Of a DNA stretch of 64,000 nucleotides, positions 1-64,000 are shown piece by piece (the stretch's first letter is position 1; every line of letters starts with the position of its first letter). Origin of the DNA: Somniosus microcephalus (Eukaryota); NCBI GenBank assembly GCA_052327205.1, contig CM126209.1:36766001-36830000 (forward strand), given 5' to 3'. A program made the position numbers and the translations under genes. The notes below the pieces were generated by a model. The model was not told the DNA's origin and did not search any database. It saw nothing but the letters and a program-made list of their open reading frames with translations.

Positions 1-3000
1 ATTTCGAGTCCGCATCCATGGCTATTAAAAACATTGAGTCCATGAATGGACCAGCAAAATCAATATGCACCCATTGCCATGGAGAGGAGGGCCACTCCCA
101 TGGGTGTAGAGGGGCATGTGGTGGTGCATTTTGGACCTTCTGGCATCCTGAGCAGCTCTTTGTCAGGTCCTCGATTTGCTGATCGATCCCCGGCCACCAC
201 ACATAAGCCCTAGCAAGGCTTTTCATTTTCACCCCTCCCAGATGGCCTTCGTGAAGCTCATTGAGCACTCTCTCCCTTAACTTGTGTGGAATTACCACTC
301 GGGATCCACACATCAATGTCCCCTGGCATACTGACAGCTGTTCTCTTCTGGATGAGAATGCTGGCAACAGTGAGTCGCCATGTGTTGGCCATCCCTTCAC
401 CGTCAAGTCATATACCCGAGACAGTGTCAGGTCATTTCAGGTCTCCTTCTCTATATCCGTGTTAGTTACTGGCAAGCGTTCAATTATAGTCGAATAAAAT
501 ATTTCGACAGGGTCCACTGCTGGTGCTTCCTCCGCAGCAGGCAGTGGCAGGCGTGATAGCCCATCAGCGTTTCCATGCTGTTTCGTGCCCTTATACTCTA
601 TTTCATAATGGTTCGCCCCTAGAAAAAGGGACCATCTTTGCAGCCGTTGCGCAGTCATCACCGGAGCGCCCTTCTTTGGATTAAAGATGGAGACAAGTGG
701 TTGGTGGTCGGTCAGCAAGGTGAACTTCTGCCCGTGCAGATAGTGGTTGAACTTTTTCACTCCCCACACTAGGCTGAGGGCCTCCCTGTTAATCTGGGCG
801 TAGTTACGCTCGGCTGAGGTTAGTGACCGAGACGCAAAGGCTACTGGCCTCTCCGAGCTGTCCGGGAATTTGTGCGACAGCACCGCTCCAATACCATAGG
901 GTGATGTATCACACGCCAACCGAATTGGTAGTGCTGGGTTGAAATGAGCCAACACCTCTTTTGATGTGATCAATTCTTTGCACTTCTGGAAAGCTTGTTT
1001 ACATTCGTCATTCCACTTCCATGGTACCCCCGTTTGCAGTAGGGTGTTCAGTGGGTGTAGTACTGTAGACAAATTCGGCAAGAACTTATGGTAGTAGTTC
1101 ACCAGCCCGAGGAACGACCTCAGTTGTGACACATTTTCCGGTGCTGGAGCCTTGACTACTGCCTCAATCTTTTCAGGGGACTTATGTAACCCCTCTTCAT
1201 CAATAATGTGGCCACAATACGAGATCTGCTTCTGGAAAAACTCGCATTTGTGGCGATTAGCTCGGAGCCCATATTCCTTCAATCTAGTGAGCACCTGCTC
1301 CAGGTTGGCAAGGTGATCACTGTCATTTTCGCCCGTGACCAGGATGTCGTCCAAATAACACTGGGTCCCTGGAATCCCTTGCAGGACTTGATCCATTGCC
1401 CTTTGCCAAATAGCCAGAGCTGATGCTACCCCGAACATCAGCCGGTTGTATTGGTAGAGACCTTTATGAGTGTTGATCGCGAGGTACTATTTCGAGGCTT
1501 CTTCTACCTCCATTTGCAGGTACGCCTGGGCCAGATCAATCTTAGTGAAGCGTTTTCCTCCAGATAACGAGGCGAAAATATCTACAATCCACGGAAGCGG
1601 ATATTGTACCGTGTGAAGGACTGGGTTCACTGTCACCTTAAAGTCCCCACAGATGCGAATCTTCTTTGGTTCCCCAGGCGTATTACTCAACGACCTCTTC
1701 ATTACAGGAACGATGGGTGTAGCCCACTCGCTCCAGTCCACTTTGGACAGTACTCCAGAACGTTCCAAACCTTCCAGCTCTGCTTCGATGGCTGGGCGGA
1801 TCGCATAAGGCACCGGTCTGGCCTTAAAAAACTTTGGGCTTGCATTTTCCTCTATTTTGATCATCACTGTTATGCCTTTTAGTGTTCCGAGTCCCTCCTG
1901 GAACACTTCTTGTGCATCAGTTAGCATTTTTGACAGTCGTCCAGGTGTTACGTCGTCATCCTTTTTGGCATCTACCATCAGTGCTTGTATGGCATGCCAA
2001 TCTAACTGTATCTTCTGGATCCATTCACGTCCTAGTAGTGGTGGTCCTCCATCTGGCAATACATATAGGTCCATTTTTGGTGTTTCCTTGCCGTTGTATA
2101 TCACGTTCACCCTTATTTTTCCTTTAGGGTAGACTTTTTGCCCCGTGTACGTCTTCAAGACAATCTCTGTATCTCTCAAGGGTATATGTGAGAATAGCCG
2201 CTTGTAGTCCCTTCGGTTTATGACTGTTAGGGCTGATCCTGTGTCCAATTCCATTTTCACTTGGACTCCATCTATCTTGAGCGTGACCCAGATAGTTTGG
2301 TGATCCTCCATTCTGATTACATTATGTAGTTTCAGACAACCCAGCTCCTTGCTTCCGGAGTCTGTATCACTTTTCTGTTCGTCTGAACTACTCTCCGTCA
2401 CCTTATGTACCTTTTTGTACTTCTCCTGTGGAGATTTCTTGCTGCTGGTTTTCTTTCCCGACCTGCAGACTCTTGCTATGTGTCCTACTTCTCCACACTG
2501 TCTGCACACTTGGTCCTTAAACCAACAATCCTTATGGTTGTGTGTTGTTCTGCCGCAGCGATAACACTTCCCTGCTCCATATGACATTTCATTTGTGCCA
2601 TATTCTTGCGGTCTCCGTTGTATCTCTGCAGCGCCCTGTGCGGCTGCTTCGTGTGATACTGCCATGCTGAAAGCTTTGTCCTGCGTAAGATTCTTTTCTG
2701 ATAGAAGCCATTTCTGGGTTCCTTCACTTTGAAGCCCACACACAAACTTGTCCCTTAAAGTATCTGCTAGTCCCGTTCCAAACTGGCAGTGTTTCGATAG
2801 CTTGCGCAGTTCCGTTAAATATGCATTACTTTCGTCTTTATGCTGGTTCCTTTTGTGGAACTTAAATCTTTCTGTTATCAGCAGCGGTGTGGGGTTTAAG
2901 TGGTCCTGTAGGATTGCCACTATGCTTTCAAAATCCTTTTCCACTGGCTTCTCTGGGGTTACTAGGTTTCGCAGTAAGCCGTATGTTTTTGCACCCATGG

Positions 3001-3133
3001 AATTCAACAATACCAGTGCTTTCCTGGCATCTGGCACTTCATTCACCTTGCAGTACACTTCTATGCATTCTATATATGTCGCCCAAACTTCGACTTCATT
3101 ATCGAACGCTGTGACACTGCCACTCTTCGGCAT
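1..3133 (-). pseudogene. gag-pol: Gag-Pol polyprotein in one frame with in-frame stops at 1487-1489 and 437-439
   Basis: Two CCHC knuckles (CYRCGRTTHNHKDC, CRQCGEVGHIARVC), protease LDTGS, RT ICGDFK...YLDD, RNase H (ACDTS, TDHQPL, NADGLSRLP). The integrase HHCC region continues in frame below 437. Confidence 0.92.
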
Positions 3134-3149
3134 CCCTGGGTGTGGTTAG

Positions 3150-3295
3150 ACTGGCTAAAAATGGCGTCTCCCACGCTTTCCTTTCTTCCCGCGCTCTCCC
3201 TTCTTCTCCACTGGCTCAAAATGGCGTCTCCCACGCTCTCCCTTCTTCTCCACTGCGGCTCAAAAATGGTGTCTGCCCGCGCTCTCCCTTCTTTT
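3150..3295 (-). repeat. Imperfect tandem repeats (~3 copies) in the Gypsy leader
   Basis: Repeated unit ctggctcaaaatggcgtctcccacgctctcccttcttctcca. Confidence 0.8.
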
Positions 3296-3652
3296 CTTCC
3301 CCCGCGGATGCTGCTCAGCCCTTGAACACCGGCCGCGCTCTGCGCGTTTTCCTGCACGCCTCTCTCGTTGACGCCGCTCGGTCTTCAACCCCGGCTGCAG
3401 CCTGTGTGCTTTACCCTCTCTCTTACCCGTCGACGCTGCTCGGCCTTTTTCTGTGCCGTCGGTCGGCTCCCGCCACCGCTGTCCGGGAAGGGTCTGCGCC
3501 GTACCTGCTGCCAGCCCGCTGCGCTGGATCGTCGCGGCTGGAGAACCAAGCCCAGCTCTCTACAGCCTCCTCTGCGATGCTCGACGCCCGCACTGGTGGA
3601 ATCGGCCTTCTTCTTCAGAGTTGCAGGTAGGTTCGAAACGACTCATTGCCAA

Positions 3653-3865
3653 TGTTAAATCTGGATATCTTTAGGTAGTGTGTCCTTCAAATAATCGACA
3701 GAGGCTGCAGAGAACAATCAACAGGTGTTTACTGGATGAGGATTGCTCTAAAACTAAGCAGTACAGATCCCTACTCAGGGTTATATACAGGTGTGGTCAC
3801 TGCCGGTACTACAGTATACAGGAGCTGTAAAAAGTAGTTCTCCCCTTAAAGGTACATACACTACA
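3653..3865 (-). repeat. Putative 5' LTR of Gypsy element 1
   Basis: Bounded by TGTT...TACA and adjacent to the PBS-like motif. The partner LTR is not in the window. Confidence 0.7.
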
Positions 3866-4024
3866 TCAGCAACCTGGTGACAGAATCACTTTTCATACAG
3901 CTATATGACATACATCAGTATGGGGGCTGATGTCAGCAGCCACTGAATGATAATTATATGCATAATGTTATCTGTGCCCAATGTACATATGACATCTCAA
4001 ACCCATCTCTTTACTCTCCCACAA

Positions 4025-5048
4025 GTCCATCAAAAGCACCCCCCCTCCTCCCCACCACTGTCCAGGAGGAAGCAGAAGACAACTCCTCAGAGGAGCCTCC
4101 AGCCTCTGAAGGTGCAGTGTCACCTGACATAAGCCCACCCAGCACCAGTGGGTCCCTCATGACATAGAGTAATGTTGTCACCTGGTGTCTCACAAATCAC
4201 AAGTGAGCAAAAGCACATGGTGGAGACAGGGATAGCAGTGGAGACTCCTTGTTGGAGGGCACAGGACGCTCCCAGCTCTGCTCAGCTACATGCAGACACT
4301 GAGCCTTGGGGGCCATCCAGAAAGAGGGCGATCCTGGAGGTGCAGGAAGAAATGCAGGAGGCTCTAACCAGTTTTGCGAGCGTGATGACTGCCACTGTTC
4401 AGAGAATGAAGGAGTCCTACTCCAATATGAGCACCACCGTGTCGCAGACAATGGTGATTGTAGGCTCCTCCATGGATGGGATGGCTACCTACATGGAGCA
4501 GCTAATGCGCCACTCACAGGAGCGCATGGTCTCTATGCAGAACAGATGGGTATCTATGGAGGTTAGATGGATATCTTTGGAGGATAGATGGCTATCTATG
4601 GAGAATAGATCCCAGAGGCTCATAGAAATCCTCTCTAGGAGGGATGTCAGCATAGACATGGGTCCTCGTGGCCTCATTGATATGCAACAAGGTGCTCTCC
4701 AGCTCCTTGATAGCAGGGAAGTGCAGGTGGCCCATGAGAGGGACGATGGTGAGAGGGGACATGGAAGTGAGGGCTCCTCTCCAAGCACTCACACTTCTCC
4801 CCCCTTGCCAACCCCTCAGTCAAAGTCCCAGATGCCTCCCCGGACAGCGATGGCCAAGTCTGCCCCTGCACAGTTGCAGGCGGAGCAGACTTTGGGGGTC
4901 CTCACAAGCTCCAAAACCCAGAGGACAACCGCCAAAAGTGTCTAAGCAGTCGCAGCAGGGAAGTGAACAGGCTGCCTCTACCTCTGCTGAAGCCACAGGG
5001 GTAGCACCACGTAGAAGCATGTGCAACAGAAAGATGCCACGCAAGTAG
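4025..5048 (+). pseudogene. Last exon of the Harbinger Myb/SANT partner gene (acidic/coiled-coil tail), frameshifted
   Basis: Similar to the exon at 47960-48680 that follows a recognisable Myb/SANT exon. Low-complexity S/E/P and Met-rich helical segment. Confidence 0.65.
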
Positions 5049-5185
5049 ATTCACAAGGGAAGTTACTTGGGTGTTTTGTTCAAGGTTATTGTGAAATTTC
5101 TGTTCATTTAATCTTTACCATAAATGTATTTATTTTCAAAACTTGGACTTGGATAAATTTGTGTGCACAATGGGAAGTGGCCTAT

Positions 5186-7550
5186 TAGGGACAAAGAAGT
5201 GATATATGCTTGGAGGCTACAATACACAATGAGTACTTTGTATCGGTGTTTACTAAGGAAGTGGATGCTGACAAAATATCGGTAGAAGTGGAAAAGGTAG
5301 AAGCAATGGAAGGGGTAAAAATTGATAGACAGGATGTACTAGAAAGGCTGTGTATGCTTAGAGTGGATGAGTCGCCTGGTCCAGATGGCTTGCATCTCAG
5401 GTTGCTAAGGGAATTGGGGGAGGAGATAGCAGAAGGGCTTGCCATAATTTTCCAATCTTCCCTAGATGCGGGGGAGGTGCCTGAGGATTGGAAAGTGGCA
5501 AATGTGACACCATTGTTCAAGAAAGGGTGTAAGGACAATCCTAGTAACTGCAGGCCGGTGAGTTTAACATCAGTTGTGGGTAAAGTTTTAGAAACAATAA
5601 TCAAGTAAAATATTAACGGGCACTTGGAGAGGTTTAAGCTAATTAAAGAGAGTCAACACGGATTTGTAAAAGGCAGATCGTGTTTGACTAATCTAATTGA
5701 AATTTTTGATGAAGTAACAGGGAGGATTGATGAAGGGAATGCAATGGATGTTGTCTACATGGGTTTTTGGAAGGCACTTGACAAAGTACCACATAGAAGG
5801 CTGGTTAATAAAATTGAGGCTTATGGAATAGGTGGGTCAGTGGCAGCTTGGATAAGGAATTGGCTTAAGGACAGAAAACAGCGACTTGTGGTAAATGGCT
5901 GTTTTTCAGACTGGAGAATGGTAGACCGTGGTGTTCCTCAAGGGTCACTGCTGGGGCCACTGCTTTTTTTGAGATATATAAATGACCTGGATATTGGAAT
6001 AAGAGTAGAATTTCTAAATTTGCCAATGACACCAAACTTGGGGGTGTGGCGAACAGTGAGGATGATGCCAATCGACTGCAAGAGGACATAGAAAGGCTAG
6101 CAGAATGGGCAGACAAGTGCTAGCTGGAATTTAATACAGAGAAGTGGGAGGTGATGCATTTTGGCAGAAGGAACAGCGAGAGACAATATACACTTAATGG
6201 CACAGTTTTAAAGAGTGTGCAGGGACAGAGGGACCTGGGAGTTAATGTGTCCCTGAAGGTGGCAGGACACATTGAGAGAGTGGTTAGCAAAGCATATGGG
6301 ATCTTAGGTTTCATAAATAGAGGTATTGAGTATAAAAGTAGAGAAGTTATGCTGAACCTTTATAAAGCGCTGGTTAGGCCACAACTGGAGTATTGCATCC
6401 AGTTCTGGTCACCTCACTTTAGGAAGGATGTGAAGGCCCTTGAGAGGGTGCAGAGGAGATTTACCAGAATTGTTCCGGGGATGGGGGATCTTAGCTACAA
6501 GGACAGGTTGGAGAAGCTGGATTTATTTTCATTAGAGCAAAGGAGGTTGAGGGGTGATTTGATAGAGGTGTACAAACATAGAATCATAGAAGATAGGAGC
6601 AGGAGTAGGTCATTCGGCCCCTTGAGCCTGCTCCGCCATTCAATGAGATCATGGCTGATCATCCAAACTCTACCCTGTCCCTGCCTTCTCCCCATATCCC
6701 TTGGCCCCTTTAGCCTTAAGAAATATATCTAACTCCTTCTTGAATATATTTAATGAATTGGCCTCAACTGCCTTCTGTGGTAGAGAATTCCACAGGTTCC
6801 CCACTCTCTGGGTGAAGAAGTTCCTCCTCATCTCTGTCCTAAATGGCTTACTCCTTATCCTTAGACTGTGACCCCTGGTTCTGGACTCCCCCGCCATCGG
6901 GAACATCCTTCCTGCATCTAGTCTGTCTAGTCCTGTTAGAATTTTATAAGTTTCAATGAGATCCCCTCTCATTCTTCTAAACTCCCGCGAGTATAAGCCC
7001 AATCGACTCAATCTCTCCTCATACATCATTCCTGCCATTCCAGGTATCAGTCTGGTGAATCTTCGCTGCACTCCCTCCATGGCAAGAACATCCTTCCTCA
7101 GATAAAGTGACCAAAACTGCACACAATACTCAAGGTGTGGTCTCACCAAGGCCCTGTACAACTGCAGCAAGGCATCCTTGTTCCTGTACTCAAATCCTGT
7201 ACAAGATTATGAAGGGTTTGGATAGGCTAGACGGGGAAAGGCTGTTCCCACAAATTGATGGTACAAGGACTAGGGGACACAGATTTACGGTTTTGGGCAA
7301 GAGATACAGGGAGGGAGGGAGGAAAAACTTTTTTACGCAGCGAGTGGTGAGGACCTGGAACTCGCTGCCGACGGAAGTGGTGGAAGCGGAGACACTCAAT
7401 GTTTTCAGAGGGAGACTGGATAGGCACTTGAGGGAAATAAACTTGTGGGGGATAGAGCGGGGGAATGGGACTGACAGGTTTGCTCTACAGAGAGCTGGCG
7501 CGGACTCGATGGGCCAAATGGCCTCCTTCTGTGCCGTCATGACTCTATGG
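5186..7550 (+). mobile_element. CR1 LINE, 5'-truncated ORF2 (RT) plus 3' UTR, split by a nested CR1
   Basis: Motifs [35 protein letters not shown] and RPQLEYC. The sequence resumes at 7198 (YKIMKGLDR). Confidence 0.93.
6576..7197 (-). mobile_element. CR1 LINE 3' fragment nested in the opposite orientation
   Basis: ORF2 C-terminus at 6670-7170 with a short-repeat tail at ~6576-6590. Flanked by TGTACAA at 6569-6575 and 7198-7204. Confidence 0.92.
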
Positions 7551-7699
7551 CTTAGTTAGTTGGAGTGAAGTGTCAGATCTAACCTTACCTCCAGCAATGG
7601 TGGTGACTGTGAAAGGAATGGATTGATCATTGTAGGGATGCTTTATGGTCTGGCTGTGGGGTGTTGCCAACCTGGCGAAGCAAGTGGCAGCCATATGGG

Positions 7700-8947
7700 A
7701 GAACTGTGTAAAGTTAAGTAAATCTGGCCATGATGAGGCCATCCCTGGCCTCATGGGCAGCAAATTGCTCGCATGCTGGTGCCATCTGCACCACAGGTTC
7801 CTCCAGCTCTTCCTCCTCCTCGTCTTCCACCTGATGCTCCTCCTGCTTCTCCTCCTCTGAAGAAGAAGCTGTGCACTCTGCACCTTGTTCCTCATGCAGC
7901 GCTAATCCCTGCTGCTGCGCTATGTTGTACAGGGTGTAGCAGACCAGGATAATTCTGGATACCCTGGCTGCTGCGACTGAAAGGCTCCTCCAGATTTGTC
8001 AAGGCATCTGAATCACATTTTGAGCATGCCTATTGTCTGCTCTATGACACATCTGGTGGAGATGTGGCTTTCATTATATCTCTCCTCGGCCTCAGTACTT
8101 GGCCTCCTCAAAGGTGTCATGAGCCACGTCTTCAGTGGATAGCCCTAGTCTCCAAGCAGCCAGCCGGAAAGTCTGTTTGGAGGTGCGAAGCGCTAAGGGA
8201 GGGTGGACTGGCGCAGGATGAAAGAGTCATGACAGCTCCCTGGGAATCTGGCACACACATGCATGATGATCTACCTATGGTTGCAGACCAGCTGCACATT
8301 GAGGGAGTGGAAGCCCTTGTGGTTAACAAAGTCTCCTGGGTGATGTTGGGATGCCCTGATGGCCACATGTGTGCAGTTGATAATGCCCGGCACCCGTGGG
8401 AAGCCAGGTAGAGTGGCAAAGCCGAGCACCCGCTTCATCAGTGGAAAAGTTGATATAATTGGCTGACTTGTCAAACAGGATATCGGTGACCCGTGTGATG
8501 CATCTGTGGGCCGCCGACTGCGAGATGGCGCAAATGTCTGCTGCAGATCCCTGGAAGGAGCCTAAGGCAAAGAAGTTGAGGGTGCTGGTGACTTTGACAG
8601 CCACTGGTAAGGCGTGTCCACCCGCTCCTCTGGGCTGCAGGTCTTCCTCCAGCAATATGCAAATGTCTGCGACAACCTGGCGCGATAGCCTGAGCCTCAC
8701 TTGGCACTGCTGCTCAATCATGTTGAGGAAGCTCATCCTCTGCCTGTATACCCTGTGTGAGGGGGTATCGCCTCCGGCGTGGTGCAGCCCTGCGCTGATG
8801 CCCTGTGTCCTGTACAGCATCAGGGCATTGAGGAGAAGGTTGGTAGTGTTGTTGTTGGTGCTGCTGGTGTGCCTGGTGCTGCTGGTGTTGGGGCTGATCG
8901 TGATGGGATTCTGAGGACCAAGGTGAGAGAGTATAAAGGGCACCCAT
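7700..8947 (-). pseudogene. Harbinger DDE transposase (HARBI1-like family), frameshifted
   Basis: Motifs [18 protein letters not shown] and [16 protein letters not shown]...[12 protein letters not shown]. The first catalytic Asp appears changed to Asn. Q/H-rich N-terminus and E-rich C-terminus. Confidence 0.9.
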
Positions 8948-9635
8948 GCTGATGGAATAGATGGCAGGTGAAGTAGAGATGACAGAAGTGATCGGTCAAT
9001 GCTGAGAGAGGTAATGAGGTCAGACTGGATGGAGACATGTGTAAAGACTTGCAGCAAGGTGAAATGCAGTGAGGAAGAGTTTGTGGCTGAGGGAAGGTAT
9101 CTCTGTAAGGTGGGAGCTTTTACTGTACATTTGAAGCTGTCAACTCAACAGCTGATTCAATGGCCACTGAACTCCCGCCTTAGCTCGACAGATGTGGTCC
9201 ACGACCAGCGTGGACCCTGTGGGCGAGCTGTCAAATGCAGAAGGTGAACTGAAATTCATTCTTAAGTGGCTCTAAACAAGCCAATAATTACCTGAATTGG
9301 GTCCCCCGCTGTGAACCCGCCGCTGCGTGCCGGGTCTGCTCAGCACTGACAGACCCAACATTGGGGAAAGGCGTGTGGCGGCAGGTTCACAGTGGGGTCA
9401 CGACCCGCTGGGGAAAAAAAACACTTTCACACCCGACCCACACCGATCGCGCCTGAAGACCCCCCATAAAATCCAGCCCGTTGTTTCCAGGTACCAGGTG
9501 TCCAATTTCCAAAAAAACAACACAAGAAGCCAAATTATTAGCTACTGAGATTCCAGGAGGCTACAATTCCTTGAGCCTCACCCCAGGTAGTGCGGCAAGT
9601 CGGGACTTCTGGTCGCTACTGTGCCCCAGTGTTAA

Positions 9636-10460
9636 CACATAAGAACATAAGAAATAGGAGCAGGAGTAGGCCATACGGCCCCTCGGGCCTGCTCCGCCAT
9701 TAAATAGGATCATGGCTGATCTGAATCTAGACTCACGTCCACTTCCCTGCCCTCTCCCCGTAATCCCTAATTCCCTTATCTGCTAGGAAAATGTCTATCT
9801 CCATTTTAAATTTATTTAATGTTGCAGCTTCCACAGCTCTCTGGGGTAGCAAATTCCATAGATGTACTACCCTCTGAGTGAAGAAGTTTCTCCTCATCTC
9901 AGTTTTGAAAGGGCAGCCCCTTATTCTAAGATTATGCCCCCTAGTTCTAGTCTCACCCATCAGTGGAAACATCCTCACCGCATCCACCCGATCAAGCCCC
10001 CTCACAATCTTATATGTTTCGATAAGATCGGCTCTCATTCTTCTGAACTCCAATGAGTAGAGTCCCAACCTACTCAACCTTTCCTCATACGTCAACCCCC
10101 TCATCTCTGGAATCAACCGAGTGAACCTTCTCTGAACCGCCTCGAGAGCAAGTATATCTTTTCTTAAATATGGAAACCAAAACTGCACGCAGTATTCCAG
10201 GTGTGGCCTCACCAATACCCTGTATAACTGCAGCAAGACTTCCCTGTTTTTATACTCCATCCCCCTTGCAATAAAAGCCAAGATTCCATTGGCCTTCCTG
10301 ATCACCTGCTGTACCTGCACACTAACTTTTTGTGTTTCATGCACCAGGACCCCCAGATCCCTTTGTACTGTAGCACTTTGCAGTTTCTCTCCATTTAGAT
10401 AATAACTTGCTCTTTGATTTTTTCTGCCAAAGTGCATAACCTCACACTTTCCAACATTAT
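9636..10460 (-). mobile_element. CR1 LINE 3' fragment
   Basis: ORF 9733-10437 is the CR1 ORF2 C-terminus; (ATAAGAAC)n tail on + at ~9636-9655. Confidence 0.93.
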
Positions 10461-11043
10461 ATCACCATCTCAAATCCTGGGGGAGGGTGTTATTAACATA
10501 AAAGGGGACAGGCACTCACACATTTTCAGCATTCCCTGGGCAGATATGGCAGAGTGGCACCTTGCTGTTCCATCTGGGAGACGGCCATTCTGCAAAGAGT
10601 GGACTTAAAAAAAAAGGCAGCTATTTCTCAGTTGCTGCTTTCCTAATGGCAAGTGATCATATTAGGCACTCACTTCAACAATGGTCTAGTAGGAATGCCT
10701 GCATGATACATCTTGCCAGTCTTACTCCTTTTATCGATATCAGGGTGGTGAAAGCGTCCTCTCCTCTGTCAGAATTTTGGCTAAGTGGTAAAAAAGGGGT
10801 GGAGACCTGCCAGAACCCATTCTCACTCCAAATTCCACCCCTCCACCCAGTTTATGCTAACATTTCCCCCTCCCAGGGCAGGCATTGAGAAGTTGTTAAG
10901 CAAACTTGGGCTCTCCAACGTTTCTCAGAGTTGAACAGAGAATTTCTGCATGGAAGGAAGTTGCAACATGCAGCCTTCTTCCCAACCCCACCTTGAAGCA
11001 GCCAGGTGCAAAGCCAACCCCATCCAATCCTCAATAATCAGCT

Positions 11044-14000
11044 TGTTGAGATACCGCGGCAAACGTGGGAGTCGAGACCAGAGCTATTGAAAACACAACT
11101 GCTTTATTCCAACCACATGACAAACAGGAACTAGAAAAGCCCGCGCATCCACTTAAATACTTCCCAGACAGGAAGTGCTCCCAGCAGCCTGTCCCTGCGG
11201 GAAACAAGTTGCTGGAGGAAAGGGCCCCCGGCTGGGGGCTTCTGCTTAGACTGTCTGTGCCGCCGTGAGCGGATTATGTCCAGTGGTGGCGTGTCGCCAC
11301 AGAGCTCCCCCCAGAATCCGCTTAGGAGGAGTGGACGAGTCGTGACGGTGGTCTAATGGTTCTGCCGCAGCGGCTCTGAGTGGTCGCCGGTCTGGTTGGT
11401 TGGGTCGAGCGGTTCGCCGCCGGCTGTGCTGGCTTGCCGGGGGGACGGCCTCTAGTTGGAGGCTGGGCCACGGGGACCTGTTCCCCTGGTTCTGTGTGTG
11501 CTGGTTTGAGCCGGTCGATGGAGACTGTCTCGACCCTGTCGCCGAGTCGCAGCTTGAAGACCTTGTCCCCGGTTTGTAGTACCTCGTACGGACCGTCGTA
11601 CGGGGGTCGCAGGGGCCCGCGGTGCGCGTCGTGTCGCACGAAGACGAAGCGCGCCTGCTGTAAATTTGGCGGGACGTGAGGTGCGAGTTCGCCGTGTCGG
11701 TTGACCGGAAGTGGGGCGAACTGCTGAGCGGAAGAGAAAGAGTCGAGCCGCTGCTGTTCGGCCGACCAAGGCTTGGTAGGCTCCGGAAGGAATTCGCCTG
11801 GGACTCGCAGCGGTTGTCCGTAGACTAACTCCGCTGCCGAGGACTGGAGGTCTTCCTTGACCGCGGTGCATAGGCCGAGTAGCACCCACGGTAGGCGGTC
11901 AGTCCAGGTACTGTCCTGCAGGCCGGCGCGGAGTGAGGCCTTGAGTGACCTGTGGAAGCGTTCACAAAGTCCGTTGGCCTGCGGGTGGTACGCCGTGGTG
12001 CGGTGGAGCGTCACCCCGAGGTTGCGTGCTGTGGCCGTCCAGGGTTCGGAGGTGAACTGGGCGCCTCTGTCGGAGGTTATGTCGGCCGGTACGCTGAACC
12101 TCGCAACCCAGGTGTTAACGAACGCCCTGGCGATGTCGGCTGTGGTGGTGGAGGTCAGCGGCACTGCCTCAGGCCAGCGTGTGTAGCGGTCGACCATCGT
12201 GAGGAGATAAGTTTGGCCTTGCGATGGCGGCAGGGGACCGACGATGTCGACGTGTACGTGGTCGAAGTGGCGGCTGGGTACCTCGAAGTCTCCCAGGGGT
12301 GCTTTGGTGTGCAGCTGTACCTTAGCCCGTTGGCAGGCGAGGCAGGAGGTGGCCCAAGTCCGAACATCTCTGCTGAGGCCGCGCCAGACGAAGCGCTTGG
12401 AGAGGAGTTTGACGGATGCGCGGGAACCCGGGTGAGAGAGCCCGTGGAGCGCGTCGAAGACGCGGCGGCGCCAGGTCTCAGGGACGACCGGCCTGGGTTG
12501 GCCGAGTGAGACGTCGTACGTGACTGCCGTGGCTTCGGGCCCGTGCGTGACCTTGGCTAGGCGTAGCCCTGGCAGGCTGGTAGCCGCCGAGAGGAGGTCT
12601 GGGTCCGTGAGCTGGGCCGCTGCTAGTTGCGCGTAGTCGACCGCGAGGTGATTCGCACAGACGGCGGGACGGGAAAGGCAGTCGGCGACCACGTTGTCTC
12701 TACCGGAGACGTGCTGAATGTCCGTAGTAAACTCGGAGGCGGCCGCGAGCTGGCGTTGCTGCCTAGCGGACCAGGGTTCGGTGTGCTTGGCCATCGCGTA
12801 TGTGAGTGGCTTGTGGTCCACATACGCGGTGAAGGGGCAGCCTTCCAGGAGGAACCTGAAATGGCAGACCGACAGGTGGAGTGCGAGAAGCTCGCAGTCG
12901 AAAGTGGAGTATTTGACCTCCGGGGGGCGCAGTTGGCGGCTGTAGAAGGCAAGTGGCTGCCACGCGCCATTGACCCACTGCTCGAACACGGCCCCGACCG
13001 CGTGGTCGGAGGCGTCGGTGGTGAGCGCGACCCGGGCATCGGCCCTCGGGTGCGCGAGCAGAGTGGCGTTGGCGAGCGCGTTTTTGGTGGTGTCGAAGGC
13101 GGCTGCCGTGTCAGTGGTCCAGGCTACGTCCATCTTGCCGGATTTTCCTCGGAGGGAGTCGTATAGGGGCTTCATGAGGGCTGCGGCTCTGGGGATGAAC
13201 CTGTTGTAGAAGTTCACCATCCCGAGGAACTCCTGGAGGCCCTTGATGGTTGTGGGGCAGGGGAATTGCTGGACGGCCTGCACCTTGTTGGGCAGGGGGA
13301 CGGCCCCAGCAGGGGTGATGTGGTGACCGAGAAAATCGATCTCGGTTAGGCCGAATTGGCACTTCGCCGGGCTGAGGATGAGCCCGTGTTGGGCTAGGCG
13401 CCCGAACAGGATGCGAAGGTGTTCGAGGTGTTCCTGTTTGGAGGAGCTGGCCACGAGAATGTCGTCTAGATAGACGAATAGGAAGTTCAGGTCCCGGAGG
13501 ACTGAGTCCATAAGGCGCTGGAAAGCCTGTGCTGCATTCTTGAGGCCGAAGGGCATCCTCAGGAACTCGAACAGGCCGAATGGGGTGATGACGGCCGTTT
13601 TGGGGATGTCCGCGGGGTGTACGGGGACTTGGTGGTAACCGCGCACCAGGTCGACTTTGGAAAAGACGGTTCGTCCGGCCAGTCGGGCCGAGAAGTCCTG
13701 GATGTGTGGCACCGGGTATCGATCGGGGGTGGTGGCGTCGTTGAGGCGGCGGTAGTCCCCGCAAGGGCGCCAGCCTCCGCCGGGCTTGGGGGCGATGTGG
13801 AGGGGCGAGGCCCAAGGGCTGCTGGAGTGGCGGATGATGCCGAGTTGTTCCATGTTGGTGAACTCGGCCCGCGCGATTTCCAGCTTGGCCGGGTTGAGTC
13901 TGCGGGCGTGGGCAGAAACTGGGGGGCCGGTGGTGGGGATATAGTGTTCCACACCGTGCTTGGCGGCTTTGGCCGAAAAGGTCGGGTTAGTGATGGCGGG

Positions 14001-15394
14001 AAACTCAGCTAGGAGTGCCGAGCAGTCGTCCGTGGCTCTGGCGAGGCAGTAGGTCGTCAGGCCGGCCGAACGGGCCGGGGTAAAGGCGCCGGGGATGGGG
14101 GCCATAGTGTTGATGTCGACGAGGCGGTGCCTCGGAATGTCGACAAGGAGGCCGTGGGCGCGTAGGAAGTCGGCGCCGATGAGTGGGCAGAGGACCTTGG
14201 CTGTGAGGAACTCCCAGCGGTAGCGGCGGCCCACGAGGTCGAGCGTGACCATGCGGGTGCCATATGTGCGGATTTCAGAGCCGTTGGCTGCAGTCAGTGT
14301 GATACCCCGTGTGCCGCGTTGGATTTCGAGGGCGGAGGCGGGGGTGATGCTGTGCTGGGTCCCTGTGTCGCACAGAAATCGGCGGTTGGTTCTGGCGTCA
14401 GTGACGTACAGTAGGGGCTCCTTCTGCCCCGCGGCCATCGCGGGGGCCGGTGCGGGGGGGGGTTTGAAGGTACACGGTGGCGTGCAGCGTTGAGCCCTAG
14501 CGCCAAAACGGGTGTGGTAGTAGCAGTGACCCGGAGTGGTAGGGCGGTCGGGCCTAGTGGCCCGGGAAGACCGCGTGGTCGTTGCCGTGAGGTCGGGCGC
14601 GACGTCGCGAGCGGCCTGTGCAGAGAGCAGCCGGTCGGCCTTTTCGGCTATATCATTCAGGTCCGTGGAGTCAGACTCCACAATGAGCGGGCGGATGCTG
14701 GCGGGGAGCTGCCAAATGAAAAGCGTGCGAAAAAGGGCGCCGGGATTTTTGTCGTCTGAGAGGGACAGCATGTGGGAAAGCAGGTCTGATGGTGAAGCGT
14801 CACCAAGGCCGGGGAGGTCCAGGAGTTGGCAGTGGCGCTGGTAAGAGGACGTTTGAAATGTTTTAAGTAGCGCAGCCTTCAGATGTTCGTACTTGCCCTC
14901 CGTTGGTGGATTCTGCAGTGCTGCCCAAACCTTGGGGACTGTAGCGTAGGTGAGCAAGGCGACGAGGTAATCGTACTTCGTGGCGTCGACTGTAATGCCT
15001 TTCAGCCGGAATCTGGACTCAGCTTGAACGAACCAGGCTTTGGCGAGGTTCTCCCAAAAGTCTGGTAATTTAACCGTGACTGCGTTTGTATCCGCCATGC
15101 TAGCTTAGGATTCGTCCTGAGCATCGGGGTCACCAGTGTTGAGATACCGCGGCAAACGTGGGAGTCGAGACCAGAGCTATTGAAAACACAACTGCTTTAT
15201 TCCAACCACATGACAAACAGGAACTAGAAAAGCCCGCGCATCCACTTAAATACTTCCCAGACAGGAAGTGCTCCCGGCAGCCTGTCCCTGCGGGAAACAA
15301 GTTGCTGGAGGAAAGGGCCCCCAGCTGGGGGCTTCTGCTTAGACTGTCTGTGCCGCCGTGAGCGGATTATGTCCAGTGGTGGCGTGTCGCCACA
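11044..15394 (-). mobile_element. Full-length Ty3/Gypsy LTR retrotransposon, CsRN1 clade
   Basis: 258-bp LTRs at 11044-11301 and 15137-15394 (two mismatches seen), 4-bp TSD AGCT, tRNA-Trp-type PBS TGGTGACCCCGA at ~15124-15135, PPT at ~11302-11312, and a CX2HX9CX3C gag knuckle. Confidence 0.97.
11322..15098 (-). CDS. gag-pol: Uninterrupted Gag-Pro-RT-RNaseH-IN polyprotein, 1258 aa
   Basis: [18 protein letters not shown], protease CDTG, RT YLDD, RNase H TDAS, integrase HHCC with D,D,E residues (VDIVG, SDRG, CERFHR), and a GPY motif. Confidence 0.96.
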
Positions 15395-15982
15395 AGCTCT
15401 CCATTAGGCACAATAAAATGCATGACAATCCCAAGCATCATGAGATTGAAGCCTTCACTGAAAAACAGTTCAATAGTTGCAGCAAACTCTGTAGGGGAGT
15501 CGGATCAGTGATAACCAAAGGGTTGCAAAGAAGTCAAGTTAGGGTAAGGAATACTTCTGCAGAGGGACAGGCCAAGATGCAAGCTTTTGCTAGGAGAGGT
15601 CTAGTCAAAGAAGCCATTATGGAGGGAATGGGCTACAAAGGAAACCAAGTCACATAAGCCTCCAGGTTTAGGGACAAGAGGAAAATTGACAAGAGGAAGG
15701 TCAGTCAGAGAAGTTGTTAAGCAAAGCTGCCCCCCTACACATCCCAACTCTGGTTGCAACCAGCTTCCCCTGTCTCCCCAACAATGGAGTTAAAGGGGCA
15801 GTAAACAATAGGTGACATTTAAATTCTATTAAAATGAAAGCACTGTCATTTATGTGACAATCATGTTGATGTTCTTGGTAGCTGAGAGCATTTAGGCTGC
15901 TTCTGATATACTTTTAAATCTTAGTGATATTGTAGCGTTTAAGAAGCACTACAATATCGATGAAAATTTTTAACGGTTGTAA

Positions 15983-16204
15983 TGTTATCTTATATCTTAG
16001 TATTAAGAGGCGTACGAGTAGATATCGTTGAGTACTCTTTATTAGGTCTTGAGTCAGTGCCAGCTCGTGCAGTACTGCCGCATGGCCAAGATGGCTTCCT
16101 ATTTATACGACTGCCGTCAAGCAGCTGTCTTTACTACAGCTGCCGTAAAGCAGCTGTCTTTACTACAGCTACAGTTATCTGTACAAGGGTGACCTGTTAA
16201 CCAC
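15983..16204. repeat. Possible solo LTR
   Basis: Starts with TGTT, is more CpG-rich than its flanks, has an internal ~22-bp duplication (agcagctgtctttactacagct), and has near-matching flanks TTGTAA/TTGCAA. Confidence 0.35.
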
Positions 16205-16399
16205 TTGCAACCAAAAGGAAATTATTTTTTTAAACTCAAGAAATATATTCAAACTTTTGCAATAAAGATGGAATAGATCCCAAACTCTTAAAAGAGAACA
16301 TTTTGGAAACACTGCTCCATTTGCCAAAAAACAAACATATAATCCCACGTTTGATGACTGGCAAAGTTGGCATGCTGCTGCCATAGATAGGTGTGAAGG

Positions 16400-17100
16400 C
16401 TTGCCCTGATTGGCACTCCAGGGCACCCTTCCCAGAAGGTGGCAGCCAGGCTGAACACGATCTACTTTGCTTACAGTACCTGGAAACAGAAGATGAAGGC
16501 TTACTTTAAGGAATCTGGCAAACTAACTAACAGTACCACGTACATGTTGCAAAATATAGACTCTCAACCTGTTCTACATTAACTGCTTCCTCATGCTCAA
16601 CCTTCATACAACCTTACAGCTTTTTCATTGTATCTCATGCATACCCGTATCCCAGCATCGTGCACAGTCAAGATGCAACGTACAATTAAAGCCTTAACAC
16701 ACTCACATTCTTTCAAAGGCTTCAGGTTGGACACATGGCAGCAATCAGTGGCCCCGTGCGGTTTGGAAAATTCACCAATGAGTCAACATTGGGCATGTGT
16801 GTGATGTTCATCAGGAAAGGATATAAAAGTGAGGATATGGTGACCAACACAACACCTTTTTGATGCATATATGGGCAGCACAATGCCCGATATTGCAGTT
16901 CTAGGGGATTGAGCCACAGGCATAACAATTGAGGACATTTATGATCTTGCCAACCAGTGGCAGTGCTGCCCCTATGTTGTTGCAAGTGTCCTTGCTGCAG
17001 ATGAAACAGCTGTTTTGTTGATTTGGAGCAAACTACGGCAGTTTCTGGCAACCTCAGGAAAGCTCCTCCTACTGTACCAGTGTAACATTTTCAATTCTCA
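16400..17100 (-). pseudogene. Highly decayed Harbinger transposase remnant
   Basis: Residual NFPNRTGPLIAA (compare GFP...GAIDCTH) and nucleotide resemblance to the other Harbinger transposases in the window. Confidence 0.5.
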
Positions 17101-20100
17101 CACCAGCCATCCTTATTACTTTCTCATGTTGAGCAGCCAAATTATCAACATTTTGTGCTGATATATAGGTAGTTCTGAGCCATACTGAACTCATGCCCAC
17201 TGGAAACTAGGCAGCTTCAATTCACTTAGGGTGCGTACAGGCAGCAGGGACATGACCCTGTCATCCAATCACTTTGGGATTTAATCCCAGACCCAAGAGA
17301 TGAATGGATAGTGTTCAGACTCAGTGCAACCCAGTTTTGTTTCCTCTTCTATTTGTGAATCACTCTCTTTTTATCTCTTTCTTTCAAATTCCTACAATGT
17401 TTAATGGAAGAGGCACAATTTTCATTGACCAGGAATGGGTAAAAAATCTAGCTGTACAGTGATGGAAATAACACCCTTCTGTAGCTGGATTTACTTGCTG
17501 TAACCCTGGAAATAAATCATACGCTGGGTCAATAGTTTCACCGACCCTAACCTGAGCCTTTCAAGCAGTTATCTACCACCGGCGCTAATCAGAAAAGGAA
17601 AATCTGGAAGCTGCCATTAGCTGCTGCTGATGATATTTCACCAACAAGAATAGCCATGGTTAGCTACTATTAGAAATGTCTTATCAGACAAATCTAAAAG
17701 GGTTATAGTTAATAATATTTATGTGTTCCAGATGAGATCCTTTTCTCCTGGAGATTAGTTTCAACTGACAACATGAAGATGGGTTAACAAGATACCACCG
17801 TAGTCTGGCAACATTCTGATAAGTAAACGGAATAGCCTTTGATCCAGATTGCTCTCTTTAAGTGATGAGAATCAAAGGGAGTGAATAGACATGAGACATC
17901 TTTTTCAAGTGTATATTACATATTCCAGGGAGCATCATGACCATAACGAGCAGTTCCAATTAGATTGTAGTCTCTATGTCAATGGCCTATATTTAGATTT
18001 TGTAAAAATATATATTTTTTAAAATTCAAACCAAACAAAATCATCTTTATAAAGATGGCTTTTAATAATCCTTGTGGTTATTTATTTCCACCATAGCAGT
18101 TTGAATTATTGCCATTATCTTTCAAGTTTCAAATGTTGAAAAGTAAAAATATGGGGAGATTTAAGTCAGTTCATGTCATGGTTTAAATCATTAAATGTTA
18201 GAAGATATCCTCCCCCCTCCCGCCCCCCCCCCACCCAAACTGGCACTGGAAAAAAGAATAAACTGAATAACAGCTTCCAGGATTATCGCAGTCATTTCCA
18301 GCAAAGATTTCCTGGCTAGCTCAGGATGTGACTGTAGTTGAATACCACACTTGAACCTCCCTCGACAAATGTAAAAGTCACAGTCTGTAATAATGCTCTT
18401 CATTACACTCATAAGCATGGGGTAGAAGTTACAGAAAACTCTTTATTCAACTGTACAGTTATTGTTCTGTGTTGCAGGTCACACTATACTTTACTTTATA
18501 GAAACGTCATAAAACTATACTAAATACAAGGATTGTGCTCATGAAGCTTACAGTCATTGCAGCACTGGTATTTTCAGTGGCGCTTACCATTTTTATAACT
18601 GTTCAGAACAGTGTCCATTTTACGACATTGCAAGGCAGCACCTATTTTACTGTATCTTAGGGTGTAACACAGCCATTTTATGGTATCTGAAGACAGTTTA
18701 ACACAGCATCCATTTTATTGTATTTCCAAGGAAGCATAACATAGCATTCATTGTTTTAAAGTGCACAGCAAGAAATCGCCCAAATTTAACCAGCTCATAT
18801 TCATTTACCAAATGCCTGAATTTAGTTAGTTTGGGTTCTGATGCCCCTGTTCCTTTTTATGAAACAGTGGAATACAAGCAGAGGGACAAAATGTTCCTCC
18901 ATGAATGGGCAATTCTTTCAAAAGTTTCCTATTTTTGCAACTGCCATCTCTTCAGAGCAATGAAGAGAAGATTTTTGCACAATTTTATTTTATTTTTTTG
19001 TTAAAACCCTGCTTAAAGAAAGTGAAAGACACCACATTATTGGCAGTCTGTTTCTGATCCCTGGCACTCTAGTAATAAGCAGGCATCTGACCCCTTTTTA
19101 AAACCTCTGGTGGTTTATTGGGTGTGTCTGGCTCCTGGTCGTCTGCTTGTGATCTGCAATTGACTCCCTGGTGGGAATACATCCATGCTATCTGGAAATT
19201 CTGGCACTTGACAGCTGGCAAGATTCAGAGCACATTAATGCTGGATTTATGTCAGAAGAAGGAATACAGAGTATAAGAAGGCATGGAATAAAAAAAGGTC
19301 ATTCATCCCATCAAGCCTTCTCCTTCTGTAGATAATGTACAATCCTTCTGATCATAGACTCTAACCTACCTCTTTAATCTGCGGAGAGGAATTTCTGCAT
19401 GAATGCTGATCATTTTAAATTCAAGTTTGCTTCCTAAGTCCCTAGTAGTTTCTCATTGGCACTTTTCCACTTGCTTTTGGTTTGATTGTTTCCCAATTCT
19501 TCAGTTCCAATTTGGTGCTGTTCATTTTAAGACAATCAATAGAGTGCGACAGCAAATTAAAGTGTGAAATGAAAGTGTGACATTTCTGGAAGTGAGACAA
19601 ACAGGAAGTGCACACTCTGACTGTTAATGGGCCAGAAATTAGGATCGGGTGCTTGCCGCGCGTGCAAGCCCCCGATGTGCACTCACCCGGCGCGCCGACT
19701 TCTGAAGCCTGGGCCTGCTTGGAATTCCTGTCACTGGCCCGGTTCAGATGTCGGCGCGATGTGCTTGCCTGATCCAGCGGCGTAGTTAGTGCGATGTGCC
19801 GGCTGGGATCAGGTGAGCACTGTGCAGCCAATCAAGGGAGGGGAAACTTCATTCATGAGTTTGATAGTAAGAACTGTCAAACTCATGAAAAGTACGGGCG
19901 CCCAAAAGACTAGTTTAACTTTAAATAAAATTTTAAAAAACATCCCAATAATTAAATAAACTATAAATAACTTTAAAAAACTATTGCAACCCCTTCACGG
20001 TTCTCTAGATATATGTGAGATGTGTTAGACAGTATTCTATAGTCCAGTAAGGACTACAATGGCTTAATTCTAATTATCTTACTTTATAGTTTTAACGTCA

Positions 20101-20781
20101 GACAGTATAAGAAGATTACAGGTCAATGAACTAAATTAGACATTTGCATATATTAGAATGAATCTAGACATAATAAACATACATTCTCCATTTACATGGA
20201 TTCAAAGGAGAATCTGTCCCTGTGTCCGAATTCGAGTGCACTCTTTCGTTGGCGCGCTTAAGTTGGAGCTCATGGTATGTATAATGTCTGCAAGACTTAC
20301 GACTCCGAACCCCTTCGTTGAATTCTCTTCACGATCACTGAATCCCACTTTGAGTTCTGGATGCAGAGCTACTAATACGAAGGGTGGCGGCCGAGTTTGG
20401 AAACCCGGGACGGGATGCGGCAGCCATTTGCCTCCTGAGCCCTCTTTTCAGAGCTCCTGCCCTCTTTTCTTCCAGTCGCTCCTTTTTCCCGCTCGAAAAC
20501 CCCGACTCCACCCCTTCCTTCTGGGGTTTCTGCCTGGAGACTGCGCAGCCTCACTGTCTGCAACAGTTGATACTGGTGCAGAATTATGGAAAGTCTGCTC
20601 TTAGTCACATTGCGTCCTTAAAAGTTCTTGCCGTACCTTCACATGGGCAATTTTAACCCAGGGATTTATAACAATGATAATACAGTGTCTAAGTTAAAGA
20701 TTGATAACCATACTTAGCGTACATAACATTTCCAGTGGGTATTACACTCCCCCCCTACCAAATATAGGCATGTCCCCATGA

Positions 20782-23700
20782 CTAATGAACTTTACACATA
20801 AGTGGTTGCATGCTTCCCAACCATGTATAAAGGGAGGTAACATATCGAACCGTAGGGGCTATCATTACACTTGGCACTCCTAGTGTACTGTATGTCAATC
20901 TTTCAGGAACCTTCTTAACTCGCTGTGAGCTCCTTATTTCGGATACCCGGTCTTCAGTTCCTTCAACTACGTTGGAGGTGTTGGTTCCGTTGTTATCATG
21001 CCTTTCAGTCTCTTTTATCTCCTTCTCGGAAGCATCTGGTTCTTCCCAGACCATGTCCAAGTCTGAGCTAAATGGTTCAGACAATTCATCCAGATTCTGT
21101 CTTATGTGTCTTTCTGGGAGGTCGTACCATAGATCCCATTCTTCATCTTCCGACTCATCAGGTTCCTCATGATCCACACACTGTGTCATGGGTTTTCTGT
21201 CTTCTGGAACAAAGTTTTCCTGGTTTCTCGTTTTTTTCCTTCTTCTTCTCTGCAGGGTTCTCCTACTAGGTGTCGGCTCATTATCCGCTGGCGGATCCAG
21301 ACGCACTTGCTGTCCCAATGGCAGGATATGATTCCGGTGCAGTATTTTTATGGGTCCATTCCCACCTGCAGGTTTTAGCCGAAACACAGGTAGTTGTGGC
21401 ATTTGACTTTCAACAATGTAAGGCGTAGAAGCCCAGCGGTCTGCTAACTTATGTTTCCCTTGAAGTCCTAGGTTCCGTATGAGAACTCGGTCACCAGGCA
21501 TGAGTTGGGAAAAACGGATCTTCTGGTCATACCTCTGCTTGTTTCCTTTATTCTGTTTGGCAGAAACAGACTCAGCAAGTTCATAAGCAGCTTGCAATTC
21601 CTTTCTCATGTCAGATACATACTTGAGGTAAGTTCGCTGTGATGTGCCATCACTGGATACTCCGAAACACAAATCCACCGGCATCCTCGCTTCACGTCCA
21701 AACATGAGGTAGTACGGTGAAAAACCAGTAGCGTCATTTCGGGTACAATTATAAGAATGAACAAGATGTCCAATGTGCCGACTCCACTTGTTCTTTCGCT
21801 TTGAATCCAGCGTTCCAGGCATGTCTAACAAAGTACGGTTAAACCGCTCAGGTTGAGGATCTCCCTGAGGATGGTATGGAGTTGTTCTTGACTTCTCAAT
21901 CCTGAGCATGGACAACAACTCATGTATAAGTCTACTTTCAAAGTCTCTACCTTGATCACTGTGTATTCGCTTTGGCAGTCCATAGTGGATGAAGTATTTC
22001 TCCCACAACACTTTGGCAACGGTGGATGCTTTCTGATCCTTTGTGGGAAAAGCTTGGGCGTAGCGAGTATAATGATCTGTGATGACCAAGACATTTGCGG
22101 TATTGCTGGAATCAGGTTCGATGGACAGAAAATCCATACAGACAAGGTCTAGAGGTCCATCACTTTGCATGTGAAACAGAGGAGCAACTCTTTTAGGTAA
22201 AGTCTTTCTCTGGACACAACGTGCACAGGACTTGCAGAACTCCTCAACCGCAGACTTCATACGCGGCCAATAGAATCTGTCCTTGACCAACCCATAGGTC
22301 TTATCTACTCCCAGATGACCTGCGTCATCATGCACAGACTTCATCACTATTTCCCTGTACTTTTCAGGCAGGACCAACTGTGAATGACATGGTTTAGTGG
22401 GTGGGTGAGTGATTCTACACAACACTCCCTCTTTAATTTCCAAGTGGTCCCATTCTCTTAGGAGCAGACGACAGTCAGGATGTTTTGATTTGTCGATCTG
22501 TGTAATATCACCCAGACGGAGAGCTGAAAACACCTCATGAATACAGGGATCCTCCTGTTGTGCTTTGGATATTTCAGATGAACACAACATGGGTAAGTTT
22601 TGTACATCCAAACTGGAAAGGTTGCAAAATGCCTGGGGAACAGCATGCATTGACGCTCCCAAGTGGTCAATCTCTCGGGCATGAAATGAATTCTTTGGTC
22701 CAGGTACCACGGACATCTGACACATTACTTTCACATCTGCTGAAGCAACATCTTTCCACTCTGGTTTCTGGTAGTGTGGGCGACGAGACAGAGCATCTGC
22801 GTCAATGTTCTGGTTCCCAGGTCTGTACCTGAGACTAAAGTCGTAAGCAGATAGTGCAGCAAGCCAGCGGTGGCCGGTGGCATCAAGTTTTGCCGAAGTC
22901 AACACATAGGTTAATGGATTATTGTCTGTCCTCACTTCAAACTTCGCTCCATACAGATAATCCTGCAGCTTATCCACCACCCCCCACTTCAACGCCAAGA
23001 ATTCTAGCTTATGAGCTGGGTAGTTATGCTCTGATGGCGTAAGACTGCGACTGATGAACGCTACGGGTCTCAGCCCTGCTCCTTGGTCCTGATACAACAC
23101 ACCACCCAACCCTTCTTGACTGGCATCCATGTGTAGCACATATGGCAGCTGTGGGTTTGCAAAAGCCAACACGGGGGCTTGAGTAAGACTTTGCTTTAAG
23201 GTGTGGAAGGCCTCTTCGCATTTCTCATCCCATCTAACACCAAAAGGCTCAGAGGGTTTGAAGTAGTCCTTGTTCTCTTTACCTTTAGCCTTTTTCTTCC
23301 TCTCGGCTGGTGGGAGGTAACCAGCCAGCAGCTGATTCAGAGGATGGGCCACTTTGGAGTAATCCTGCACAAAGCGCCTGTAATATCCGCAGAACCCAAG
23401 AAATGACCGCAAGGCAGTCACTGTGTTCGGTTTGGGCCATGTGGTAACAGCTTCGATCTTGGATGGATCTGTGGCTACTCCATCCTATGATACAATATGC
23501 CCCACATAGGACACGGATGTTTGGCAAAACTGACACCTGTCCAATGATAGCTTGAGACCTTCATCCTCCAGGCGACCAAGCACTTTCAGCAACCGAGCTT
23601 CGTGTTCTTCAAGGGTTGCCCCAAACACAATGATATCGTCCAAGTACACCAATACTTCGGCAAGTTCATGTCCCCAACTGTTTGTTCCATTATTCTTTGA

Positions 23701-25097
23701 AAAGTTGCTGGAGCGCCTGAAACTCCCTGTGGCATCCTTTCAAATTGGTAGAACCCAACTGGACATATAAAGGCTGTCTTTTCTTTGTCCGATTCACTCA
23801 TCGGTATTTGGTAGTATCCACTTCTGAGATCCAACACACTGAACCACTTGCTTCCATTAAGACAAGCCAGTGCATCCTCAATTCTTGGAACGGTGTATTG
23901 GTCGGGAATAGTACGTCTGTTAAGCGTCCTAAAGTCCACACACATCCGAATCTTTCCGTTCTTTTTCCTCACCACCACTATAGGAGATGCATAAGGACTC
24001 CTGGACTTGGTAATGATCTCAGCTTCTTTTAACTGCGACAGGTGCTGTCTCACTGCTTTGATGTCAGCTGGTGCCAGCCGTTGAGACCTCTCCCAAAAGG
24101 GTTTATCCTCGGTAATTCTGATAGAATGGCGAGTACTCTTACTACAACCAACATCAAACTCATGAGTAGAGAAAACTCCTCTCCGCTCCATCATCTTCCT
24201 GACTAATCGGTCCTTCCATTCTTTAGGAACGAATGAATCTCCAAAGTTGAAGGAGGAGGGTGTCAGATCTCCGGTTGAGTTAACTTTGGACTCTTCCTTC
24301 ACATGTGACGACAGTACATTTACAGGAAACAGATGCGCAATCGGCATTCCTTTCCTCAATGTGATTCCTTTGCCTGACATATTCCTCACGGTCACTGTAA
24401 CTCTCCTTGACATCACAGCTGTCGGGGTCTGCAACTCTGGTCTCACCAGAAGCTCATTTGGAAACCGTGACTCTTCTGCAGGATCATCAGGTGACTCTAT
24501 CAGAATGGCTTCAGTACCTGGCGTTCCAGGGAATTTTGGTATCCCAGGGATTCTAGCCACTCCTCCAGGACGCAGGGTGATAGGTTTGGCTCGAACGTAC
24601 CACACAGTTCCTCTTTTGCTATCATCTACGTCGGAAGAAAGTTCAGGCAGTTTCTCAAAAGCCTTTTTGAAAACAGGGTGAATGTGTCTGGTGCTCAAGA
24701 AGTTTTCACCTCCCTGCTCTTTGCAGCTTGTCAGGAGTCGTCTCACTATGGGTGTATTACTGCCAACCAGTATGGAAGCCTCACCTTTCACCATGGGGTC
24801 AGGGCAAACCAACACAAGTGCATCAATGGTCTCAGTGGTCCCTACATCAGCTTCCAAGAACTCCAACCTCAGCGACAAATAGCCATCATATGGGTAATCA
24901 GCAGGACTAAGGCCCCAGATCTGCAGAAGACTGATTGGGGTTAACGGCAAATGCGTCAGGTATCGGTCATAGAAGGATCTGTACAGTATGGTAACCTGAG
25001 AACCCGTGTCGAGGATAGCTTTAGTATAAATGCCTTCAATCTGTATTGATACAGCAGAACTCGGCCCTACTAAACCTTCAGGTGTGATGTCTTTCAT
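20782..25097 (-). pseudogene. pol: Pol (PR-RT-RNaseH-IN) with a frameshift near 23655 and a stop near 23487
   Basis: LDTGSQ, MCVDFR, YLDD in the shifted frame, MDASQ, integrase HHCC, SDQG and ERFNR. Confidence 0.93.
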
Positions 25098-25162
25098 ATC
25101 CCCTCGTCTATTATTGCACTTAGCGGAACGCGTCTTAACTACAGGGACAGCAGGCCGTTCCG

Positions 25163-26566
25163 TTACTGTGCCCCTTTGTAGTTTCCCGACTTCTTGGTAA
25201 GTTTTATGAGACGGTCATTTACTTTTTTTAGATTTTCCTCACCTCTACATTCTCGCTTGAAATGTCCATCCTTTCCACAGTTATAACAAAAGACTCCAGG
25301 TCTATCTCCTTCATGGGGATATCCTTTAGAGGAATCATTCATTTTGCTGTTAGACTTCGCAGGGTGTTCAACCTTTTTCACCCGTGCGTCATCCCTTTCT
25401 GTGTTGGGCTTAGACCGAAAATATGCCATCTCGGCTCTCATGACATTTATTTCCTTCTTCAGCTGTTCCATCTCAGGGTTGACATCACCCTTAGGAGTAG
25501 AAACTGTAACAGGAGTCACAAGCTTGGACATCACAGCACTCTTTGCTACATTCCGGGCCTGAAGCATATCCTCCTCCTCTCTGACTTCCCTTAGCAGCTC
25601 AGTGAAGGTAGGTGGATCTCGCAACTTATGGGTCATGCGTATGCAAAGAGCAGTCACGTCTTCGAGCAATGCACTTCGCACAACCTGTTCAATGCGGAAC
25701 CGATTCATTTCAGGCAACTCAATCCCTCTTTTCCGTAACATACAATGCAGCAGTTTGTCTATTCACAGCAGATAACTGGACAGCTTCTCTCCCTCACACT
25801 GGAATGTGCTTCTGAATTTGACCATCAAATCTGAAATGGTTTCAGTAGTTCCAAAGGCAGTTTCTAGAGCCTGCATGTAGTCAAAGGAAGTAGCAGAGGT
25901 GTTCTGCGCCTTTAAGAATCTTACAATGTCAGCAGCAGGACCCTTAAGGCTTTCTACTATTCTCTGCCTCTTCACATCGTCACTGCACTGCCATTCCTCT
26001 AGCAGAGGCAGGGTCTGCTCAGCCCAGGCGTCGTACTCCTCTTCCCCACTGGGAGTTGGTCTCACTCCTGAGAACATACGGAGCTTACGGTATCCCTGAG
26101 CCTTGAAGGGCAGATTGGTGCATTTATCCACCAGAGAACTAATGGCACTGACCAACTGAGTGTTCATATCCAGGGCCGAAGGACCTATCAGACCTTTGAC
26201 ATCAGCAACAGTCTTTCCTTCTTGTCCCAAGAATGACAACAACTTGGTCTGAAACCCTTCTTCTTCCTTAGTAGTAATAGGGACAAACTGAACTGGCCAG
26301 GGACCAGCCTCTTCAGAAAGCCCAACTGCCTCAGGTAAACCATGACCTCTCAGGTTCTCTGATGTCTGGATCAACACAAATTGCTTCTTGGTAGCTGTAT
26401 CCAAGCAGCGCTCAACTATCCTAACCTTTCCAAAGACTTTGACACAATTCAGAGCCCTTAGCAAGACATCATCAGGGTCATCGTTAGCAACACCATTCAG
26501 CACAATAGCATGGGTAGTAGCTATCTGCTTCCGTTTGCACCAAGCTTCAACCTCAATAACATCCAT
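25163..26566 (-). pseudogene. gag: PNMA-like Gag with one in-frame stop at 25763-25765
   Basis: YRKLRMFSG...GEEEYDAW...EEWQCSD..KRQRIVESLKGPA and a C-terminal knuckle CYNCGKDGHFKREC. The two ORFs are in the same frame. Confidence 0.92.
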
Positions 26567-28749
26567 CTTTTATGCTCAAACAGCCCAGTAGAAACCACAA
26601 ACCTATCTCTTAGCAATGAGCATTCAATACTGTTAGTTTACTGACATAAGTAGACCACAATCCCGGACGAGCCCCCAAAATGTAACCCCTTCACGGTTCT
26701 CTAGATATATGTGAGATGTGGTCTCTGTTGTAGACAGTATTCTATAGTCCAGTAAGGAGATCACTACTACAATGGCTTAATTCTAATTATCTTACTTTAT
26801 AGTTTTAATGTCAGACAGTATAAGAAGATTACAGGTCAATGAACTAAATTAGACATTTGCATACATTAGAATGAATCTAGACATAATAAGCATACATTCT
26901 CCATTTACATGGATTCAAAGGAGAATCTGTCCCTGTGTCCAAATTCGAGTGCACTCTTTCGTTGGCGCGCTTAAGTTGGAGCTCATGGTATGTATAATGT
27001 CTGCAAGACTTACGACTCCGAACCCCTTCGTTGAATTCTCTTCACGATCACTGAATCCCACTTTGAGTTCTGGATGCAGAGCTACTAATACGAGGGGCGG
27101 CGGCCGAGTTTGGAAACCCGGGACGGGATGCGGCAGCCATTTGCCTCCTGAGCCCTCTTTTCAGAGCTCCTGCCCTCTTTTCTTCCAGTCGCTCCTTTTT
27201 CCCGCTCGAAAACCCCGACTCCACCCCTTCCTTCTGGGGTTTCTGCCTGGAGACTGCGCAGCCTCACTGTCTGCAACAGTTGATACTGGTGCAGAATTAT
27301 GGAAAGTCTGCTCTTAGTCACATTGTGTCCTTAAAAGTTCTTGCCGTACCTTCACATGGGCAACTTTAACCCAGGGATTTATAACAATGATAATACAGTG
27401 TCTAAGTTAAAGATTGATAACCATACTTAGCGTACATAACATTTCCAGTGGGTATTACACTATTTTAAACAATTAATAACATTTTTGAAAAAAATAATTT
27501 TTTAATAAATCGGGTCTAAAAATAAACTTACCTTACTGTAAAGTCCTTAAAAACAATGAAGCTGTGGAAAAAATGTAATAATTTTAAATAATAGACCACT
27601 TACCTTCAAGAATGCAGTCCTTACGCCTCCTTTTTATATGTGTAAAAAGTTCAGGCCCTTGCACACGGGCAAACCTGTCAAAAAGAAGGAAGTTCAACAC
27701 GTGCGCGCAGAGTCCTGCGCGCACGCGTTGGACCTCTAAAACCCTTGGAGGAAATGCCGGTTTCCCGCGCATGCGCTGTGCATGCTGAAATCCGGCACTT
27801 CCAACGGGCCCACGCGTGAGTACACCGTCCGTACTCACGCGTTGGGACCGGAATTACTGGCCCAATATGTTGCTAGTGAATCTCCAGTGGTGTTGCTTAC
27901 AGTAAATTAGAGGGTATGTTCTCCCACTTGTCTCTGGTGTCCTTGCGTTGCTGCTTCTTTCTCTGTCTCTCTCCTATTCTCCTTTACTCTCTCTATTTCT
28001 CTTCCTTTGTGATTATTTCTGTGTCTTTGTCTGATTTTTTTTCTTTCCATTCGGTGGGAAGTGGTGGATGGCATGGTCTGTGGGAAAGGGAGCCATGATG
28101 CGACCGAGACTATTGCACTGGTGGGTGTGGTGTGATTGTACTGGGAGGGTCAAAGTTTGGTGGGTTCTGTTTCAGCCTCACCCCTTTCCCCACCTGTGCA
28201 TTACCACCATCTTTACACCCGCGATTTGACTGGCCTATGGACCCTCTGTATCTGACCACTCTATGCCCACTCTGCCTTACCTCCATAGTCCACCCAATGT
28301 GCTTGATGCTCCTATGATCTCAATGGTCAATGAGCAACCCCCCCCCCACCCCCATCCCACCCTCCCCTCACTCCTTCAGTGGGCTGACCAGCCCATACTG
28401 TCACAGGAACTGCCACAGGCCTGGTCTGTGATCGTGATCAGTTACCAACAGTGCAGGGAAATACATTATAAGTTATAGAATCTAGAATGATACAACACAG
28501 AAGGAGGTCATTCGGCTGATCAAGTCTGTGCCGGTTCTTTGAAATAAATGCAAACAATTTGGATTGAAATTCAAAAGCACATCCCAATCCCCATGCAAGT
28601 ATAAGCTCATATGCAAATTTAAAACAACCCTGTATTTCTGATAACAAATGATGATCCAGAAAGCAAGTGATTTTTTGGGACTTTTGTAAGATTACTTAGA
28701 TAATATTTTAGTAGAACATTAAACCATTTGAGCAAATTAAACAGACATA

Positions 28750-29373
28750 AAGGTGGGAACGGGTTGGGTGGTGGGTTAAGATAGTGGGGTCTGCACCGCA
28801 TTGCTGAAGCGTTCCCACTCCTGCCCCCCACCTTAACTTGTATGAATTCAGGCATGGGAAGGCCACCTGCCCTAGAGAAGCGGAGGTCTAATTTAAATGG
28901 CGATGTTGTGTCCCGATGACGCCATCAGGGCGCGCATGCCATTTCAACTGCAGGCCGATTAAGGGCCGTATGGTCTTGAACCGGCCAACAAAGGGTGCAT
29001 CCTGCCCTCAGCAGGCCCAGGTAAGTTCATCTTTAAAAAAAAGTTTTTATAGCTTCCTTTTGGGCCAGGAGGAGCACTGTCCTGGCCCCACAAGGATACC
29101 TTAGGCCTCCCCTACTCCAAGCTCCTGCTCATCCCCAGCGATCACGAACCTTAAGGAAAACCCTGCCCCGCTACCTTAAGTATCTTGCCGGGGACTATTT
29201 CTGTGGGTGGTGGCCTGACTCCAGGCAGATTCAGGCTGGAGTCAGTAGCCTGACATACAAATGAGGCCTGGGAGTTAAAATGGCCCAGGCCTCAGACTGA
29301 ACACTTCACGGGGGTTTCCTTCCCGGCTCGCACCCAGTCCGCCTGAATCCTGCCCTGAGTTAAAATCAGGGCT
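28750..29373. mobile_element. Decayed non-autonomous Harbinger-like element
   Basis: GC-rich block ending in TAAAATCAGGGC, similar to other Harbinger termini here. The left TIR is not evident. Confidence 0.45.
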
Positions 29374-30543
29374 AGAATTTGTCCAACACTTCTTTTTACA
29401 ACTGACATATTTTCCCTCTGTTTCTCTAAATCAAACATATGGATATTTGGCTTCTAACCTCTATACAGAATGTTCTTTATGATCAAAACTTGACTTGGAT
29501 GACAATATAGCAGTAGTGCAATTGTTTATGGGAACACTCAATAAAAAAACTTGGCATCCATTGTAGCACTGTGGGAGTCCAACATGGATCGAGATGGAGA
29601 TTCAACAGCATGTTCTTCTGCAACAGGCATATAAAAATAAATAAAACTTTAATGACAGTGAAGCGCATATAAAACGCAGTTTAACTACATTATATTTTTC
29701 ACTCCTTCCTTGCCATATATTTGACATAATGGAGATGAAGGTGATAAACAGCATTTATCCTGGGAACTGGAATCTGTCATTGGTGACAGAGTGATTGAAC
29801 ACTTGGGCCTAGAAATTCAGTATCGCCACGTTTGGGGCGCTACAGCCGGGCATTCGCTAAATTTAGCGGCCGGCGCAACTTAGCGCCACCTTCGCCGAAA
29901 TTGAGTTGCATCGCCCCAAGAGGTTGCTGCTGCGCTAAAGCAGGCAGTGCACGACTATCATAAGATGCTAAGCCGGCGAGCCGAGGCGCTACCACCGAGG
30001 GCGGGCGCAGCGCAGGTGCAGCGAGTTATTGATTGAAGGCAGACATGCTGGCGCCGGTCAGCTCTTAAAGGGGGAGGGTCGATTTGGATTGCACCCACGC
30101 CCTGCACACTACAGCCCTGAATCTAGGCCTAAACAGAGCTGCTTCACGAACGCTACGCCCACGACTATGGAGAAGGCCAGGAAGTGAGCGCAGTGCTTCA
30201 GCGAGGGTGCCCTGAAGCTTCTGGTTGGCGCAGTGGAGCACCGGCAACCTGTCCTCTTCCCTGACAGTGGCAGGAGGCCGCTGCCCAGCGAGTACAGAAA
30301 AGCCTGGAGGGAGATGGCGAACAGAGTGATCTCCAACAGCTTGGTCCCCAGGACACCCACGCAGTGCAGAAAAAAGTTCAACGACATCACTCGGCTTGTC
30401 AGGGTGAGTACCCTTTCCAATATCCTCTTCATCCCTGCATGGGCACCTCACTTTACAGCCAAAGGGTCCTGAAAGCCCTAATGCCCAGCCCTCATCCAAC
30501 AGCTATGGGACTCTCATGAAAATCACATGCACATTCACCACTT

Positions 30544-30877
30544 TACACACTATCAGGGCTATTCGACCATGGGAGACAGTGCAGGCAAGATGAGGGCTTG
30601 ACACTGTCAGGGCTATTCGACCATGGGAGACAGTGCAGGCAAGATGAGGGCTTGACACTGTCAGGGCTATTCCACCATGGGAGACAGTGCAGGCAAGATC
30701 AGGGCTTGACACTGTCAGGGCTATTCCACCATGGGAGACAGTGCAGGCAAGATCAGGGCTTGACACTGTCAGGGCTATTCCACCATGGGAGACAGTGCAG
30801 GCAAGATGAGGGCTTGACACTGTCAGGGCTATTCCACCATGGGAGACAGTGCAGGCAAGATCAGGGCTTGACACTGT
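30544..30877 (+). repeat. 54-bp minisatellite, ~6 copies, in intron 1 of the Myb gene
   Basis: Unit ttgacactgtcagggctattccaccatgggagacagtgcaggcaagatcagggc. Confidence 0.95.
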
Positions 30878-31626
30878 ACTCAGAGGTCATCCTTTCTCTT
30901 GCAGGGCAAGCTGGCCCACAATCGGAGGCAGCAGCGACGGACCGGGGGAGGCCGTCCTGACCTTAAAGACCTGAGCGACCTGGAGCAGCGAGTGGAGCGG
31001 ATACTGGGAGGCCGGCTGATTGGCCCCGTCGCCACTGGAGATGCTGACCCCGTTCTGCACAGCAATGGTAAGGTCATCACCTTTTTGACCTCTCTCTTTC
31101 CATTTGTGCCTCACACCAGCATCCTTTGCCACTCTCGAACCAATGCAGTGCATTGCAGCACTCATGCCTCCCTCGCTGCCACCCTGTCCTCACTCTAAAG
31201 CAACTCCTGTGCCTCCCTGCTTTCAGATGATGAATCGCCAGGTGAGGAGACGGGCCCTCAAGCTAGCACTGCGACTGATTCGGAATTCGAGGAGGAGGAA
31301 GAGGAAGCCGGCCCATCAGTGCCACCCTCAGCCGAGGCAGCCCATGGCCATGATGGGGACACGTCTTCCCTGGAGGGGAGCAGGGGGGAAGGGTCTGATG
31401 ATGGTGAAGCTCTGGGGCCCAGCGGGCTGCAGCAACGCGGGAGGGGTGGGGAAGCTCGGCAGCCTTCTCCCCGGAGGGTGAGTGCGGCTTGTAGTCCGGC
31501 TACGGTGAGCGCAGAGGAGGTGTGGTTCCTTGGTGAAATGGGTGCCCAGGCTGAGCGCAGGCACATTGAGCTCATGGCTGCAGTGGCAAGGATGCCTGAC
31601 TCCATCAAGTCACTGGCAAGGAGTGC

Positions 31627-31750
31627 TCAGGAATTCAGGGCAGCACAGGCCAGGAGTCTGCAGGACTTCGGGGCAGCACAGGCCAAGAGTCTGCAGGACT
31701 TCGGGGCAGCACAGGCCAGGAGTCTGCAGGACTTTGGGGCAGCACAGGCG
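31627..31750 (+). repeat. 33-bp coding tandem repeat (QDFGAAQARSL x ~4)
   Basis: Directly visible in the DNA and in ORF 31319-32284. Confidence 0.93.
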
Positions 31751-32295
31751 GCTTCCAGCCAAGTGCTTAGTCGTGCCATGCAATCACTGGCTGGTCTGAT
31801 GCAGGCACAGATCAGGGCCACACGGGCACTAACTGCTGCCACCCTCGCTGCATCAGCCAGAAATCGCCGGGGCCCTCGCCACGCCGCAGCAACCCAGCAG
31901 TCTGTGCTTCAGCAGATTGCTGCGCATGCTTCCGTGCTGGCCCGTGCGAGTGCCAGTGTATCGGCCGACCAGGGAGTGCCTGTGCTCTGTCAGGTTGGCA
32001 GCATTCCTGCTGCCAACACTGTTACTCCTCCACTGCAGCTGCCACCACCTGTAGGACAGACTGCTGCCGCCCAAGCAGAGTTGGAGCAGTCAGCAGCCGG
32101 GCCCTCCAGGCCCAGAGCTGGTCCAGGCCATCCCCCAAGGGCATCTGCTGACTCACCATCTGACCCTCAGCAGCCTTCCCCCAGCCTTGCTGCAGCCATT
32201 GGGGTCCCATTGAGGAGGAGCTGCAGGGCGGGAAGGGGCAAATCGCACAAGCGAGGCGGATCACTCTCGCAGGCGAAAAAGTAGAAGGTGTGGCA

Positions 32296-32521
32296 AAATG
32301 TTTTTTTTTATATGAAGGCTGAGAATGTTGTGTTTGTTTTTTATATGAAGGCCGAAAATGTTGTGTTTGTTTTTTATATGAAGGCTGAGAATGTTGTGTT
32401 TGTTTTTTATATGAAGGCTGAGAATGTTGTGTTTGTTTTTTATATGAAGGCCGACAATGTTGTGTTTGTTTTTTATATGAAGGCCGACAATGTTGTGTTT
32501 GTTTTTTATATGAAGGCCGAG
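32296..32521 (+). repeat. 33-bp minisatellite, ~7 copies, 3' of the Myb gene
   Basis: Unit tatatgaaggctgagaatgttgtgtttgttttt. Confidence 0.95.
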
Positions 32522-32784
32522 GATCATGGTCATTTTTGTTTAACTGTTTTTTTCATTTTCTCCAGGTTGTGTGAGCCAGTTATGTGTATGACTGTTTTTT
32601 GGGGGTTTCTCTGTATTTGTTTGTCATGCGGGAAGGGCACAGAGTTTGTAAAATAAAAAATTGTCTTTATTCAGATTGTCCATGTTTGCACTTTGAACTC
32701 TTTGTTGCCTTGGCCGGCTGAGGGTTTGCGGAGCAGCTCCATTCATGTTCTTTCAATGTCACAAGCCATTCCCTGAGAGGGGGC

Positions 32785-34928
32785 CTAGAACTGACTTGCA
32801 ATAATCCGCCGATGGACGGCCCTTGCACTTTGTGTCTCCCTCCCATCTTGGTGCTCCTCCTCCTCCTCCTCCTCCTCCTCCTCTTCTGGTGGTCCTCCAA
32901 TGTCTGCTGGCAGTGGCTGAGTCCTGAGGATAGCCAGGTTGTGCAGCATGCAGCACACTACAACGAAATGGGAGACTCGCTCAGGCGAGTACTGAAGGGC
33001 TCCCCCGGAATGGTCCAGACAGCGGAACCGTTGCTTGAGCACACTGATTGTTAGTATGCAGGTACAGCAAGTGATCAAGAAGGCCAATGGAATGTTGGCT
33101 TTTATTGCTAGGGGAATAGAATATAAAAATAAGGAGGTATTGTTGCAGTTGTACAAGGTATTGGTGAGACCGCACCTGGAATACTGCATACAGTTTTGGT
33201 GTCCATACTTAAGAAAAGACATACTTGCTCTCGAGTCAGTACAAAGAAGGTTCACTCGGTTAATCCCGGGGTTGAGGGGATGGACATATGAGGAGAGGTT
33301 GAGTAGATTGGGACTCTACTCATTGGAGTTCAGAAGAATAAGAGGCGATCTTATTGAAACATATAAGATTGTGAAGGGGCTTGATTGGGTGGATGTGGTG
33401 AGGATGTTCCCAATGATGGGTGAAACTAGAACTAGGGGGCATAATCTTAGAATAAGGGGCTGCTCTTTCAAAACTGAGATGAGGAGAAACTTCTTCACTC
33501 AGGGGGTAGTAGGTCTGTGGAATTTGCTGCCCCAGAAAGCTGTGGAAGCTACATCATTAAATAAATTTAAAACAGGAATAGACAGTTTCTTAGAAGTAAA
33601 GGGAATTAGGGGTTATGGGGAGCGGGCAGGAAATTGGACATGAGTCTAGGTTTGGATCGGTCATGGCCCTGTGGGTAACAGAGCGGGCCCAGGGGCCGTG
33701 TAGCCTGGTTCTGCTCCTACTTCTTGTGTTCTAATTATGTGTTAGATTTCAGGAGATGGTTCTATTCCTGTTCCTGGCTGGGGTGGAGATCACCTTTTAC
33801 AGAAGGTAAGTACTGTAGAAAATATAGGGACAGTGATCTCCTGGACGAGTTTCGATCGCCTAGATGGGTCGGAGAGGAATTTCCCAGATTTTTTTTCTCC
33901 CAAATTGGCCATTGGGTTTTTAATCTGGTTTTTCGCCTCTCCCAGGAGATCACATGGGTTCGGGAGGGATGTAGAGTGATAGTAGATTTGAGGTTAGGAT
34001 CAGATCAGCCATGATCTTATTGAATGGTGGAGCAGGCTTGAGGGGCCGATTGGCCTACTCCTGCTCCTACTTCTTATGTTCTTATGTTCCTGGTCGCTTG
34101 ATGGCTGTCATTGTATCGTTCTTCAGCAGGGGTGCTGGGCGCACGGAGCGGGGTCATCAGCCAGGTGCACAAAGGATAGCCCTTGTCCCCGACAAGCCAG
34201 CCTCCTGGGTGAGCCGGGGCTTCGAAAATGTCTGCCACAGAAGTCTGGCGCAGGATGAAGGCATCGTGGCTGCTGCCTGGAAAGCGGGCATTGACAGCTA
34301 GCATGAGCTGCCTGTGGTCACACACCAACTGGACGTTGAGCGAATGGTATCCCTTCCAGTTGCGGTAATCCTCAGCATTCTGTAGAGGTGCCCGCAAAGC
34401 CACATGTGTGCAGTCAATGGTGCCCTGGACCATGGGGAAGCCCGCTATTCTTGCAAATCCCATTGCACGCTCTTGCTGCTTGTCCAGGGTCATGGGGAAG
34501 GAGATGTACTGACGTCTCCTTCTGAAGAGGGCATTCGTCACCTGGCGGATGCAGCAATGTACCACGAACTGGGAGATATTGGCAATGTCCCCAATAGCGG
34601 ATTGGAAGGAGCCGGTGGCATAGAAGTTGAGAGCCACTGTCACCTTCACTGCCACCAACAGAGACGTCCTGCTCCTCAGCTGTGGCTGCAGATCTCTCTG
34701 AAGCAGGTGGCAGATCTCAGTGACCACCTCCCTTCTGAATCGCAGCCTCCGAACACACTGCTCCTCAGACATGTTGAGATATGAGAACTGCTGGCGGTAG
34801 ATCCTGGGTGGGTAAGGCCTCCTGTGCTGACGCCTGTTGGCCCTTCTCCACCTGGCCATGACTGGCACTCTCTCTCGGCGTCTCTGAGCCCCTTGAATAC
34901 AATGCAGAAACCCAATGTTTCCACCCAT
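32785..34928 (-). pseudogene. Harbinger DDE transposase interrupted by CR1
   Basis: [32 protein letters not shown] and GDKGYP. Breaks at HQATRN and resumes TISVLKQRFRCLD below ~33051. Confidence 0.93.
33050..34088 (+). mobile_element. CR1 LINE 3' fragment with a composite, double 3' end
   Basis: ORF2 C-terminus to 33643, first tail at ~33730, second tail (TTCTTATG)n at ~34070-34088. Confidence 0.92.
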
Positions 34929-35452
34929 TGCAACCCCCAGTATATGTGGCGACTCAAGGCTATGGCACTGAAAGTTAAATCTAAGTGCAAAGCTCTGGCC
35001 TGAAGCCAGAAGTACCTGTGCGAGCGCTGAGTCAAAGCAGAAAGCTCTCTCCCTTTGTCTCTCTCCAAATCTCTCTCTCTCACACAGAAGGAGTGGAACA
35101 AAATGGCTGCCACAAAGAATGCAGGAAGAGTCCCCTTTAAATAGCGCCCCCCACACCCCACAGCGACTGGGAACCGTTCCACTCAACCAGTCACTAGGGG
35201 CGCCAGGCGCACAGAAGGGGGGCACCACTGAAGTTCCGGTTCGGGGCGCACCAAGGACGTTGCACCATCAAATGATGTCAGGATCTGCGCGCGCAGCTGA
35301 GCGGGCGCTGCGGTTTTGCGCCGCCGCTAAATCTTGACTGAAGTTCGCGAGAGGCGCAGATCGCGCCGCACCCGGGCGCTAGCCGCTTCGCGCCCCACTT
35401 CTCCCCCTCCTAAGGCGCTAGCGGCTGGCGCTAACAATTGAATTTCTAGGCC

Positions 35453-37275
35453 TTGAACAAATATGAACTGATCAGGGAGAGCCAGCATGGATTTGTAAAG
35501 GGTAACTCATGTCAACTAACTTAGTTGAACTTTTTGAGGAGGCCACTAACGTGGTCGATAAGGGAATGTCTATGGATGTTATTATTTATATAAAGGAGGC
35601 ATTCGATAAGGCTCCACACAAGAGACTGTGAGCAAAAATGAAAGCGCATGGAATTAGAGGCAACCTATTGACATGGGTAGCGAATTGGTTAGGAGGTAGG
35701 AGTCAGAGAGTCAGGATATTGAATATGTACTCCAATTGGCAGAATGTGACTAGTGGTGTCCCTCAGGGATCTGGACTGGGGCCTCAGCTTTTCACTATAT
35801 TTATCAATGGCTTAGATGAAGGAATAGAGAGCTGTATATCCGAGTATGCTGACAACATTAAGTTAGGTGGCACAGTTAGTGTAGATGGTAGTAGAAAGTT
35901 GCACAGGAACATTGATAGATTAAGTGAGTGGACAAAACTGTGGCAGACGGAGTTCAGTGTGGGCAAGTGTGAAATTATCCACTTTGGACTTAAGAAAGAT
36001 AGTTCAGGGTATTTTCTAAATGGTGAGCAGCTAGGAAGCAGGGAGATTTATTTAGGGGTCCACGTGCAGAAATCACTAAAAATTAGTGGACAGGTACAAA
36101 ATATAATTTTAAAGGCTAATGAAACAGTAACCTTTATCTCAAGAGGGCTGGAATATCAAGATGTGGAAGTTATGCTACAATTATATAAAGCTCTGGTTGG
36201 ACTACAACTGGAGTACTGCGTTCAGTTCTGGGCACTGCACCTTAGGAAGGATATATTGGCCTTGGAAGAGGTGCAGCGTAGATTCAACAGAGTGATAATG
36301 GGGCTAATAGGGTTAAATTATGAGGACAGCCTGCATAGACTAGGCTGTATTTCTTGAGTATAGAAGATTAAGGGGTGATCTACTTGAAATGACTAAAGGA
36401 TTTGATTGGATAGATAGAGAAACAATTTCTTCTGGTGGGTGAGTCCAGAACAAAGGGGTACAACCTTAAAATGAGAGCTAGGCCATTCAGGGGTGATGTC
36501 AGGAATCACTTCTTCACACACAAGGTAGTCGAAATCTGGAACTTTCTTCCCCCAAAAAGCTGCTGAGTCTAGGAGAATTGAAAATTTCAAAACTGAGATT
36601 GCTAGATTTTTGTTAGGTAAAGATATTAAGGGATATGGAACCAAGGCGGGTAAATGGAGTCAAGGGGGGAGAAATTGGGCTGGTTTGCGCCTCTCATTAG
36701 CGGGGCGCAAATCCCCTAGCACCCGGGCGCGGCGCTGCTAACGCCTCCCATGAAATTCAGCGGGAGGTTAGCGGCGGTGGTAGCCGGTAGCGTTCCGCAC
36801 CGCCGGCGATGACATCATCACTGTGCGCCGCACCCCGCTTGCAACCCAGCCGCAAACTTCCCTTATGCTCCCTGACCTATCGCCGGACGATATGTGTGAC
36901 AGGATGAATGGGGGCAGTTTTGCTGTGGCGGTGGCGGTGCAAGTTAAAGGGCAGGTGTCGGGCGGCCATTTTTTTGGGGCCGACTGCCAGCACCTGCCCC
37001 CTTTCCCTTTTGTATGCGGGGTGCCGGCCGCGATCGCTCAGCCCGGCACTCCTCTTGGAGCGCTTTCCAGTAGCGCTCCACCTCCTGCTTGGGGCGCTAC
37101 TACTGAATTTACGGCAGAGGGGCACTAACATTTTCGGGCCGCTAAAATTAGCATCCCGGCGACGTTAGTGCCTGAAAATTGGTGCCACCTAATTTTTCCC
37201 CCAAGACACAGATCAGCCAAGAACTCATTGAATGGCAGGGTTTAATGACCTACTACTCTCCTTATGTTGCTATGT
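35453..37275 (+). mobile_element. Decayed CR1 LINE; its 5' stub lies at ~29770-29805 on the other side of Harbinger B
   Basis: QHGF, GVPQGS, YADN and LEYCVQFW motifs. The 3' UTR is split by a MITE. Confidence 0.9.
36665..37202. mobile_element. Harbinger-type MITE (538 bp)
   Basis: TIRs GGGGGAGAAATT and AATTTTTCCCCC, TSD AAG, CpG-rich body. The CR1 3' UTR is continuous across it. Confidence 0.88.
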
Positions 37276-37319
37276 ACGAAGAGAGACAAAAAATGAGATT
37301 TGTGAGATGCTGATGCACA

Positions 37320-37550
37320 CTAAGGAGTTCCTGTTAGATTGCAAATAGGCTAATGTGGTGTGTATTTTCAAAAAGGTTAAAAAAATCGATTCAGACAACC
37401 ATAGATCCATCAATCTCACATCATCAGTCAAATAAAGACATGAGGAATGAATTCCTTATTACGATAACCGAATAAATAGCAGAAAATTGGGATTGAAAAG
37501 GAGAAGAACCTGCTGACCAACCTCCTAGAGTTTTTTGAGGATGTGACTAT
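37320..37550 (+). mobile_element. Old CR1 RT fragment
   Basis: Degenerate ANVV.IFKKG / RSINLTS / CLTNLLEFFE-like sequence. Confidence 0.6.
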
Positions 37551-38434
37551 TGTCATGAATCTTATCATGACTCATGAAGTAACACTGGGCGGCCAGCTGG
37601 TGGCGCCGTCCAAGGAGTATAAATACTCGGGCGTGGGCCCAGCTTGCTCAGGATGTTTCTGTAACCAGGAACTAGTGATGGAACTAGAAATCTCATGGTT
37701 TTGAAACAGTTGATTAAATTGATGTAAAAAGACTAGAGCCTTGTTTTATACTCAAACTAAGTGCCCAGTAGTCTTTTACATCAACTATTACAATTTTAGG
37801 CTTTTTACACAAATATTTCTCCCATGGTTGGTACCAAAGACCATTCCCACAAACTGTGGCTTAAACTATAAACTGTGGAAACAATTTCCCTGGAATATGC
37901 TTTTGGTATCCTTTGAAGTTTCACCAGGAACAAAGGAAATGAAAAATGTGTCATTGAAAAATCAAATAAACCTGCCAATCAAGCATATACTTAAAAGATA
38001 CAAAGGATCTCTGCAACGTTCAAATCCATGTCAACTAACTGCAAATTCCTCTAATCTTAATAGGCCCAACCCCCCTCCCCCATCCCAAAACAAAGTAAGC
38101 TGCGATTAGGTGATATCAACACAAATTACTTTGCAATGAAGCATTATTGCAATGACACGTAAAAGCTAAATAATGTCATCCCACATGCTACCCCATGTTC
38201 TGGATTACTCAGAATATTCGTGAAGGATTTTGTTGGTTTATTAATTTCTATATTTGAGGTAACAGAAATATTCTGTAAACTGCTGCAATCCGCTGTAATG
38301 TCTTTGCAACTATTTATCTGTTATTTTTCATAAACTTGTTGCATAAGTTTAAACCACAGTCTGATAGAATTTACATTCTGAGGTCTAGAAGATCAGGAGA
38401 GGGTTTGTGATATTTCCAGGGAATGGATAAACTT

Positions 38435-38897
38435 GAAAGAAAGACTTGAAAGACTTGTATTTATAAAGCGCTTTTCACGACCACCGGACGTCTCAAAGCG
38501 CTTTACAGCCAATGAAGTACTTTTGGAGTGTAGTCACTGTTGTAATGTGGGAAACGTGGCAGCCAATTTGCGCACAGCAAGCTCCCACAAACAGCAATGT
38601 AATAATAACCAGATAATCTGTTTTTTTGTTATGTTGGTTTAGGGATAAATATTGGCCAGGACACCGGGGGATAACTTCCCTGCTCTTCTTCGAAATAGTG
38701 CCATGGGATCGTTTACGTCCACCTGAGAGAGCAGACAGGGCCTCGGTTTAACGTCTCATCCGAAAGACGGCACCTCCAACAGTGCAGCACTCCCTCAGCA
38801 CTGCACTGGAGTGTCAGCCTAGCTTTATGGAGTGGGACTTGAACCCACAACCTTCTGACTCAGAGGCGAGTGTGCTACCAACTGAGCCACAGCTGAC
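38435..38897 (-). mobile_element. tRNA-headed Deu-domain SINE (SacSINE1-like)
   Basis: On the minus strand: A box TGGCTCAGTTGG, B box GGTTCAAGTCC, central CATTGCTGTTTGTGGGAGCTTGCTGTGCGCAAATTGGCTGCC core, and an L2-like tail. Confidence 0.85.
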
Positions 38898-39068
38898 AAT
38901 CATAATCTATCATAAAACTATCATAATGAAAATCACATATAAACTATCATAATGAAAATCACAGCTCCAAATCTGGGTTATTTATTTGAGCAAAACTGGT
39001 TTTAACCCCAAGGTACCGTAACAAACAAAGACCAAAAGTACACGATGGATAAAAGAGTTCATTTTGTT

Positions 39069-39757
39069 ACAACAACTTGCATTTATATAGCACCTTTAAC
39101 ATAGTAAAACATCCCAAGGCATGGGAGAGTAATCTAACAAAATTTGACACCAAGCCATATAAGGAGATATTACGACAGATGACCAAAGGCTGGATCAAAG
39201 AGGTAGGTTTTAAGGAGCGTCTTATAGGAGGAGAGAGCGGTAGAGAGCCGGAAAGGTTTAGGGAGAGAATTCCAGAGCTTAGGGCCTAGGCAGCTGAAGG
39301 TACAGCCGCCAATGGTGGAGCGATTAAAATCGGGGTGCTCAAGAGGGCAGTATTGGAGCAGCGCAGAGATCTTGGAGGGTTGTAGGGCTGGAGGAGGTTA
39401 TAGAGATAGGGAAGAGTGAAGCCTTGGAGGGATTTGAAAACATGGATGAGAATTTAAAAAATCAAGGTGTTGCTGGACTGGGAGCCAATGCGGCACAGGG
39501 GTGATGGGTGAACGGGACTTGGTGCGAGTTAGGATACGGGCAGCAGAGTTTTGGATGAGCCCAAGTTTATGGAGGGTGGAAGATGGGAGGGCAGCCCAGA
39601 GAGCATTGGAATAGTCAAGTCTAGAGTTAACAAAGGCATGGAAGAGGGCTTTACAAGATGACCTAAGGCAGTGGAGGATATGAGCAATGTTAGAGAGGTG
39701 GAAGTGGGCGATCTTGGTGAAGGAGTAGATATGTGGTCGGAAGCTCATCTCGGGGTT
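39069..39757 (-). mobile_element. L2 LINE 3' fragment
   Basis: HAFVNSRLDYSNAL...IQNSAARIL...SPITPV..HWLPV and a GGTGCTATATAAATGCAAGTTGTTG tail. Confidence 0.9.
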
Positions 39758-42319
39758 ATGTTTTTGCTAAGAAAACTCAGAAGGTACGATTGGAAGTGTG
39801 GGCATTAATATGGTGCATTTGAGCACCAACACCAGGGAACAGTAAAATGGGGGTTCGTGCTCGGGATTCCTCACATGATGAGCTTCCAACCTTACCCATA
39901 CACCTGTGGCAGCGCGCTGAGAGGTGACCAGGCAACATAAGAGGCTGGAAACCTGCCAAAACAGGATTTTGCCCCTTTTTCTGACATTTGTACTGGGGTA
40001 CCCAGCTGTTCCCTGGGGGGCAAGGGTCAGAAGAATTGGTCCTATCCTGACAGAATGAACCTCGGTGTAATTGTTTTCAAAAATTCTGTAGCCAAGTGCA
40101 ATTAGAGTTGCAAAGAGAATGTTGCGTGACTGATTGTGTGGTATCAGTGGTTTGTAGGACACGTCTCATAATGATAATGCACTTTTAAACCCATTATTTA
40201 TAGTTCAGTTTATTGTCTTCCACATTGCATATCACTGAATTTTAAGACATCACTCACCAGCTGTTAAGCGTAATATTTATGTAGAGTAATTGTATGTAAA
40301 GTAAGGGTGTAGCAGTTATTCAAATAAACAGGGTTCAAAACAAATACATACATGTGCTTAAAACAATTTATATATTTCACTTTGTGCAGGATTCAATCCA
40401 TTAAGGCTCGCACTGGGGCTTCTTGCAAATTAATTTTTATTATTTTAGGTCAAAAAAACACATTTATTACAATGTCCTGAATGAGTTGCAGTTTGGCCCA
40501 AAATAAAATGAATTGGAAAGGGTAGGGTTAACAATAGATCTTTTAAACCTTGGTTTACAATATACATTTTTGTAATATTTAAACTCTATTCAAACTTCAA
40601 AAATCTTTTGAAAAAGCAAAATATTATATTAATTCCATTCCTAATTAGTTAATTTAATAACTACTGTAGTTGTTTTTCCATCCCACTTATGATAATAATC
40701 AATGAAAATTGTACAGATCAGAAATGTCATTTAAACTAAATTAGTTATAATTCATAATGAATTGTTAATTTCACTATTGCCATTTCTTAAAGGAATACAA
40801 TTATTGTATTGTCTTTGTGGTACCCACTAACTGGTGTAAAAGAGGACAGCAGGCAGAGTGATAGAATATCACCGAATGTCTCTAGTAGTTATCAGTCTGT
40901 CCATATTCAGAGTAAATGTGCTGTACAAGTCACAGTTAACAGTCAGGAAGTAATGGGAGCTTTGATCTGCCAGGCCATTTTTGGCAAGTTTTGTGAAACA
41001 TTCTGTAGAGTCAGAGACCCTCCTAATCTTCTTATAGAAACGATTATCATGCCTTGAAGATTAAGAGGAAAGTTTCAACTGACGGAGAATAGAGCAGAGC
41101 ATCTGGTTTCTTTGTCGGAGAATCTGCACCTCAATTCAAGAGGGTGAGTATCTGCACAATGTTTCCTCTTGAGCTGTAGTTCTCTGGCCTTTGCAGGTCA
41201 TATTTTATAAATATAAAATTAACCGCATTGCCTTTCAAGAGACAGGAGCCCTTATGTCGTGGTAAAACCCACACAGTATTCTCTTTTATTTGTCTTAGCC
41301 TTGTGATAAAGTTCATGGCAATCCAAATAAACAGAGACCTAAATGATAGGAGCAGTAATGAAACAATCACCCGTCCTTTTACAGGCTGCACAATTATATT
41401 GTTAAAGAAATTATGCAAATATTTAAGTAAAATGTAATTATTTTAAAAACCTACATGCCAAAGATGAAATGTTTATTTAACATCTATATGCGGCACAGTA
41501 GACAAGAGCATATTGACTTATTTATATTCAATTCAAAAGGTGTTGGGATGGCTCGAATCAGAATCCAAACTTAAATCTTCAAATCCAAAATCGGAATTCA
41601 GAGGCAATCAACAATTCAGAACATAGGAACAGGAGTAGGCCATTCAGCCCCTCGAGCCTAGTGTGTCCTAGGCATGACTGCAAACTGTGGAGAAAATCCA
41701 GAGCAACCAGCTTCAAATTGTGATCAAGGGTTGGGGGTGGAAGGGAGTGTAACAAGACAGAATAAAATATGAAAAATGTCAATGTAATATGAGATGTGCA
41801 TACTCTTAGCTGTCATTTTCACCTTGTTCACAAGATGACCCACACTGCACATAAAAGGTAGGTTATATTAATCCTGATCAGAATTTCTTTTAATGTTCCT
41901 TACAAAATCGTTTCCCTAACAGTTTTGAATCCAAAGACCACACATAACAGCTGTTCCACAAAACTGAATGAACACATAGAAGGAACAACATTGACCCATT
42001 CATCCATTTATTCAAACATTCTAACAACAATGGTAGAATGCGAGAACAATTCTTGCCTTTATCTTTGTTATTTCTCCCCCACCCGTCAGCTTCCTCCCCT
42101 TCTCTCTCCTCTCTTGAAAAGCTCTAATTTGTACTAGGGTACAGTTTGATAGCTGTGAGCAGCCCTCTAATGCCAGTCTTTGGCCAGTCGTCCATTGTAA
42201 GATGCATCACAGCAAAATGTCCTTATCTGATGATTACACAAGCATATTTTCCGACACAGCTCACTTGCCAGTGATCAAGAGTAGGAACCCTAGTTTATCT
42301 CCTCTGTAACTCAGTGACA

Positions 42320-42428
42320 CCTTGGCTGAGGCCAGTATGGATTGGGGATTGAACCTGGGACTGTTCTGGTCTGTACAACTCAGTTCCAGTCTGGGTTGTG
42401 CGCTTATCCACCAAGCCATTAGGGAGCT
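42320..42428 (-). mobile_element. Short tRNA-derived SINE head
   Basis: On the minus strand: TGGCTTGGTGG (A-box-like) and CCAGGTTCAATCCC (B box). Confidence 0.55.
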
Positions 42429-42555
42429 TTATCTCTGTTGTTGAGATAATTCTAGTAATTATGTGCATGAAGAACAGAACCAGCAATTACTGCTGTTAGT
42501 ATGTCATCCTTATCAAGACTATTGTCCTGTGCAGAAAAGTGAATGAAATAAAATG

Positions 42556-42716
42556 GGGGTAATTTTAACCTAACCCACAAGGCAGTAAATTGATGGGATT
42601 TGATCAGTTGCCCGTTTTACACCCCCGCCTTAATTTTACTTTCGGCAGTGTGCAAAATGGGCAGCCGATCTGATCCTGGCACTTACCCAGCCAGCGAGTT
42701 CATTTAAAATGACCCC
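42556..42716. mobile_element. Short palindromic Harbinger-type MITE
   Basis: TIRs GGGGTAATTTTAA and TTAAAATGACCCC, with internal inverted arms (tgcccgttttacac / gtgtgcaaaatgggca). Confidence 0.7.
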
Positions 42717-43589
42717 ACACGTTTAAGGCCACAGTTTTGCTCAAATTTGTTTTTTTCCAATTTGTTGGATTAAGCGTACCATATTCAAGAAGCCTGTACA
42801 AAAATGGAGCACACACTCAGTCTGCACACTGAGAACTCTTTGCAGGGCGTGATCAGAATACACATTGCATAATACAGTAAGCGTGCCTTGAAACTTTCAT
42901 CAGATTCCTAATAATGGAAATTGAGTTTTGGCAAATATTACTGCTTGTTGGCATTAATCATCTCCAATTAAGTCCTTCTGGTGCCAGAAAGGTTATTTCC
43001 GTTTGTCCATGATTTACCTTTTCATCATCTGCTCCTGTAATTTTGCAAGATGAAAGGAGCTTGGACTAGTGGGTAATTGCAGTGATACCTACAATACTTT
43101 CAAGATAAAGTTGGATTCTGTGCCCTTCCTCTTGTATCCTGTTAAAAGTAAACCACATGGCTACAGAATGCTAGTTATCAATTGTACAGGAGATAACACA
43201 AACATACTGCGTTTTGTTATATCTCACATATAATTATATTTGACACGGGAAAAGTCAATGAAACAGCGTGTCCAGCTAGAAGTATCATTTCAATAAACAT
43301 GTTCGCTGCTAATTAGGAAAATCCATTATCTAGATCCAAGCTTATGGATCATTGTGAAAGCATTCACATTTGAGCTTATTTTCACCTCTACTACATTAAA
43401 CTACATTAGCATTCTAATGGCAATCATCTGCTTTCAATGGATGTTCATTTCACTGAGAATGAAATTAATTAGAAGTACATTTTGGAATAATGTTACTATG
43501 TACCGAGCATCAATGAGTACAGTTATGAAATCAACTAATACTAAGGCGAGAATATGCTTTGTATTACTACACTTTATAGAATAGAACAG

Positions 43590-43835
43590 AAGGTAAACAA
43601 TTCTTTGAGGTTATAATGCAAGGAATGGGAGTATACACTCAATAGAAAGACACCGAATGGCATGGATGGACAGAGACACCTAGGGATTCATAACTCCCAA
43701 AATATGCGAGAGCAGCTAGATAAAGCCATAAAACGGTCAATGGCATTTTGAATTTATAAGTAGGGGCATAGAGTACAAGAGGAAAAAAGTGATGTCAAAT
43801 TTGTACAAAACGTTGGTTAGGTCACAGTTGCACTA
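43590..43835 (+). mobile_element. Old CR1 fragment
   Basis: RGIEYK..KVMSNLYKTLVRSQL. Confidence 0.7.
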
Positions 43836-44018
43836 CTCATCCTTCCTTTCCCTGCTGCATATGCTTCTTCTTCAATCACCATGTGAGACTGTGCCACACC
43901 TCCTCCTGCTCATACCCTCACACTCAGCCCCTGCTACTGCCCTCCAAATCAGCGCAAGCAAGATTCCGCTTTTATCTGGTTGCACTGTTCTAGTAACTTG
44001 TTTCACACTTCATTGTAT

Positions 44019-44285
44019 TAGGGTTACCAACCCTGGGTGGAAAATTCCTGGAAGTTTCATCACCTGACCTCCTGCCTCCAACTGCCCCGCCCAGTAAAAC
44101 AGCCTTTTCCTCTATCTCCAATACTTTTTATTAATTAGTTATAAAAGTGTTTACAGAAATTGAAAAAAGCTCAGTTTTTTTAATGCCCACATGATCCCCC
44201 CCACCGAGTTGTTTGCAGCATTGTCCATTAGATTAATTTCAATCTCTGGAGACTCCAGGCCAATTCTGGAGTGTTGGCAACCCTA
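44019..44285. mobile_element. hAT-type MITE
   Basis: TIRs TAGGGTTACCAAC and GTTGGCAACCCTA, with a degenerate 8-bp TSD CATTGTAT/CAGTGTCT. Confidence 0.75.
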
Positions 44286-44399
44286 CAGTGTCTGCACTCT
44301 CAAACAACCACCTCTGCCTCTTGCACACAACTTGCGGTTTTTTCCTCTCAGCGTGCACACTATATGAGGTATGCATTACAAATCTTCACAACCCATTCA

Positions 44400-44530
44400 C
44401 AGGGGCATGCACTAACCCAGTCCCACTCTTTGTGCAGGATAAGCTGGTGAGTAGCGGCAGGGAGATGGTCAGGCCTGGGGGAGGTGCAGCCATGTTACAA
44501 ACCCTCACTCCAAAGAAGTCTGAAGAGTAT
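44400..44530 (+). pseudogene. Remnant of a Harbinger Myb gene exon 2
   Basis: Acceptor tgtgcag followed by DKL...RE..RPGGG, resembling exon 2 at 30905. Confidence 0.45.
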
Positions 44531-45459
44531 TCCATCACTCCAATATCGGAACGTGATATGGTAAAGATCAGACTCCTTGATGGAATCAAGGAGAAAAACA
44601 GTTAAAAGGTGTCTCAAAAGATGCTCAGTTTAACACAGTGCCTGGAAGTGGTTTCACACCCATATTTTGCATCAGGGGAATTCCTAATTTTGCCCATTTT
44701 GTCGAGAGGAATTCTTGAACTAAAGGACGGGCATTTCTCTGCAGTTTATTTTAATGACAATGTATAGAAATGTTAATTACTTCAGTTTTTCTCCGTGTGA
44801 ACTCATTCTATGGTATTTCTTTAGCCTTACCAGCAGAAAATTGGCCAATTACGGCTCACCTGCAATAATGCTTACTTTGTGTCTCTCAAATGGTTTAACA
44901 GCTTGTTAACTTAATTATATTCAAGGTTGACAATCCAGCCCCAGAGAGTGAGAAACTGGAGGAACTTAAACAGAGAAGAGAATTTGTACATCCCGATTCA
45001 CTGACACAGCCACTTTTGGATTTTAAAAGACTGATTTAGGGATTAGAACTAAAGTAATTGCTTCTATTTTTTTGTATCCACCCTCGGAGTTCTGATCTCA
45101 GAAACTAAAAGTAAACTACACTTCATATTGTTCATTGTGGTGTTTCCATTGAACATTTTATTTATATTCATTTTGATTAGCTCTGGCCTTCTTGGTACTC
45201 GTAATGATTTATTTAAGCATCTAAACCTTGAGCTTGTCAATATTCGGCGCAGGCCGCACTCCTCCCTTACCAGCAGCAACACTGAACCAGTTAATGCAAC
45301 AATTGCAGCAAAATTCATGGTGAGACTGGCCAACAGTTTAGTTGCTCAGTTTTTGACTTAACTCCATCTGAACTAATTCCTGGTTGTTTGTACTTCCCTT
45401 TTCTGAAAGCTCCTTAACAAAGCCTTAACACCAACAGCAGATTTAAAAGTAAAATGTTA

Positions 45460-46173
45460 TCGATTTCACTCCCATTTTTGGATGTGGGGGAGGAGGGGGG
45501 GGCGGAAAACAGGCCGTACCACAAAAAATGAAAGAAAATGTGGCTTTGCTTCTTTCCCAATTTTAAATGAAAGCAGAAAACATCAGACCCGATTTCAAGT
45601 CCAGGCGAGCTTTGGGGCGGGTGGGTGGCGGTGCGAGTTAGAAACTCACCCACTGCTCCAGAAATGAGGCTCGGGTATTTTGACTCATTTAAATCATATA
45701 GTTCCAGGCAGGAAGTCAGCAGGAAATCGTGGAAAATTGCACAGCCAGGAGGCTGGTAGGTGACTGGATCGGCTGCTGGGACTGTCCCATGGGAGTGTCG
45801 AGATCAGGAAGGAGGGGTTTGAGTCCATGGCAGGGTAGGCCTATGCTTTCCTTGTGGGGCCCAGAGGCTTCTTCTGGTCCTGATCCTCTTCCCCGCTTTC
45901 TTTCCTTAGTGGGAAGCCCACAGTGGTGTCCCACTCAGGTTGTGGAGTTGGAATTGTAGTTGGGTCCCTAAGACGTTATCGGGACCTGACATGTATATGC
46001 AAAGAATGCCCTCCCACTGTCTTGGGGTAGACGATCTTGTCACCTACTCAGTAGAGCATGTTAAAATCGGGAATAGTCAGCTCCCGGCGGATCCATGGTG
46101 GGTAATTAACCGAGGTGATTTTAACTGTCCACCCGCCCAATATCCACCAGGTGGGTAGGGTTAAAATTGCCTC
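45460..46173. mobile_element. Decayed non-autonomous Harbinger-like element(s)
   Basis: GC-rich block with GATTTCACTCCC / GGTTAAAATTGCC-type ends and a terminal hairpin at ~46113-46173. Confidence 0.5.
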
Positions 46174-46967
46174 CCATCCTCCATAAAGGCCAGATCAAGA
46201 ACGGCATAGGCCTGGGAACAGTTTGTATGCACTTCCAGTAAAGAAAGGCTGCAGAGCCTAGGAATAACTAAAAAGTGAGGGAGAATTAAAATTAAAAATG
46301 AGACCAAAAGAGGTGCTTGGTAATCCATTTACCTCTAGCGCCTGCAGTTGAAGCAGCCCAGATTACTGGGAATAAAGTTTCCTTTCTCTCTCGGTGCAAG
46401 AGTTCTGTGAAATGGATTTGAGGCAGTATTGAAAGTGCAAGTCCATGGCACAAAACTGCGCATAATATTCTACAAAGGGATTTGATTTCCTCTGGTAGTG
46501 CACTGGTTAATGGTTAACAACTCCTTTAAGATAGTACACAAGGGAATCTTATGTAAATCTGTTATCGAGTACACTACCAGAGGAACTGAAACTCCTATAT
46601 TATGAATCTGACTGAGAAAGACTATAAAGATTGGTTAAAGTGGGGAATAGGAAATGTTACATTGGTGCAGGAGGGGATGCTCCTTTTTCGTTGGAGCTTA
46701 GGTTTGTAGATGGGGCTCTTCTCCAATTCCCCACCCACACCCACCCCCACCACCGCCTCAAGAAAGCTGAATATGATTTTTTTTTTAAACCATATAGCCC
46801 ATTGAAAATATAGTAAGTCCCTCTCCTTATATTGCCTCTTTGAGTATTAGGTAATATCTTGACAGAACACAGTGCAGCCTGTCATGTGAACTGTGTTTCA
46901 TCAGTTTTAGATTTCTGGTAAAGAGACATCCAAATGTCAAGAACTAATAAGAACTTAAGAAACAGGA

Positions 46968-49498
46968 TTAATAAAAAATGTCCTAGTAAAGGATCCCCTT
47001 GGAATGAGTGACCATAATATGGTTGAATTCCAAATTCAGTTTGAGGATGAGAGAGTTGGATCTCAAACCAGCGTACTGAGATTAAATAAAGGAGACTATG
47101 AAGGTATGAGAGTAGAATTGACTAAAGTGGATTGGGAAAACAGATTAAAGTGTAAGACGGTACAAGAGCAGTGGTCTACATTCAAGGAGATATTTCACAT
47201 CTTTCAAGAAAAATATATTCCACTGAGGAAAAAGGGGAGTAAAAGAAAAGACAGCCATCCGTGGCTTAGTAAAGTAATAAAGGATAGTATCCGACTGAAA
47301 ACAAGGGCATATAAAGTAGCCAAATCTAGTGGGAGGATAGAAGATTGGGAAGCATTTAAAAGCCAGCAAAGAATAACTAAAAGATTAATTAAGAAAGGGA
47401 AGATAGATTATGAAAGTAAACTAGCAAAAAATATAAAAAGAGATAGCAAGGCCCCGATTTTCGGCTTGTGTGGGGAATGGTCGGATTTCCCCGAATGTGG
47501 GGTTTCTGACACACATAAAAAAGTGTCAGCCAGCTCCACGCAATTTTCCCTCAAGTGGCCAATTAATTCCCAGCCTGTGGGAAGCCTTGCTAATTGTCCA
47601 ATTCGAGTCAGAAATCCCCACAGTATGATGTCATCATTCGTGGTGCTTTCAAGGTCCATAGCAAGCATGGCATCCTCTGAAGGCTTCCAAACGAACCATA
47701 CAGGATGGCAGAGGAGCCTGCAGTAGCTGTGGGCAGTGCCAGACCCCGAGCTGCCTCCAAATTCGACGAGGCTTCACTGCAGGCATTATTGGATGGGGTT
47801 AGGGCCCACAGGGAGGTTCTCTTCCCTAGGTCAGGGAGGAAGAGGCCTCCCACTGAGACCAATGCTGCATGGATGCAGGTGTCAGCAGATGCCAACTCGC
47901 TCGGAGTCACCAGAAGAACCTTGGCATTACATCTCTAACTCCTTCCTTTACTCCCCCACAGTACCATCCAGAGCCCCCGTCCTCACTGTGGAGGAGGAAG
48001 AGGCTGTGCAGCCAGACTCCTCAGAGGAAGCTACAACCTCTTGAGAGCGCAGCGTCAGCAGAAGAGAGCGCACCCAGCACCAGCGCAGACACTCACACCT
48101 CAGGGGGACCTTCAGGACATAGTGTTGTCACCTGGTGTTTCACAGCTCACAAGTGAGCCTCATCAGATTCTGGAGACAGGGACAGCAGTGAAGAGTCCTC
48201 GTCGGAGGGCGCAGGACTCTGCCAGCTCAGCTCAGCTGTGCTGCATGTCGACCCTCTGCCTCTGGGTCCATCCGCAAGAGAAGAAATGATGGATCTCCAT
48301 GCACAGATGCAGAAGTCTCTGGCAGGTTTTGTCTCCAGGGTCACTGCGAGTGTGGAGCAAATGGAGGAGTCCATAGCGACCATGAGCAGAGCCTTTGTGG
48401 AGTCATTGGTGCATGAATGCATCACCATGGAAAGGTTGGCAACCTCCATAGAGGAGATAACTCACCAGGGTACGGAAAACATGGTGAGTGCTCATAAGAG
48501 AATGACATCTCTTGAGGAGCATTGGCCATCTGTTGAACGGAGAAACCAGATCTTCCTGGAAGTCCTTCTGAGTAGGACTGCCAGGGCAGAAACGGGTCCC
48601 CATGGCCCCCTAAAGCGCAGCAAGGTGCTCTCAAGCCACTTCCAAGCACTGGCCCCTTCTGGCCTGTGCAGCTTCAGGTGAGTGAGCAGCAGCCTGGTGC
48701 TCCTGTTGCTGATCCTGCTGTTCCTGGTTCTGCTGCTGCCGCCTCTGCTGCTGGAGATCCTCTAATGGCAAGAAGGGAAGGAAAAAAAGGCGTCCCATGC
48801 TTCTCGTAAATGCCTCCGCTGAGGAAACGCTGAGTGAGGGTGGCGAGAGGGGCTTCCCAGGAGATCGCATTGGAGAAGTGTGTGAGGCTCCAACCTTCCA
48901 CAGCTGTGCCTAAGCCTTGAAGAAGTAGCCCCAAACCTGCAACAACAAGGTCCTTCAACATACAAGTGCTGGCCCTTTAAATTGCAGCTTCTCCGATTGA
49001 CCTGCAGCTGACAGCTAGCAAGCCGGCAAGCTTCATGCCAGGTCTCAGCAGCGGGGTTTCCCGCAGGCGTGTTTCAGGTGGGGAAAGCCCCAAAGCTGCA
49101 ACGGCCCCGGAAAATCTGCCTCAACAAGCTGATAATTGCTGATTAGTGTTCGGACGACCAGTCCCGCCAGCGGCGGCCGGGACTGAAGCGGGTGACGGAG
49201 AAACGCTGGTCCGAAAGTCGGACGGGGCGGGGAATCAGGCGGGGGGGGGGGTCCCAACCCGCTTTTTCGATGATTTTCGGCCCCCGGCCGCATGAAAAGC
49301 CGCCCGACGGCTGCCAGAAAATCGGGGCCAGACAGTTTCCTAGCAGATAAGGGAATTAGGGATTATGGGGAGAGGGCAGGGAAGTGGACGTGAGTCTAGG
49401 TTCGGATCAGCCATGATCCTATTGAATGGCGGAGCAGGCCCGAGGGGCCGTATGGCCTACTCCTGCTCCTACTTCTTATATTCTTATGTTCTTATGTT
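46968..49498 (+). mobile_element. CR1 LINE whose RT region is replaced by Harbinger C, nested in the tail of a minus-strand CR1
   Basis: The 5' part encodes LG.SDHNMVEF...KNIKRDSK. The 3' part (49330-49498) encodes DSFLADKGIRDYGERAGKWT plus the tail. AGGA flanks both ends. Confidence 0.85.
47450..49329. mobile_element. Internally deleted Harbinger C
   Basis: TIRs GGCCCCGATTTT and AAAATCGGGGCC. Truncated Myb/SANT exon from 47705 (KFDEASLQALLDGV...LFP...AWMQV), a later exon at ~47960-48680, and a probable transposase 5' stub on - at ~48670-48960. Confidence 0.9.
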
Positions 49499-51205
49499 AG
49501 GAGTAGGAGCAGGCCATTCTGCCCCTCAAGCCTGCTCTGCCATTCAATAAGATCATAGATAAACTTTTACATCAACTCCACATTCCCGACCTATCCCCAT
49601 ATCTCTTGATTCCCTTAGTGCCCAAAAATCTATCGATCTCAGTCTTGAATATATTCATCGACTGAGCACCCACAGACCTCTGGGGTAGACAATTCCAAAG
49701 ATTCACCACCCTCTGAGTGAAGAAATGTCTCCTCATCTCAGTCCTAAATGACCAACCCCTTATCCTTAGACTGTGACCCCTGGTTCTAGACTCTCCAGCC
49801 AGAGGAAACAGCCTCTCAGCATCTACCCTGTCAAGCCCTCTAAGAATTTTATACGTTTCAATGAGGTCACCTCTCATTTTTCTAAACTCTAGAGAATATA
49901 GGCCTAGTCTACTCAATCTCTTCTCACAGGACAGCCCTCTCGTCCCAGGAATCAATCTAGTGATCCTTTGTTGCACCCCCTCTAAGGAAAGTATATCCTT
50001 CCTTTAGGTAAGGAGACCAAAACTGTGCACAGCACTCCAGGTTGGGTCTCACCAAAGCCCTATATAATTGCAGCAAGATTTCCTTACTCTTATACTGCAA
50101 CCCCCCTGTAATAAAGGCTAACATATCATTTGCCTTCCTAATTGCTTGCTGTACCTGCTTGCTGTACTTGCAATACTTACATTGGCTCCTGGTTAAGCAG
50201 TGCCTCGATTTCAAAATTCTCATCCTTGTTTTCAAATCCCTCCATGGCCTCGCCCCTCCCTATCTCTGTAATCTCCTTCAGCCCCACAACCCCCCGAGAT
50301 ATCTGCACTCCTCTAATTCTGCCCTCTTGAGGATCCCTGATTATAATCGCTCAACCATTGGTGGCCGTGCCTTCTGCTGCCTAGGCCCTAAGCTCTGAAA
50401 TTCCCTGCCTAAACCTGTCTGCCTCGCTACCTCTCTTTCCTCCTTTAAGACGCTCCTTAAAACCTACCTCTTTGACCAAGTTTTTGGTCATCTGCCCTAA
50501 TTTATCCTTATGCGGATCGGTGTCAAATTTTTTGTCTTAAAATACTCCTGTGCAGCGCCTTGGGACGTTTTACTACGTTAAAGGTGCTATATAAATACAA
50601 GTTGTTGTTGTTGTTGTTACCTCTCTGTGATTATGTGTACAAGGACACCATAATCCCTCTGAATACCAACATTTACTAGTTTCTCACCTTTTAAAAAATA
50701 TTCTGCTTTTCCATCCTTCCTACCAAAGTGGATAATTTCACACTTATTGTACTCCATCTGCCACCTTCTTGCCCAATCACTTAACCTGTCTATATCCCTT
50801 TACAGCCTCTTTGCATCCTCCTCACAGCTCACTTTCCCACCTAGCTTTGTATCGTCAGCAAACTTGGATATATTACACTCATCTAAGTCATTACTATAAA
50901 TTGTAAATAGCTGAGGCCCAAGCACTGGTCCTTCTGGCACTCCACTAGTTACACCCTGCCATCCCAAAAATAACCCATTTATTCCTAATCTCTGTTTTCT
51001 GTCTGTTAATCAATCCTCAAGCCATGCTAATATATAACCCCCAATCCCATGAGCCCTAATCTTGTGTAACAACCTCTCGTGTGGCACCTTATCGAATGCC
51101 TTCTGAAAATCCAAATATACTGCATCCACTGGCTCCCCGTTATCTAGTTACACCCTCAGAAAAACTAACAGATTTGTCAAGCAAATTTCCCTTTCATAAA
51201 ACCGT
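49499..51205 (-). mobile_element. CR1 LINE 3' part (tail displaced to ~46940-46967), interrupted by L2
   Basis: ORF2 C-terminal ORFs 49572-49976 and 49957-50160, with FADD-region sequence at ~50850. Confidence 0.9.
50170..50618 (+). mobile_element. L2 LINE 3' fragment
   Basis: LHWLLVKQCLDFKIL.LVFKSLHGLAPPYL...GGRAF and a (GTT)n tail. Confidence 0.9.
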
Positions 51206-52093
51206 AACATCTTGGCATCAGTGATTGCCTTTGAGATAATGTAAATCTGCCAACTAACTTGTGAAGCAACAGTGATCTCAATGATTGAGGAATCAATTTT
51301 CCTCACCTACTCAATAAACATGAATGCACCAGAAATGAAGGACTAAGAAATAGGATAGTCAAAACTGCAAGAAAAATTCTAAAATGTATTTTTCTCAACT
51401 CTTCTTACACTATAATAATTTAAATCAAGTAGATTCCATTGCATTGTATCGACCATAATGAAAAGAATTCTGGATGTTCATTTCAGAATGACTGTAGCAG
51501 CCCTAGATTCTCTTTTCATTAATATATTAATTTCCCAAACAAAAATACATCTTACATTGACATGAAGGGGTTTAATTTCTGTGGGGGTTCTCCTAATCGT
51601 GATGGAATGAAAGTCAGACGGGATCTATAAAGGGCGTGTGTTCCTGTCCCCAGATTACTGCCCAAATGGTGAAGATGAAGTTCTGCCCAATTGTTTCAAA
51701 ATGTGTTTTTCCAAGAGCCATGAGGATTTCACCTGATCAAAAGTAAGCAGAAGTCAAATCAATGTATGAATGTTTACAATGATCATCAGAATGGTATAAG
51801 CTTGTAACTGTATTTGTGATAAAATAGGGTTTATAATGGAAGCTTACCTTGTTTGACATTGACACTGGATACTGTTCTGACCAATCCCTTTCATTTTTAA
51901 TATGCCCAAGACTACAGTAGCTCCTGCGTAACTTGAAGTTTTCTTTTAAATACATTGGACACATTACAGAAATAAATAAGATGCAATAATAACGTTGAAA
52001 AAGCCAACATTTTTCTTGCTTGCAAGCTGCACATTCAAACTTTACTGAACACAGTCAGACTCAATTAAGGATATGCCTATAAAATGCTTAGTT

Positions 52094-52545
52094 ATCATCC
52101 TTGGCTCAGTTGTAATACTCTTGTTTCTGAGTCAGAAGGTTGTTGGTTCAATCCCTTCTTCAGGACTTGAGTATATAATCTAGGTTGACACTTCAGCACA
52201 GTACTGAAGGAGTGCTGCACTGTTGGAGGTGCTGTCTTTCAAATGAGATTGTTAAATTGAGGCCCCATCTGCCTTCACAGGTGGATGTAAAAGATCCCAA
52301 GGCACTATTTGAAGGAGAGCTGGGAAGGTGGCCTGACTCTCAGTTATCTTTCAACCAACACACTAAAATAAGTTATCTGATCATTTATCTCATTGCTGGT
52401 TGTGGGACCTTGCTGTGTGTAAATTGGCTGCTACATTTCCCTACATTATAACAGTGACTACACTTGAAAAGTACTCCATTGGCCGTAAAGTACTTTGATA
52501 TCCTGAAGTTGTGAAAGGTGCTACATAAATGCATGTCTTTCTTTC
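52094..52545 (+). mobile_element. Deu-domain tRNA SINE, older copy
   Basis: Collinear with the reverse complement of 38435-38897; A and B boxes are present. Confidence 0.85.
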
Positions 52546-52635
52546 TGAGGAGATGCTCATAACAGGTTTTGGGGTCTCAACCAATTATCTCTTCCAACAT
52601 GTCAGTGGCAGAAATAATTAGTAAATTTTAATCTG

Positions 52636-53590
52636 ATGGTAGGAGGTATGATCAGTAAGTTCGCAGATGACATGAAAATTGGTGGAGTGGTAAATAGCGA
52701 GGAGGGAAGCCTCAGGCTACAGGACGATATAGATGGGTTGATCAGATGGGCAGAACAATGGCAATTTAAACAAATGGAATTTAACCCTGAAAAGTGTGAG
52801 GTGATGCATTTTGGGAGGACTAGCAAGGCAAGGGAATACACAATGAATGGTAGGATCCTAGGAAGGACAGAGGATCAGAGGGACCTTGGTGTGCATGTAC
52901 ATAGATCCCTGAAGGCAGCAGGACAGGTAGATAAGGTGGTTAAGAAGGCATATGGGGTTCTTGCCTTCATTAGCCGAGGCATAGAATATAAGAGTAGGGA
53001 GGTTATGATGGAGCTGTACAAAACACTAGTTAGGCCACAGCTGGAATAATGTGTGCAGTTCTGGTCGCCACACTATAGGAGGGATGTGATTGCATTGGAG
53101 AGGGTGCAGAGGAGATTCACCAGGATGTTACCTGGGCTGGAGCGTTTCAGCTATGAAGAGAGACTGGACAGGCTGGGGTTGTTTTCCTTAGAGCAGAGAA
53201 GGCTGAGGGGGGACCTGATTGAGGTGTACAAAATTATGAGGGGCATATATAGGGTAGATAGAAAGGAACTTTTCCCCTTAGTAGATGGGTCAATAACCAG
53301 AGGACATAGTTTCAAGGTAAGGGGCAGGAGGTTTAGAGGGGATTTGAGGAAAAACTTTTTCACCCAGAGGGTGATTGGAATCTGGAACTCACTGCCTGAA
53401 AGGGTGGTGGAGGCAGGAACCCTCACAACATTCAAGAAGCATTTAGATGAGCACTTGAAATGCCATAGCATACAAGACTACGGACCAAGTGCTGGAAAAT
53501 GGGATTAGAATAGACAGGGCTTGATGGCCGGTGCAGACATGATGGGCTGAAGGGCCTCTTTCTGTGCTGTATAACTGTATGACTCTATGA
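52636..53590 (+). mobile_element. CR1 LINE 3' fragment
   Basis: SKFADD and RPQLE*CVQFW motifs, then 3' UTR and short-repeat tail. Confidence 0.93.
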
Positions 53591-54339
53591 TAGAAATTAT
53601 GATCAAATGTTCTATCCTCATGTCAAATTCTTTTCTGTGCTATTTGAATGCGTGTTCACCAATTTAAATAAATGAGATCCCAGTGAGGAATTTGGTGCAA
53701 GTCCATTAAATGTTTGTATGAGGGTGGTGCTGATTGTAATATAATTCCTTTATATAGTATAGGTGATCTATTACTGCTTGGAATGATAATGAGCATTTAT
53801 CTTCAATAAATATCAACTGTAAAAATAGAAGGCAATTTCTGTATGGATTTTAAGATCATTCTTATTGTGCTTTCAATTCCTTCATATTTACGTTTGCTTC
53901 TAGGCATTTATGATGCAGAGTTGGGATCACAGCCACGGTTATGACATGAATCTTAATTAAATAGACCAGTAGAGGGCCAAGTGGACGACCAGTAACCTGT
54001 CACACTTCTATAATGTAATCTCCTAGGAATTCAGTGTTTTAGACAGTAAATTAGATGAGTGATTACAGAATGAATACAGATAATACATCATTGAACTAAT
54101 CCATGCACCTGTCTAAAAATGTCTGTTTCAACGAAGTCAGCAAGCTGAAAATCATACTGTTTGTGAGATGATGTGGCGTTCTCGGACCAGGCGTTTAAAT
54201 GGTACACTTATCAGGAACTTACAGTTTCAGCTACCTTGCAAGGAAGTTGAGATAATCAGAGACAAATGTTGGGGACAGGATAGAAAGTCAATTTATTTTT
54301 TATTAACATTTCCAGACTGATGCAGTTCTGAGCTCCAGT

Positions 54340-54612
54340 GGTTCAGGTGGACATCAAAGATTTTGTTACACTACTTGAAGAAGAGTGAGGAGCTCTCCTG
54401 GCCAATATTGCTCCCTCAACCAATGCCATCAAAAACATTAACTGCTCATTCAATTCATTGCTGTTTGTGGGATAAAAGCACCACTTTCCACTGGGCAGTT
54501 GTGTGCAAAATTGTTATTTACCCACTGCATAATGTAATTCATTCTATGTGAACTGCTTTGGGATATTTGAGAGATGTGATAAGGGGCTGTATAAATACAA
54601 GTTTTTTCTTTC
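54340..54612 (+). mobile_element. Decayed 3' half of a Deu-domain SINE
   Basis: cattgctgtttgtggga core and a tataaatacaagt tail. Confidence 0.6.
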
Positions 54613-55105
54613 ATATCTCAGAGAATGCAGTCCCACCCTCACCCTCAAGATGCACCCGAACCACACACACACAGGAGGTGGTGGGAAACATCTTTCATCC
54701 AATTATATCAGTAAAAGGTGCCTTTCCCTACTAGCTAATAACTGAATGGCTGGTAAGTTTTGAATTGGTAATCCAGACCAGGAAAAGGATGGCCTCTGAA
54801 TAAGATCATCAATAGTTGGTCAAATAAAGCTTAATCCCTGGTTGGTGCTGTGTTAGCTTGGGCACCTGTAAAGTTCCACATATTAGTCTGCCGAAGTTAC
54901 AGCAGAGCAGCGGGGAACTCTTACGGAAATTCACCATATATATATAAAAAATAAAGATCACTTTTTTACTGTTTTCCCAACATAATGAACAGAGTTGTTG
55001 AATTTGACAGCTTAACCACCAACAAAAATCACAGAAATACCATTTAATAAAAATGGAATGATTTATTGAGTCACTGTAAATCAGTGGCACTGATGTTATC
55101 CATCT

Positions 55106-58100
55106 TGTTGTGGGATTTCTCTCTGCCCCAAAGCAGTACGAGATGAGCGTCTACTGGGTCCAAGCAATCTTCATTCAAGCACGTGTAGGGAGAGGCCCTC
55201 TCAGTCTGAGCTGAGATGGGAGTCTAATTTTTACATTCGAGCAGTTGGCTTATATACAATCTTACATCTTATTTCCTTCACATTTTCGGGACTTGGCCAA
55301 TTAATTGTCCAAGTCACGTACACTTAATCACATCGCCACTAAACACATCTTGTTTATCTCATTTGCCCTGTTTCGACGTCTGCCATTGTTCTATCTAATT
55401 TACGTACGCTTAACCTCTTCTTCGCAAAGCACATCTTGGAAGCCCATTGTACAATGTATGGCCTCCTTGATTATTTTACTCCCCCAATCATCGTGTAATA
55501 TGCTTTTTCCAACTATCTTTGTTCTGCCAGACTTCTCCTTTATAACATCAGCCAGCTAGTCAGTTAAGCCGCCAATTTAACTTTTAACCCCTTCAGTCCC
55601 CCCTTTTGGCCCTTGGTGATAGCCCAAGATGGCCAACTAACTTCACCTGCTCGTACTCCTCGCCCCATCACTGCTGGCCAGGCAGGTGGTTGGATTTGCA
55701 CGGGTGTGGCTACTTAAACTACCTCTAACATTCCCTGCTTCTCTCCCAATCTATACTGTGTTTTAACAACAGTTTTAGCAATGGTTCGGTTACGGCGTTG
55801 TTTACATCGAGTACAATACTCAAACATAAGTATGATGACAATTAGCAACTGCACCACCACAAATACATGAGATGCAATTCTGATCCAGGGGTGAATGTCC
55901 ACCCTAATACCCCAGTCACAAAGTGTCTGCCACCATGAGGCATCTTCCATCTTGTCCTCCATATCCTTCCCCAGTTGTTTGACCTCCTGCTCAATTCAGT
56001 GATACTGCTTAATTATCGCCCCGGCCTCTTTCCTCAGTTCCAGCAGGTGTTCTGGTAGTTTCGGGATGTCCTTCCCCTCAGGGAGTACATATTCGTGCAT
56101 GCTGTCCTTTAGGTCCTCAGTTGGACTCACCCGTTCCTCGCGGGGCGACCGTAGGTAGGTTATGGTTGCATGTCCGATCGTTGTTGGGGCCCGGGGGTGG
56201 AAGCAGAAACTTGAGCTGGTCACTGGGCACTGGATGTTACCATACTGGTATTGAGATTCACTGGTGGTCACACAGTATTCTCCTTTTCCCCGGTGTGCTG
56301 CTCGCGTTGGCTCATGGTGGGCGCTGGAAATTTCAAGGGTACAGTTTAGAATGGTGTTGAAGTTGCACATGGCTCCTGGCCCCATCCCCACAGGATGTGG
56401 GCAGACTACGTTACTCCCCCTTTCTCTGCATCCCTCTAGCGAGATCCCCATCAAGAAGGAACCTTTCTGGGTTGCATAACTGGGTGTGTGGTGGTACCTG
56501 AGCCAATTGCCATCTCTTATGATCCTGACATTTTCTACCTCGTAGTGGGGCTTGGATTCCTATTCCTGAAGACTGGGTACAGCTAATACCATTCCTATCA
56601 GCCTGAGGTGAGTGGTAGCACAATGTTTAGTTGTCGGGTAGACCCTTATAAGTCCTTGTAGGGTGCACGAAGAGCAATTGCCGCTCTCTGGAGCCCAGTC
56701 TTGCAGTGCACTATCCCTAATCCAATCCGGCACTTCTCCATTGTGGAGCTGTGCTAGATTATGTCGCACCTCCCCTACTAGCCATGCACCGTAGGCCACG
56801 CACATTCGCTCCCTAGAGGCCTGATTGGTTATGTTATGCAGGGTGGCGGTGACGTGGTTAAATGTATGGGCATGGTTTTCCAAAACTTGCACGGACTCTA
56901 ATAGGGTTTTAGTCACGTCTTCTCCAGTCTGTCCCTGTTGTCCCTCCATCTTATTTGCCTTTAACATGAGGTCCCTTAGTTTGGATGTCAGATGATTCAC
57001 CTTGCTATTGATTTCTGCTATATCCAGGGAATTAACTGTGGCTGTCCCTGCACTGTAAGCAGTGGCTATATCATTTACCAGGTTCCTCTTGCGGCGAGAT
57101 AGGCTTGACCGTACGCGTCCCCCAGAGGCCTGGAGAGCATCAGTAACTGTCATGTCGAGGAGCCGATGGTAAAACGACCTTGTACGCCACTCGCACCATT
57201 TGTGTAACCCCATCTGGCTAATATTGAGGACAACCGAAACTATCTCATGGTGTACATTCTCAAATAAGCGCTCATCAGAATCCTGGATCACAAGCCCCAC
57301 TTTGGGTCCCGAGCTAGGCTGCGGACACCTCAAGGGTTTCTCGGTAGTCAAAGTGGTGGGCTTCAGGGCTCCTGTTACTGGGGTGGTCGGTGTGGTTGTG
57401 GTTGTGGGAGTATCCCGGGGGTTCGGCTACCAACACCAATCATCAGAGTTGGTGCACTTGGAGGTTGGGCATAGTTCCCACCCTCCTTCTTCCTGCTGGG
57501 GTACTCCGGACATCTGAGTGAAATCCCTCCCACATCTTATTTGCATAGTTCCTCCCTGTACGTATGTTAATGTATCATCACTCTTCTTCCCGAAGCATAC
57601 CGTGCTCATGTTTGTCCATTTAACAGCCATCCCCGTGTTACCCCTATCCCCTATATCGGCTAGCTTGTTGTCAAATGTGCTTACGCCCATTAACCCGGAG
57701 CTACAATTTAAATACACTGTTTTATCAATCGTGACAGTTAATGCCCCACGTTCCCGATCGCAACTGATGTCGCTCAAGTTCTTGTAATACAGGCCTCGTT
57801 GCTCCCTTCGGTTGACCGATGTATCTCCTTCTGTGGTCGCCGTATCCTGGCATATCAGTAAGGTCATCCATATGACAGAGATGAGTGTGTACTGGCTCCA
57901 AGCGATCTTTATTCAAGCACGTGCTGGGAGAGGTCCTCTCAGTCTGAGCTGAGATGGGAGTCTAATTTTTACATTCGAGCAGTTGGCTTATATACAATCT
58001 TACATCATGTTTCCTTCACATCTTTGGGACTTGGCCAATTAATTGTCCAAGTCACATACACTTAATCACATCTCCACTAAACACATCTTGTTTATCTCAT

Positions 58101-58333
58101 TTGCCCTGTTTCCACATCTGCCATTGTTCTATCCAATTTACGTACGCTTAACCTCATCTTCGCAAATCACATCTTGGCGGCCCATTGTTCAATGTATGGC
58201 CTCCTTGATTCTTTTACTCCCCCAATCATCAGGTAATATGCTTTTTCCAGCTGTCTTTGTTCTGCCAGACTTCTCCTTTACTACATCGGCTAGCTAGTCA
58301 GTTAAGCCGTTAATCTAACTTTTAACCCCTTCA
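55106..58333 (-). mobile_element. Endogenous retrovirus-like element, env only (gag/pol/PBS deleted), lokiretrovirus-like
   Basis: Complete 3' LTR at 55106-55595 (TG...CA) and 5' LTR at 57878-58333 lacking its last ~34 bp. 4-bp TSD ATCT at 55102-55105 and 58334-58337. PPT at ~55596-55607. TATA and AATAAA motifs in the LTR. Confidence 0.92.
55714..57876 (-). pseudogene. env: Class I fusion envelope glycoprotein, paramyxovirus-F-like, ~720 codons with 3 in-frame stops
   Basis: Four ORFs in the same frame, separated by stops at 57427, 56560 and 55996. Signal-peptide remnant VIWMTLLIC, Thr/Pro linker, furin site RRKR at 57085-57096, fusion peptide and heptad repeat, Cys-rich domain, second heptad, TM helix at ~55822-55878, and a basic tail. 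Confidence 0.88.
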
Positions 58334-61214
58334 ATCTATCAATGGCATAAACACCCTCCGGTTCACCGTGGGCAATGCTACAGGAGATTACATAGGATTA
58401 CATAGGATATACGGCACAGAAACAGGCCATTCGGCCCAATCAATCCATGCTAGCGTTTATGCTCCACTCAAGCCTCCTCCAGTCTTTCCTCATCTAAATC
58501 TATCAGCATAACCCTCTATTCCCTTCTCCCTCATATCCTTGTCTAGCCTCTCCTTAAATTCATCTATACTATTAGTTTCAACCACTCCCTGTGGTAGCGA
58601 GTTCCATATTCTCACCACTCTTTGGGTAAAGAAGTTTCTTCTGAATTTCCTATTGATTTCTTGGTGACTATCTTATATTGATGGCCTCTAGTTATGCTCT
58701 TCTCCACAAGTGGAAACAGTCTCTCTGTATCCACTCTATCAAAATCTTTCATAATTTTAAAGACCATTAGGTCACCCCTCAGCCTTCTTTTTTCAAGAGA
58801 ACAGACCCAGGCTGTTCACCCTTTCCTGACATATATATACCCCCGCATTTTTGGTATCATCCTTGTAAATCTTCTCTGCACCCTCTGCACTGCCTCTATA
58901 TCCTTTTTATAATATGGTGACAAGAACTGTGCGCAGTATTCTAAGTGTGGTCTAACCAAGATTTGATACAGGTTTAGCATAACTTCCCTACTTTTCAATT
59001 CTATTCCTCTAGAAATAAACCCTAGTGCTTGGTTTGCTTTTTTATGGCCTTGTTAAATTGTGTCGCAACATTTAGTGATTTGTGTATTTATATTCCGAGA
59101 TCCCTTTCTTCCTCTACCCCACTTAGACTTGCACCCTCCAAGTAATATGTGACTTCCCTATTCTTTCTAACAAAACGTAATAACTCACATTTATCTGTGT
59201 GGAACTTCATTTGCCAATTATATGCCCATTCTGCAAGTTTATTAATGTCCTCCTGTAATTTGTTGCAGTCCTCCTCAGTATTGACTATCCCCCCCAATTT
59301 GGTGTCATCAGCAAATTTAGAAATTGTGTTTTTGATTCCAAAGTCTAAATCGTTAATGTAAATTGTGAACAATTGGTCCCAGCACTGATCCTTGTGGAAC
59401 ACCACTTCCCACCTTCTGCCACTGTGAATAGCTACCCTTTACCCCCACGCTCTGCTTTCTGTCTTGAAGCCAGCCAGCAATCCATTCTGTTACTTGTCCC
59501 CTGACTCCGCATTCTCTGACCTTGTTCCATCAGTCTATTATGGGGTGCCTTATTGAAGGCCTTTTGAAAATCTAGATAAATTACATCTACTGCATTATCA
59601 TTGTCTACTCTCTATTACCTCTTCAAAAAATTCAATGAGGTTGGTCAAGCAAGACTTTCCCTTTTGAAATCCATGCTGACTATTCCTTATTACATTTTTG
59701 GTTTCTAGATGTTCTTCTATTTTCTCCTTTAGTAGGGATTCCATTATTTTTCCTACCACTGATGTTAAGCTGACTGGTCTATAATTCCCTGGACATGTTC
59801 TAGCCCCCTTCTTGAATATAAGTATTACGTTAGCTATCCGCCAGTCTTCTGGCAGTACACCTTTTTCTAATGAATTATTAAATATGTGTAGTAACGTCTC
59901 TGCTATCTCTTTCCTAGATTCTTTTAAAATACATGGATGCAATCCATCCGGACCAAGGGTTTTATGCTCTTTGAGTTTGATTAGTTTATTTAATTTATCC
60001 ACTCTTTTTATTTTAAATGCACTTATCTTATTACTAATCTCATCATCCAATGTCATGTCCACTGGTTCTATCTCCCTGGTAAATACTGAAGCAAAATAAT
60101 GATTTAATATTTCTGCCATCTCTCTATCGTTACCTGTGGTATTGTCCTGTCTATCCTTTAATGGTCCTATTCGCATCCCAACCTTCCTCTTTTTATTGAT
60201 GTGCCTATAAAATATTTTACTATTTTGTTTTATGTTCCTTATTTATTTCATTTCATAGTTCCTCTTTGCCTTCCTAATTGTTTTTTTTGACTTCTCTCCT
60301 AATCTCTTCGTATTCTCCCTTATCGTGCACTCCCTTCCTGTCCATGTACTTAATGTATGCCTCTCTCCTTACCCTCAATTGTTCCCTTGTGACTTTATTC
60401 ATCCATGGAGTCTCATTAGTGTTTAGTTTGTTCTTTCCTTTTAACAGAATATATTTTTCCTGCACTCTGTTGAACACCGTTTTAAATGTTTCCCATTGCT
60501 GCTCCACATCGTTGTTTGCCAATATTGTTGCCCATTTTATCTTCCCAAGTTCTATTCTCAGCCCCTCAAAATCAGCTTTTCTCCAATCTATTAACCTGGT
60601 TTTCATCATACTTATGTCCTTCTCAATTATCATCTTAAAGTGTATTAAATTATGGTCACTATTGCCTCGCTGTTCCCTTACTTTTACTTCTCTTATCTGC
60701 TCTGGCTCATTCCCCATTACTAGATCCAATAGTGAATCCTCACTTGTTGGGCTTTTTACATATTGGGTTAGAAAGGAGTCCTGTACACATTGTAGGAACT
60801 CCATTCCCTTATCCCCTTTACCTACCTCTTCTGTCCAATTAATATCAGGGTGGTTGAAATCCCCCATGATTATTATTCTATGTTTTTTACTCCTTTCCCC
60901 ATGTCTGCATATTTCTTCCTCCACCTCCCTTCCACTATTAGGTAGTCTGTAGACTACGCCTATTAGTGTGATTGATCCTTTATTAACAAACTGCCATTAT
61001 GTTATCCCTAATAAGTACAGCTACTCCACCTCCCATTTTTCCCTCTCTATCATTTCAAAATATGTTATACCCTGCAATGTTTAATTCCCAGTCCTGATTT
61101 TTCTATAGCCATGTCTCAGTAATCCCTACTATGTCTGGTTCCTCGCAACGCATGATTGCCTCCAGCTCCCCTGTTTTATTACAGACACTGTGTGCATTGC
61201 TGTACAGACAGTTT

Positions 61215-62060
61215 AGGGGTGATTTTGCCAATGGGGGCGCGTTGGAGGCGGGACTGCTGCTTGTCGGGTTTTAGTCCCGCCTCCATCGACTTGTGGTCAA
61301 CCCACGTTATTTTCCCTTGATTGACCTTGTTAAGCCCGCCCAGCAGGCTTAGCAGGCCAATTAAGGGGAAGTCGGTTACAGAGAATGTCAGCGTATGACG
61401 TTTCATCTGTCAAAAATTTTTGACAGGTGAATTGTCATCATTTGACAGCTTTGAGAAGCTGTCAATTACTGACATTCTCTGTTGTTTGGTGAGTTCTTGC
61501 ACTCAAGACTCACCAAACCTCTTTTGCGAGCAGAAAGCAGATGGCTGTTGCAACGGAGAAAGCAGCAGCCATTCTGTCATCTCTGCCATTGAGATGCCGG
61601 AGCCTCCGCATCTCCAACGATTGAAGCCTACTGGAAGAAACAAAGGTAACAAAACTTTTTCTATCACTTTTCACTCACCTCACATAATTACCTCTCCACA
61701 CTTGCACCCATCACTCACCTCCACAGCGCACTTTTGGACCCCTCCGACCCCCACAGACCCACTGCTCGCCTCGCTGACCCTGGTAGGGTTTCCCGACGTC
61801 GGGAAGCCCGCACCTCTGATGGAAAAATGGGGATAATCCTCTTAACTGCCTGTTAACTACCTGTTAACAGGCAGTTAAGTGGCTGAAATCCCCTTCCCGC
61901 CTCCAGGAGATGGAACCTGGCGCAGGTCGGGTACCCGCCTCCTGGGAAGATGGCACGGAGGCGGGTTGGGGGCGGGATGGGTACCCGCCCCCAGATTCTG
62001 CCATTTTCCCGGCAGTCCCACCTCCAAACCCGCCTCCCCAGGGCTGGCAAAATTGCCCCA
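61215..62060. mobile_element. Non-autonomous Harbinger element (846 bp)
   Basis: TIRs GGGGTGATTTTGCCA and TGGCAAAATTGCCCC, TSD TTT. The CR1 ORF2 start region (NELNCLYSNA) is restored when it is removed. Confidence 0.87.
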
Positions 62061-62412
62061 TTTAACTCATTTTTAATAGGATTTCCTCTCATTTTATGTT
62101 TAACCATCTTTTTAGACTCCTGTTCTATAACTCTATTTATTCCCTTGCCATCAATGTCCTCCCTTACTTTATTCTTTCCTATGCTCTCTTTTCCTGTTTT
62201 GTTTTATATTTAGGCTGGTTACGTTTCTTGTAGATCCCTTCCCCCATCTTACTAGTTTAAAGCCTTTGCCACCTCTCTATTTACCCTTTCCACTAGGACA
62301 CAGGTCCCATCCCGGTTCAGGTGGAGCCCGTCCCATCGGTACAGCTCCTTCCTGTCCCAGAACTGGTGCCAGTGTCCCATGAAAAGGAACCCCTCTTTCC
62401 CATTTCAGCCCT

Positions 62413-63202
62413 TTAGCCATGTGTTAATTCTCCTGATCTGTCTGCTTGTATGCCAATTTGCACATGGCTCGGCAATAATTCAGAGATTATTACCCTCGAG
62501 GTCCTGCTTTTTAATTTAGATCCTAACTCTTGATACTCTTTCAGCAGGACCTCCTCCCTGTTCCTACCTATGTTGTTTGTTCCAACGTGGACCACAACAG
62601 CTGGGTTTACCCCCTCCCTTTCCAAGTTCCTCTCCAGCCGCCATGAGATGTCCCTTACCCTGGCACCGGATAGGCAACACATCCTTCGGGATTCTTGTTC
62701 TTGGCTGCAGAGGACGCTATCTATCCCCCTAATTATAGAGTCCCCTATCACTACCACATTTCTATTCTGCTCTTTCCCCGCCTTGGACAGCCTTCTGAGC
62801 CACTGTGCCTTGGCCTGCATTGTGGCTGTCCTCCCTGCAATCTTTCTCCTTGTCCTCACAGGTAGCGAGTACATTGTAGCTGTTGGACAGGACCAGTGTC
62901 TGCGGGACCTCCTTCTCAACCTCTCCTAAATCCCCGCTACCCGTCTCCCTAACAGTCACACACTCCCTTTCCTGAACCTGTGCTTTCCTCTGGGATGTGA
63001 TTGTATTCTGGATAAAACTGTCCAGAAATTCCTCCCTCTCCCTTATGTGTCGGAGTGTCTCCAACTCGCACTCCAGCTCAATGACTTTGAGCTGGAGAGA
63101 TACAAGACGGAGACATCTCCTGCAGACGTGTATGCTTGGGACAGTCTCATTGTCCATAAACTCCCACATACTGCAGTCCAGATACACAACCTGCCCTGCC
63201 AT
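62413..63202 (-). pseudogene. CR1 ORF1 (Zn-finger, coiled coil, SGNH esterase), frameshifted
   Basis: CSMWEF...VCRRC..L..L..KV.ELE, VVVIGDSIIRGID and VVHVGTNN. Confidence 0.88.
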
Positions 63203-64000
63203 ATCTCAGTCTAGCCTTATTTTATTTATTTAATTAGTTAAAGTCCTTATTCAATGATTATTTATAGTTATATTAATTAGTTTTAACTAGTTAAGCTATA
63301 AATTTAATACAGTACGCTATAGTTTTCCGGTACTAGTTTAAACCACTGGCCTAGGTTAGAGAGAAAAAAAACTTTAATACTCACCAACCTGCTGTCATGT
63401 GACGTCACTCCTTGATTCTTTTTTTGCTCTCTCTCCCTCGCTCCCGCTCTTTTTAACCCCGCTGCTCTCGCTGGTCCCGCTCGCGCTCTGGCCTCGGGTC
63501 GCCGCTCCTTTTATCCTCACCAAGATCTGCTAGTTTGTTTTAAATAAGCAGACTGTGTTGAATTAAGTGGATTAAAAAAAAAATCCAGTCTATTGATGGT
63601 CTAGTCACTCAAAGTATTTCAATGTTGCTTAAAATGGCTTCTACGTTTTTCTTTATTTTGTCAGTGCATTGTCTAATATCAGCTTATCCTCTAATGAGAA
63701 ATGCTTGTGGCAGCCTAAATAATAAAGTATAAAGAATGCCCTCTTTATAATGTGCCTTTTTAATATGGCTTCCCAAGTGATGTTATATTTTGCCTGTACT
63801 AATAAAAGGCAAGTTATTGGATGTCCTTGACAAGCGAATAGATAGAATTTGCAGGAGATTCAGTACAGTGCATTGAGTGCTGTAATGTGTTGCCTCGTGG
63901 ACTGGTAGAGTGTGGATCTGAACCTCTGAACCACCAAACTGCGGGTTCCCAGTCTTAGCAGAATTGTCAATGAGGCACCAAGCAGATATTTGGCACATCC

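Follow-up and report, generated by a model that had tools for sequence, protein, structure and literature searches.

We analyzed a 64,000-nt window of the Somniosus microcephalus genome (contig CM126209.1, positions 36,766,001 to 36,830,000; positions below are those of the window) and find that the minus-strand LTR-env-LTR element at 55106-58333 is very probably (at roughly 85%) a defective provirus of a multicopy shark endogenous retrovirus (ERV) family of the canonical lineage, whose F-type envelope protein (Env), a homolog of the lokiretrovirus Env, has been swapped with gamma-type Env.

Structure of the provirus

The element is flanked on both sides by a 4-bp target duplication, with identical bases upstream (58334-58337) and downstream (55102-55105). 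The 5′ LTR (57874-58333, minus strand, 460 bp) begins with TG, contains a TATA box and a polyA signal and lacks the last ∼30 bp of U5, while the 3′ LTR (55106-55595, minus strand, 490 bp, TG...CA) is complete, has a TATA box and keeps its U5. A polypurine tract (PPT; 55596-55607, minus strand) lies upstream of the 3′ LTR. At 57873-57874 (minus strand), the cut U5 is fused to the start of env, and the PBS, gag, pro, and pol are gone. The two LTRs, the PPT and the target duplication bear out an earlier proposal, made from the letters alone and hereafter called the sequence-only reading, that an LTR element is present.

The env pseudogene (55714-57873, minus strand; first Met at 57867) runs through four stop-to-stop ORFs in one minus-strand frame (57427-57912, 56560-57426, 55996-56559, and 55714-55995). 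Joined, they yield a reading of 732 codons with three internal stops (57427-57429, 56560-56562, and 55996-55998), in keeping with the earlier suggestion that four same-frame ORFs make up one glycoprotein. From the N terminus, and all on the minus strand, this reading comprises a signal-like short stretch and a Cys-containing, putatively receptor-binding N-terminal domain (57430-57864), a Pro/Thr-rich linker (57328-57426), an F2-like segment with two strands, a conserved Cys and a helix (57085-57327) that ends in the furin site RRKR (residues 273-276; 57085-57096), an F1-like ectodomain of 399 aa (55888-57084) with long HRA helices, Cys-rich β domains and HRB, and a transmembrane (TM) helix (55816-55887) followed by a basic tail of ∼33 aa. 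The fusion-peptide position is rich in Gly, Ala and Thr and weakly hydrophobic (KD19 maximum 0.62), and model confidence is low there. The motifs KVGLV, HEIVSVVLNIS, C-x7-Y, DAL, and SRRKR named in the sequence-only reading are all present, its estimate of about 400 ectodomain residues between the furin site and the TM helix agrees with the 399 counted, and the CX6CC motif is, as it stated, absent from the locus Env, which does not bear the marks of gamma-type Env (CX6CC, ISD, and TLV_coat). The span that it gave, 55714-57303, does fall on env, but env begins farther upstream, at 57873, and neither the first ORF nor the Pro/Thr linker is included in it.

Decay of the locus copy

The LTR-env junction has a single match in the 6.45-Gb genome, marking a private deletion; at up to two mismatches, the LTR end has 312 matches, copies with two LTRs being counted twice. 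Because the PBS is gone while the 3′ LTR retains U5, the U5 end, PBS, gag, and pol were most likely lost by private deletion after integration. Owing to this deletion and the three env stops, the locus copy is inert, a fossil with nothing to suggest a function. The LTR-env-LTR layout, with a promoter-bearing LTR right before env, is also what an env-only nonautonomous element or a host-co-opted, syncytin-like env would look like, but this reading is scarcely credible for a junction that is unique in the genome, an element that has lost its PBS and U5 end, and an env with three stops, the first of them ahead of the fusion core. We also rejected a spliced env retrocopy: an AG precedes the junction on the env side, but the LTR side has no GT donor.

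Shark substitution rates are slower than mammalian ones, and the insertion is therefore probably older than the ∼18 My that a mammalian rate gives. This figure follows from the divergence of the LTR pair (K2P 0.079 over 456 sites) at 2.2e-9, the mammalian rate used in PMC7947760. Five other LTR pairs of the family diverge by 0.019 to 0.075. Contigs covering env were found in all four sequencing runs examined (of 24 listed), and the family is thus present in three other organisms. These runs gave no call of an orthologous insertion: one contig runs from the unique flank 27 letters into the LTR, short of the 31-letter threshold.

Full layout of the family

Scoring of the genome gave at least 149 env-like matches. 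Copies with the same LTR (L011/L012, L013, L030-L049, and L082) carry gag-pol before the same env, and sister copies show the order LTR-PBS-gag-pro-pol-env-PPT-LTR within a target duplication, of which the locus copy lacks PBS, gag, and pol. Their gag encodes two zinc knuckles (two CCHC) and is followed by protease, RT, tether, RNase H, integrase (IN), and then env, which sits at its normal position behind IN and, in full copies, has an acceptor-like splice signal before its start. The PBS complements the 3′ end of the host tRNA-Ser(AGA). Target duplications in ten insertions with both flanks measured 4 bp (four exact, two with one mismatch) or 5 bp (two), and two insertions had none. The longest pol frame found in the family has 574 codons (L082); in one set of 20 loci, no family pol or env frame of at least 480 codons was present. 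The nearest named Pol and Env relatives come from Heterodontus, Mustelus, and Chiloscyllium, in agreement with the chondrichthyan host that the sequence-only reading thought probable.

A GPY motif is present in L028, and the L080 Pol has no dUTPase match in Pfam. A tRNA-Ser PBS is linked with ERV4. Assignment to ERV4 was rejected on the description in PMC4299795, where that group lacks zinc fingers and GPY/F and has a 5-bp target duplication. The target duplication, zinc fingers, GPY motif and lack of dUTPase seen in the family correspond to the class I ERV entry in Table 1 of the same paper (4-bp duplication, 1-2 zinc fingers, GPY/F, no dUTPase), a set that is not exclusive to ERV1, as SnRV/Ovex1-related ERVs are described there as also able to have the zinc-finger and GPY/F features.

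The reverse transcriptase is canonical

Our RT tree contained 65 rows, 30 of 95 having been dropped as redundant or long-branched; among its references, lokiretroviruses (P0245), SnRV and ERV-L were each represented by a single RT, and foamy viruses and named epsilonretroviruses by none. P0245 was identified by PFGY.NSPAEF, the motif of the published loki RTs in the PMC7947760 supplement (NSPAEF 57 times and QGFHNSP 0 times in 300 of its 318 pages). The motif of the shark family RT is PQGFHNSP, not that of the lokiretroviruses. Canonical retroviruses exclude loki in the tree at 100/99, and the family lies inside the canonical clade, where it belongs to a group of 13 shark rows (100/99) that is itself part of a fish clade (98/93). 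Grouping of the family with the loki RT was rejected (p-AU 1.1e-4), and the Pol of a close relative scores highest with MLV RT (272 bits), followed by foamy (185) and Ty3 (114).

These data bear on whether the element is a lokiretrovirus, which would be the first in a chondrichthyan. Its F-type Env with detectable similarity to the loki Env P0200, its RXKR site and the dual RNase H (tether and RH, present in L082) fit such an assignment, although the last is not diagnostic because it is common to all retroviruses. We consider the assignment very improbable, as the RT motif is PQGFHNSP rather than PFGY.NSPAEF, the RT is far from the loki RT by the test above, the close Pol relative is nearer to MLV RT than to foamy or Ty3 and the Env identity to loki is below 20%. 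The label "loki-like" given by the sequence-only reading accordingly stands for Env homology and fails for the RT. Table S2 of PMC7947760 lists six chondrichthyan genomes without the asterisk that appears to mark loki-positive genomes.

Within the canonical retroviruses, a grouping of the shark Pol clade with class I was not rejected (p 0.27), and the RT tree shows a separate clade; grouping with SnRV (clade Huo in PMC6001957) gave p 0.35, and the two form part of a polytomy in the RT tree. SnRV was recognized as L100, the RT of which equals the SnRV row of the PMC7947760 supplement and the length of which (10,688 nt) is that stated in PMC12193657. A second Pol lineage (L057, L058, and L064-L066) had been taken for a lokiretrovirus from even RT scores and NYNRIN-like neighbours; this was dropped once the actual motif of loki RTs had been recognized, along with SnRV, and the RT tree was built.

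Predicted fold of Env

The single locus sequence had no significant match to F in Pfam, and in a phmmer search of the PDB its F match was not significant (hPIV3 F, E ∼0.3); xylanases matched the N-terminal part in the same type of search (E 0.002), which we judged to be chance. A word-seeded protein search with Env yielded 0 of 6,749 candidates, a first scan of viral contigs gave no match, and the best F match of a shark-only Env profile in the PDB had an E value of 0.06. No match to the Pfam families Fusion_gly or Baculo_F was above cut-off among 18 family members, one of which reached E 0.049 with Fusion_gly (PF00523). A weak Fusion_gly match occurred in the homolog P0201 (E 2e-4), one of 26 scanned.

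We therefore turned to the fold. A monomer model of the 509-residue core, computed from a 60-row alignment, had a pLDDT of 76, with values below 50 in the HRA region and low values also at the fusion peptide. Foldseek placed hPIV3, NDV, RSV, Langya, and PIV5 F at the top of the PDB rows (E 3e-11 to 6e-10), with moderate TM-scores of 0.3 to 0.46. A wide VIA search of 48,161 chains returned nine F chains at Z 9.3 to 11.5 and foamy Env at Z 8.7, the first unrelated chain being at 5.3, and the alignment to prefusion F chains covered about 300 residues at an rmsd of 5 to 8 Å. The best BFVD rows were lispivirus-type glycoproteins (insect) and then WEHV-1 Env (E 1.9e-12); baculovirus F, a fish filovirus glycoprotein and paramyxovirus F came next, and WDSV Env (5.7e-8) and feline foamy Env (3e-5) lower. 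The first ESM Atlas match was a Fusion_gly cluster (0.94), a weak recognition below threshold.

The predicted fold of the locus Env is that of an F-type (paramyxo/pneumo/foamy) class I fusogen. The sequence-only reading had called it F-type rather than gamma- or beta-type, and the model does match F chains far above unrelated rows, with paramyxovirus and pneumovirus F ranked first in the PDB. Of the profiles it named, Fusion_gly is not significant from sequence, and the similarity to F emerges from the fold. The particular tie that it drew to morbillivirus F2 found no support: measles F is level with PIV5, NDV, hPIV3, and RSV F, all at 6 to 14% identity, and lispivirus glycoproteins and WEHV-1 Env outscore every paramyxovirus in BFVD. 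Because several F groups as well as lispivirus and WEHV-1 proteins match, Env is of a general F type and not specifically morbillivirus-like. Modeled alone, the N-terminal domain had a pLDDT of 38 and found no match in the ESM Atlas; relatives carry an Ig V-set-like N-terminal domain (P0189, E 1e-5).

The F proteins of paramyxoviruses and pneumoviruses, and the F-type proteins of lispiviruses, baculoviruses and errantiviruses, have the same class I fold and F2/F1 layout as the locus Env, but at 6 to 15% identity. Direct capture of a paramyxovirus F gene by an LTR element, that is, an endogenous paramyxoviral element, would agree with the best solved-structure matches being paramyxovirus F. It is nonetheless a highly unlikely origin: identity to F contrasts with 30 to 40% to the Envs of other shark ERVs, none of the ten full-length homologs looked up is viral by name, and the gene lies behind IN, where env is normally found, and is accompanied by a splice-acceptor-like signal.

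Relatives of the family Env

A profile built from 18 genome env copies matched 83 proteins at E ≤0.001, and the ten full-length homologs looked up include two from sharks (Mustelus and Chiloscyllium) and five from frogs. P0200, which has motifs in common with the published consensus proteins of Loki Env and was used as the loki representative, matched this profile at E 4e-4. On three profiles built without it, P0200 scored 40 bits (shark only), 68 bits (frog/other), and 66 bits, as against 0.6, 29, and 24 bits for SnRV Env, with shuffle maxima of 5 to 10. SnRV Env as the nearer relative was dropped, P0200 scoring higher on all profiles. The loki Env falls outside in the Env tree, with weak support (81/67) and a long-branch warning. 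On these profile comparisons, the Env belongs to a shark/frog family detectably homologous to loki Env, as the sequence-only reading had supposed, and more weakly to SnRV Env.

Lokiretroviruses (PMC7947760; PMC9040795) share with the family the LTR-gag-pol-env order with dual RNase H, and an Env with a signal, an RXKR site, coiled coils, a TM helix and kinship to Mononegavirales F; an IN akin to CGIN1 and an RH that groups with that of foamy viruses are further traits of lokiretroviruses. The shark Env differs in an extra N-terminal domain of ∼180 aa plus linker, a far less hydrophobic fusion-peptide position and its identity of under 20%. SnRV, a canonical fish retrovirus, has an Env that is collinear with the family Env over the stretch between the CP..GP motif and the conserved Cys/Gly block, both included, and that matches a widened family profile at E 3e-13; it differs in being unmatched by the shark-only profile, in an hhalign probability of 4% and in its frame of 1,134 codons. 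The epsilonretrovirus Envs of WEHV-1 and WDSV, described as distinct and non-gamma in PMC9967133, match the locus model through their BFVD models but are longer (1,159-1,317 aa), 13% identical and low in TM-score (0.21-0.31). Foamy Env shares the F-type core (8rm0, Z 8.7; 8rm1, Z 7.0; PMC11468914), but it puts the receptor-binding domain between the subunits, whereas the extra domain of the locus Env is N-terminal; the shark family also differs from foamy viruses in a Gag with zinc knuckles and a close Pol relative nearer to MLV.

Two types of Env on one Pol clade

Within the shark Pol clade, seven loci have a gamma-type env and ten rows an F-type env. The L080 Env matches TLV_coat (E 7e-16) and has CX6CC and ISD; the other gamma-type loci were labeled by tblastn, the label of L092 coming from a 38-residue remnant. 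Neither env-type set forms a clade in the 932-column Pol tree (p-AU 5.6e-5 and 0.011), so that at least two changes are needed, for sets that were defined by env type after the RT tree had been seen and for Pol rows that are tiled fragments, with RT and whole-Pol trees differing on L067 and L080. Part of the incongruence may stem from recombination inside pol.

The second Pol lineage, with an RT about 45% identical and a coiled-coil Gag, has the same Env family. F-type Envs of the shark Pol clade form one group in the Env tree (99/98) that is nested in the Envs of the second lineage (95/96), and this nesting suggests transfer of an F-type Env between the two Pol lineages. Env/Pol recombination in anamniote ERVs has been described in two surveys (10.1101/2021.11.23.469661; 10.64898/2026.05.06.723177), and loci of the L080 type have the gamma-type Env that these report from cartilaginous fish. 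The F-type Env would have been missed there because gamma/beta or syncytin queries were used and ISD/CX6CC-type features required.

Discussion

We propose that the infecting virus was a canonical retrovirus of an unclassified fish lineage outside the lokiretroviruses, with a two-zinc-knuckle Gag, a PR-RT-tether-RNase H-IN Pol, tRNA-Ser priming and mostly 4-bp duplications. Judged by layout and predicted fold, cell entry would have been by a paramyxo/pneumo/foamy-type class I fusogen. The env mRNA would be spliced and the Env then cleaved by furin, by homology to paramyxovirus F, leaving a disulfide-linked F2-like subunit that may bear the N-terminal attachment domain. HRA and HRB of paramyxovirus F refold into a six-helix bundle, and those of the shark Env would do the same. 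After integration, the locus copy would have undergone the private deletion of the U5 end, PBS, gag, and pol and gained its three stops. In the shark Pol clade, env was swapped between F-type and gamma-type at least twice, the F-type being common to the second, distant lineage.

Where the F-type Env came from is a separate matter. At slightly less than even odds, all retroviruses may descend from an ancestor whose Env was the F-type fusogen, with variable N-terminal attachment domains, and gamma-type Env may be a later and repeated replacement. Somewhat against the odds, a single canonical fish lineage may instead have acquired its F-type env by transfer from a lokiretrovirus or an RNA virus, with recombination then spreading it, an origin that is compatible with our main reading because the two differ only on where Env came from. 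Env swaps are seen in this genome and loki Env outscores SnRV Env on the family profile, both of which suit a sideways origin; against it, F-type Envs occur in separate canonical lineages (two shark Pol clades, frog relatives, SnRV, WEHV-1/WDSV, and foamy viruses), and because these diverge deeply, inheritance is simpler.

A link between retroviral and paramyxoviral fusogens, as anticipated by the sequence-only reading, is already published for loki and foamy viruses (PMC7947760 and PMC11468914). What is new is that canonical shark retroviruses have an F-type Env and exchange it with the gamma type. Our literature search, covering open-access papers and the main texts of preprints, found no report of such an Env for shark ERVs, for SnRV or for epsilonretroviruses. 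The SnRV and walleye epsilonretrovirus Envs are treated as unclassified (PMC9967133) and their modeling failed (10.1101/2021.11.05.467493), and PMC13524379 announces an analysis of vertebrate ERVs for a later report. PMC9040795 favors independent acquisition of env by loki and canonical retroviruses, partly since their Envs "did not share detectable similarities"; a family with a canonical RT and a loki-homologous Env contradicts that premise.

With the same fold also seen for the Envs of SnRV and the walleye epsilonretroviruses, sequences already in the public domain allow the origin of retroviral env to be tested by setting an Env tree against an RT tree. If the F-type fusogen is ancestral, it survives beyond foamy viruses and lokiretroviruses in a large and so far unrecognized group of canonical fish, shark and frog retroviruses (the shark family, the second lineage, SnRV, and WDSV/WEHV), some of its attachment domains would be Ig-like, and sharks would record gamma-type replacement recurring inside one Pol clade. 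In this family, two unrelated fusion machines have been exchanged on one Pol backbone, and the data suggest that F-type Env has a longer history and a wider distribution in retroviruses than has been published.

A second Pol lineage with the same F-type Env family

The F-type Env family of the window's endogenous retrovirus (ERV) family is also borne by a second, distant Pol lineage in the same genome. Elements of this lineage (loci L064-L066, L024/L025 and L027) have a coiled-coil Gag and F-type env frames of ∼804 codons, open in several copies, with an Ig-like D-x-G-x-Y-x-C motif at the N-terminus; some copies lack RT and consist of gag-PR-env only. By its Pol the lineage falls close to 'NYNRIN-like' proteins of frogs and the coelacanth, and not with the lokiretroviruses. 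In the RT trees a separate deep clade is made up of RT-bearing 'NYNRIN-like' proteins from birds and turtles (P0240, P0254, P0259 and P0035).

The Pol of the window's family is close to that of another multi-copy ERV family (L080/L081), which has an open gag, a 1,187-codon pol following a gag stop, and a gamma-type env. ERVs of different families sit inside or adjoin each other at L026, L038, L061 and L086, and at L026, for instance, an F-env gene is immediately preceded by a gamma-env element. Two database proteins, P0142 and P0149, join a piece of this F-type Env family to cadherin or F-box domains; these fusions are probably gene-model artefacts, and possibly exonised env.

Other elements in the window and tRNA genes

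The window holds further elements, all on the minus strand. A GC-rich block contains a Gypsy-type element (11322-15104) whose gag-pol frame is open over 1,260 codons. Gypsy-type gag-pol remnants lie at 20782-26569 and 437-3145, the latter of a kind also nested within the gag-pol-bearing family copy L011/L012, and two frames (34074-35267 and 8323-9144) are, judging by their motifs, putatively Harbinger/PIF-transposase-like. Elsewhere in the genome, tRNA genes occur in large tandem arrays (L097-L099, on C4 and C43 of host genome G000), and a tRNA-Ser 3' pattern has 260 exact matches genome-wide.

Apparent F-type cores in other viral Envs

The second-best structural match to the window Env model among BFVD viral protein models was a 928-aa viral protein (A0A384ZVF2, E 3e-14). 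No description of an F-type core in walleye epsilonretrovirus or snakehead retrovirus (SnRV) Envs was found in the literature searched. Such a core appears to be present both in the walleye epsilonretrovirus Envs (BFVD Q9WHI8 and A4GTG3) and in the SnRV Env (L100:7601-9202).
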